A DNA stretch of 64,000 nucleotides from Takakia lepidozioides (taxonomy: Eukaryota > Plantae > Bryophyta). The position numbers and the translations under genes were made by a program. Below are positions 1 to 64,000 of this stretch, one piece after another (positions within the stretch are counted from its first letter, which is position 1; the number at the start of each line of letters is the position of its first letter). Where the stretch lies: positions 40,052,001 through 40,116,000 of the forward strand of contig CM060731.1 of NCBI GenBank assembly GCA_030704615.1, given 5' to 3'. A model generated the notes under the pieces. The model was not told the DNA's origin. It saw only the letters and a list, made by a program, of their open reading frames with translations, and did no database searches.

Positions 1-1
1 T

Positions 2-1339
2 CAGTCACAAGAGCCTCGAGCCTCGAGCTTCGAGTGTACTACTCTTGCAAAGTCTCATGCATCGTCAAAGCATTTGCCTCCCAAGGTCCCTATTTTTCCC
101 GCACGACCGCTGGGAGATTCTACCCGATCCTCACAGCTGAGGAATTTCCGGCAGATCTTGGCTAGTTCCTGCAGTTCCAGCCCTTCGGAGGGATGCATGA
201 TCAAAACTAAAGCTGTTACCCACTCTCCTCTCGGGAAGAACTCCCGGGCTTTTTCTGGCCCAGTTTCTGGCACACCTTCGGATGCAGCACCTCGAAGACT
301 TCATAGCTCAGAGCTCTCACCGCATCATCCCTGGATGCATAGGGGAAAGCAAGGAATTTCTGGTACTCCATCGTCTCCCACGAGTATTTTTTCTGGTCCA
401 GATGCGGACAGTCAGACATCAGCCTCCAATCCCTCTTCAAATTCTGCCCCGGATACTCCTTGCCCCTTCACACGTCCAGCTACTCCTTCCCCTGCCCATC
501 ACCCGAAATTGTGCCCCTGTGCATCGTGCGAGTATCTTGATCAAGATTATGAGGAGAGTGCAAGTCCTATTTTCAGCCTTCCTCCAGATTTTGACGTGCA
601 CCACCAATCAGATTCAGGCACATCCTTTTACCACTCCCCCTACGGAGATCTGGGCCCAACTAAGGCAGACTACTCAGGGAAGGATGCTAATCATGGTGCT
701 GGAGGCGCTTCTGAGGGTGTAAAAGCCCTCATCAAGCTGTGCAGGAACAAGAGCCGCTTGGGGAAGCCTAAAAGTCGTCAGAGACTTGGGACAATTTACA
801 GTCCAGAGGTGTGGGCGCCCACTCTTGCTACTTATTTCCAGTGTCTCGAGCTCAGTCAGGCAGCAACCTCTAGTGGACATCTTGACAGCTATGGGGCAGT
901 ACCTGGAAATTGTACTGGATCAGAGCCTGCGAGTGTTGAGTCAAGTCCCATGCTATCTCCACAAGGTCCCAGCAGGCTGCCTTACACGATGCCCACTATT
1001 GCTGAACAAGAATTGGCAGCCAGGAGTTGTTTCAAGCCTCCAAATCCAGATTTTACTGCACGGCTAGGAAACATGTTCTCACCTACAGGATGTACCCCAA
1101 GGGATGTTCATCGCTCTGGGTCCACTACCCCTTCCCGGCTGGAGGATATGCGTCCATCACCAGCTTACACAGCTACCTTGGATTTGCTCTCTCCTGCTGT
1201 GGGCATGATCCCGAAAAGGAAGAAGGTGCCTACTGTGAAGCTGAAGGTGCCCAGTTTCAGGTGGCGAGGTTCAAAAATACGCAGAAGAGTTCGCTACATT
1301 GTAAGTACAATGTTCCTGTCAGTCTCCCTGAACTTCTGA
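2..1339 (+). CDS. Ser/Pro-rich protein of unknown function, 5'-partial (frame is open to the window edge)
   Basis: The 421-aa ORF 74..1339 stays open in frame upstream to position 2. No domain was recognised. The C-terminus is basic (PKRKKV...KIRRRVR). Confidence 0.5.
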   Translation, partial: QSQEPRASSFECTTLAKSHASSKHLPPKVPIFPARPLGDSTRSSQLRNFRQILASSCSSSPSEGCMIKTKAVTHSPLGKNSRAFSGPVSGTPSDAAPRRLHSSELSPHHPWMHRGKQGISGTPSSPTSIFSGPDADSQTSASNPSSNSAPDTPCPFTRPATPSPAHHPKLCPCASCEYLDQDYEESASPIFSLPPDFDVHHQSDSGTSFYHSPYGDLGPTKADYSGKDANHGAGGASEGVKALIKLCRNKSRLGKPKSRQRLGTIYSPEVWAPTLATYFQCLELSQAATSSGHLDSYGAVPGNCTGSEPASVESSPMLSPQGPSRLPYTMPTIAEQELAARSCFKPPNPDFTARLGNMFSPTGCTPRDVHRSGSTTPSRLEDMRPSPAYTATLDLLSPAVGMIPKRKKVPTVKLKVPSFRWRGSKIRRRVRYIVSTMFLSVSLNF

Positions 1340-3486
1340 TTGACACAAGAGTAGGTCCAGCTAGGGAAATGGAAGACGACTTCCACTGTGAAAAGTTTGG
1401 TGGCCACGTTTTAGGCATAGCACCAGGAGAGCAAAGCTTGTGGGGCTTGTAGGGCACCACTATATACATTTCAAGGGGTTATTCCTCATGACATCTGGAA
1501 TGTACTGAACCACATGCCCAATTGTGTGTTTGAATATAGGTGTCGCTGTGTAAAGCTTTCAAGGGTGTTCTCATCAGGGGAGCCAGGCAATGTTGTAGTA
1601 AGGCAATGGTGGAGCCCAAGCTGCTCCACCATGATGACTACACTCTCACTGAAGCAGACTTCCGTTTCTGTAAGGTATGGTCTCACCCTTTGACTGCTGG
1701 ATTGGCTCCAGTGGCTCAGTAGTATTAGATTTCAAGACCGCAACAGGGCCCTAGTGGTCTGGTCATTTTCTCTTTTCTTTCATTTGCCCCATGAACTCAT
1801 TGAGTTCCTATGGATATGTAAAGTTTTCTCTTTCTGCAAGATGCCTTCAACTGCGAATCTCTTGATGAAAAGTTATCTTGGGCTGCTTGTGGAGGGCCCC
1901 ACCTTCCTTCTTGTTTTGCTGCTTTCTTTTTGTCCCATCACCTCCTTCAGCTTCCTGTGGGTCAAATTATGAAGTCTCTTTCTTTCTTTCTTTTTTTCTC
2001 TTTCTTTCCTCTCTCTCTCTCTCTCCCCACTGTTGATTGAATTGAATGTCATGCAGAGTAAGGTGATAGCTGTGTCAAGGTACTGGCAGACAGCAAGAGG
2101 GACAGTGAGTTGTAGTTTAGTCTGGGAAGCTTGGAATCACATAATCATACTGTCCTTTTGTCTTGCAGCCGAATTGAGCAGTTGGAGCCAAGAACTGAAA
2201 CACAGCAAGATAATTGGGGAGTCTGTTGGGTATTCTTCTTGGAAATGTGACGGGTTTTCAGGCACATCCGTTGTAAAATCCATTGCTGACGTCATTCAAC
2301 ATCTCCTTACAATCCTGTTCTATGTTCTTGTAAGCTTGCTCTAAATGACTGCTTTAGCTTAGCCTTAGTTCTCAGAGAAGGTTGTTCAGACCACTGTCAC
2401 TGTATGTCATTATACCCCTAATGTAGCTGCATGAGCATGAGGTTGTATCTCTTTTCGTTGGCAAGCAAGGAATTCAAGCTATGAGGGGGCAATTCAAATG
2501 CATAGAAACTGCATGGTAGGGTCCAAGCATTCAGGTTATGAAAGGTATGTAGCATGGGCATTCTGTGTTCTTATCTTCAAATCCATCTGTGGATGAAGTG
2601 TGGTTGTAATATTTAGGAACTGAAAAGTTGTAGTCCATGTGTCCACACAGTAAAATGCTGTAGATGTAACTGCAGCACTCTATCTGGCATGAATTTTGCG
2701 CTCAAACGTTCAAACAAAGATCACACCACAGAAAATATACACAAGGGACTGCACTGAACATTGTTGTTTAATCTGTTTTACAAAAATGAAACAGTGTATT
2801 GTCATTTCATGGGTCTCCAAGTTACATACAATTTTGAAAACCAACTAGTGTAGTATATGTCATCTCTAAACTCAATGCTATCTTGATCTATATACACAAA
2901 ATATATGTATGTAAATGTATGTATCTTACTACAATCGTACAGCAACTCATAAAGCATGAAAGACAACATCAGTAACATGAGAATCTCTAGATCCACCTCA
3001 AGATTTGATACTCCCTACCAGAAGCACCACAAAAATGACAACCTCTCCACAAAATGCGAGAGTCTAGATAGGAATGAGGAGGTAGGTACGAGGAGGTAGG
3101 TACGTAGGCACAAACGTGGTGGTAGGTATGTATAAGGGTAAACTGACTGGCTTGCTGCCCTAAAACCCAGTTATGTCCGGTAGCGAGAGGAGCCCCGCTA
3201 CCGGATATAGCAGGGAGCCAGGACTTACCGAGCCGCGTTAGCCAGGGCTCCTCTCGAATGCTACCTAAGACAGAGGCTCTAATAAAACTTTATTAAAACT
3301 CAGGGGTTAAGCCCCGGAGTTGGGATTATTTGGAGAATTGATAAATTATTTTCTAGTATATTAATATAAATAATGGTGGAAAAAAACTTGGTATTTTATC
3401 ACGCTCCCTTGGGGAGGCGTCAATTATTATTATTATTATTATTATTATATTTTATCAATCATTGTTTGTAAATAAGATAGAAATTC

Positions 3487-3565
3487 TAGCGACGACCGAA
3501 GGTCGGAAGCTAGTTAACCTAGAGCAGGAATAGGGTGCCAAAGTGCCACGTCATCGTCGCCACGT
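3487..3565 (+). repeat. Helitron-3'-end-like motif (hairpin plus CTAG) in a dispersed repeat
   Basis: The hairpin CGACC-GAA-GGTCG is followed by GAAGCTAGT. A diverged reverse-complement copy, including the downstream GGAATAGGGTGCCA..GTGCCAC.TCATCGTC, lies at about 45160-45238. Confidence 0.45.
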
Positions 3566-3789
3566 TTCGTTGTCAAATTCTGTCGAGTCTGCCCGAACTG
3601 CCCGAACTTGTCACTCACGCGCGCGCGCTGCCGCTTCTTTCTCGCTCGATGTCTTCGTTTGTGTTTGGGTACCCATGCTGCAGACTGGGGAGTAGAGGGT
3701 AGCGATGTCAAGTCTCTGATAGAACATGAATCCTCCAAAGAGGCAGTAGTGGGAGCCATAGTTGCCCAGGCAGTTGCAAATATAAGAGA

Positions 3790-4133
3790 GAGATGAAGTC
3801 GATGCTAAAAGAAAGAGAGAGGAGAGGGGCTCAACTCGGCGAGCACAATCTCGGAGAGACAAAGAGCACAATGAAGCTGTGCTGAGGTCAGCTGCAATAG
3901 CCCGCACTGCTCAAAAATGATCAGTTAGAAGATCCCTTTAGTGGGAGTGGATATGGGCAGGGGGGGAAGAAGAAGACTAGGGGGGGCTTGACAGCCTTGT
4001 TGCAGAGAAAACCCACTGCTAAAGATAGACTTGCTCGAAAACTATTGAATGCTCGTGTTAGAGACGCCACTGTATGTCATCTAACAAGGGAGGAGGATGC
4101 TAGATATAGGGATGCCTATCCCAACCAGTGGTA
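3790..4133 (+). pseudogene. Degenerate C-terminal coding fragment of an unidentified protein
   Basis: Reads ...RRDKEHNEAVLRSAAIA* and then, after disruption, KPTAKDRLARKLLNARVRDATVCHLTREEDARYRDAYPNQW*. It looks protein-like but is interrupted. Confidence 0.3.
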
Positions 4134-4389
4134 GAGCGGTAACAATTTCTCATGATGTTGTAGAGGGGATGTCCAGTCTCGTATTCCTCCGAAAGAAACC
4201 AGCAACGGAGAGTGTGCATCTTAGTGTTGAAGGCGAATGTCATCCTTCTTGTGGATCTTCCCAACCTGTGAAGACTCTATTCTGTGAGCTTTCCTCCTTC
4301 CTCTGTCAACTCCTCTTGCATTGGAGCATATTCATCTCACCTCTGTTGCCAATCTTTTCTCAATGTCTCTAATCTATTTGGGTTGAGGT

Positions 4390-7270
4390 TCTACAAAATG
4401 GCGGAACGAGATGTTGTATTATGGAACTCCATGATTACAGGCTACATTGGAGGTGGGTTCTCAAGGTCTGTGCCAGTGTGGCAGCTCTTGAGAAGGGCAA
4501 AGAGATCCATGCTGACATTATCAAGCCAGAATTGTGTCAGATAACATTCTAGGTACTGCCTTGGTAAGCAAGTATGCCAAATGCGGGAGCATAAATAATG
4601 TATGGCAAGTGTTTGACAATATAGCTGAACGGGATGTAGTCTCATGGAGTGCGATGATCGCAGGATATGCCCAGCATGGGTGTGGTACGGAGGCTTTGGA
4701 GACCTATAAGCAAATGGTATGAGAAGGGGTGGCACCTGACCAGTCTACGTTTGTTTGCGTTGTCAATGCCTGTGCAAGTCCGGCAGCCCTGGAGAAGGGC
4801 AAACAAGTCCATGCTGACATAATGAAAGCTGGAATTGTTCCAGATATCATTCTGGAGAATACCCTAGTCGATGGTATGCCAAATGTGGCAGCCTTGAAGA
4901 TGCAAGTTGGCAATATGGCTAGACAAATTGTGGTCTCATGGAGTGCAATGATCGGATGTATGCATGATTTGTGCAGAGGCATGGATAGTTGAAGGAGGGA
5001 TAGAGTGTGGGTCCAGATTCATCCAAGGAGACCGGACTTCAAGCTCCAGATTACCTATGATTCCCTGTGGATCAATAGCTACAAGAAACCTGGATGCGTA
5101 GATGGTCAACTAAAGGCACGTTTGTTTGCATTTGCAGTGTGTGTGCAAGCCTGGCAGCCCTGGAAAAGTGGAAAGAGGCCCATAGTAACATCGTCAAATC
5201 TGGAATTGTACCAGATGTCATTCTGAACACTGCCCAACGTGATGCTTGCAGGGTATGCACAGCAGGGGCGCGGGATGGAGGCTTTGGAGACCTATGAGCA
5301 AATGATGTGCGAAGGGGTGAAGCCCGACCACATCACGTTTGTGTGTGTTTGCAGTGCGTGTGCAAGCCTGGCAGCTCTGGAATAGGGCAAAGAGGTCCAT
5401 GGTTGCATCGACAAAGCTGGAATTGTACCAGATGTCATCCTGAACACTACCCTGGTGGACATGTATGCCAAATGTGGGAGCGTTGAGGATGTGGAGGGAG
5501 TTTTCCACAGTATGGCTGAACGAGTTTCGGTGTCGTGGAATGCCATGCTTGCAGGGTATGCACAACAGGGGCGCGTGATGGAGGCCTTGGAGACCTATGA
5601 GCAAATGATGGGTAAAGGGGTGAAGCCCGACCACATCACGTTTGTGTGCGTTTGCAATGCGTGTGCAAGCCTGGCAGCCCTGGAAAAGGGCAAAGAGGTG
5701 CATGGTTGCATCGGCAAAGCTGGAATTGTACCAGATGTGATTCTGGACAATACCCTCGTGGACATGTATGCCAAATGTGGGAGCATTGAGGATGTGGAGG
5801 GATGTTCAACAATATGGCTGAACGAGATTTGGTGTCATGGAACGCCGTGCTTGCAGGATAGGCACAGCAGGGGCGTGGGATGGAGGACTTGGAGACCTAT
5901 GAGCAAATGATGGGGAAAGAGGTGCATTGAGGATGCAAAGGTCAGAGGGGTTAATTAGAAAGGAGCCAGGTTGCTGCTGCATTGAGGTTGGCAACAGGGT
6001 GCACACCTTCGTTGTAGATGACAAGTTGATCTTCTTGAACGGCAGGAGGGGTTTCACACGCCGATCGCAGATGGGCAGGAGCTCGCACGATGGTGCGGGA
6101 TGGAGGCCTGGGGGAAGGGGTGAAGCCCAACCACATCACGTTTGTGTGCGTTTGCAATGCGTGTGCAAGCCTGGCAGCCCTGGAAAAGGGCACAGAGGTG
6201 CACGGTGACATCAACAAAGCTGGAACTGTACCAAATGTCATTCTGGACACTGCCCTGGTTCACTTGTATGCGAAATGTGATGCCATATTGTCAAATACTC
6301 CCTTTGAAGGAATGCGATGATCGCAGGATGATCCAGCATGGTTGTCATAGGGAGGTCCTGCAACTATTTGAAGGAATGCAAAAGAATGGCTTGAAGCCGG
6401 ACAGTATCAGCTTTATATGTGTTCTCTCTACATGGAGCCACACTGACCTACTGAATGAAGGAAGACGCTACTTCGATTCCCTGAGTCAAGATCATGGTAT
6501 CAATCTGACGTCGTGGAATTAATACTTTTCTGACCCCGGTCAATGGTGGGAAAGGTGAATGCCTGTCAGATTACCAGATGTCATTCTGAACACTGCCTTG
6601 GTGGACATGTATGCCTTGAGCAGTAGCACCCAGGTGATATCCTTGTCCGATATCAGGATATCTCAGCAGGGGTGTAGTAGGGAGGCTTTCAATAGCTATG
6701 AGCAGATGATACGAGAAGGGGTGTTGCCTGATAAGAAGGCGGCTGCCAGCCTGGCAGCCTTTTCCACGCGGACATCATTAAAGCTGGAATACTGACAGAC
6801 AACATTCTTGAGAATACCCTCGTTAACATGTATGCCAAGTGTGGGAGCTTGAAACATTCACGCCAAGTGTTCAACAACATGGTTGAACGGGATGTGGTCT
6901 CGTGGAGTGCGATTATTGCATGCTCAGCATGGGTATGGCGGAGATGTTCTGCAGCTGTTTGAAGAAATGCAACAAGAATGCATGAAGCCAAGCAATATCA
7001 CCTTTACATATGTTCTCTCTACATGTAGTCATGTGGGCCTGGTGGATGATGGTTGCCATTACTTTGATTCCATGAGTCGGGATCATGGGCTCACTCCCAA
7101 AGTGGAGCATTTTGGCTGCGTGGTAGACCTCCTTGGCCGTGCAGGCTACCTGTATGAGGCAGAGGACTTAATTAAAAGAATGCCAAATGAACCAGATGCT
7201 GCAGTGTGGGGGGCCTTGCTTGGTGCCTGCAGAATTTTTGGTAATGTGGATGTAGCAGAACGTGCAGCAT
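4390..7270 (+). pseudogene. PLS-class pentatricopeptide repeat (PPR) pseudogene cluster with E/E+ remnants
   Basis: Recurrent P-L-S motifs (VSWNAMLAGYAQQG, PDHITFVCVCNACASLAALEKGK, LVDMYAKCGS). An E domain (EHFGCVVDLLGRAG...PDAAVWGALLGAC) lies at about 7100-7260 and an E+-like KEPGCCCIEVGNRVHTF at about 5960-6020. There are many stops and frameshifts, and no DYW domain was seen. Confidence 0.9.
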
Positions 7271-8196
7271 ACAAGAAACCTGCATGGGTAGATGGTCAAC
7301 TGGAAGCCGCAGCAGCGGCGGCACAATTGATAAAATCAGGCACTGCTACTCAAGGTGATGTCATGCCTGACTCGTTTGATTCATGTTGACAAAGTTCAGA
7401 AGGTTCTAAGCTGCCCTAGTGGTATAGTTGCATCTCTCTATATACTGCCCTTCATTCTGTACCAATTGTCACATGTGAGGGGTCAATTGCTTTAAAGACA
7501 GACTGAAAATCTTAGAGAGTTCTTCATATGAACTGCTTGCACACTTAAATATGGCTATGGCACAGGGGGACTGCTACTGACAGGTGGATCCAACAAGGCT
7601 GTTTTGCTTCTCATCTTCTGAGCATTTGTTATTGTGTCACCTTCTTCAACACATTTCACCCTGTTTTTCCCTCTTATCAGAATCGGCCCTAAAGTTTTAT
7701 GTCAAGTCACATCTGCTAGTGGTTGAAGTATTCTGATACAGCACTGAAGGTGGCTTGCTCAAAGTTTGTGGAGCTTTGGTAGTTGTAGCTGGGTATAGAT
7801 GAGGTTGTGATCAAAAGTCTTGCTGCTCAGCTGCCCACCAGTGGTTTAAAAGGGATTTCACAGAAAAATCCAAGATCACCGGATTTGAAGAAGCGTACAA
7901 AGGAGGTCCTCTGGATTGAGAGCTGGTCAACCTCTTCTTGGATAAGATACAAGGTCAAACACAATCTGCTGATGGTTCTTTACCGCATGGAGCTCAGGAC
8001 AGAGAACACCACAGGTATTTGAGGGTTCCAACTCAAAAGAGATAAAACTCTAACAGTTTATTGTCAAGTAGATGGCTTTAAGTAGTTGTACAACTGTTGA
8101 TAAGTAGCTAGAAGCCTGTCCCCATGAAGAGATATTTCAGAACTTAGAGGACCAAAAGAGGGATTCAACAGGGACCCTTCTAGCACTCGTGGGTAT

Positions 8197-8420
8197 TTGA
8201 GGATACTATGTAAAGTAGGCCGACTGGAAGAGGCAGTGCACCTTTTGAACAAACCAGGCATGCGACCAGACTCCAATACATATGTATGTCTCTTGCAGGA
8301 GTGCATGAAAATGAAAGACATGGCTCAAGGAAAGCAGCTGCACATCCACAGTCAAAAGTGGATTCAGGCCAAATGTCCTTCTACTCCACACCCTTGTTAA
8401 CATGTATGCTAAGTGTGGTT
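8197..8420 (+). pseudogene. PPR gene N-terminal fragment
   Basis: LCKVGRLEEAVHLL...PDSNTYVCLLQECMKMKDMAQGKQLH, then frameshifted LVNMYAKCG. Confidence 0.75.
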
Positions 8421-8619
8421 GAAAGGGGTTCTATTTCTGCATGCCTATGCCTGTGGGAGGTCACAAAGGTAGCCATGTTGGACTATAATTGCTGGGCAGC
8501 TCCTTTTGTTCCTCACAAAACACAGAGTCGATGGCCACAAGGCTACAGCACTAACCAAATAATACCATATGAGTACATTCTAATCATATTTGAACTTTCG
8601 CATGGATGCAAATGTTTTC

Positions 8620-8740
8620 TTTTGACATCTGGCACAATACCAGATTTCATGATCTCAGAATGGACCTATTTGCCCTAGTTCTCCAGGGCTGCCAGGCTGG
8701 TACAAGCTTTTGCAAACAAAGGTGACCTCATTGGGTTTTG
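8620..8740 (-). pseudogene. Inverted PPR L/S motif fragment
   Basis: The reverse complement encodes ACTSLAALEN*GK*VHSEIMKSGIVPDV, matching the PPR repeats at 4.7-6.3 kb. Confidence 0.65.
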
Positions 8741-9689
8741 TCCCTTCCTGTATCATCCCCTCAATGTCCCTCCTGCATCTGCTCCTTGCCATTACCACAG
8801 ATTCAGCTCAAAGCTGAAATGTGCTTTGCATGTCCCACCATCTGCAAAGAAGCCTCAAAAGATTATAAAGCAATGCAGCTGAAACTAGAACCCAACCCAT
8901 CTATCATTAGAGTGAAAATTCAGAGCTGAAAGCTGCCCACCAAGGCTGCCCAAACATGAGACATTGTAAGACAGTGTCACTCCCTGTTGAGAATACCCCG
9001 ACAACCTACTAGAAAATGGATTATTGTCACAGCCTTAACTAAGAGGAGCCTTAACTAAGAGGAGCCTTTTGTGTTTTTGTGTGGTTCACATCCACCAGGG
9101 TTCACCTAATCCTACAGCTCACCTGGAGGCATTCTTTCAGGGTATGTACTACTTATGTACAGGGAGTATCCTCATTCAGAGTCTTGCTACTCAAAAGCTT
9201 ACAGTGCTGCAGCGCGGATTCTGAGTCTGTCCAACCTGGCTTGATGTCAACCAATACTGATCCAGGGTCAACCCATTCCCATGAAAGTAGGTTGAGTATG
9301 GAAGTTGTGCTCCCCTCTGGTAGCTCACATGGACAAATTTCGTGTCATGAGTAAAGAGAGCTCCCCCGCTAACAAGCCCTGAACCTTTTTATCAAGACAA
9401 TAAAGCTAAATGTTGAGAAACTAAATGATGAGCGACGAAAAAGATATAAACAACACTCCGCCATTCTTCTTGCGCGAAACAATGAAACATGGGATGTGTG
9501 TATGTAACCAAGCCCTTTTTGTGAAAATTGAACGTAGTTCTCAGAATTCGTCGCTAGTAGTGCGGAGCAACGCGAAGCCCTAGTATGGATATTGAAAGTG
9601 ACGGAGGTGTGTAATTGACAATAATGTGGATAGCTCTTCTTGTGTTTTTGTTGAAAGTGACCATTATATATTCAACAGTAGAGACAATC

Positions 9690-9864
9690 AGAATGTAGCC
9701 CAGTGGTAATGGGCACATACCACGTTGGATGTGGTTGTGGGTTCAAACCACGGTCTGGTGTGTCATGAAGGTGTCCACCTTTCAGCTAGAAGGCAGTAGC
9801 CCTTGTGGTGAAGTGACACCATAAGTTACACTCTCTTCGGAAGGCATCATACTTTACTTTCTTT
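9690..9864 (+). mobile_element. tRNA-derived SINE, family A, copy 1
   Basis: A box TAGCCCAGTGG, B box GGTTCAAACC, a 3' stem-loop and a T-rich tail. Homologous to 44452-44592. Confidence 0.7.
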
Positions 9865-9934
9865 CAGCACTAGAAGATGAAGATGTTTCATATGATATTA
9901 ACGATATTGTTTTGTCTCCTGCCACGACTACAAC

Positions 9935-10440
9935 ACATGTGCCTAGATTCAACCCGGTGGTGGAGTTCTTCCAGGAGTTGCGGAGGAACTACCAAGGTGT
10001 ACGGACAGAGAAGCTACGAAGTTTGCAAGACTTCCAGCGCAAACCCAATGAGAGCCTGCGAGAGGCGTACACTCGTATGAGGCGCTTGATAAGTGTGACC
10101 CAAGGGGTTACTGAAGCTCAGGCAATCCAGTTTTGGTATGGAATTTTGGATAAGGAGCTCAAGAGAAGGGTGCGAGATGCAACCCTGTTACAAGCAGCCC
10201 AACCCACATTAGCAGATGTGTTTCTGCTGGCTGAGCGGATTGAGCTCAACATGGTGGAGGAGCGAGTTGTTACCATTGGATTTGGCAAGGACATGCCTAC
10301 ACGAGGCGTAGCTGCCAGCCCACAGGCACAAGGAACCGCTCAACAGCGTGGTCAGGGGGGCAAGGTTGCCCAGCCCAAGTTCCATGGAGCTTACAGGTCC
10401 AACATATCACCCCTGGTTGCTGTTGGCCTGCAAAAGATGC
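9935..10440 (+). mobile_element. LTR retrotransposon gag fragment
   Basis: FNPVVEFFQELRRNYQGVRTEKLRSLQDFQRKPNESLREAY... closely parallels the minus-strand gag at 12236-13393. Confidence 0.85.
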
Positions 10441-10667
10441 CACGGGCCTCTGCACCTGTTTGAGACGGTTGCGGGTGTCCTCATTGCGAATGACTGCATC
10501 TCCTTCAAACAGAACAAACTTGTCCTCGCTAATGAACACATCCTGACGGGAGGGCCTCAAATGGATGAAACACTTGAAACAACAAGGTACTTGCACTCCA
10601 TCAAAGCTTCTACCATAATCAGGCATAATTGAACAATTTTTTACCATTTAGTTCCCTTGATGTTTTG

Positions 10668-11201
10668 GCATGTCTAATTTTATGCTCAACATAGTAATGT
10701 CGCTACCCCGATATCATGGTGCAGGAATACCACAAATTGGGGCAGAGACAGCTACTATTGTGAAAGTAGAAGTGAGTTATTTTGAAATTCATATGTTCTT
10801 TAGAGTCTACTTGATTTGAAAGTGGTGTAGGGTTCAAATAGCAGTCATTTAGCAGCTTCCGTCAATATCGATCTGCTTAGCGTAAATTGACAACCTTCCA
10901 AATGATGAGCAGGCTAGGACCCATAGCTCGACTTGAAGCTGAAGATGCAACCACTTTGTTGAGAAATCTTTTAGTCGGCATATATTATTTAGAAAAATGG
11001 AATCTGATCGTTAATTAATAACGATTATTTAATTTCACGTCGTCTATTCTGAGGGAAATTCTAGTATGCTGATAGTGGCTGGTAGATAATTGGCTTAGTT
11101 CCTTGGGCTCATTTTTCTTTCAAACAAATCAAGGATGCCTCTGCTAAGTGTTGTTTGTGTTGTTTTCTAGCCGGAGCAAGTAACCAAGCTAAAGAGTAAG
11201 G
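10668..11201 (+). repeat. About 530-bp near-identical inverted duplication, copy 1 (partner 28435-28959)
   Basis: Direct reverse-complement match from GCATGTCTAATTTTATG to AAAGAGTAAGG, with few substitutions and small indels. Confidence 0.95.
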
Positions 11202-11809
11202 TGGACACAACCCAACCATCTATTAAAAAGGTAATATATTTGTTTAGGATTTAATTCGTTCACCTTAAATGTTCCATCTTTTCACACCAGAATAAGTTGT
11301 GTTCTCGACAGTCTCTTCCTTTGATGTCTTCAATGCACTAGAGTTTATTAGTTAGCATGGTCTGCCTACCATTATTGAATTTTTAGTATATTTGCATTAT
11401 ACTTCAACATTTCGCCTAATTTAACTGAAATCATGATGAAGTGAATGTCTGTCCACGAAGCACACCATGACACATTCGTCCCTACCATTCAAGTTGTCCA
11501 ATAACAAGATGTTCATTTCTACTGTGCAGATGGCAAGAAATAGGTGTATAATGCTCATTTTACTTCTCATAGCACTGGGAATAATCGTGATCATTATGCT
11601 GAAGGTACTCCTTCATTCTTTCCCCATGAAGAGCCCAACAATTGTGTCTTTGTACTCAGCTTTGTGAAGGGTGTTCACTCTCATCAGATTTATCACCTGC
11701 TTGTAACCAACTACTATCTGCAAGGATATGCTATATACTTCAGTTCTTTTAGTTGACTGCTTGTTCTTTGCAGATCATCCAACCTGACAATAAAGTTCCA
11801 GGTTCGGCA

Positions 11810-13790
11810 CCTACACCTCGAAATAGACAATTATTGATGACAACGTTAGACTTGCAATAATTACCCTGCTCCTCAGCTCTGCTAGTGAATTGGTGAGGTC
11901 AATTACATATGGAGCCTGGCACACAGATGTGGCCGCTCCTAGCAGCACACTAGCTGCCGTAGCCTTGGCAATACTAGGTAGTGGTGCTGCCCGTGTAGCT
12001 CTCCCCAATGGCATAGTAACCTCCGCCTCGAGCGAGAACTAGGTGCCATGGATGGCATCGACACTGTCTCCGCCAATGTGAATGACTGAGGAAGCCTAGC
12101 TTGACGGCTTGCCTCCCCACGCTGTGGATCCAACTCCACCTCTGCACCTCGTGGCTTAGGAACTCGTGCTGCTCCTCGAGTCACGGCTGCAGCAGACTCC
12201 ACCTGCACTAGTGGTAGTGCTGCTCCGCACATGAATCACATGCCTCCCATATCTCCTCCCTCAAGAGTAGGAGGTGGACCATCCGGCCTTGGAGCCGGTA
12301 CCACCTGAGCTGTAGCCATGGCAGCAAGCCTCTGCTCTAGCTGCTGAAGCCGGTTGGCCATGCTTTGGTCAACACCCTGACCTCCGCGTCCTTGGCCATG
12401 TTGAGCTTGCCCTTGGCCTGCACCTCGTGCCTGCCCACCTCGTCCTCTCTGGGCTGCTCCACCTCGCCCCCGGACACCATTGTTCCCTTGGAACTGGCCT
12501 GGGCGCAACTCATGATGCAAATCATAACACTGGGCCTCTCCATGCCCGTGCTTGCCACAATGCCCACACTTCAACTGTGCAGGCTGTGCATGTGTTGGCC
12601 CTTTGCCTCCCTCTAGGCAATCCTTCTTGACATGGGGTCCTCCACATGTCCAACACACCACCTCTGCCCGTTGTTGGCCTGCAAATGAAGGGAGCGACCC
12701 CTGCATCTGAGGTCCTCTCTGTCTTTCCCTGGGCTTTATCTGGGCCCTCTTGTTGCCTTGAGCACGTTGAGGTAGTGGTTGGCTAGGAGCACCACTACCC
12801 CGTGGTGTCTCCTTAGCAAATCCCACCATGACCACTCGTTCCTCCACCATGTTGAGCTCTATCCGCTCTGCTAGCAAAAACATATTTGCTAAAGTGGGTT
12901 GGGCCGCTTGTAGGAGAGTTGCATCCCGCACCCTTCTCCTCAGCTCCTTGTCCAATATCCCATACCCAAATTGGACTGCCTGAGCTTCCGTAACCCCTTG
13001 GGTTACATTTATCAAGCGCCTCATGCAAGTGAAAGCCTCCCTCAAGCTCTCAGTAGGCTTCCGTTGGAACTCTTGCAAGCTCCGCAACTTCTCTATTTTC
13101 ACCCCTTGGTAGTTCCCTCTCAACTCTTCGAAGAACTCCACAACAGGGTTGAAGGCAGGCACGGGTACTAGTGCTGGTGCGGTAGTGGCTTGGGTGGACG
13201 TCGTAGCTACGGTACCACCAGTCCTACTAGTCCCACTGCTGCTTGCTAAAGCTGCCGGTGCAGCGGCAGGTGTAGCCACTGCCCTCGTGACTCTAGTGCC
13301 CCTAGTGATGGAGACATAGTCGGGTAACCAATACATCCTCCACTCCTCGATCTCAACCTCATGCCCCCGCCTGAACTCATGGTAATCATCCATAGGCGGC
13401 CCCTCAAGGTGCTGAACAGCCCCTTCTATGCCATGAAAGGCCGAAATAGTTGTGGATTGTGCATTTGCTGCAAATCACACCAACTATCAAAGTCTTGGAT
13501 AAAATCATCCAACTCGATGGTGCCCACCGCCCCAGAGTACCTTCGTGGCCCCTTGGTAGCTCCATACATCTCGTCCATTGTGTCCCACAACAATGGCAAG
13601 GAAACAACTTGCACCGCCGGTGTGAGTCCTCCTGATTCACAATCCAAATCAGAACCTTCCGTAGAAGACTCAGGAGATGAAGGTGGCCTAAACCGCACAC
13701 CTCGTCTCGTGTACCCACTAGTATCGCTAGTGCTCGAACCGGCACTGTCCCCAGCATCCGTGTTGACAAACTATCACTTAACCGGTCATG
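11810..13790 (-). mobile_element. Ty3/gypsy-like gag pseudogene (pol absent)
   Basis: Capsid-like region (FQRKPTESLREAF..MRRL) and two CCHC knuckles (CWTCGGPHVKKDC; CGHCGKHGHGEAQC). In-frame stops at 13426 and 12236, and a frameshift near 13410. Confidence 0.85.
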
Positions 13791-14404
13791 AACATGTCCC
13801 TAACCCCCTCTCCACAAGGTAACCGGGTAGAGAACCTGTTGCGGCTTATGGTTTGGAATACTAGGTTCCTAACATAGCCTACACCTGCACCTGCATCCAC
13901 CGCAAGCACTCATATGGTTGGCTAGTCATCACCTCCAACCTCACCACAGGAGAAACAATGATGGTCTGACTGGTCATCACCCCAGCCTCGTCATCGACAG
14001 CATGCTCTAGGACTGGCCGGTGATCAAACCCGGACCAATCACCTATAAAAACAAGCGCCCACACAAAACTAACATGGCGCACAGTCAAGCATGTAGGTAT
14101 GGAGGGGATCCAAACACAAGAAATCAGAACAACAACTCCCCCATACCAAAAACAACTCCACGGTGTCCTAGTTGCAAATTTGGACGTGACGCGGCGTAGA
14201 CGCGTCAGCGTCACGTCCGACGTCAGCGATGGACGTGCGTCACGTCACGTCCTAAACCGACGTTACTGTACATAAATATGTTTATTTTTTTACTTTACTA
14301 TTGACTATTTACTATGAGAACCGACGTGGCAGCCGATGTGGCCTGATTACGTGGACTTCTTTAATTATCTGTAAAATTCATATATTATGATTTATATTGT
14401 CAAT

Positions 14405-14880
14405 CATGCGACCGTCAGCAAAGGTTGGTCGGACAAATTTTTATTTTTTTTAAATAGGTACGACCACCAGAAAGGGGTGGTCGCACATTTTTTCTTATTT
14501 TTTAAATGGGTGCGACCACCAGCAGGTGGTGGTCGCAACATTTTCATTTTTTTTAATAGATGCGACCACAAGCAGAGGGTGGTCACACATTTTTTCTTTT
14601 TTTTAAATTGGGTGCGACCACCAGCAGGTGGTGGTCGCAACTTTCCATTTTTTTATAAATAGGTGTGACTACCAGCAGGTGGTGGTCGCAACTTTTTCAA
14701 TTTTTTTAAATAGGTGCGACCACCAACAGGAGATGGTCGTACATTTTTAATTATTTTTTAAATGGGTGTGACCACCAGCAGGGGATGGTCGCACATTTTT
14801 AATTATTTTTTAAATGGGTGCGACCACCAACTGGTGGTGGTCGCAGACTTTTTCTTTTTTGTTATTAGGTGCGACCGCTC
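14405..14880. repeat. Left subterminal array of the palindrome TGCGACCACC-N7-GGTGGTCGCA with T-rich spacers
   Basis: About 9 units with a period of about 51 bp. Confidence 0.95.
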
Positions 14881-14943
14881 CCTGGACACGTGACGAGGCG
14901 TGAATGGGCAGCAGAGGCGGTCGCACGCCAGGCCTCTCCAGGC

Positions 14944-14956
14944 AATATATAAGGGC
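14944..14956 (+). promoter_or_regulatory. Putative TATA box for the kinase cargo gene
   Basis: TATATAAGG just inside the left array, followed by a CT-rich leader and an ATG at 15241. Confidence 0.5.
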
Positions 14957-15240
14957 CTACCCCTCATTCCCAACCCACTTTTTCTCTCTCTCTGTGAGTG
15001 CGGTTCTGGGGCTTCTTGGAGTTTGAACTTCGGTGGCCAGGACTAAGCATGGGGGGGGGAGAAAGTGGATTTGTGCGGGGAGGAGTTTTTGCCTTTTTTC
15101 CCTGGGACTGCGGGAGAGTTTGCTTTGGGTACATACCAATAGAGGGTGAGGAAATTGGTCTGCTAGTATATAAGGTTATCAATAGTCTGGGTTTAGTTTT
15201 CCGTTACGAAGCCGCGTCTATTCCGCAGAGTACTTTCATC

Positions 15241-16600
15241 ATGTCCAGAAACGTTGCTTCGAACACAGTGTCAGGGGGTTCCTCGGGAAGTGGGCGTAAA
15301 AGTAGGAAGCGTAAGCATGCACATGAACGGGATAGTCAGGTCAACTAAAAAGACTATCCAAGCGCAGAGACCGCGAAGGTGGTGAAGCAAGTAGTGCTGG
15401 ATTATTTGAAGGACAATGACATAATGCGTTTGAATCTTTTGTATGTCCGACATGGGAATGAGGGGTTCATTAAATTCCAGCACAATATGGAGATGAGAAT
15501 GAGGGAGGCTTTGGCCGGGGATGAATGGGAGGGACAGGGCAAAGTTCCAGTTCACGAAATGGATAGAGGACCGGGCCCATGATGCCACATGGAATCTGAG
15601 GCAAACCATGGACAAGTTTGTTACGAGAACACATGTAGCTGAAGGTCGCATGCCAACTTCGGAGGATGAGTTGTTTGTGCTTGTGGATTGGTAGTCTGAC
15701 ATGGCAAATGCCCACGCCAAATGACGTACAAAACCACTTCCATGGAAGGCGGGGTCCTCGTCCGCGGATGCGGCATTGAACGTGAGATACATATCCACAA
15801 ACGCATAGGTACAACAACTCGACGCGCCCAAACATGGAGGGTATGGTACAATTCGGAGGGTTAGAATTGTTGGGGATCAATTCATTCCTCCATCTTGGGA
15901 GCTAGCAGGGAAAACGCCTAGGGAAATAAATGCTGAGCTTGCCAAAGTCCAACATAACAATGAGGCGTTGGCTGTAAAGTTCCATCATTTCGGCATCATA
16001 AAGTATTTTGCGTTGCATCCATGTCGAAATGAAGGTTAAACACATTGGTGGAATGGGGGGACCATACGATCATGGTTGAGTATTGACAGGAAATGGGAGA
16101 ATGATCGGGATAACAGGGAGTTAATGGAACGACGGGGGACGGAGCAAGAAATGCAGGAGGTCAACCGATTGGTTCGATTCCGACAGAATCGCACCCAATC
16201 GGCATGGGCGCTTTTGCACATCATGCTCAACGTCCATAATCACTACCTCTTGCACAACGACATGTCCCCCGACAACATCTTGTTACATTTTCCACAAGGG
16301 TCTGAAGATGTATACATCGGGGTATGCGATTGGGGAATGGCCTCCACGACAGATGACCCAAAAACCACGTTGTACATTTTCGAGAGCAGAGACAAGATGA
16401 TAAAGACTCTCACACATAGATGGTGGATTGCACCTGAAATTGCAATTGTTCATAATGTAGCCAACAACCAGTCAGATGACACACCTCGTAGGCCCCCTCT
16501 AACCGTGCCATCAGAGACCTTTGCAATTGGGAAGATAGCCCAGGCAATAAATGGGGGTAACACGTTCGATGCAAGCCTGTTTAACGATATGTCTACTTGA
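15241..16600 (+). pseudogene. Transposon-borne protein kinase-like gene, degenerate
   Basis: Kinase motifs appear in order across stops and frameshifts: Gly loop HGGYGTIRRV, ELAGK, NNEALA, WWNGGTI, catalytic LHNDMSPDNILL, CDWGMA, WWIAPE and SETFAIGKIA. Confidence 0.85.
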
Positions 16601-16914
16601 ACCTGTTTTGCTTCCGCTCTGAAAAACTTGTGTGTAGACACAGTAGAGTTGCGGTACAAACTAGAAAATGTTGTGAAACGTTTCATGACGGGGCTATTCA
16701 ATTGGCATGAGCCCACAAATTGCTGGAGGGTGGATAGAAACTTGTATACCTCTGACGCTACATCATGTTTGAATAAATGTTGTTTTCAATTGTGTTTGTC
16801 TCGTACCATAATGTTTTAATGGTTTGTTACTTGGCCATGGCACCTGGGTCCATCATATGGGATAATCAAGCACCACACCCACGAATCTTGAAGAGTGACA
16901 GTGTACCCCGGGTC

Positions 16915-19900
16915 AATGGGTGAACCAATCGTTCCCCTGCCAAATGATTTTAGATTGATTTGAAACTTTGGGAGTGTGTTGTACATGCCCTCTTTAAGTT
17001 ACCGGACAAGTATGAGGTCAATCTAAAACGGTTCTAAGGGTGAACCAATAGTTCCCCTATTAAATGATTTATGATTGAAATTTGGTTGAAAGGTTTAACG
17101 AGTCGTTCGGGGGGCAAATGATTATTTCTTCGCTTGCAACTTTGTGTACGTGATTTGTACGTACTTAAGCACATATGGACCAAAGTTGAACTTCAACAAA
17201 GTTGTTTGAATCGGTTATTCAAATTCATAAGGAGAAACAACATTTTCGCCTGCACATGAATTGTTTTTAATTCCATTCTGAAGCCATATGCTTGATAACA
17301 ACATGAAGAGTTGCATGCAAAATATCACCATGAACAGACATCATCTGCATCCAAAACACATTTTATTCCCTCATTTGCACTCCAAGGTGAAGTTATCTTC
17401 ATCTTCATGCACTCTTCATAGAGAGTTCTGTTATAGTGAGCATAGAGCAAAGGATGAACGTTTTTTTCCAAACATTTTTCTTTGGTACATTTTTTGGCAA
17501 GGATGTGGTGGTGTGAGGGTTCAACTCACAGAACAAAATCAAGTCAAAAACAAAATCATTGCGCCCCACACTCATTGTGCCCCACAATCCTATGCCCTCT
17601 AAATCATTTTATTTAGTAAAAATCCAGTTCAATTCAAAATTGGATGAAAGGGTGAACGGAAACTTCCCCGATGAAATGATATTTTATTGCTCCGAAACTT
17701 TGCAAGTGTCTTCTACATGCCTTACACGACTTTGAGAAGTATGACATCAATCTAAAATGGTTTAAAGGGTGAACCAATCGTCCCCCTACCAAATGATTTT
17801 AAATTGATTTGAAACTTTGCAAGTGTCTTGTACATGCCCTCTTACAGGTCTTTCACAAGTTTCAAATCAATCTAAAATGGTTGAAATGGTGAATCAATCA
17901 TGAACATATCAAATGATTTTGGAGTGCTTTAAAGCTTTGCAAGTGTCTTTCACATGCCATTTTAAAGGTACCGGACAAGTATGAGGTCAGTAGAATATGG
18001 TTGAAAGGGTGAACCAATCGTTCCACTATCAAATGATTTTACATTGCTTTGAAGCTTTGCAAGTGTCAGCCACATGCCCTCCTACAAATACCGGACAAGT
18101 ATGACGTGAATAAAAAATGGTTGAAAGGGTGAACCAATCATTCCGCTATCAAATGATTTTATATTGCTTTGGATGTCATTGCTTTGGTAATTCTAGCCCC
18201 CCAATGGCCTATTGTACCCCTTGAATTACAATTCAAAATGCAATTCAAGCCCTTAAAATTGGTAATGCCAGTCCCTAAAATGACCAACCCCGGCCGCCCC
18301 TCAAATTGTAATTTGAACCCTTGAAATTGTCAATTCCAACCCCTCAAATTGCAATTGAAGCCCCTGAAATTTAATTCCAACCCCTCAAATTGCACTTCTA
18401 GCCCCTGAAATGACAATTCCTGCTTCTCAAATTGCAACTATAGCTTGTGAAATGGCAATTGCTAGTGCAGCCCCTGAAAGTGGCAATTGAAGCCCCTAGA
18501 ATGGCAGTTTCAACCCCTCAAATTGCAAGTCAAGCCCCTGAAATTGGCAATTCGAGCCCCATAAATGGCAATTTCAGCCTCTTAAATTAGCTATGGGTGA
18601 ACCAATCATTCCCCTGCCAAATGATTTTGGATTCATTTGAAACTTTGCGAGTGTCTTGTACATGCCCTCTTAAAGTTACTGAACAAGTATGATGTCAATG
18701 TTAAATGGTTCAAAGGGTGAACCAACAGTTCCCCTGTTGGATGATTCATGATTAATCGTTAACGATTGATCTCATATTACACTGGGACCTATCAGAGGGT
18801 ACATTAAACACACTGGCCAAGTCTCAAAGCGAACGAAAATCATTTGGATGGGCAACCATCCGTCGGCCCATTGAACGAATTTCGGTTGATCTCATATTAC
18901 TCTGGGGCCTCTTCCATGGCACATTGAACATACTGGCCAAGTCTCAAAGCGAACCAAAATCATCTCGATGGCCAACCATCCATTGAGCCATCGAATGAAT
19001 TTCGATTGATCTGATATTAGTCCGGGACCTGTGAGAGGGTGTCTCGAACGTACTGGAAAAGTTTTGAAGCAAACAAAAATGATTTGGATGGGCAACCATC
19101 CGTTCACCCGTTGAATGTATTCCGCTGGATCTCCTATTGCTTTGGGACCTGTTGGACTGTGTTTCGCGTGCTCACGATTTTTTTTCCATTCCGTTTTTGA
19201 ATGGGGCGTGTAATGTTGCCATATGCAACGTGCGTGCCAAATTTGGAAGCGAACATAATTCATTTGGACCCAAAACCACAGTTTCTTCCCTGTTTTGCAC
19301 TCCAAACTTGATATGTGTTCAACTTCATGCACTCTTTATAGAGAGTTCTGCAAAAGTGAGCGAAGAGAACATTTTTTTTTTTGGGGAATTTTGGATTGGT
19401 CCAAATTTTGATGGGGGAGTAGTGGTGGGATGCTGGAAGCCGCAGAACAAAATTGAGCCAAAAACAAAATCGATACGTGCCAGAAACCCTCAATGAAAGG
19501 CAGTGCAAACCTATTTATTGGCTTAAAATTAATTTAAATTCAATTACATTATGGAATGGCTTGGTGTCGATGGGGAGGCAAATGATTTATTCGTCTGTTG
19601 TGTCTCCGCACATGTGTTGCACACATGTTCAAGCACATGCGGGAAAAAGAGGGGCTTCAACCACATCCGTTCAATGGGTGCAATAGCCGTGCACGCATTG
19701 TAGGATTTTTTTTTCGCAATGAATGCCTCATTGGCCCATCAAACGAGGTTACTTGATGTGCCGATTTCTGAATGCTTTCAAACTTTGCCATTGCATTGTA
19801 CATGCCATCTTAAAGGTACCGGACAAGTATGAGTTTGATTTAAAATATTGCAATGGGTGAACCAATGGTATCTTCATTCAATTTTTGATTGTTTTGAAAC

Positions 19901-19980
19901 TTTGCCAGTATATTGTACATGCCGTCAAACAGGTACCGAACAAGTATGAGGTCATTCAAAAATGGTTCAAAGGATGAACC
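16915..19980. repeat. Degenerate tandem-repeat block (two ~120-bp units and one ~21-bp unit)
   Basis: GGGTGAACCAAT...AAATGATTT...GAAACTTTGCAAGTGTC...ACAAGTATGA recurs at about 120-bp spacing (e.g. 17767, 17888, 18007, 18127). An AATTGCAATT-CAAGCCCCT unit occupies 18190-18590, and a second ~120-bp unit occupies 18765-19150. Confidence 0.85.
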
Positions 19981-20077
19981 TCGTATTTCCAAAAATCACG
20001 TAGACTATACAGTGGGTTGCACATTTAAGTTTTCGCAACCTGAGACCTTTGGCCTACTCCCTACGTTTCTAGCCTTT

Positions 20078-21575
20078 CTAGTCATCTTCATCTAGATTTA
20101 TTACTTCGTTGTCGTCATCTCCAGATGTTGATGAAGATGCTCCGGGTGTAGAGGACGTGCCTCCGCCAGTACGGAGAGCTCGAGCCTAGGCTCGAGTGGT
20201 CAAAGAGGGACCCAGTGTTGTGTGGTCCACCCTTGCCATCATGCGTAGCGTTCTAGGCGAGTGCTGACTCTCTTCCACATTTGCCAGAGTCGGGTGTGTC
20301 GCTCTTGCTACGGCGGCATGCAATTTTTCAATTAAATCTGATATGTTTGGAAGTGGCAATAATACCCCTGGAATAGGGGCAACTTGGTCACGTCATGTGT
20401 TCTGTCAATACTTTACAACACTCATGATGGCAGCCTTGAAATTGTCCAACACCTCCTCCTGCTGGGGGGCTCTGCGCAACTCTGGAAGAAATGGCCATTC
20501 ATCCCGACGAGGCACCCAGTACGTCTTATTCATATCCTCCCAACGGATGCTGGCGGCCTCCAACTCCCTCAGAAATAGGTCTCTCCCAATCGGTTCGCGA
20601 TTGTATGGGTCGTTTTTCACTGGCACCCACGGATCCTCAGGCAGTCGGAAGAATCTTTGTCTGGTACAGCTCCAATACCCTCCCAAGTTCCGGCAAAAAA
20701 ACTCCCTTTGGACTGGGTACCGTATGCCTCTAGCACGCACGATCATTTCCCAGTTGGATGTCACCCAAAATGTCACCGGATCTTTAACCCTAATTAACGT
20801 CTTTACATCCAAGGCGTGCATCTCTCTTGGAGCATCCCATGTCATTGTCTCCCCCCAGTGCTACCAATTTAAAAAATCGTAAGGCGATACATCTAATGAC
20901 ATGTTATACCGGTTGTACTCGTATCATGTGGGCATATTGTCTTGCAATCCAAACAACTCATAGAAACGTCGATGGATTGGTCCACGACAGTCAGGGCATT
21001 GGCTGGCTCGCATGGCTGCCGATATGAACCATGCGGGATGGAACAAATGGCCACATGAACCAAGCATATAGTCTCCCTCCGGTCCATAAGGGTTTAGGCA
21101 CATTGTGCACACCGTACCATCTGTTACCCATGACGCTGGATTGCTCTGTGGTATCCACGTCCGTTTATCCTCATGAATGTAGGATGACATCCTCAGCCTG
21201 GTGTCCCACTCCTCCTCTACTTCCAAATCCCAGTTTATGCTGTTATTGGTATCGGAAATTGTATGCACATAGTGCTCAAACATGGCATCCACATCAGCCC
21301 ATGTGGTGAATCCAGTGTACTTCGACGTGAATACATCACGTACAGTGTTGTGCCTTTGCAAATTAGCATAGATGCTATCTATATTTCGATTCGACAAACG
21401 TGCTGCACGTTGGAGGGAGGACAACGCTTCTTCTATCCGTGTATCCCGCGATGCTAGATGGCCCGCCCATGTCACCCAATTCCGCCAATTCCCCTTCAAC
21501 CATGGCCACGATTGGATTTGCATGGCATTTGAGTACCGATATGCAACAGCCCTAGCTTGCTCGCGTTCCAGATTT
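20078..21575 (-). pseudogene. Transposon-borne RING-finger protein gene, degenerate and 5'-truncated
   Basis: CTMC-x14-CGHLFHPAW-x9-CPDC, a RING-H2-like motif with one ligand replaced by W. ORFs 20924..21523 and 20405..20845 are in the same frame and read through TGA/TAG stops to an acidic C-terminus (NEVINLDEDD*) ending at 20078. Confidence 0.75.
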
Positions 21576-22345
21576 TATTTTTTTTAATAGGTACGACCAC
21601 CAGCAAGAGGGTGCTCGCAGATTTTTTATTTTATTTTTTAATGGGTGCGACCACCAACAGGGGGGTGGTCGCAGATTTTTTTATTTTTTTTAATGGGTGC
21701 GACCACCAGCAGGGGGGTGGTCGCAGATTTTATTATTTTTTATAGGTGCGACCACCAGCAGGGAGGTGGTCGCATAATTTTTCTTTTTTTTAATAGGCGC
21801 GACCACCAGCAGAGGGGTGGTCGCACAAATTTTGTTTAAAACAATAGATGCGACCACCACCTGCTGGTGGTCGCACTATTTTTCTTTTCTTTAATAGATG
21901 CGATCACCAGCAAGGGGGGGGTGGTCGCATAATTTTCCGATTTTTTTAAATCTACCAACAGTCAGTAGCTTAGTTGGTTAAGTGCACTGAGTGCGACCTC
22001 AGACGATTCTGGGGTCAAATCTTGCTACTTGATGGGTGTGGTATGGTTCGTGTGTGGTGTCCCATTCCTACGCCTCTTCGCGCATAAATGAAAGAGGTTA
22101 TTTTCTCCTCTCACTACTAAGGGGCCTGATTTGTGAGCTGTCGCTCCCAGGTGTTTCAAAAAAAAATTAAAAAAAAAAATCTGCGACCACCAGCAAGGGT
22201 AATTAGTAAATTAGTAAGTAGGTGCGACTACCAGCAGGGGGGTGGTCGCAACATTTTTCTTTTATTTTAACAGTTGCGACGACCGTTACTGGTGGTCACA
22301 CAATTGTTTTTTTTAAAATAGGTGCGACCACCAGGAGGTTGGTCC
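21575..22345. repeat. Internal array of the same 27-bp palindrome, oriented like the left array
   Basis: About 11 units with T-rich spacers, interrupted by a SINE. Confidence 0.95.
21954..22176 (+). mobile_element. tRNA-derived SINE, family B, copy 1
   Basis: A box TAGCTTAGTTGG, B-box-like GGGTCAAATC and a poly(A) tail, flanked by the AAATCT duplication (21948-21953 and 22177-22182). Homologous to 43905-44119. Confidence 0.8.
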
Positions 22346-22658
22346 CCTTGCACCTGTATGTATGTTTGGAGAGGCAGATGAAAAGCACATGTATCGACTC
22401 CCTATGGATTTGTGAAGGGGAAGATGAATGTTGGGAGCTGCACTTGACCTTTGTGGCTTTCGAAACCATAATAGAAATCAACAATGTAAAGGTAATGACG
22501 AAACACAAACACATGCACAACCACCAAACCCTTTCTTGGGTACACATATTCCACCATTTTTATTTCCGTACACGTATGCATGTACCCAAACTGAAACATG
22601 GATATCCATGGAAATATACTACACATCATGTGACAGGTCACAGAAGTTATAGCTGTAC

Positions 22659-25655
22659 CTAATTCTGTCTGGCACGACGACGATGGTATGATCTCACGTC
22701 TAGTACAAAATCTTCGTCCCCACTTACTTTACCCCCGTTCCCTTGATCAGTGCTAGAATCATGATCTCCATCTGTTCTTTCGTTTCTAGAGGCAACTGGC
22801 CGTTGGACCTGTCGTCGTCCTCGGAGTACGTTCAGTTGTCTCTCTGGTCGATTTTCACTCCTATCATGAATACCATCTAGGGTATCAGGCCTGTTCACAG
22901 GTCGGTCACCAACAAAAGGTTGCACAATTCTTTGCCGTTTCTGGGCTTGTCCCGGATTTCGTGGTGGCCTTGGAGCAGGTCTCGTATGAGGAAGGCTACT
23001 CGCATGTACATCAGAGGGGCCGACGTGAGAGGAAGGGGCATGAGATGGACCAGCGAGGGTCGAGGGAGCACGGTTCACGTGCGGACGTCGTCGGGCCAGA
23101 TGAAACGACAATGGCCGGTCGTCGTCATCCGATGGTTCGACTTGCAGAAGTCCCGCAACAGAAGAACCATCTCCCAGGATCGGAGTAGCGATGGAAGGAA
23201 TTACATGAGGGGGAGGGAGACTAGATGGACCAGCATGGGATGGACCGGCTTGAGAAAGAGAAACATGAGATGAAGCGGGGTGAGATGAAGCACGGTTCAC
23301 AGGGGCACGATGTCGGTGAAGGAATGACAACGGCCCGGTTGTCATCATCCGATGATTCGACCTGCACATCTCCCGCAGTCCGTGGAACTCGTGGTGGGGT
23401 AGAGTTGACCTCGACTTCATTGTTGAGAGTGTGCTCTACTGGGGGAAGGGGGTCCGCAATTGGGATGACACCATGTCGTAGTTCATCAACAACAAGGTCA
23501 TCGAAGGATGGATGCATTGCAGCATCATCGTCATTAAATTCATATGGGTCATGTGGAGGATTGCCCACATCATCGGACCCATCCCAACCGTCGGAGTCGG
23601 AGTCCCTCGCGGCGTCAGTGTCATCATTGCTGCTAGATTGGACCTCTGAGGCAGATTCTTCAGACAACAGATTCTTCTCGTACCATGCAGATGCATCACT
23701 TGCTCTCCTCTCTCGCAGTAGCCTACAATTCGTGTAGACATAAACCAATTTGTCAGCCCTGGCAGGATTCAACCTGTTTGCGAATCTTGTTGTGAACAAA
23801 CGAGTAACTGCTCCAGTTCCGCTCACATGACGAGGCAGAGCACACTTGAACAAGAATACGCTTTGCAATGGGAGCTAACGTTCTTGCTCCAGCTCCAATC
23901 AGATCCCACCATTCATGTGGCAACATGTTCATTGCTTTTGGATCCGACATGTCATGGAAAAGATTCTGCCGATCCGAGAAGCACTGGTACTCGGACAACG
24001 CTCGTTCTGCCATGTTCAAGGGCGTAAGTTGCATGATGACCCGTACAAGCCCGACTTTGGCATCCACATCGTTTCTCAAATCCATATTGTCCAGCAAGAA
24101 TGGATTCAATAAGGCCCCTGCATAATGCAAGTCCGTGCGAACCATCCGTTTGCGGTCGTAAAATGCATCCTCGGTCCTTGCCGCTAAATCATCATCCATA
24201 GAAAATGGAGGACGCCTCAATGATTGCATGTGCTTCTCAAGGTTTTCCAATATCAACCATGCTTTACCCATTATTGGTTGTTTTCCATCAAACTCCCACA
24301 AAGCAATCAACACCGGCTCCACCATATACACAAAATTTGCACATTTCGCCCAAAATCGTCAGAGCGAATGATTGCGTGGACCCTCCGACTTTTGCTCAAA
24401 GACTTGGACTTACGAGAGTCGCGTAAGGTGCCCACATATGCATCCCATTGAGGGTCAATGATCACCTGCTCCAGACCCGCCCTCACAGTCACCAGTCGAT
24501 CCACCATCAAAAAGTTTGTGGCAAAGCGGGTTTCACCCTGGTTCTTAAGGCTGTATTTGGGTTCATGCTTTCTAAACAGTGCCAGAGGGATGTGATGATG
24601 TGTACAAATGAACGTCACAACCAACTTTGCCATTTTTACTAGTTGTTTCATCCATGATTCTTTTCCACAATCCTCCAAAAGGAGATCAAAGATATGAGCA
24701 GCACACCCTTAATAATATAGATAGGGATATCGTACCATCAAAATATCGGCCATATTAACCATGTTAGATGCATTGTCCGTACACACTTGGACAATTTTAT
24801 CAGCTCCAATTTTATCGATGTAACTCGTCAACAACCCTGCTTGATAACGTGCATATTTTCTCTCCCCGCTTGTGTCAACGGATCCCAAAAATTGTTCCCC
24901 CGCAGGACATACCAGCATGACATTGAACAGTGGTCGATTAATAACATAACTCCAACCGTCCGCACATATAGTGCTTCCATATTTTCGGAGAGAATCACCT
25001 GTCTTTTCATTCACCTTTTGGGTGAGGTCAGACATAGCCTCTTCTAGCAATCCTGTACGGAGATCGCGATAACTCGGAGGTGTGTATGTGGACTTGGAAT
25101 CGGACGTGGCTTTGACAACAGCCACAAACGCAGGAAGCCTCGAGACATTGAACGGAATATTGGCCTCGTAGAAAATTGGGCCCACTTCTTATCCAGAGTC
25201 TTCCTGTGCGACAAATTTAAGCCTTATTGCATTGATTGTTGCCTCAATGGTCTGGTCCGTACAAGTGCTGGCGTACAATCGGGTGTTGCTCCTGACCCAC
25301 CGGCTTCTCAACGAACAACAGACGCCTCGCAAGAATCTCCCTGGGTACAACTCGGAGGGACGGTTTGCTTCGAACCTGGAGTGTTTGGCTCAGAAGCCGC
25401 GGCCACATCAAGAGACGGTGAGATATTGCCTCCACATTGGGCAAAGTGGGCTTTCACTCGCATGGAGGCTTTTGGGCACAAACTAACCCCTGCATTCTTC
25501 CCATCTCTGTAGCCGAGGTGATATAACATGCGATCTTTGCAACCCGCCAGCTTCAATGCACAAAGATTGCATTGAACACCGTCCTTTTTGTGCGGGTCTA
25601 TGGTGAACCAATGGATCCACTCCTCCCTCATCGTCACACCTAAAACCCTAACCAC
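22659..25655 (-). pseudogene. hAT transposase (BED zinc finger, DUF659, hATC dimerisation domain), frameshifted
   Basis: BED finger W..F...VQCNLC...RMLYHL; FYEANIPFN..STICADGWS..VQVCTDNASNM; ETRFATNFLM; WWDLIG...SASSCERNWS; then a long acidic/Pro-Ser-rich tail. It is split over several ORFs by stops and frameshifts. Confidence 0.95.
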
Positions 25656-25815
25656 AGAGTTAAGGTTGAATGAATAACACTAGTGTACTTGGTGGATTTG
25701 TCAAGAGCAATAGAAGTTAGAACAGAATGCGATGGCCCAACACTACGGCATCAATCTAAATGGATCAATGCACCAAAAGTGTTTGCCACAAAAGAAGTGA
25801 GGGGCATTGGGACCA

Positions 25816-25825
25816 CCTTATATAC
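25816..25825 (-). promoter_or_regulatory. Putative TATA box for the transposase
   Basis: Reverse-complement GTATATAAGG just inside the right array, mirroring the left-end TATATAAGG. Confidence 0.5.
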
Positions 25826-25869
25826 CCTCCAGCCTCCAAGCCTCACATGCTCGACGAATCAGATCCAAT

Positions 25870-26600
25870 GCTGCGACCGCTCCAGGTCGCACGAGGAAGT
25901 CGCATGTTATTTAAAAAAAAAAACTGCTGCGACCACCCTCATGCTGGTGGTCGTACCTATTAAAAAAAAAAAAATGCTGCGACCACCCCCATGCTCGTGG
26001 TCACAGAGATTATTTAAAATAAATAAAAATAAATAAAAATTTGCTGCGACCACCCCCCTGCTGGTGATCGCACATATTAAAAAAACAGGAAATTTCTGCG
26101 ACCACCCCCCTGTTGGTGGTCGCACCTATTAAACAAATAGAAAATTTCTGCGACCACCCCAATGCTGGTGGTCGTACCTATTAAAAAAAAGAAAAATGCT
26201 GCGACCACCCCATGCTCGTTGTCACAAAGAATATTTTAAAAAATAAAAAAATAAAAAATTCTGCGACCACCCCCTGCTAGTGGTCGCATTTATTAAAAAA
26301 ACAGAAAAATGATGCGATCACCCCTATGCTGGTGGTCGCAGATATTAAAAAAATAGAAAAATATTACGACCATCCTCTTGATGGTGGTCGCACCTATTAC
26401 AAATAAAATAAAAATTGTGCGACCACCAGTAGCGGTGGTCGCAACTGTTTAAGAAAAGAAAAAAAATGCGACCACCCCTGCTGGTGGTCGCATCTATTTT
26501 TTAAAAACAAAAAATGCTACGACAACCCCTCTGCTGGTGGTCGCAACTATTAAAAAATAAGATAAATTCTGCGACCGCCACCATTTGGAGGTCGTACCAA
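25870..26600. repeat. Right subterminal array of the 27-bp palindrome (A-rich spacers, inverted relative to the left array)
   Basis: About 13 units, with a period mostly near 51 bp. Confidence 0.95.
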
Positions 26601-27149
26601 TTTAACAATAATGATTTAAACATGACCTCAACTATTGGCGGATGGAGTAATTTATAAAACAATTCATTCAGTTGCCAAGGTGTCGCTTGGAATACAACGT
26701 GTCCACCTACGTGACATATTTTTCACGTAACTCATGTTTTATTGATTTTTCGGCAAAACTGACGTGACGTTGGTCGCGTCAGCGTTAGGTCCGACGTGAC
26801 ATGACGTGACATGACGTCACTAACACGTGCAACCCTGCACGGTGTTGCTCCTGCAAGGACACCCCAACCCAAACCCGGACTGACTCTTGCCTCCACCTAT
26901 GGAAAGGTCTTGGCCTAATGAGAGGGTGGAAAACTACGAGGAAGAGAAGCTAAAGCAATGCCTAACCCCAGCATGCCCTCATCCCAACACTCTTCCTCTC
27001 CTCTCTTCCCTCACTTGCATGACCATGGGAATATCATGAAGATACTCCTCAAACCGCCTTCCACGAGCGTCAAAATTCGGCCTTCAAGACCGCATGCCAG
27101 TCCTTAAGCAGTCCACCGGTGCTTCCATGAGTCAGCACAGGCCGTCCAC

Positions 27150-27830
27150 AGGTCAACACGGGCCACCACAGACCAGCACAGGCCCACACATATCACTGGT
27201 CATAGCCGTCACAGCCCCGCACAGGCCACAGCCTGTCACAGCCCTACACATGTCACAGGGTTACAGCCCCACAGGCCATAGCCCGTCACAGCCCTTCACA
27301 GCCCCAAAGGCCACATATCAAAGTCTGTCACAGCCCTACACATGTCACAGGGTTACAGCCCCACAGGCCATAGCCCGTCACAGCCCTTCACAGCCCCAAA
27401 GGCCATATATCAAAGTCTGTCACAGCCCCCAAGGCCACATATCACAGCCTGTCACAGCCCATCACAACCCAAAGGCCACAGACACAGCCTGTCACAGCCC
27501 CTCACAGCTCGTCACAGTCTGTCACATTCCTACACAGGTCACATGGGTCACAGCCCCAAAGCCACAGCCTGTCACAGCCCTACACAGGTCACAAGGGTCA
27601 CAGCCCCAACGGCCACAGCCCCTCACAGCCCCACAGACCACAAGGCACAGCCTGTCACAGCCCGCCACAGCCCATCACAGCCTGTCACAACCCCACAGGC
27701 CACAGGGCACAACCTGTCACAGCCCGTCACAACCCCACATGCCACCTATCATAGCCCATCACAGCCCTACACAGTCACAGGATCACGGCCCTACATGCCA
27801 CAGCCCGTCACAGCCCGTCATAGCCCCATC
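27150..27830. repeat. GTCACAGCCC/CACAG low-complexity minisatellite in the presumed retroelement 5' leader
   Basis: Dozens of (GT)CACAGCC units, including a ~93-bp tandem duplication at about 27235-27420. Confidence 0.85.
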
Positions 27831-28434
27831 CATGGCCACTCATGGCAGTTTAGCCATTTCTCCAAGGGGTTTAGCCACGCCAAGCTAGGGTTTGTGTCTC
27901 TTGGACTCTAGGCTTCTTTGCACCGAGCTATGGCGGCTGTGAAGAAATCAGCAAGGTATTCTTGCTCTTTCGGCTCCCACACATCACCAATAGTAGCCCT
28001 AAGCCATGAGGAAGATGGTTGCCACAAACCCAGTCTTCTTTCTCACTTAGACTCCCCAAACACGCCACTAAACTCAATGGCAAACAACCAAGCCTTGCTG
28101 GTTTCCAGCCCTTGTGAGCACTCATTCAAGCGTTTTCCTTGGCCATAACATTTGCTTTAGAGCCTATTCCAGCCCCTTACACCTGCCACTTCAAGACCCA
28201 CTAAAGCTTGAAAACAAAAGCCCAATGGACTGAAGGCATGCTCCACACATGCCCCACTCTCACCACAAGAGAATCAGCCCCTTTGCTTCCTTTCTTGCAC
28301 CCACCAACCTGAAAATACAAGCTTCAGCGGGCTGGAAGCATGCTCCACACATGCCCTACAGGGAAACCAGCCCCTTCCTTCATTTCTTGCACTCCCAAAC
28401 CTGAAAGTACAGGTGCATAGGGTGTAATTTGCCC

Positions 28435-28959
28435 CTTACTCTTTAGCTTGGTTACTTGCTCCGGCTAGAAAAAAACACAAACAACACTTAGCAGAGGCAT
28501 CCTTGTTTGAAAGAAAAATGAGCCAATTATCTACCAATTATCTACCAGCCACTATCAGCATACTAGAATTTCCCTCATAATAGACGACGTGAAATTAAAT
28601 AATCGTTATTAATTAACGATCAGATTCTATTTTTCTAAATAATATATCCCTACTAAAAGATTTCTCAACAAAGTGGTTGCATCTTCAGCTTCAAGTCGAG
28701 CTATGGGTCCTAGCCTGCTCATCATTTGGAAGGTTGTCAATTTACGCTAAGCAGATCGATATTGACGGAAGCTGCTAAATGACTGCTATTTGAACCCTAC
28801 ACCACTTTCAAATCAAGTAGACACTAAAGAACATATGAATTTCAAAATAACTCACTTCTACTTTCACAATAGTAGCTGTCTCTGCCCCAACTTGTGGTAT
28901 TCCTGCACCATGATATGGGGGTAGCGACATTACTATGTTGAGCATAAAATTAGACATGC
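28435..28959 (-). repeat. About 530-bp inverted duplication, copy 2 (partner 10668-11201)
   Basis: Reverse-complement match, flanked on both sides by TGCATAGGGT(TT)GTAATTTGC. Confidence 0.95.
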
Positions 28960-29502
28960 ATAGGGTGCATAGGGTTTGTAATTTGCTCAGCACTAGCGTC
29001 TGGTCTTTGCAAGTGGCTGTAAAGACTTTGTCCACCTCCACAGCAAACATGATCCCTCCACACTCTGTCCTTTGTAGGATGACGAGTACTTATGGTGCTT
29101 GAGGGAGTGGTGGATAGCTCGCTGGGTGTGTAGGGCATAGCCATCCAGTCTTTCTGCAAATGCACCACTATAGTTTTCCATCTATTGTCAGTCATGTTGT
29201 TTGCCCTCTATTGTTGACTTGCTGGAGGCCTACTGATTCCATTTTCATTGCAAATTGTGAGATAAGGATGGTTTTTTTATTCTGCTTGTTTCCTGTAAGT
29301 ACTGAGTGGGTTGTATGTGTTACAACCATGTCGTTTACAGAACCAGTGAAAACAGGGTAAGGAAGGGTGATGATGACATGACTGTTGTTACTGTGTCATC
29401 TCGCCTGGCAGGCCTTCCAGTGAAAGCGACTTCGCCAAGGCAGATCCCAACTAGCAGTTGTCACAGCCAGTAACGTTTACTACATCCAGCTGCTACGTAC
29501 TC

Positions 29503-29923
29503 CATGCATAAATTCATTCGACTTCTGGGAGCGCTGTCCAGTTGGGGCATGCTGGAGACTCCGAGGAGACACACCAAACGTGTGGAAACACTTTTGTACA
29601 ACAACACAAATGTGCTCATTTGGTCAGTATTCTCACATGGACCATAAACCCAATCTGACCTTCAAAGGTTTTGCTCATGGCCTTTTCAACTCACACTCTG
29701 CACAAATTTGCACTGTAACACTACTGAAGACCAAATGATGATGTGGTCAAATGGTCGACACTAATTTGTTGAGTCTCATGTGCTGGCCCAAAAACGAGCT
29801 TTCTTGCTCTCTGTTCAGTACTGACACTACAAATCTGGTGAATTCAAATCGAAGTCTAGTCAGACAGTGCAGGTATTCCAGCAGTAGAGTGTCTTGCACC
29901 CAACTGATGTCAATAGTGATGTA
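29503..29923 (+). repeat. About 420-bp dispersed repeat, inverted partner of 45760-46209
   Basis: ATAAATTCATTCGACTTCTGGGAGCGCTGTCCAGTTGGGGCATGCTGGAGACT...AATAGTGATGTA matches the reverse complement, with moderate divergence. Confidence 0.9.
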
Positions 29924-30383
29924 GCCAACTAAACTTTTGGGGACTCACAAATATGTGCAAAATTGGAACCACTTGTGGTCTCTGACATCAAAATTTTCTT
30001 CTTCTGTGGTTATTTTCCTGATCACAAGGGTGAAAGACTTTGGAGCAACAAAGATAGAATGAGATAAGAAAACAGCATATATCCAACACGAAAGCAGCCT
30101 GGTCACATGGTGGATGATATATGAAGCACCATGCCATGTGGGCGGAAAGAGAATATAAAATGTCAAAGAATCATACTGTTCATTGAGTACAGGTTTATAC
30201 AAAGCGCCACAAACGGCAGGTAAGGCGGCCTTATTTGATCTAAACAACTGATTTACACAAACGATGCCTGCTGCAAATATGGAGTTGGCCTCCCAAGTCT
30301 GGGACAAAGAGAGCACACACATTCTCTCAACTAGACCTTACTATACGCACATGATATCACTTGCAAGGCTTGCACACAGCCTT

Positions 30384-33300
30384 TCATGATATCAGTGAAC
30401 CTGCCTTGTTTTGGTTACCAAGTAGACCCACAATGGTCTCCTCAACCAGATCGTTGAAAATTGCTTGCTCCAATTGCAGACCGATCCGGTCAACGTCTTC
30501 ATGGAAAGCTGCCCATGAGCCATCCTTGCTCATATCCAGGGCAATCAAGCCCTCTAAGTAGTCATCAGGTGCGTCCTCCCACAGACACAAACCTTGCTCA
30601 CAGATGTCTCTCCATGTCTCCTCTACAAGTTTCTTGCCACTCGCAATTGCGAACAGCTTTGGGGCCCTGGAATTCACCAATGGGTTGTGGTCAAAATGTG
30701 GCCCTAGCTTCCTCAACAGAACCTCGTTGACTGCATTGAACAATAGGCGCCTGTTTGAGGTCTCTCTCTTACTCCGTCTTTCAACTCGGGATACAAGGAT
30801 CTTGCCAGATCCCCCACCCACGCATGACTGAAAGCGCTGGGCAGCATAGGAACTCTCGAGTTCGTCAAAAATTCTCGGGCCCAAGGGGCAAGAGGGAGAA
30901 TGCCACCGGGTGAGCACCGAGGAATTGTCGTCCACTAAACCTGAGGCCGCTAGCACATTGCGCACATAAAGTAAGTCATCTTCCTTACCCTTGGCGCAGG
31001 GGATTCCCCTGATTCCTATCCTCTCAAATGCTGATTGATTTAGATGGGCTTTTGATAAGAGTCTGTCAGCCAAAAGCTTGTGCTGATAGGTTGAGCCGGC
31101 ACAGCTCTCCTGCGTTGCAGCTGTACGTGGCAGAGAGTCTCTTGGTGGATCCCTTGCAGATACAGCATCCGCAAGCACCAGGTCACTCTCTGGAACATTC
31201 TCCAAATCTGTTCGTGGTCTCTCACTTCCATCCATTTTCAGAAGACGCAAACGTATCCGCAACTCTGCACGAGTTCCCAGTTGTTAGGACACTGAAAAAT
31301 ATATCTTGCACACCAAAGGTAGCCGCCAAATGTCCTTTGACATGGAGCAACCAAGCATGCCTCTACTGACCTTCAGTTCCAGCAGTGATGGACAATGTTT
31401 GGAGAAAGTAATGTGTACTCATACTGACAGTACACAAATTGGCATGGCAAAAACTAACCTTGGAGATCATTAGTGATTTCCTTGAACTCGAGAGGACTGG
31501 GACTTCCTTCTTCAAATGGGGATTCCAAAACAGAGATTGGACTCGGTTGTCCACCCTTGTCAATGCTGAAGTCACCCCCTTCATCTGAGTTATCCTGAGT
31601 GATGGTCCATTGTCTTGGAATTCTTCCTTTTTGCTCAACCTGCAGAAGAACGCATCAGTCAGCTCACCAGAAAGAATTTCTAATAACAAACTGATTGATG
31701 GTGAGCGTGAGCATCTTCTAATCAGCGGCAAGTGCTTAAGAGTGTTTCTGTAGGCACTGATGAAAGCAAGCAGCTAAGTTTCTCTCTACAGAATCTTCCA
31801 AGGCTCTGCAAGCATACTTTCAATGTAGTGTGACAGCAACCTTGGGCAGAATTTGAGAGTGCAACTCATGTCCATGTTAAAGAGTTGCAACACTAAAGGC
31901 ATTCTCACCTCAGACTGTAAAACAGAGACAGTGGCATTGTGCTGATCTCTGGTTGCCTCCCCGGCATCATCACGCAGGAGAGCCTGGGGTGTCAACTGAG
32001 AGAGAGCTTCCAGAAACTCCTCACATAATTGTGCGCTTGGGTTGGGACCATTCCTCACTTCATTACTGGCTCCCAAAGCTGGAAGACAGTCTTCCGGGTT
32101 GCTTATAACTACCAGAGCCAAATCTCCAACACTACCAGGCTTGTGGGGTAGGGTGCAGTTCTCTGCATGGGTCCCTCTGTCACCTACACAATTTACACCA
32201 CTTGATGCCGACGGCTGTGGAGCATCAGCTTCCTCTTGGGCAGCAGCACATGCCAAAACAGGAGAGGAACAAGGTAAGGATGTATGGGGAGTGCTGGCCT
32301 CCTTAAGTGAGGCTTCGGTTTTCTTCCTGGTCACAGAGAAAAACCCCCTTCCCCTTTCAATTGTCTGTCCCCGTGTTTTTGGAATACCAGCACCAGCAGC
32401 CTTGGGTGTCTTGGATTTGGCTTTGGCACCAGCTTTTGCCCCAGTAGCCTTGTGATATTGGCCAGGACCAGTGGTGGCCGTCTTGATTGATACCTCTGCA
32501 CTACCTCGCTCATGCGAAAAGGCCGCGTTGGGGACTGATCTACACCTTGACAGCATTGGCCGGTGAGGGCTCTCTTTATCCTCTTCCCTCTTCCTTGGAC
32601 TCCTTGAATGGTCAGGCCCCTTCTTCATCTTCACAGAAGGATTAGTCTCATTGGCACTGCTGGCATCAGGAGCATTGCTTGTGATCAATGGAGATTTGGA
32701 GGACTGTACAGCTGACGAGTGGGGGAGACCTCCAAACCCATTGGCCTCAGGAGCCACAACAACTTTATTGCCTACCCTACCCTCCACTCTGTTGGACATC
32801 AGTTCCACTGCGTGATCTGCATATGGTGCTCTAAGTTTCTCTGGAGTTTGTTTCTTACTGATCACTTTGGTAGCAGCTGCTTCTTGACCTTGAGTGAGAT
32901 GTGGGGAGCTTGGAAGGCTGGTGCATGACCTGCTGACTTGGTCCCGGGCAAGCCTTACAGAGGGTGTGGAGGTCCCTTCCCCATCACTGTTGCAGGTGGC
33001 ATCCAAGTCCCCCATCACCCTTTGGGCAGAGACACGCTTTCCTGTGGACCGACTTCTGGTCAAAGTAACAGGACCAAGTCTTGAGGCATCCTTTGCTTGC
33101 ACTGCTGCAGCTGCCTCTCGGGCATGTCTAGCAATTTCCCGGGCGATCTCTTTGGGGTCTTGACAAGAATTTCGTAAAGAATCCCTGCTGATTGCTTTGG
33201 AGGATCGTGTCTCATCCCTTGGGCGCTCGTACTCCTGCTGTCTAGCTCTCTCTTTGACCTCCCGAACCAGTTCTCCAGCACCTTCCCTGTTAGTCTCTCT

Positions 33301-35261
33301 ACTGTCCCTGGCATTTCTTGGGAGCTTTGAGGAAACCTTTGGAGCCATGGGGGGTTTTGCAGCATTGCTCTTAACAAAGCTTGGCTTCAACAATGAGACA
33401 TTGTTGGGACGTTCCCCTTCAGGGGTCCTATTCTTAGAACTTGTGCACCTACTTAGTTCAGGTTGAGAGCCCAAAGAGCAATTGTCACTTTGCATGGTCT
33501 TTTCGGGCTGCTTCTTTGGTTCATGCCGCCTGCGAGACTCCAGAAACTGGCGGGCAAAGGCACGGGGGCTGAACCCTTCCCTCTTGCGTTCGGAAGTCTC
33601 TGAGGAACTTTGCTCTGCTGTGGCCTTCTTTGTAGGCTTTGAAGGGGAGGGGGGCTTTGATCCCTCTCGTGATTTTGACTCTTGCGACTGTCGGCCAAAC
33701 AATGACTGAGGCTTCTGATGCACGAACCGAAAGAAATACTCTTTGTTGGACTGTAAAAACTCCACGGCATCCAACAGCTCCTTCGATTCCTGGAGTTTCT
33801 CACTGGCAGACTGATACTTAAGATCATGTGATCGTCCTGGCCACAAATGCTTGGCTTCATAAAGGGCAGCATGTACTTGCATCTCCTTTGCTCCCAGCTG
33901 GCGGCTCATGTCCCTCACCTGTACTGGATGTGGGTGGTCATGTTCTTGGGGCAGCCCAGCCAGCTGTGCAGCAAACTCCCTCTTGAACTCCTGCAACTGT
34001 TTTTCTTGTGGGTGGTCTCGGAATGGGAGAACCTCAAACTGGGGTTTTTTCTCTTCACAATCTGATTCATTGCGAGGAGCATTCCTTGACTGTGCCTGAG
34101 CCCACCCTGATGATGAGCGTATTGATCCTGCTGATGATTGCCTGACGAGGTATGGAGTACCAGCTTGCCTGATATCAGGGTGAGGAGGATATTCGCGACT
34201 TGCCTTTCTAGTGCCAGGTGGTACTGTGGGAAGCTCATCAGGTAAAGCATCCAATCCCATTAGGCGTGCCACTACACTGGGGGCTCGCCGCTTCGAGTCT
34301 GAGACTCCTGAAAGATCTTGTGTCATGATAGCTCGTGATGGTCCTTCACTGGCCCTTCTGATGCAGTGTGACCTGTAGATCTCATAGCCAAACTGCACCC
34401 ATAATCCACAGAAGTGTCAATGCTGTAGTTACTTAATAAAGATGTACATGGCTTGCTCAGGTTCATAACATGCCGTCTTTGTCAGCAATTTAGTGTGGTG
34501 TGCTCTAGTTTGTTGTTTGATCTTGTCCCAAAGCCTCTTTGGGTTTCCAGTGTACTCCTTCCATTCTTTCTTCAGATGCCCCCCTAGACAAATAAGTTTC
34601 TTTAAAGAATATACATCAACCCCACAAATCAGATCAGTTCATTTGCGAAACACTTTACATTGAAGCCAAGGATTGGGAGACAGAATCTACGTACTGGGAC
34701 ATCTTCAGGCTTGACAAAGCTGCATCTAGGTGTCTCGAAAGCTTCTTTAGGAATGTCCAAGCTGTTCCTGGGAGCCTCCAAACCTGTGCACACAGTTTGT
34801 TCACATAAATCAGGAATTTGGTTGCTCATGAGTCCACAAAGTAATCCAATAGGTATCGCAGTTTTACTCCGAACTCGAAAACGTTAACCATGTCCCCACA
34901 CTGATCAGCTAAAAAAACATGCACTGAGATGAATATACAGGCCCTTGCGAATGTCCTCAAGTGCACGAGTGTACAAGGAGAGATTAAAGTACCACTAGCT
35001 TTGCGTTGCGTGCGCAGGCAGCAGAAAAGCATGTAACAACTACTGTGTCGTGAGAGGAACTGACAGAAGAGAATGCTATAGTTTTCTAAGACCCTCCGCA
35101 GCCCACACAGATTTCAAATACTTGCTGACAGAAACAATGGGCTTTTCGCACAGCAATGAACGGACCAGACGATTACCTCCATCGATGTGCCTCCGATCGG
35201 GTGCTTGCTTCTTCCCTGATAGAACCTGATTGAAGTCAAAAACTTGAAATATACTTGCCAT
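30384..35261 (-). CDS. TON1-recruiting motif (TRM)/LONGIFOLIA-family protein (VARLMGL motif, DUF4378), about 1239 aa
   Basis: Five GT-AG exons with compatible phases: 35261-35177, 34783-34695, 34392-31909, 31639-31459 and 31264-30384 (3720 nt). Motifs include GLEAPRNSL, PSVVARLMGLD, QPSPISVLESPF, YVRNVL..SGL, RRLLFNAVNE and IGLQLEQAIFNDLVEE. Confidence 0.92.
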
Positions 35262-38200
35262 GGAGCTCAAAAATTCTCCGCTTAAATATCTTTGTTAACA
35301 ATGGCCTTCGTGTGCATTCCTTGAGATACGAGCAGCACAATCGGTTCTTGTGACAGCTGCATCGGTGTCACGCGCATTGCAAGAGGTACGGATCCCTGCT
35401 GCTACTAAGTGAACACATGTCGCTTGCAAATTTTCATGGATGGGTGACGGTTTAATGGCTGCACAATAGAAACCACGTACATCAGACACCCAACATCTCT
35501 CCTCTCAAACTCGTATACGAAAACACTGAACATTTTTCTAGCACAGCCGTAGACTAGATTTACCTCACGGTTCTGCATTCTGTTGGGGACCTGTCTGCCT
35601 CCAATTGCTAATTTGGATTACGACTTATGATTCACTGGCATTGCACTGACTCGCTCTTTTATACAGTGAATGAGGTCAGTTCCATCTGCGAGGGGCTTCT
35701 GGACTTGCAGCCCACAATCAAACCATTTACCTGTGTCCAGTAAAACTGTTGGCGAGTAGTGAGCCAGTTTCCATAATCTGTCCATTCAACGGAAAACCCA
35801 CTTGTCCCTCACTGTGATTCCCCGACATCCCAGCTACAAAATCTGCTTCAGCAATTTATGCTTATTTGGAGAGCGCCCCTCACAGGAAATTCGGCATTTT
35901 CACTAGGCGTGAAAAGCGAGAGAAGCGGCAAATGTGATCTATCGGACCTCTGAAAGCGAGTACCCTCCAGTGATTGCCTTCTTGGTCCACACATGGTCTG
36001 CAGGAGTTTTTCGACTAGCTCGAGTGCTCCAGAAAAGTTCTCTCTCTCACTCTCTCTCTCTCTCTGAGGCAGGTTGAACTAATTGTTCAACTGATTACTT
36101 TGCGCCGACATTCTTAGCCAACAGATTTTAAACGTCCCTTACACAAATGTCTAATCTGGCAGCTTCCTGCATCGACAAGAAGGAGAGCATGACGCACTCA
36201 CATGAAGAGAGCAACCTGCAATGCGCGTCATTCTAGCGATGCAGCATCCTCACTCTCCCACGCACTCTGCTCCTCCATCTTCACTTCGACGCCCAAGGAC
36301 ATCGCGAGCCCCCGGAGAATGTTCTGCCTCATCCAAACATCAAAAGACGCCCACGCCGAGTCCACACTAGCTCACCACCATGTGGATAAGCTCTCGATTT
36401 CCTGTCCAAATTTTCCCGGGGCCTGAGCTAGAGACTCTACCCGAGCTCCACCTTCCAAGCAATGTGGCACGATTTCGAGTCCCTCGGATCAAAGCCGGCC
36501 TGAAGAAGAAAGAAGTACCATCGGGCTGGCAACTGCAGCTGGCCTGAATCAGTTCAGAAGCCTGCACCCATAAAAGGACCTAGCTTATCTCCCGCACCCT
36601 CTGAACAATCCTGGCCTGGCACTTGATGAAACTCGGAAGCTCTTGTTGGTGCTAGCTTTGGTTGAGCTTTACTGCCACAGCTCACGCAACACTATGCAAT
36701 GCAGGCGAGAGAGAAAGAGATGGAGATGCAGCTCCCTCCCCCCAAGTATGTTCCGTTCTGGGATCTCTTCTGTCGCACACACAGTCTTCCTTCTCCCTCT
36801 CTCTATGTCCGAGGGTCCCACACTCGGTCTGTCTCTTGTCCTGTGAACGTCTTGTCCTCTGGTACAAACCACCCTGGCTAGCGGCACCACTTCATCCACA
36901 GACCTTCCATTCGTTCATCTCCGCCCGGATGCAGCCATGATTTTTTGTTCTCTATTCTGTTTAATAGCAACTAACTAGGCTATTGAACCCTAGAGACTCG
37001 AGAAAAGTGGGCCGGCGTCACTAAGAGTCACTTCACCTTGCGACTAACCCTACATTTTATCGTTAAATTTTCCACTAGTTTGGAATATTGTCAGCCTCCA
37101 CAGTAACCGACGGTTATGTCCATGTAAATACTTGCGAAACACCCTCCACAAGTTTGTGGTGCTGGGGCGCGGACAACGTAATGTATAGCGGAACGCCCTG
37201 AGTGGAGGGCATTCCTTAATTTGAGGCCCCGGAGTCGAGGACGGTAGTCCGAAGCCTGGGGCCAAAAAACTAAGGAATGCCTAACACCAGAGCGCTTCCT
37301 CGGCGGAAAGAAAGAGGCTGATTTTTCTCTATCACAGGAGTGCATTACACGCACTGGAATCCGCACTGTGCATTTTATCACAGTCCTGTAATGCCCCGGC
37401 ACGGATAGGCGGGCTATTCCGGTTTCTAACGAACAGATGTTAACCCACCTATCCATCCAGTTTCTGTTCATTCATCACTAAAATAGACCTTTTTTGGAGG
37501 AAGAAAAGAAGTTAAAAAAAGAAGAAAAGAAGATTATTAGAGGGGATAATTGGAGCGCACTGATTCCCCTGTGTCAATTAGGGCCTGCCCTACTTTAGGG
37601 CTGCACTGTAATGGGCAGCCCTAAATTTGAATTTCATGTGTCAGAGTAAGACGTGGTGATCCTCCATTAGGTGCACGCGATGTGCATTGACGACGTGTAG
37701 TCCACGTGTCTGCCACCCGCGGCGAAATATTCTCCTCGCCAATGTGTTTCGGGTTTATCTCGCACGTGTGTAGGTGTTATGCAGCAACCTCTTCAGAGCA
37801 TCCAAGGTTCAAACCCACCCATTGGCTGACCCTGTTTAGAAGGTTGACTGCTGTCGAGGCAAGCCTTCAACGTAGTGTAGAGTAGTTTTTGGATTACATT
37901 ATGGTCACATAAGGAAAAATAATCAAATAAGGCTCTCTCGGCGGCTGTATCAACACCGTGTGTGAAATGGAAGTGTACGAGTTAAGTAAGAAAGAAAGAA
38001 GAAGGGTACGAGTTGAGGACCGGTTCGAAATATGATTACTTGAAAAGCTAAATGTGGGTACAGATCTTTCCTTTGATACACGCCACAGTCTACCAAGTGT
38101 TGAAAAATAGAGCAAAGATCTTGACTTGCAAGGCCGGTCACACGGATTTGCTTAGAAATGCTCGAGTGCGCTGCTCCAGGTCAATGCTGCCCTTCAATGC

Positions 38201-41200
38201 CACGGGTCATGATCGATGCCGTCAGACCGTCAGAGGAAAGCTTGACAGACCCGTGATCTGTCCTCTCCTTCGTTTATTTATTTATCTGTTTTGTCCTCTA
38301 TTTATCTGTACTTTTGTAGCCGCCCTTTTTGTGATTGGTACTACTTTACGCATATTTTCTTCCAAATACTTCTAATATATGGCCATTACTAATAAAAGAC
38401 TAACTACGGAGAGTGTTAGTTAAATGTACCAACTAATTAGCCTGTGTTTACTTTACGTTGTTCAAGTCAGGAATCTTTGTACCCAACACGGGAGGATGAT
38501 ATTCATCCACTGTCATCCATAGAGGGTCTGTCTGTTGGCGGTACATACGTACAGCCAGGTTGGTAAGTTGTAAATACAGCGAGTCAGTCTTTATACAGAG
38601 ACGTACGCGTAGGTAGTCGGGTTGGGAGAATCGCGGGTGGCCATGTGAACACCCGGCATTTGTTGAGTAAATGACGGTCGCGATTGCAGCGCTGGTGCAG
38701 CCAACAGTGAGGATGACGGGTACGGACACCGTACCACAGCTTTATTTTGAATATACGAGAGCTCTGGACCGCGCAGCCGCCGCAGTCTCGGTGCGGTGAA
38801 CCGCGCGGCCAGACTCCAGTTTGCAGAGGGCAATGATCACGAGTCGGGTGTTTGGGTGGGTGGTTGATTCGTGGATGCAGAGGAATTTCCGGGGTGGCAG
38901 GATGGATCTGAAGCATGTGACACACTCATGCAGATGATCGTCGACAGCTCCGATCAATCCTTTGATGAGGGAAGTTCCTTTGTTGGGAGAAATACTAATA
39001 AGTTAGAGTCTAGAGAGCTGACGGAATTGATGAACAGCTGCAAGACGGTGCTGGATTGCTACTCGATCGTTGTGCAAAAAGCCTGCGGACTTTTGTGCAC
39101 GCACATATGGAAGGAATGTTGGCACGTCTCGTAACAAGGGCACCACCTGGGTAGTTGCGTGGCTGCCTTGGGAGGGGAGGAGAAAAGTTTATATTGTTAT
39201 TGTAATGAGGAGTATCATATTATAGTATGAAGTAGCGGTAGGAGGAAGGTCTCGTATCAGACTCCAGAGGAGACATGCCGTGGACCACAAGTTGCCAGGC
39301 AATAATCTACTTAAGTACGTTAGTCTTCTCCTTTCACACTTGCCCAAGTAAGCAGCGTACCTCCATCTCTGCTACTGAGTCCGGGCAGTGAGAAAGAAGA
39401 ATAAGGTAATGAACAAAGGATGGGCCAAGTTTGGAAGCTTCAGAGCTGACTTCATTTCCTCATTGAGATAGAAAAGGTCACGGAAGGACCATTTGGAGGC
39501 AAACTTGGCAAATTGTAATTTGCCATCGACGGAGTGGGGCTTTGCAATAGAATTTAATGACTGAAGTAACCAAAGATGAGAATCCAAATGTGCCTCCTTG
39601 TAAAATCCTTTGCCATTTTTAGCGAGAATCCACTTTTAACAAAAAAAACTTGTATTCTGTCGAATCGAATGATCATCTTTGGCACATGAGTCATGAGATA
39701 TGACCAATTCATTCTATTGCATGCAATTTAAGCACTGTATGAAGACCTCTCCTGCCCATCTCAGTTCACAACTGACAATGAGGGGCCATAGCAGAGGGGC
39801 CAGCTGATGAAAGAGGAGTACAAGGGCAGGAAGCAAGAAAGGATTGAGGAGCCGAGCATGATGAGCACCAGGATGTTCCCTTCCAACCCAGCAGAGAGGT
39901 CTGAAAGGTCCATCACAACTACGGAATCTAATGGGTTTCTGGTACAGAGGCGTGTTTTCTGGCTACTTTTGCGTAGCACAGGTCTGGCAGGCCACATGGA
40001 GGCGACGCTGCGGCACATGCGGCACAGGACGCCCCGCCTGCAGCCCGCCAGCTTGCCCACTGCGCGCATTCCATTTCCGCCACCCCCTCCGCATTTCACC
40101 ACCAACGTCTGTTTCAACTATTGTTTCAAGTAGCACCACTGTTTTCATTTGGCTCATGATCTGGTGACAGTGTGTATATTATTCCGAACCTCTTGTGGCT
40201 TAATTTATTCTTAAGGAGGCCAACTCAGTATTCCCTTTATGCAATCATCAATCATCAGCAGCAGTGACTTTTGGACAGCCCTTTGAACACACTTTACTAC
40301 TTACTGCCTAACTTAACGCCTGCACTGAGCACACAGACGGCAAAAGAAAAAGGAAAAGGAAAAGAAAGTTTCTCTCTTTTATAAGATTTCAATTCCGTTT
40401 CGTCGTCTTCCTTGGGGCTCTGTGCCCTGTGTGCCTCGTGATTCAGGAAAGGGGTCAGTTTCCGCAGTTTCCCTCTCAGGGCCTCCGCCGTAGCCGTCGC
40501 ACAGGAATTTTTTTAAGAAGAAAATGCAGGCGTAGATATGGATGCTCACGTCACACACATGGTGAAAGAATACTTTTCAGCATCTGATCTATACCCGGTG
40601 CCCACTGTTTCTTCAGGATTAAATCAGATTGCCAGGGCAGATTGACCTTCAAGACCCATTTTACCCTTCAAGGCTTCAAAGAAGGGCAATCTCATGCCTG
40701 AATTGCAATCCTCTTTTCCACACCCACAGTGAGTGGATCATCAGCAAAACGAAGTTGTTTATATTGTATATGATTATTTTATTTCCTTTTAACAATCCCG
40801 AGTCATTCCATGCAGAATTATTGGCCTTACAATCTTCCTGTGCAGCTCGACCGTGATCATCATTCACCTCAACGACTGGTAGCTGAACTTGCCGCGCTTT
40901 CAATGTCCATCGTATCGGTAAATAGGTGTGATGCACATGGAGGTTATAGGTCGCCAGAATAGACAGAAAGTGGATCCTGATTTGAATAGAATAATAGTAG
41001 AGGCGTGATCATATAATATAGTCTTTGTTGTTGTCCCCCGTGGGCTAGGATTATTGCAACCCCAGTTTTGCTGGGCTATAGTTTCTCCAGCCCCATGTGC
41101 TGGGTCCCGCAACCACATCCAATACCATCACTGACCCACACTCTATATCGGATTCTTGGAGGCGTCACCAAGGTGGCATGCTCAACATTCTGGCCTGAAC

Positions 41201-43904
41201 ACACCTGCAACTTGCAACAGAAGAGGAGGTGGTTTTCAAAAGAATCTCTGATGCAAATAATCAACCAGACCTTGGGAGGCGCGCCCACTGTGACACTTGT
41301 TCCATGCTGTCTGTTGCTTCCGAGCTAAATGATGAGAGTCTGCATTGCCATCCCATTGTCCCAATTACTTAAGAGTCGGTTATGGCTCTGGCTCTCGGGC
41401 CTGTCTTATTAGAGCAGGTCATGGGCTCTGGGCCCTGGCTATGGTGTAATAATAGGCTCTTATTAGTCCGGGGTCCCGGGTGATGGGCTATGTCTGACTT
41501 CATGTACCTATCCCTTCAACATGTAAGTGCAAGTCTCTTCCAATCGTAGTCGTGGAGGTTGAAACGGGACTCTCTTGGAGAAATATCGCAGCTATAGATG
41601 GACTAGAATGGGACTTCTGAGACGGCCCTCCGTAGTCCGAAGAGGTTTGATTGAGTTTAATTGGATATCTCATATTACGAACCCACTTCTTCTGCCCAGG
41701 AAAGCTCCGTTAGTTTGACCAAAGGACCACTTGACCAAATGTCGATACTCCATACCCAGATCTACCTACAAGTTGGGCCTGCGTAGTACATGTGCTTATG
41801 CCGCTCCTCGTGGATAAGCGGGACGCAGTGAAGAAACTGGCAGCCTGGAGCTCTGCTACAGAGAAGCATTGCAGAGCTCGGTATGGGCTTTGCTCTTTTA
41901 CTCGGTTTTGGAGCCCATTAGAGCTTAGCCAGACTCTGATTTTTTTGACTAAGACTTCGATGCCTCTGCTTGCCGTGGACGCCTACTCTCCAAGCAAAAT
42001 CAACTCACAAACCTCTCCCTCCGACCTCGGACTAACTCCATCGCACGGACCATCAAGTCTATCTACCTTTTCAAAAACCGAGTCCCATCATTCAATTACA
42101 CTGCGGGATACTTACAGGGAAAAGAGAAAAGAGGCAATCATTCAACTGCATCGCAATCCCTGTCTTCATACGCCGCGTATTTAGTCGCTGCCGACAAATA
42201 TTTACGTTCCGGCGAACTTTGTGGGAGACATTCTCGACAATATCATATTTCGGAAAAACCTAAGAAAATAAAAATAAAATAAACAGGAAAACATTATTTC
42301 AAGTTATTTGACTCAATTGAGAGAAAATGATTGTATGCTACATGATGATGGCACGCATCCATGCATGATGGGTGACCAACATGATAGGTAGTATCAATAA
42401 AAAAAGGTACTTTAATTGGAAAATACAAAAAAGGAACCATCCGTTACAATAGTCCCATAATGTTTGCAATCGTGGCCGTCCCCTGTTCTTGCATCCACTT
42501 CAACTTATTTTGTTGACCAGTAGCTCCACCGTACCCGGTCTACCGTCACCGCCTGTCACCGGTCATGGCCGGTACGTACACGGCTGGCAGGAATTTTGAA
42601 AGAGCAGTACGACCGGTGGTCACCGGTACGACGGCCCTGTTGACCACACCTCGGAAGGCCAGGCTTGACCCTAACGGACCGTACCACGTGGCGGTGGGTT
42701 GTAGGGTAATGGCGAAACTCGGGCAAGCATCTTTGCTGTCAGGCGAAACACCGCCCCGGTACGGCGATGCCCTGCGAGGTCATGAAATCATGATGCGCCC
42801 ATGACCCCATGGGCGTTACATACAGCCGGCATCATACGACCGTATGGGGTGTCCATGCCCCCATGGACAGTCGAGACTAACTAATTACTATTCCGGCTAA
42901 CTAATGCACAGATAGGATAACTAATCCGAGTGTACTATTGGGACACGCCACGTAGTTGTCTGAGGGCCGGGGACAGCGTTTGCCGCCGACTGACAGACAC
43001 CACTACCGAGGCCGAATATATTTGGATGAATCTTGAGCATCATCCATCGTTGCCGGATGACGTTATGCCCTACATAATAGGGGGCGACCGGAGTGACGGG
43101 TGTCAGACGGTGCAATGACGGGCCGGGTACTGTCGGTCGCCCGCGCGCCATTATCGGACACGACCTATGATTTTCCGCACGCGTCAGATACCGAAGGACC
43201 TTTTTCGTTTTGTTTTCGAATTTGTTTTATGTACTTTTTTAGCGTATATTTATTTAGAAGCGAGCCGTTGAGCGAAGAATTAAAGGGAAATGACGGCTGT
43301 TTGTCTTGTGGGCGCCTTTAATCGCCGCTTTTTATGCAGGCCGGGGCGAGCGAGGCGGGCAAACGATATGGGATTAATGAGTGCCCCATTTATGAGCAGT
43401 AGCTGGATTCCAAAAATAAACGCCATCGACACAGGACACTTGAAGACAGTGTGGTATGAGTTATATGTGTGCATCATTTTGGTCCATTGAATGAAGCTGG
43501 TGTCTCCAAGGAAGGCTTGATTGACTGACACGCTTATTTAGTGGTGCCACTAATTGCGCCAAGTCAAATGGCTGCAGATGGATTGCATAATCAACACCAT
43601 ATCTATCCCTAAACGACCCCCAAATTTATGTCATAAATCAAATCATTCTTCCTATCACTAACTCCTGCATTTGGCGTTTCTGATGAATTGATGACCCAAA
43701 TACTTTTACAAGACATTCAACGAAGGTGGCAGGGATGATACATGTAGGTAGGCCTAGTAATGATTTACAAGGAGGCTTTGTACAGTTTGTTTTGATCTAT
43801 CCCTTTTTGTTTCTCTTTTTTTTGGAAAAGAGAAATATCCTACCTGGGAGTCGGGACAACGCTCTTCAATAAAGCTCTCAAGGGCGTCCTGGTTGTTCCC
43901 CGGC

Positions 43905-44119
43905 CGGAAATTTAAAAAGAAAACATGGGAACGACAGCTCACAAATCCGGGCCCTTAATTATAGGTAGAGGAGAAAGTCGCCGTGAAGGCTTTCTGATGG
44001 GACACCGCCCAAAGGAACGGGTTGAAGAATATACCACAGCCATCAAGGTAATAGGATTTGACCCTAGAACCATCTGGGTGGAAATCATTGTACTATCCAA
44101 CTGAGCTACTGACTGTTGG
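43905..44119 (-). mobile_element. tRNA-derived SINE, family B, copy 2
   Basis: Reverse complement CCAACAGTCAGTAGCTCAGTTGG...GGGTCAAATCC...GATTTGTGAGCTGTCGTTCCCA matches the head and tail of 21954-22176. Confidence 0.8.
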
Positions 44120-44173
44120 CTGCCTTTCGATGTAGAATTCTTATCATGTCACATACTGAGTAAAGGTCCAAAC

Positions 44174-45066
44174 CAGTGTTGCGCGGGTCCGGGTTTTGAA
44201 GGCGGGTACCCGGCGGGTTGTGATCCGGGTTACCCGCACCCGCACCCGGACCCGGGCTATCACAAAAAACCCGGATCCTGACCTGAAATGAACCTGGGAC
44301 CGGACCCGGCCCCGCCTGCTGGGTCCACCCAACCCGCGGGCCAATGTAGCGGGTTAGGGTCCGGGTTTTAATTTTAGATGGGGCATGCGGGGTCCACCTT
44401 GGATCTGGTAGGAGAGGGGACGAGCAGCAATAGGCAGCAGCAGCCAGCCCCACCACGTTGTAGCCCAGTGGTAATGCCCACATACCACCTCAAAAGCGGT
44501 TGTGGGTTCAATCCACGGAGTGGTGTCACAAAGTTGTGCCCTCTGGGACCATAATTTACACCTCCCAAAGGAGGCGTCTTATATTATTATTTGGCCAGAT
44601 CCTACACATCCATGCTATAATGATCTATCCTTGAGGCATGTTACTATTCTTAACATGTTTATTGATATTAAAAAATAGAAAATGGAACTCAAACTTCTAT
44701 TTCAATTCTTGTGTTAAATGAGCAATACATATTCATGGTATATTTTCTCTTAAAATAAAATTCATTATTAGGATTTAAATTCGTTTCCAGCCAAAAATAA
44801 ATTTATCCCTTATTAATCTTATTTTTCTAATTTATTTAATCAATTAATAAGGACCCGGATCTGAACCCGTGAACCCGCTAATATTTCCCAACAACTACCC
44901 GGACCCTAACCCGAGTCCGTGTTGACAAACCCGGACCCGAACCCGGACCCGGATTTTCCAAATTTTAGAAACCCGGATCCGGACCCTGACTTGGCTCCAA
45001 AAAACAACCCGAACCCGGACCCGGACCCGGCGGGTTCCTTAAAAAGGCAGAACCTGCACAACACTG
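44174..45066. mobile_element. Non-autonomous hAT element (MITE)
   Basis: TIRs CAGTGTTG / CAACACTG, an exact 8-bp TSD GTCCAAAC (44166-44173 and 45067-45074), ACCCG subterminal repeats and an AT-rich core. Confidence 0.9.
44452..44592 (+). mobile_element. tRNA-derived SINE, family A, copy 2 (nested in the MITE)
   Basis: A box TAGCCCAGTGG, B box GGTTCAATCC, 3' hairpin CCTCC-CAAA-GGAGG and a TTA tail. Confidence 0.75.
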
Positions 45067-45759
45067 GTCCAAACCCAATATTGGTTCTATAGAAATTCAC
45101 GATGATGTGTTTACGATGGATACGATGACGTGTCTACAATGACGTGTGTACAAACCCTGGAGACGATGATGTGGCACTATGGCACCCTATTCCAGCTCTA
45201 AGCTAAACTAGTCTGGGACCTTCAGTTGTCGCTAGAACTACGCATGGTCCAATCCCAATGTTGGCTTCTCAAAAATCTGGTATTTCTTGAGTTTGAATTT
45301 GGAAGCAGGAAGGATGAAAGATTGTAGCAGTACGTACAGCAGGGATGGCATTGTTACATTACTCTGGGCAACCGCTTGAAAACATTGTGCAGACGTCACG
45401 GGACATTGTCAAGACCTCAGCTTCTTTGATGGGAAGAGAGTGGTCACAATGGAGCAGTGAAAGGTAGAGTCAGACAACAGTACCCACACCCCCCCATGAC
45501 AGATTTCTCATATGAAATGAAATGAAATGGTGCTTTATAACATCTGCGGAAAGCTCATAGAGCTTACAAGTGGAAGAACATGAGAAAGGAAACAAAACCA
45601 GAGCCAAGAATAAAAAGTATTGCTCAAGTGATTGTCTAAGGATGAAAGCCTCGTGCAGGTAAGCTGCCAAGCATTTCATATGGTGTGTTGAAAATTGGAA
45701 TAGAATCGGAGAATCCAGGTTAACAACTTGGCAAAAAACAGTGCAGTGCGTTTCTGATG

Positions 45760-46209
45760 TTACATCACTATTTACATCAGTAGGGAGCAAGACACACTCT
45801 ACTGCTGGCCTGGAATACCTGCACTGTCTGACTAAACTTCATTTTGAATTCAGCAGATTTGTAGTGTCCGTACTGAAAAGAGACTTTAGGGACCACGAAA
45901 GGTCATTCCACTAGTTTGGCCAGCACATGAGACTCAACAAATTACTGTCCACCATTTGACCACATCACATCATTTGGTCTTCAGTAATGTTACAGTGCAA
46001 ATGTGTGCAGTGAGTGTGACTTGAAAAGGCCATGAGCAAAAACCTGTGGAGGTCAGATTGGGTTTATGGTCCATGTCAGAATACTGGCCAAATGAGCACA
46101 TTTGCGTTGTTCTGCAATACAAGTGTTTCCACACATATGGTGTGTCTCCTCAGAGTCTCCAGCATGCCCCAACTGGACAGCGCTCCCAGAAGTCGAATGA
46201 ATTTATATG
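45760..46209 (-). repeat. About 420-450-bp dispersed repeat, inverted partner of 29503-29923
   Basis: Reverse-complement similarity as described for the partner. Confidence 0.9.
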
Positions 46210-46404
46210 GCAACCTCACACCAAGTCTCATATCTCTGTGAGGTGAAATACTAAAAGCAGACAAGGAAGTCCAAACTCCCATTGAGGAACACGCCCTGAA
46301 GACACAGAAAAAGGCCATACAAACACTAATCGAGAAGATCCCATCAGACTCTGAAGTGTACACAGAAAGTGGCCTTTGGACATGCAGACAGGCCTAAATT
46401 GTCA

Positions 46405-49277
46405 CTAATCCTTGCCAAAATCTGTATTGTAATGAGCACTGGACTCCAGCTTTTTGGCATCAGTCAGCTTGCGAACAGCCTGCAACATATTGTCCCCACA
46501 TACACAACATGGTCACAACTATCCCTGATGTTGATCTGTCCACTACAAAAAGATAGAACTTTGTTGGAACAATCGTTGCTGGAGGCATGCAACCGAATGT
46601 GTGACCCCGACGTCACCCACTCCTACAGTTGTACAAACCATTACCGAGGTGGACCAAACCCTGTTATCAAACACTGATATCAAGTGCCCATAGACGAGGA
46701 TTGCCAGAAAGTTTTTAACTACAATACTTACTTGCTCTGGTACTTTTGAAAGAGTCGTGAATGGTCTAGAGGCCACATTCCTATTGAGCATCGAGGAGGA
46801 ATAAGAGCACATTCCACTTCAACATTACATACTTTCAAAACTTGAGCTATGGCAACAATAGTTGTGTCCTTGGTACATGTCATGCTACAAACCTTCATGA
46901 AGTCCTCCTGCATGACATAGTCCCGCTCAGCACGAATGGCAAACATGCCTGCCTCCGTACATACATTTCAAAGGTCAGCACCATTGAATCCCTGCTCACA
47001 AAAAACAAGAAAACATTTCAATGGATCTACAGTTTCATTTAAGATCTCCTTTTTTCAGAAATGTAGGTAGCTGTTACGCTAATACACATGAGGAGCTCAT
47101 AAAACAGCTTAGTTCAGGTTGAATTACACCATAATCCCAGCTTCATAATACTATACCTCAGCAAGCTTTAACAATAGCCTCATAATCGATCTCTCCATGC
47201 TTTGTGATCCCTGCTGCATGTATTTTTAGAACCTCAGTCCGGCCCTGCTCATTTGGCAAAGGAATTTCAATCTTGCGATCCAACCGACCGGGCCGCAGCA
47301 ATGCTGGATCCAGAACATCAGGGCGGTTGGTGGCCATTATTATCTTCACCTGTGCATTATCCACCGATAAGCCAGGGTCATGACTCCACTTGAATAACCT
47401 AAACATATATGAGTCAAGAACGCACGCAAGCAAGGAGGCTGTGGCCTAGTATCAGGGTACCTTTCCAAGTTGGTCAAAACCATCCAGCTGATTCAAAAGC
47501 TCCATTAATGTATGCTGGATCTCTCGATCAGCACTAGTGCCCTCGCTGAACCGCCGGCCTCCAATTGCGTCGATCTCATCCATGAATATAATGCATGGCT
47601 ACACAGGCACACAGACACAAGCTTGGTCTGTTGGCATTGTACCCACTTCACACTAAAGGTAATCAACCTACCTTTCATCTCTCAAAACTCCAGATAAAAT
47701 TGAGGTCTGCAGGGATGCCACCCATCCCCAAAATCAAAGGGTTGAAAAAGTCTGCAAGAAAATATTAACCACCAACAATAAGAGAGAAGAGATAGCAAGA
47801 CAAACTTATTACGGCCAAGGAAAGCCCAAGGTGCACAAGCGAAACAATACAGAACAATCGAGAACAAATGGTAGAGCAACAACATAAATGAGAGAGAGAT
47901 TGTACTCATAAGACGTTGTTTGCCGTAGCCTTGTGGCCATTGATGAGAGAGAGAGAGAGAGAGAGAGAGCATACTTGGTGATCATGGGCATATCCAAACA
48001 TCTCTCGTATTAGCCTCGCACTCTCACCGATGTACTTATCCACGATTGCACTTGAAACCACCTACAAGTGATCCACTAGGTTTTGTGTTGTGACCCAACT
48101 GCAAGCCACAAGGAATGTGAAGACATGCTGAAGACACAGAACCATCACCTATCTGTTCAGCACTAAATTCCTAACCCTCACATCCCTTTCTGCAAAACTG
48201 CAGAGTCCTCGAAAGGGGGGAGACTTTCCAACCGATTGTAATAAAATAGAAATATATTCCACACAAGATTATCCCAGAATATGCTGCACACAGCAATACA
48301 CATTGCAATTTCAGAGAATTGTTCTGGTTCTCGGTAATATCATACTTTGAGGAAATTGGCATCAATGTTGCTAGCAATAGCTCATGCCAGTAGTGTCTTT
48401 CCTGTTCCTGGTGGTCCATATAGTAGTACACCCTAGGGTAGATCAAACACGCAACACAGTGTTTACTCTTGAGTTAGCCCACAAATTCTAGAATGAGGTA
48501 AAAAACACACTACCTAAGGAGCCTCCTCTTTGTTTCACTGATAAGCTTGTAAGGAATGGTAGGAAAATATACCTTGGGTGGCTTGATGCCAACGCGAATG
48601 AAGAGTTCTGGATTCATAAGGGGCAGTTCAATGGACTCTCGAAGTTCTCGGATCTGTTCACTCAGGCCTCCAACAGCAGAGTAACTCACATTCCCTGGGT
48701 CCTCATGTAGCATGTTGTACACAACTGGGTCCACCTGCTCAAAGAAATGAAACCTGCCTTGTCACACATATATTGGACACCCTAACAAACAAAGTAGCTT
48801 CTTTGTGACCCAGCTATGTGCCATGCTATTTGTCTTCTGAATCATAGATGGAAATGCCCTGATCTGAATGTGGTGCCATGCACCAACACCCCAGCATTGT
48901 GTTGAGGTTCCAGCAACCACTACGAACAGCAATCTTGAGTCTCCATGCCAATCCGTAAAGCCAGCACAGTCCACGTTTCATTGAAAGCTTTAAGGTTGCC
49001 CGAGGTCAGATAGGAGGTGTTGACAAAGGTCCTGATAGAGAAAAACAGTGCTGTGAAGAAAACTCATTGCTGGATTTCAATGCTGCAAAGCCAATACTAA
49101 GGAAACCACTTAATAGTATAAAATCTCAACTGAAAAGAAATTTCACCTCTCTTGGAAGTATGATGGTAAGGGTGGTCATGTCCAATGCAACTCGCGTACC
49201 TGCGGTCAACTTCTCCTTGTCCACCTTGTTGCGGCACCCTACGACATAGCGGGGGCCACTGCTTGCCTTCACAATCA
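46405..49277 (-). pseudogene. RPT4: 26S proteasome AAA-ATPase subunit RPT4 pseudogene (intron-containing, 5' exons not found)
   Basis: Eight GT-AG exons run from [14 protein letters not shown] through [17 protein letters not shown] and MATNRPD to AVRKLTDAKKLESSAHYNTDFGKD*. In-frame TGA at 48382-48384 and 46968-46970, a +1 frameshift near 47168, and a 2-codon deletion near 49160. Confidence 0.93.
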
Positions 49278-49329
49278 CTGTCCCCAGCATACCGGCCTGC
49301 ACACACCCTAGCCAAATAGGAAACTGCCA

Positions 49330-50010
49330 AAGATCATGTTCGGGAAGCAACAGAGGAGAGAGATAAGATACTCCCTAGCGGATGATGTTGCAGCTACATG
49401 AGACCGAGCGGTTGGGAAGGGAGCATTTAATCAGGTCCTCAGACAAAGTCACCATTTTCCCACACATTCGCAACATGGCAAAAGCCCGCAGCTTCCCAGG
49501 AGGCCCATTTGCGGTTAAGCGGAATCAAAGGACCCGAATCCAAATTGTAATTGCCAAAGAGGGGTTGTTTTATGGCCTCTGCAAAATTAGATGCCTGCGT
49601 TGGAAGAGACATGGACTCAGCCACAGCCAGGCTGCCGAGATGGAGGTCCAAGCCGATGAGCCCGACAAGTGTGAGGATTTGGTGCCATGAACCAGCCACT
49701 TTAGGGAAGGAGCCCAGCTGTTGGAGTTCCGAGGACATGCACGAATGAGGTATTCACGGATCATCCTGCACCAGGGGCTGCCAGAGAGCCAGAAAGACTT
49801 AGGGATCCATCTGGCCAGAAGCGCCGTGATCTGTTTTTCTAGGTCCAAAATACCCAGGCCACCTTCTGCCTTTGATCAACATAGTTGGGCCCATGAGACC
49901 AGAGCCCGTCTTCTAGGGGTTGATAATCGAGGACCCTGGGGTCCAGACTGAGGCAAAGAACCAAATTGCCGCCAATAAAATCTGATTGAGCACAAGGGCA
50001 CGGCTAGCAA
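49330..50010 (-). mobile_element. L1/Tx1-like LINE ORF2, post-RT fragment
   Basis: KAEGGLGILDLEKQITALLARW...SAAW, then QPLFGN...WEAAGFCHVANVW. Confidence 0.75.
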
Positions 50011-51487
50011 GGGAGAGCCAGGTGGAACTTCAATAGGCCAGATTTCTCCTAAGGTTGCTCAGGACCTACTCGAAGAACTGGTCATCTGTGATGTCGTGCC
50101 CAAACTAAAAACCCAGTAACGTATGGGACTGGCCGTCTTCCCACCATGTCAAGCCCAATTTAGCACCCCATTGCTGGCAGTGATCGAGCAACGAATCAAG
50201 AGGAAGCTTAGATATAAGCCCAACCGATTTACCAGTTTACCTTCAACCCAGATGCTAGATGGAAGTTGTCCAATGCCGAGCAGGCCCTGCTGACATTATG
50301 GGCAGAGTTGTTGTCAATTAGCATGATGGTGTCCTCCCCATACATGGAGGACTTAATGGTGGGAGTGGAAAACATGCCTCTTGAGGTGGGTTGAGACTAA
50401 TGAGGTCTTCCCGAATTCCTGCTATGCAAATAGTGTCCAAGGCAGTTAGCTCAACCAAAAGAAAAAGAAACGGGCCAAGGGACCGACGAGACCTGAGCAC
50501 GCGCGCTGTCAAGGTGATGGCATATTAGCTAGGGCTCGTGGTAAGTCGCGGTGTAGGTTGGGCTCACTGAACCGCCTACCCGACTGCGGTTAGTGCAGGG
50601 GTCCATGGTCGTATATGGTGGCTATAATCACTAACTAGTCCTACCGGCAAAGATGAGTTGAGCACTCCACTTCACAGGGCGAGTTTGCGTTTTCTAAGTC
50701 CTGCGGAACTACTACAATTTGTTCTAATAATTACCTTCCAAGTCTTTTGTTTATTGACTAATTCCTACTACCTAGGACAACAAGCCGCCTATAGCCGGGA
50801 CATCCATTTTTCCCTTCACAAGGCACCTTCCAAACCTAGGGAGGAGAAGGGTACGTTCCCTCTCCCGCTGCCCCTTCCTCGGGTGCTTGAGTTCAAGCTA
50901 TTCCGTTAGAAAGGGCTAATATTTTTCCCTACCCTATTGCCCAAGTCTTTTTAGCTAGCAATAGAGGGGTCTCAATGCCTATTACCATCCAATAGGTTAA
51001 TAGAGGTTCAACAAGTTGACCTTAAGTCACTTAAGTCCATCCACTCAATAAGTTCAATAAGTCTAATAAGTTCATACTGTGCATATTAGTATCCTGTTTA
51101 GGAAATTATCGCACGCAGAAAATGCAGGAAAATAATTGAAATTAAGAAAATTAAGAAAAAATACCTCCCATGCGGGGAATCCTGAGGGGAATCCAAAAGT
51201 ACCCTTAGCACCCTCAAGCTGGGAACATGAGGGAACCCCTGGGGAACCAGACTATACCCCGGGAACCCGGAGAATTGCTCCCCGCCGTGGGTGACAGCCA
51301 CGGCCCAGCCGGATGAATCGAAATCGTTGGATACCACCCATGACACTCATCCATTAGTGCAAAACGTGCATGCCTTAATTATAAAATAGACTCATGGTGG
51401 GTCCAAGCATGGTTTCACCCCACATATATTAAATAAAGAGCCTAGAGCGCTTTCCTCTCTTGGAAAAGGTCATCCCCTACCCCTTGA

Positions 51488-51498
51488 CTCTGACACCA
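51488..51498 (-). other. tRNA-Met-type primer binding site of an LTR retroelement remnant
   Basis: The minus strand reads CA-A-TGGTGTCAGAG, close to the canonical TGGTATCAGAGC next to an LTR 3' CA. No second LTR was found. Confidence 0.5.
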
Positions 51499-52414
51499 TT
51501 GGTCACTGTAGCCTAAATTTTAGGATAGAGTACTTTGTGCTCACTCCAAGTCTCTCGCTGTCTCTAAGTCTCCCTCCGAATATATAGACTTCCTACTCCG
51601 CTGCCCCCGCTCAGAGGAGCCTTAACCCTTAATGGGGTATAAATTAAATAGAATAGCTGAAGGTGAGAAAATCCCCCTTAAAAATAGATCTCAGTTGCTC
51701 TATCCGCAGGGTAAGCACACCCGCCACGTGGCGGGGCGTGGCTCCACGTGGGCTGGTCCGTACTGCGTACTGCCGGTCCATTCCGCGGTTAAAGCCAGCG
51801 TCCGCCGGTCCTTGAACAATCAATCGTATTATCCAGCGGATAAAGACCCGCCCTTTTTTGCACGCTTGAGTGCCTCATGCCCTAGGGCCACGCGGCTATG
51901 TACTTGCTTCCATGGTACGAATGAAGTCAGCGCTGGGGCGCGCAGCCCGTACGTCGTGGCGCCCAGCCACGGCCGCCTCCCGCGCCTAGTTGATTTAGTG
52001 CCTAGCTCTCAAGCGCAACACCCCAGGCTCCCCTGGGCTGCTCGCGATGGCGGGGTAGGTCCTACCAGTCAAGAGAAACCCGCCCCAAACCCCAAAACAA
52101 ACAATCAGCCCTCTCCTAGGCCTCAATGGGGGGGGGGGGGGGGGTTAGAACATAGTGTGGCTTTATAGTGGCCTAAATTACACCTTCGGCCTGCTGGTCC
52201 CTACTTTCCAGAGCTGGAATATAGCTGACATTAGTCACCAAGAACATGAAAATTCATCCTTCAATCAACTCAAGATAAAAGCTCAAATATTGGTACTCAT
52301 TCCATTGGCATCATGGGGTCTTCCCCTTGTCAATCATAAACTTGAAATCAACATATATTCGTACTACATTCACCTCCTTGAGAGGGCTTCATTTCAATCA
52401 ATTTTTCAATTTTT

Positions 52415-53179
52415 CAATGTTGGGAGGTTATTATCTTTTGTAAGACCCGCTGGTTCCGGGTATTGGCTGGGTGAGGTTGTGGACATACCCGCCGGAGACC
52501 AATACTAGAATTATTTAGGATTTTACATACCCGGGGGTTATCAATCAAGCCCATTATCAAATTATTAGACAACATATCAATAACAATCAAACATGGATGA
52601 TAACCTACTATTATCAACCCGGGGCCGGGGTTTAAAAAAATTCTTCAACCATTGTTTAAGAGCGCCCTGTCCATGTAAAATTTATCCGAACTTATCAAAG
52701 TGATGAAGAATACTAACAAATTAAATCAAAATGTTATCTACTAACTAATACTAATACTAATGTACTTATTTAGGTGGCTAGAATTATAAAGTTAGTTAGT
52801 ATTCCTAAGTACTCTAAGTAGTTTGTATTTCTTAAGGTACGGTGTGTAAATTTGGGCAATGTTTGACAACGTTTAAGTATTAGTTCGGTTTAATATGTTT
52901 TTAAGGGGGTGCTAAATCTTTGAAGCGATGGGGAATCAAAACTACATGTCCAGCCACTTGATATTGATATGTGGGAAATCTAGTTTTTTTCAATATCAAT
53001 ATCACCGAAGCCTTATCCAAGGGTCCGGGTCTCAGCATCAATATGAGCTCAACACTTAACCGGCGGATAGGTTATGAACGTGGTATTGTCCAACAATGTA
53101 CCCTGCGGGTCCGGGTCCACATACCTGCATTGATACCTGTGTTGATACCCTCTGGGTACCCAATACCCTCCCAACATTG
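52415..53179. mobile_element. Possible MITE
   Basis: 13-bp TIRs CAATGTTGGGAGG / CCTCCCAACATTG, ACCCG/TATC subterminal motifs and an AT-rich core. No TSD was seen. Confidence 0.5.
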
Positions 53180-54559
53180 GTCAAGACCATGCTTGATAAA
53201 TCAAAAGCTTCACATACATAAAGGGAGAAGTGAGGGTGTGACAACCTTCCAATGCAAGTGTGCTTGAGATGCTCTAATGACTCGTGAAATGGTACTCTAG
53301 GTGGTCCTTCTTGGTACTCATCTCTAGATCCACACCGGCCTCCCCTATTCGTTTTCAAGTCTACCTCCTCTACATGAATTTGCACATAATCTCCTTCATC
53401 AATTCCCAAGGGCCTCAAGGCCAAAATGAACTAGGACTCTTGCCTTAGCTCTCAACACATCTTCCTAAACTAGAGAGCTCCAAGCTCCACTTCCTAGGAC
53501 CTAGGCCTCCTCAAGCAAAAACTAACAAAGCACAATGCAACAAGCAAAAGGAAACTATGCAAATGAACTAGGTGAAGAACAAGGGGGGCATCCCTCTTCT
53601 TTTATACCGTTTTTGAGCCTTAAAAACTAATGAGAAATAATTTTAAACTATAATAACCTTGAAGGATCTATAGTTTAAAATTCATAGATTGAAATAAACT
53701 AAGGAAATGGATGGAAAATCTTGGAGGTTCCCAAGAAGGAACAACTTCCGGTATATCGAATTGGCGAAAACCGGCGATTGAAATATCTTGTCATCCCCGA
53801 TCACCCTGAAAATTTGCAGGCATCTACAAGGTGCTCAATTATAAATTTTCACCAAGTTTGGTGATTTATGGAGGAGATTAGTGACGACATCAAATTATCA
53901 AGTCAACGGCACTCACAGAAGCCGATTATGTGAATTTCTACTTCATCCATGGGATGAAAAGGGAAAATTCGCCCTGGAAGATGAATGAATGACAAATGAC
54001 AACTAGCGTCAACTAGTCATCCAAAGGGATGAATGAAAAACCAGATTTCATTAAATAACTGTTGGTGCCCCTAGGGGTCTTTGGCCCTGCCACTGGGTCA
54101 CAGATCTTCCGGGAGTCTTCTCCTACACGCCGCTGGGGAGTTAAAACTTCACCGTGAAACTACTAAACTGTCGTTCGCTCCGATGCAACACTTTGCTTTG
54201 TCGCGACATTTCATTGTTGTACAGATTGTTTCTTCCAATTGCTAAACTCCTCACCGTGTATTCCTACTGGATTTGGAAGACGGGAGAACAGAGAGATCGC
54301 AATCTGGGACTCAAACAGTCGTCATGTATTGTTCGAACATGTTCACCTTGCCGTTATCAGTATCAATTTGGCAACTTAACCTGCTGTCCATGCAGCTTCC
54401 TACGGTCATCTTGACGCCAGAGCTCCTCTCCATGGTCGTCGCAGACACTGACTAAGATCCTAAGTGTTGTACCAATGATTTCCCATTAACTGACAAACTA
54501 CCCCGTTTTGGCAGTACAATGCCGAAACTGCCTGTTTAGAGATAAAAAACGATCTAAAA

Positions 54560-55075
54560 AGAAAATTGTACCATTATATGCACCTACAGGGATAGCCCTG
54601 TCTGACCGACCTATGTAAGGCAAATGAGGAAGAGATGAGCCCGTTCACAACAACCTTACTGAAGGCAGAGTATAATAAGATTTCAACCCAATTCAAAAAT
54701 GGACCACCAAATCCTGCTTTCATGAGCACCTTTTGGAGGAAGGGCCAATATTTATATTATCAAAAGCCTTCTCAAAATCTAGCATAAGGAAAGCCAGAGG
54801 TTGCGCATTCACCTAAGCCAAATGTAGAGCCTCCTTAGCAAATAGAAGTTGTCTAAAATCATTCTGCTTATGAATGATTTTGGGAAGCAACGGCTGAATG
54901 CGCATGGCGAGAGCTTTGGCAATTACCTTATATTAGGTGGAATTTAACAGGGTGATAGGCCGATAATTAGCTGAGATGAGAGATTTGTCACATTTCTTGA
55001 ATATCAAAGTTATGAGGCCTTGCGAGAGCTGTGAGGGCATATCCATTTAGCCAATATGTCAGAATCAGGAGTGGA
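54560..55075 (-). mobile_element. L1-like reverse transcriptase fragment
   Basis: GLITLIFKK...NYRPITLLNST*YKVIAKALAMR...LDFEKAFDN...VVNG..SVRQG, with stops. Confidence 0.85.
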
Positions 55076-55299
55076 TTTTCGGCAGGGATGCCTCGGCGTG
55101 AGCCTGGTCACGTGAGCGCGTGAGCGCAACTGCACTCACGCCATGTCACCTTGCGCCAATGCCACATCACGGGGCTCACTCCACGTCATCACACTTGAAG
55201 ACCGCGTCACCACGCGCCCAGGAAGAAGTGGAGTGTATTCCCGCGGATTGGCACCCTTTACCGTGGAAACAATCTGGACGACATAATAAAAGGCATTGA

Positions 55300-55650
55300 A
55301 TAAAGGATGGATGAATGTACAGTTGGATGATAAACAGATGGATGAGTGTGAAAAATGAATGTAGATGGATGAATGAGGGATGGATAAGAGTCAAATGGAT
55401 GAATGTATAATGGATGTTGAGCAATGACAAACATTCATGACAGGAAGATGCATGACTAAAACTTTAGACAAATGCACAACGTATATGACATGAGTGTGGA
55501 AGGTTTGTGGGGTGGATTAAAGAGTACAGAGGATGAATGTACAATGGATGTTGAACAAAGGAAAACATTCATGAATGGAGCACGCATGAATACATTGTAG
55601 ATGAAAGCACAATGGATATGACAAGAGTGAGGGAGGTTTGTGAGATGGAT
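55300..55650. repeat. GGATGA-rich tract with a ~135-bp tandem duplication
   Basis: GGATGAATGTA.AATGGATGTTGA.CAA..A.AACATTCATGA is repeated at about 55397 and about 55530. Confidence 0.7.
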
Positions 55651-56290
55651 TCATACATATTGCAATTTAAATGGTAGTTGATTCTTTGATTATTTTTCTT
55701 TCCAAAGGAACAACTACGGTGGAGGAAGGGGATTCAACGTTTTCCAAAGAGGATGAAACATAATAGTAAAAGAACATAGTTCAGTCTGACTCAGAGTCAG
55801 TACAATGTATCCCCACTTCCTCTGCATCTAAGTCTAAGTATTTAAGAACTCCGGATCTACGCTGGTTACACCTACGGCCAGGCAGTAAAAATTCAGGGGA
55901 TAGGGACTCGGCCGCGTGAAGTGCCATTGCTTCGGCATAATCAGGAAGCAGAAAATTGGAAAGGGGGCTGTCGAAAACAGACTCGCCACAAATGACTGTA
56001 TCTCCTGAAGATCCACCGCTGCCTTTCCTGAAAGACAGCCTGAAAAAGTTATTACTGTAACTTTGATGTTATTGAGAAATTGAGTATGACTCCCAAAGTG
56101 GGTTTAGCACTTACTTACATAAAAAGTCGTTGTCGACCTGCTTATCTTCAGGATCGTCATCATTTCGAATTTGAATCCGATCAGTCTGTGTGCCTGAAGT
56201 GGAGCCATACAAAAGGGGGAGGAGCATTGTGTTGTAGAGGTCAGAATCACCCTCCATGCCAAAAAGGCTCCTTCCGCCTGCCTTGCATGC

Positions 56291-56719
56291 ATGGTAAGTT
56301 GCTCCTGCACCAGACAGGAGGACATGAACAGTTTGGTGTCAGTCCCTGGGGAAGGGGGCCCCCTCAGAGTGATGCAAGAGCACTCGGCCATGGATTCGGC
56401 TAAGGAGGGGGGTGTTCCCAAGGTGGTGGTAATGATGCAGGAAGGGGTAAGGATTAGCAAATCGATTAAACTACCCACTCTAGATGGTGCATTCATTTTT
56501 GTCATGGTGAAGGAAGAATCACTAAGTGTGGTGTATTTTGCATGTAATGGCGAAGGCCATGTCAAGGTGGACTGCCCACAGGCCCTCAATGGCAAGACGC
56601 CTCGACGATATGTCACTCTGGTTTCTTCAGTGCCAAAAGGAAAAAGAGGTGGCGACAAAGGAGGCGGCAATAGATCCGAGTCTGCCTCTTTCCCTGCGCC
56701 CGTCGATTGCACAGAGTAG
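56291..56719 (+). mobile_element. Degenerate LINE ORF1-like fragment (zinc knuckle)
   Basis: YFACNGEGHVKVDCP is a CCHC knuckle with the first C replaced by Y. It follows a VVVMM...SIKLP segment resembling LINE ORF1. Confidence 0.5.
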
Positions 56720-57639
56720 CATGGCGGCATCTGCGTCGCCCCCTTCGGCAGGTAGATCTCTCAAGAGGAAGCGCCTCTGTTCACCGGGTGTGTCTTCCCC
56801 GACAAGGCGCCCAAGGCTGGTGTTGCTTCCTCACACGATCAGGAGCCCCCCGCCACTCGACGCCCCCCCTGTCACATTCCCTTTCTGCGATTACATGGAT
56901 ATCATGGATTCCCCAACAGTCAACTTGGCTACCAACTGCTTGGCCCGCTTACATCTTTTGCAGGTCTCTCATTGCGCCAATGGTCTCCAGAGAATGTTGT
57001 TATCAAAACCACGGCGGCCATCCACATGTCCCCCATTGTATATAAGCTCAGGGATGGCTCTCCCAAGTTGTTTTTGTCGGGTGGGGATGGTGGAGTCAGT
57101 GCTTGGGTCACTAGAAAAGTGGCTAACATGTTTGAAGCAATGCAGGAGGTGGACTTGGTTTTATGGGTGGCCAGGGAGCTCTTCTCCACCAAGTGCTATC
57201 AGTTTCACCTTTCGTAGGAAGCAGTACCTCACTTTGGAGCCTTTGTAGACAACTCTCCTGAACATGATTTTTCTCCACCATTCAGGTGTTGTTGGTACTG
57301 ACGGTTGATGAAGTCCTTCGCCAGCACCCAGAGATTGCTCACAGTGCTTGGGTCTCCAAGCGCACACTGATAAACACTCACCGTTTAGATGTCGGCATCA
57401 TTAAAAGTCGGACAGTTCTTAGGGCGGGATTCAAGATTGTAGAGGCGATTTTTGGGTCTGAGTGGAACTGCTAGCACTGCCCCGACCCCCGTAGCGGGGT
57501 GTGAAGGACTGTTGGCTATGGCAAATGTTGATGAATCATCTTTGGCTTCCCCTAGCCCGGCCTCCCTCCGCCAATCTGGCTGAGCCCCCAGCTCTGATGG
57601 TAAGCTCGTCTTACTCTGCCATGCCCCTCTTCATCTGTT

Positions 57640-58050
57640 GTGCTGACCCTCTTTGATCACGCGGTCGAGATATTTGGCTCATTGCACCGGCACTTCGATG
57701 ATTTCTTGCGGACATGTGCACATCATGCAGCCAAGAGCGGGTCCACTGGCATCCCACATGCCTCCGTCCTTATCGCCTACTATCGACAACGTGTTTCAGT
57801 TGCTTTGCAGAGAGCACAAGCCATATTTATTTTGCATCAGGCTGATGTGGCTAGCTCCGCGTCATCTCATCTTCCGCCTCTGCCTAACACTTTGCCTATC
57901 TCCTTGCTTGATCTCCTCCAAGCTGTTGGCTGGGAGGGTCGTTCTGCTTGAGTAGCTTACTATAGCTTCTGTTTTCGTCGCTGGTTGAGTAGCTTACTAT
58001 AGCTTTTGTTTTCTTCTCTAGTTGAGTAGCTTACTATAGCTTTTTGTTTT
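57640..58050 (+). mobile_element. 3' end of a CRE-like (RLE-endonuclease) non-LTR retrotransposon
   Basis: AVEIFGSLH...YYRQRVSVALQRAQA matches the ETxG...RxSVALQRxNA C-terminus of RLE elements. It is followed by three TTGAGTAGCTTACTATAGCTT repeats. Confidence 0.7.
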
Positions 58051-59399
58051 CTTCTCTTGTTTCTTGTTCCTCCCCCCCTTTTTGGGAACTTATGATCATA
58101 TGCACGTTCATCCATTGTACATGTTGTAAATAAAATCTTACAGGGTTTCACCACACACATTTTCTGAGAGTCCTTCCGGTGTGGTTTTTTACGCTTATGT
58201 ATTGCTATGCTATGGATGTCACCCACATTATGGGACCCAAGTGTAGGGGATCTATACCCTCTTTTCCCTGTCTGGAAGACTTTCCCCACCACTTGGCTTC
58301 AAATGGATCTATGCTCTCCCGCCGTCTGACAACCCCGGGGAAGTCACTTCCAAATATTCCCAACCGTCGTGCAAAAAAATATAGGGTGCAATTTATTTTG
58401 AAAAGATAAAAATTAAAAAATATTTAAAATTAATAATGGGTACATTATATTGTGATTAGGGAATTTAAATGAATATAGGGTTTAAAATATTAAAAAAATA
58501 AGATTACTATAGCATTGAGATAATACTTGTGGACGTATCCAATGATTAGTCCATGGACAAGTATCGTGCATTTAGAGTTTAGGGTCCAATGGTAAGGGAG
58601 AGGGTTTGAGTGCGGGGGTTTCATTTTTTTCTAACAATAAAGGAGGGAGTTTCCTATTGATTGTCATCCGTGAGGGCCGGATTTTAAGCACAATATTACC
58701 TTCGAATCCCTGTGGATTGATAGCTACATGAAACCTGCTTGGGTGAATGGTTGACTGGAAGCACGAGAAACAACAGCGGCAGACAGAATACGAGGAGGTT
58801 GGTGAGGGCTGACAGAGACGAGGAGAAGCTTCGAGGGAATATTTTTCGGAGCCCTGTCAACTGTCATTAGGGAGCAGGTGGGGAGCAGGTGGGATATCGT
58901 GGCAGCCTATTGATCTCTTAAATAGACCAACCACACCAATTATGGTGTTATTAAACTACTTCTCAAAATCTAGAGGACAATTTAAATTCAAAATATGATC
59001 ATATTGACAAAAAGTGAATAGATGTAGACTCGGTTATTAGTTCAGTCACTATGACTTTCGATACAGTGCAGAATGTTTATACCTTGAATAGTGTAAATGA
59101 ATTTATTTCAACCAAATAATAAATTAAATTATCTTGAAAAAACCTCTTTTATTGCATTATTAATATAGGGTGTTTAGTATTTGTTTAAAATAATAAAATA
59201 TAATTAAAATAACATATCAAAAATTCACCATATTACAAAATTATGTAATTATAGGATACTAAAAAATACCCAAAATAAAAGTAATACCTTTGAAGTAGAT
59301 TAGCAGAAGTGAGTTTCTTTCAAACATAACTGTGACTGGATGATTTTGAACTCTATTTTCTGTTTATCTTTTTTCGCCCATAGGAGATAACAGAACGGG

Positions 59400-59665
59400 A
59401 GACCTCCCGTGATCCCTTAGTGTATCACCGGGCTAAATCCAATCTTCGGTCTCTCATGAAGTACAAAGAAGACATGCTAAAAAGGAAAGGCAGGGTGAAT
59501 TGGTCGTTAAAGGGAGAAGAGATGAATAAATATTTTTTCATCGAGGCTAAGCAAAGATCTATGGCTAACTCCATTGCTTCTTTGAAGGATCCGCATGGAG
59601 TACCTCAATTCTCGGCTAAGAAGATGGCTGCCATTGTTGCTGACTACTTTTCTGCTTTGTTTTAA
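59400..59665 (+). mobile_element. L1-like ORF2 endonuclease-RT linker fragment
   Basis: KGRVNWSLKGEEMNKYFF...NSIASLKD...DYFSALF. Confidence 0.7.
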
Positions 59666-60289
59666 GTTCCGTTAATCCAACGACGCAATGGCGTGAGCGT
59701 ACGCTCACGCCAACTGACGTGGCGTGAGCCTGCACCCACGCTGACGTGGCGTGAGCGTCATGTCAGCATGCTGATGTGGTGGCAAATGATGACGTGGCAC
59801 TGTCCGTCATCTGCCACGTCAGCATTAACATGCGCCGCCTATAACCGAGGATGGTCCTATGACCGTGGAATTAATGCAGGGAATCTTGCCTAAATAGAAT
59901 CAAGACTACCATGAGGCCTACAATTGTAACATCCAACATTGTGCAATTACAAATGCTTGTTTCACTTTTACAATTACGAGGACGAGAAAATATCCTCACA
60001 AAGTGTGCACCATAAAGGCTGCCACGGGAAGACCTTCCTCCCTCCTCAAATAACAATGAGAGTTAGGATCATCTTCAAAAGATGATTGTAGTGCATAGCG
60101 ACAGCAAGACATGTAGACTTCGAACGGTGCAATGACAAATGTGCTTTTAAAAGTTGCCACTCAGAGCTCACTCCTTATAGTTGGAGGCCATATCATTGCA
60201 CCGCCGACGAATTGATGTGAATTACACATTTCAAATCATGGTCGTCCACATACCACAATGCATAGTTGATGCTACCCATGTGTTGTATC

Positions 60290-63200
60290 CCGCTGCAATA
60301 GAGTATCGACCTCGTTGAAACTCATAGTGGCCTGGTGAATGAAGTTGTCACGTTGGGATCGCAAACCATCCTCTTAAAAATATGAAATACAAATGTTTGC
60401 AGGATATGAATTTACCTCTCTTGCCCAAACTGGTTGATAGCATATTCACAAAATCAGGACATGTGCAATTGGGGAAATTGGAAACCGTGATGTCGTAGGT
60501 CCTGTCATGAACAGCAGATGTGGAAGTGATGATTGTGCATATCCGACCATATCCTGGATCGGGTACTTCTGTGGTGCTTCCAACACGAGCTTGGAGCATT
60601 CTTGCGGACTCCACTTTGCCAAAGTGTTCAGCGGTTGGAGGGAAACGCCGAACGAGCTTTCCATCTTGTTTGGTTGGCCACAAGTCAGGATTTTCCGGGG
60701 GGACCCGGGAGGACGCAGAAGTAGTAGCACATGCATGGAGTTGGGGTTGTCTCGCAAGGGAAAAACCTGCCTCCTCCAGCATTTCAATCTTCTGAAAGCT
60801 GAGATGTGTTCCCACCTTCACGGGCCAAACGGTTGGAGGAGATGGCTTCATCACTACGGAAGGACGCACAGTTCCATGCACACATCTGGCACAATCATCT
60901 GCGCAGAACCAGAACTTGTGGTTCTTGGCTTCTGGTTGACCGTATGGACGCATCAAACCCGTGACACGAGACCCTACACTTGTGCGTTCTATGTGCCAAA
61001 CGTGGTCGGGGCATGCGAACTCAAGCACATCAAGGGGGTTGTTTCTCCTATGCACCATTTCAGTGGCACTGTTTGATGCTGGAGCTTGCCGTCGTGTTGG
61101 AGGTTCCTCCACAATGGAGGTTCCGGACATGGAGCTGTCATGCAGGGGAACACGAGGCTTCGAGAAGTTATCACGGTCTGCCCTGTGCGAATCGGAATCC
61201 GAACCAGATGGAGTGTTCAATTTCCTCTTACAGGAGCCGAATCTCTCCTCCCCTTCAAGATGTGGAACTCTAGAAACAAGTGGCGTTCCCTGGGCATACA
61301 TGCTCACCGCTCGTGCTATCTTGATTGGATCCCTAGATCTGTTTGCAGCATGCAACATCAACTCCCATTTGTCCGGACCCTTGCCACCAACCCCACCTCG
61401 TAAGAAATCACGGTATCGGGTTTGTTGTTGCAAGGCACGTATCAAATCATCTGTTGTTGCCACATACAAATCCCGTCCTCGTTTCCCAGACTGCTGCAAC
61501 CATGCATTGTGCACAGTTTCTGCCAAATTGCAAGATGGCATGTCCGCCATTTCCTCAATGGACATGTTCTGCAAAGTGCAGAACCACACTTCAAAACAGT
61601 GAACAGAAAACAACATAAAGAAAGCGAGGACACAATAAAATAGAAAGTAAATGTATGAATAAAGCAATAAATATAAGCCTCGTACCACTAGCATGGCTGC
61701 TCCCCACTGTCTATACCGGAAGTGCCAAAATGCCAGCCAATCTTCCAATGCTCTCATATTCTCAAGTGATGCAGCTCCAGAAGAGAACCACCAAGCACGA
61801 ATTGTCTGGAACAAAGTGTCTGCCTCTTTCATTGTTCTAGCATCTTTGTACTCTTTGCACAATTTACGGTGCTGAGTCTGCATCTCTGGTTTGATGTCCG
61901 ACTTTGTATGTTTTTCTAGAGATTGTGTCCAATGGAATAGACATGTACGCTCTCTTCCTCGCATTGGCACTTTTGGGTCGCCCGATCCGAAGACAATACG
62001 AACAACATTGAAATTTGCTTGAGCACTATCCGCCATGAAACCTGCAAAATTTGGAGATGGCAGCCCATGACACGTATCAGAGAATTCCACATGAGCTTCT
62101 GGGATTCCGTATCCTCGGATTGCATGTCACAAACTGCAATTGTCATAATTCGTTGGTACACTGGATCGTAGACATGACAAGCCATTGTCGTCCAATCCTT
62201 CACTCGTTTCACATGATCAAACATAAGAAAACAGTTCTGCAAGTCCTCAGTCTTCTGCATCCGCTTCACGAGGCTAACCCCACTGCCCTCCCCAACAGTC
62301 GACATTTTGAAAAGAAAAACTTTGATGGCACCTTGACCTGGGAATACATTGTCCTGGATGTAATCGTACTTGCTCACTCGTTTCAACTCCAAAATGTTGT
62401 CTATGTAGCCTCTGATACCAGAGCCCATTCTTAATGCATTGATCTGATGCCGAATGTTAGGTGAACTCAAAGTGGAGAAATGATCCATGACCAGGTCCAA
62501 TGCTGCACCGTCAAGTTTAGTCCCCACAGAATCCCCTTCACTCAAAATATGGCTTTCCAAGAAGGACTTGCTTGCGCCAAGAGCAATTGCAGATGTTGTT
62601 GCGGATGGGTTTCTCCCGAACTCCTGTTTAATCAACCTCGATACTGTCTCAACACTCTCCCTGTAATCCCCCTTCGAGACAAGATGGTTATGGAATCCGA
62701 AATGCACACAAGCTCTTGTCATTGTTTTCAAACGGTGGACAACATAGTACATTCTTGCTCCGCAGAGCGCCAAGCAGGATGACACAAGTTTGCAGACGAA
62801 AGTGTTTGCCGGTGGAGGGGCAGTCCCAGGCTGAAATGGATTTTCCGCCAGACCCTCCCATTCGCTTTGATTATGAACCCCAGACTGAAGAAAGTGTCTG
62901 CAATTCAAATTATCACACCTAAGGTGTCCATTGCAAACTGTTCTCCTAAAAACAAGCTTGTCATCATTCTGAATATTGGATGTTTTTGTTCTGCACCACG
63001 GGTGCCCGTCGTGTTTCTTGTCCATTCCATGCATCATGATTGTTACACCTCCAACTCGCGGAGGAGGAGGCAGCTCGAATAGGATATCGCCATCAAAAGT
63101 CTCTGGCAAGAACTTCACAGGCACCTGCTTCAAAGATTCCCAATCAATTCCTCGCAACTCACTTTTGAATCCAGCCATTCCTCCCATCGCCCGTAATTTT

Positions 63201-63300
63201 GGAATGACACTACAAATCTCTTCTTCATCAGCTTCTCCAACCACAGTAGGAAGGACTGGATTTGGAATTTCACTTATGTCATCATCGGACGAATCCGAAA
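60290..63300 (-). mobile_element. Mutator-like (MULE) transposase with N-terminal Cys/His domain and C-terminal SWIM finger, frameshifted
   Basis: Candidate DDE core FDH...FMADS...CLFHW (CxxH)...CNLAETVH. SWIM finger CTCPDF-x13-CKH. Frameshift near 62080 and an in-frame GT-AG intron at about 61570-61685. The element probably continues past the right edge. Confidence 0.75.
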
Positions 63301-64000
63301 GCTCAACGATTGGAGTGGAGGACGTCTGTTCTTTTTTTCACCACCACCTCCCTCTTGTCTTCAACGACCGAAGCAGCAGTCTCGGGCGTCACATATGACC
63401 CAAGGGACTTTCGCCGAGGCTCTCCAAGTACGGGCGCACTCTCCACTGGCTGATATGAGCCGTCTCATCACAGTTTTGGAAAGAGTATTTCAACAACTTC
63501 CCTTTCAAATCGTACACCTCTTTCTCCAAAAAGGTGGAGCCATTCTGAAGCTGAAAACGGGTAGCCAAGACATGTTCCAGAACAATTGCAAATCCATTGA
63601 CAAGGACTTCCCGGGAGAACGACACTGGTTTGTCGTCAGAGAAGAACTCCGCTTCAGAGGAAGCCATCTTCCTTCCTCGCGTACGTTGATACCTTGCTAT
63701 CGCAGACCTAGTGTAAATCGGTTTACTGATGTCTCCAGAACACAGTTGAAGAATGAGCAGAGAATATGGCGGAGGAAGCTCAGACGACGACAGTGCATAT
63801 TCTGTTATTCTTTCCAGATATGCAGCTGTCCATTTTAATTACTTTTCTTGTGGGCCCAGTGGTCAGAGTATCCCTAGGAGCAATGTCGGCAGCTGTTAAA
63901 CCGTTAATCAGAACCTCATCAATAAACACAATAACAAGCCGACTTCCTGGAAGCATGCCACAGGATCTGAGGGTGGGATTGCAGATTAAGTAAATGTATC

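Follow-up and report, generated by a model that had tools for sequence, protein, structure and literature searches.

hAT elements are textbook one-gene transposons, and Ac, for example, encodes a single transposase. What does it mean, then, that a hAT element in Takakia lepidozioides carries a protein kinase gene and a RING-finger gene beside its transposase? Either these genes are fortuitously captured host sequences or they form a conserved set that serves the element itself. The element occupies positions 14167-26837 of the window, i.e. the whole 64,000-bp stretch of DNA analysed here. As stated in the original prediction, an exact 8-bp TSD bounds a single unit (CACGGTGT on both sides, a sequence that has no other occurrence on the + strand of the window). 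Inside it lie genes for a hAT transposase, a kinase and a RING-H2 protein, each of them disrupted and each matched in Pfam. We consider it nearly certain that this unit is defunct and internally deleted, and that it belongs to a hAT lineage with several genes which occurs in land plants (in mosses, as far as hosts are named). The lineage has a fixed accessory set. One member is an atypical non-RD kinase of the Ser/Thr type; the others are one or two proteins that share a conserved ~150-aa N-domain, and in at least one of these the N-domain is joined to a coiled coil and a RING-H2 finger. Every gene has its own promoter with a family-specific GC-rich array.

The copy in the window

Table 1. Features of the element and its flanks (positions in the window)
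Feature	Position	Strand	Remarks
Left 8-bp TSD CACGGTGT	14159..14166	+	exact match to right copy
Left TIR, degenerate	14167..14176	+	7/10 vs right end; positions 2-4 changed
ACGT-rich subterminal cluster, left	14177..14330	+	
52-bp tandem array of palindrome TGCGACCACC-N7-GGTGGTCGCA, kinase side	14407..14876	+	
TATATAAG box, kinase promoter	14946..14953	+	
Protein kinase pseudogene	15241..16750	+	6 stops, one 2-bp frameshift; 3' end approximate
Spacer with 120-bp and 21-bp arrays	16913..19980		120-bp arrays at 16913-17076, 17629-18171, 18582-18753, 19763-19980; 21-bp array at 18293-18588
984-bp high-copy unit	18763..19746		
RING-H2 pseudogene, 3' half only	20078..21569	-	5 internal stops; sixth zinc ligand changed
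Internal 52-bp palindrome array, 5' side of RING gene	21569..22340		SINE-interrupted
Nested tRNA-like SINE	~21942-22176	+	A-rich tail
hAT transposase pseudogene	22659..25631	-	BED-like finger, DUF659, DDE residues, dimerisation domain
TATATAAG box, transposase promoter	25817..25824	-	
52-bp palindrome array, transposase side	25899..26576	-	
ACGT-rich subterminal cluster, right	26690..26827	-	
Right TIR CAGGGTTGCA	26828..26837	-	sequence read at right end
Right 8-bp TSD CACGGTGT	26838..26845	+	exact match to left copy

The kinase pseudogene gave a Pkinase match with E 8e-8, and its intact relatives comprise ~490-650 aa. The RING pseudogene corresponds to residues 543-916 of a 1039-aa relative (zf-RING_2, E 5e-5); the gene is truncated at about 21570, with its N-domain and promoter deleted. 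In the case of the transposase, DUF659 (E 6.5e-27) and Dimer_Tnp_hAT (E 0.001) were matched, the D, D and E motifs are visible in the translation, and the protein has a long low-complexity tail. The transposase core contains 3 stops and at least three frameshifts, and the decay predicted for all three genes could be confirmed, with stops in each and frameshifts in kinase and transposase. The kinase does lie behind the element's own terminal TATA box, a second one stands before the transposase, and the claim of an intronless cargo agrees with the intact intronless ORFs of the relatives. None of the RNA contigs from two putative RNA runs covers the RING gene. With three broken genes, a deleted N-domain and a degenerate left end, the window copy is incapable of any of the functions proposed below.

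ACGT density reaches 49 and 61 per kb in the two end clusters vs 1.7 per kb in 27000-64000, and the left cluster is a likely candidate for a transposase-binding site. Together with the 52-bp arrays, these clusters make up the subterminal repeats at both element ends. CAGGGTT(G/A) ends were also found in L010, L015, L049, L102 and L103.

Four features are missing from the first account of this locus: the degenerate left TIR, the loss of the 5' half of the RING gene, the SINE and the 984-bp unit. The SINE call is based on A/B-box-like sequence, the A-rich tail, sequencing depth and a second copy at ~43920-44130, which is 81% alike; the SINE is present in the putative RNA runs, and Rfam returned no match for its region at gathering score. 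The 984-bp unit is ~50-fold more abundant than the element, shows satellite-like end-to-start joints and contains inverted, diverged 120-bp repeats. An inversion of the RING gene relative to the family is not supported for this copy, because contigs of another sample are collinear with it on both sides, but none of them bridges 19746. Furthermore, a 526-bp inverted pair (10668-11201 and 28434-28959) was rejected as the TIRs of a larger element, because a separate duplication of ~20 bp flanks the right copy.

Related elements and conservation of the gene set

The same three genes are linked, as intact and intronless relatives with 34-50% identity, in three independent contigs (L010/L015, L019 and L103), and they occur between the same TIRs in other genomes. 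L049 represents a decayed but complete 12.1-kb relative with its own, different and exact 8-bp TSD (ATTCAAAA), while in Ceratodon purpureus (L102) the same TIR is followed by the kinase, an N-domain gene and the RING gene. An 8-bp TSD was unmatched in the collapsed metagenome contigs L010/L015 and in the older copy L047. Shared TIRs with differing flanks were found for L002/L003/L010 and for L010/L015/L017, and the TSDs and multiple flanks taken together point to past mobility of the lineage. Among 43 kinase loci of at least 10 kb, which are partly redundant samples, a hAT transposase is present in 16, a RING gene in 14 and both in 10; 32 of 41 kinase loci have DNA in common with L049 outside the kinase. 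A protein search with the 199-aa RING piece of the window gave no hit, owing to the length filter, and one with an intact RING relative yielded 23 homologues. The phage collection contained no match to the kinase.

Any TE gene is expected to show dN/dS near 1 among dead copies, hence the valid test is the comparison between families. Here, pS is saturated (0.70-0.84), and dN ranges from 0.4-1.0 overall (kinase 0.41-0.97, RING 0.63-0.69, transposase 0.42-0.63). Such dN values, far below saturated dS, argue that the gene set is under purifying selection. Moreover, the kinase and transposase trees are congruent at supported splits, both separating the window and the L010 group from L011 and the L049 group (support 100/99 and 95/95); this congruence rests on one informative four-lineage split. 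The predicted multi-gene hAT family is thus borne out by linkage in other genomes, the different TSD of L049, dN far below dS and the congruent trees, which indicate an ancient cargo and not a chance capture. The persistence of kinase and RING genes in families that have diverged to 25-55% identity implies that they were selected for a role useful to the element.

Protein domains and promoter arrays

The atypical kinase has the ePK Gly loop, beta3 Lys, alphaC Glu, catalytic Asp/Asn and Mg-binding Asp, with the catalytic loop HNDLSPxN and DWG; each of the Lys, the Glu, the catalytic Asp/Asn and the DWG Asp is kept in at least 90% of the aligned sequences. In the intact RING proteins, the conserved ~150-aa N-domain is fused to a coiled coil and the RING-H2 finger, which has C3H2C3 zinc ligands and a RING fold; one ligand is changed in the window copy. 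The predicted fold resembles RING-H2 E3s such as RNF165 and EL5 (target-normalised TM 0.70-0.79, rmsd 1.6-2.1). Many RING-H2 ligases use a helix Trp for E2 binding; this Trp is absent here, while the Arg after the last Cys is retained. In a VIA structure search, the C-terminal region of the RING protein matched generic helical bundles. Stand-alone N-domain genes without a RING occur in L010, L019, L102 and L024.

The N-domain itself has no Pfam match, and neither the RING proteins nor the N-domain match DUF1985 or DUF287 in Pfam. Searches against PDB sequences, Foldseek and VIA gave no match and no recognisable DNA-binding fold in the PDB, and the ESM Atlas gave none by features. The structural model (pLDDT 87) comes nearest to the clusters of ATHILA ORF1 (PF03078, TM 0.48) and Transposase_32 (PF20167, TM 0.47), a weak similarity over ~105 residues. 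The top five plant or TE clusters reach TM 0.41-0.48 vs at most 0.34 for the rest, and a TM below 0.5 is no proof of a common fold.

Every gene in five families (window, L010, L019, L102 and L103) stands behind an array of one GC-rich motif, which is followed by a TATA box where one was found; in the decayed L049 family no clear promoter motif array was seen. Within an element, a single 6-mer family prevails in all promoters, and another one takes its place in other families. Arrays also precede the accessory genes far from the ends of the element, and the termini have the separate ACGT-rich cluster. Gene order and orientation vary among families.

Possible roles of the accessory genes

By analogy, the accessory genes may represent a VANC-like self-activation (anti-silencing) system, a reading for which we see an even chance. 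In such a system, the N-domain would bind the motif arrays of its own family, the fused RING would ubiquitinate chromatin or silencing factors at these arrays, so that CG/CHG-rich promoters stay transcribed, and the kinase would tune the circuit by phosphorylating either the transposase, the RING protein or some factor of the host. For cut-and-paste, the transposase would bind the CAGGGTT ends and the ACGT-rich clusters, which are separate from the arrays. Two observations favour the functional part of the original prediction, i.e. regulation of the transposase or escape from silencing: the family-specific promoter arrays and the ATHILA-ORF1-like N-domain of intact RING proteins. VANC target motifs likewise change between families (PMC5735166), and in KIU/VANC-Ulp1 a DNA-reader of a TE is already known to be joined to an enzyme of a ubiquitin-like system (PMC13317346). 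Against this reading stand the missing E2-binding Trp of the RING, the L049 family without a clear array and the two putative RNA runs without a contig over the RING gene. More tentatively, and with a probability we put clearly lower, this bryophyte hAT lineage might possess a sequence-specific anti-silencing circuit made of its own enzymes, in which a dedicated kinase and a RING E3 ligase with an ATHILA-ORF1-like DNA reader attached to it co-evolve with family-specific promoter arrays; such a circuit may be shared with Mutator-like elements.

Alternatively, the kinase could phosphorylate the transposase, which has a long Ser/Asp-rich tail, and the RING protein could ubiquitinate it, which would set its level and timing; the readers of the arrays would then be host factors or the BED finger of the transposase. 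All transposases of the lineage end up with long tails rich in acidic residues or Ser, BED domains of hATs bind short subterminal repeats (PMC10368747), and the arrays could be transposase sites because transposases alone are able to activate their own elements (bioRxiv 10.64898/2026.08.24.746577). However, arrays deep inside the element before accessory genes and a separate terminal cluster do not fit well, and the stand-alone N-domain genes are left unexplained; we regard this autoregulation as unlikely. Slightly less probable still is an attack on host silencing in general, in which the RING protein and the kinase would eliminate or disable one of its proteins (a methyltransferase, Argonaute or Polycomb subunit), with the N-domain as substrate adaptor and not as DNA reader. 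The RING-H2 fold, the intact kinase residues and an N-domain without recognisable DNA-binding fold would be in line with this, but it leaves the family-specific arrays at every promoter unexplained, and global de-repression would presumably cost the host.

It is rather improbable that the kinase-RING pair is a portable cassette with a generic target, moving across several transposon superfamilies with hAT as one vehicle, which would be compatible with the VANC-like reading but would lower its hAT specificity. Two of the nine kinase loci without L049 DNA (L039 and L093) lie 6-7 kb from ORFs related to Mutator-like ORFs at 60351-63244 of the window, but such neighbours could be due to chance in repeat-rich DNA, and the kinase and hAT transposase trees agree where supported. 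Finally, although the spacer holds nested repeats (SINE, 984-bp unit) and families differ in gene order and orientation, a random capture of host genes or unrelated nested elements can be dismissed as extremely improbable, since the same orthologous, intronless set exists in at least five divergent families (L010, L019, L049, L102 and L103 refute it), where it is under purifying selection and an array of the element itself precedes each gene, and solved kinases are similar at best with E 3e-5.

How does the lineage compare with known systems? With the hAT superfamily (Ac, Tam3, Hermes and DUF659-type plant hATs) it shares the 8-bp TSD, short TIR, subterminal repeats, BED-like finger, DDE core and C-terminal dimerisation domain; however, Hermes measures ~3 kb with a single transposase (PMC10368747) and Ac 4.6 kb (PMC3260210), whereas the elements here reach 12-17 kb with three to four genes, internal promoter arrays and a kinase and a RING-H2 gene that are conserved. 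VANDAL Mutator elements with VANC/KIU are likewise multi-gene DNA transposons whose short motifs form tandem arrays outside the coding regions and vary from one related family to the next, and in both an accessory domain is fused to an enzyme of a ubiquitin-like system (Ulp1 in KIU, RING here). In contrast, the present elements have a hAT instead of a Mutator (VANA) transposase, TIRs with an 8-bp TSD, no DUF1985/DUF287 match and a kinase, and their anti-silencing activity is putative. Spm/CACTA also keeps a separate accessory gene beside the transposase, and TnpA activates cognate copies sequence-specifically, but TnpA is a transposase-derived HTH protein from another superfamily with another TSD, whereas none of the accessory proteins in the present lineage is related to its transposase. 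ATHILA ORF1/Transposase_32, an accessory domain of Ty3 retroelements, is the closest predicted structure to the N-domain, but without sequence match and with TM below 0.5, and in our case the domain is encoded by a DNA transposon and attached to a RING; we found no literature on ATHILA ORF1 as an anti-silencing factor. Pack-MULEs and Helitrons also hold extra coding sequence within a DNA transposon, but the genes here are full-length, intronless, conserved orthologues across genomes and not recent host fragments. In the literature, of which coverage is incomplete, we found no relevant paper on a hAT with kinase/RING or on a transposon-encoded kinase or E3, nor any previous description of a regulatory module of kinase and ligase that a transposon encodes.

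The question is directly testable, because intact genes exist in L010, L019 and L103 as well as, for kinase and RING, in the transformable moss Ceratodon purpureus, and because a binding motif is predicted for each family. Readers with such different motifs could also be of use in targeted epigenome editing. The known transposon anti-silencing factors, VANC and TnpA, come from flowering plants and other superfamilies; if true, the VANC-like reading would extend the anti-silencing idea to bryophytes and to hAT elements, and would add phosphorylation and ubiquitination to its tools.

A dead hAT copy with a kinase and a RING gene

The element of the window is a genuine, dead copy of a new multi-gene hAT variant, and it belongs to the hAT superfamily by every feature tested. 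The original prediction of a single unit with transposase, kinase and RING genes inside an 8-bp target-site duplication (TSD) was borne out, with exact flanking copies and Pfam matches for all three genes, each of which was indeed found to be broken. The right terminal inverted repeat (TIR) reads CAGGGTTGCA, to which the left end is identical at 7/10 positions, and both ends carry ACGT-rich clusters that are approximately 30-fold denser than in 27000-64000. Compared with the contigs of a second sample, the window copy differs by 2.2%, and its substitutions show a strong C-to-T / G-to-A bias, as would be expected for methylated dead DNA.

Features of the element and of the surrounding window
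Feature	Position	Strand	Remarks
hAT element	14167-26837		TSD CACGGTGT on both sides
Kinase pseudogene		+	Pkinase E 8e-8
RING pseudogene		-	zf-RING_2 E 5e-5
hAT transposase pseudogene		-	DUF659 E 6.5e-27, Dimer_Tnp_hAT E 0.001
984-bp unit	18763-19746		in spacer
tRNA-like SINE	21942-22176		A-rich tail; splits internal 52-bp array
tRNA-like SINE, second copy	43920-44130		81% alike to first
Gag-like ORF	12236-13393	-	element located upstream of it
Gag-like ORF	9912-10463	+
~530-bp repeat	10668-11201		96% identical to next row, opposite orientation
~530-bp repeat	28434-28959		~20-bp flanking duplication, suggesting recent retroposition
Tandem array	27094-27911		right flank of element; complex, CACAGCC-rich
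Two long ORFs	60348-63244	-	SWIM-like CxCx(n)CxH motif, no Pfam match; probably Mutator-like transposase
PLS-type PPR gene	4450-8400		decayed; ~303-bp repeats
Host gene	30384-34398	-	VARLMGL, DUF3741 and DUF4378 domains (LONGIFOLIA/TRM-like)
~440-bp inverted repeat pair	29508-29923, 45761-46206		87% alike

The PPR and DUF4378 genes mark the host of the window as a land plant. The two gag-like ORFs, 82% alike at the DNA level, were called from their CCHC knuckles and have no Pfam match. Within the element, the RING gene aligns only to residues 543-916 of an intact relative of 1039 aa and ends abruptly at the internal array. One contig of an independent sample extends it 323 bases further 5', hence a deletion occurred at approximately 21570 in the window copy; a profile search across the window for the missing N-terminal domain (N-domain) gave no match. 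The 984-bp unit has a summed depth approximately 50-fold above that of the element, joints connect its end to its start, and one stretch of it resembles 17332-17557 at 71%; possibly it is a major satellite that arose from the element's 120-bp spacer repeats or was inserted into them. The element itself is multi-copy, since 30,508 contigs of one run map on 6 kb of it. The tRNA-like SINE is abundant in both putative RNA runs, and the RING gene is without any contig in them, which is consistent with silence and proves little.

Recurrence and common descent of the gene set

The element represents one mobile unit with a fixed gene set, purifying selection and a common promoter design. Its kinase relatives form their own family of single-ORF proteins of roughly 490-650 aa, to which the closest solved kinases reach E 3e-5 at best. 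Among 43 partly redundant kinase loci of at least 10 kb, a hAT transposase was found in 16, a RING gene in 14 and both in 10. Contig L010 holds a kinase (36% to the window), an extra 343-aa gene, a RING gene (34%) and a transposase (50%) between two TIRs, and in its sister contigs the identical TIR stands next to three distinct left and three distinct right flanks. The same four genes, in altered orientation, occur in L019; in L103 a kinase is accompanied by two RING paralogues and a transposase, L011 has a kinase and a transposase on a contig without RING, and the 10 kb examined of L102 from Ceratodon purpureus contain a TIR, a kinase, the extra gene and a RING gene. The co-occurrence of all three genes with a different TSD, named as a check in the original prediction, was found in L049, a complete decayed 12.1-kb element with the order transposase-RING-kinase and its own exact TSD.

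Some samples, Ga01162xx/Ga02092xx, are presumably peat-moss metagenomes, and we take Ga03349xx to be moss biocrusts. Another Ceratodon purpureus locus (L101:9270-21491) is read as two families, nested or adjacent: a TIR-like end precedes an intact kinase, and the locus also contains a decayed RING gene, a further, divergent kinase and a fragment of a transposase. L020:9827-13224 is a frameshifted RING gene of the element's family, located terminally on a contig with otherwise bacterial-looking genes, probably a chimeric metagenome assembly, and kinase P0264 of this family, on a 2.9-kb contig labelled Bacilli MAG, is likely mis-binned plant DNA.

Synonymous divergence between families has reached saturation (pS 0.70-0.84), and dN amounts to 0.41-0.97 (kinase), 0.63-0.69 (RING) and 0.42-0.63 (transposase); therefore, the cargo is constrained about as strongly as the transposase. 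Between the kinase and its 97% identical sister copy there are 8 synonymous changes (dS 0.042) and 13 non-synonymous ones (dN 0.019), too few to weigh. In the comparison of gene trees that had also been proposed, kinase and transposase agree on the split of window, L010 and L019 versus L011 and the L049 group (support 100/99 and 95/95), which is one informative split of four lineages in midpoint-drawn trees; the RING tree, with short decayed rows, does not conflict.

Accessory proteins and promoter arrays

The Gly loop, beta3 Lys, alphaC Glu, catalytic Asp and Asn (HNDLSPxN, non-RD) and DWG are kept in at least 90% of the kinase rows, so the intact kinase of the element's lineage is probably active. 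The RING protein begins with the ~150-aa N-domain, followed by a variable linker and a coiled coil; then come a C3H2C3 finger and a conserved C-terminal region that has no clear match. The finger superposes on RNF165 and EL5 and lacks the helix Trp found in many RING-H2 ligases. The N-domain is also a stand-alone gene in L010, L019, L102 and the further locus L024, and is present in both L103 RING paralogues. Its structure is predicted confidently (pLDDT 87) and has no match in the PDB; of the predicted structures, plant clusters come nearest, ATHILA ORF1 and Transposase_32 among them (TM 0.41-0.48; next rows at most 0.34), and PF20167 has been described as related to ATHILA ORF1 (PMC11728184). 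This likeness between models gives a lead and falls short of an assignment.

Each of the three element genes has on its 5' side a 52-bp array of the palindrome TGCGACCACC-N7-GGTGGTCGCA, three arrays in all. A single GC-rich motif is dense within 800 bases upstream of each gene and rare in the rest of the element, and it differs from family to family: GCGACCAC in the window (13-17 per promoter vs 6-7 elsewhere), CGACCG in L010, GCGGACG in L019, GACGGCC in L102 and CCAGCCCG in L103. In the window, L010, L011 and L102, the kinase promoter has a TATATAAG-type box after the motif. No clear promoter array was found in the decayed L049 family.

A possible circuit at the element's promoters

By analogy with Hermes, whose BED domain binds subterminal repeats (PMC10368747), the transposase would act on the TIR and the ACGT clusters. 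The N-domain would recognise the motif arrays and deliver RING to the element's promoters, keeping them active, and the kinase would tune this circuit; we give this reading about an even chance. Post-translational control of the transposase is an unlikely explanation, and an attack on general host silencing proteins somewhat less likely again. Improbable, too, is a cassette common to hAT and Mutator-like elements, at which two kinase loci (L039, L093) hint by lying 6-7 kb from relatives of the window's SWIM-like ORFs. Random capture, against which the original prediction had set a multi-gene hAT family, is hardly credible, as the gene set recurs in L010, L019, L103 and L049.

No hAT carrying a kinase or RING gene turned up in a literature search of incomplete coverage. 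The targets of VANC are tandem repeats upstream of the transposase that differ between related elements (PMC5735166); the promoter motifs of the element are likewise arrayed and family-specific. With a transposase of the wrong type and no DUF1985, the element is not a member of the VANDAL/VANC group, but it may work in a like manner.
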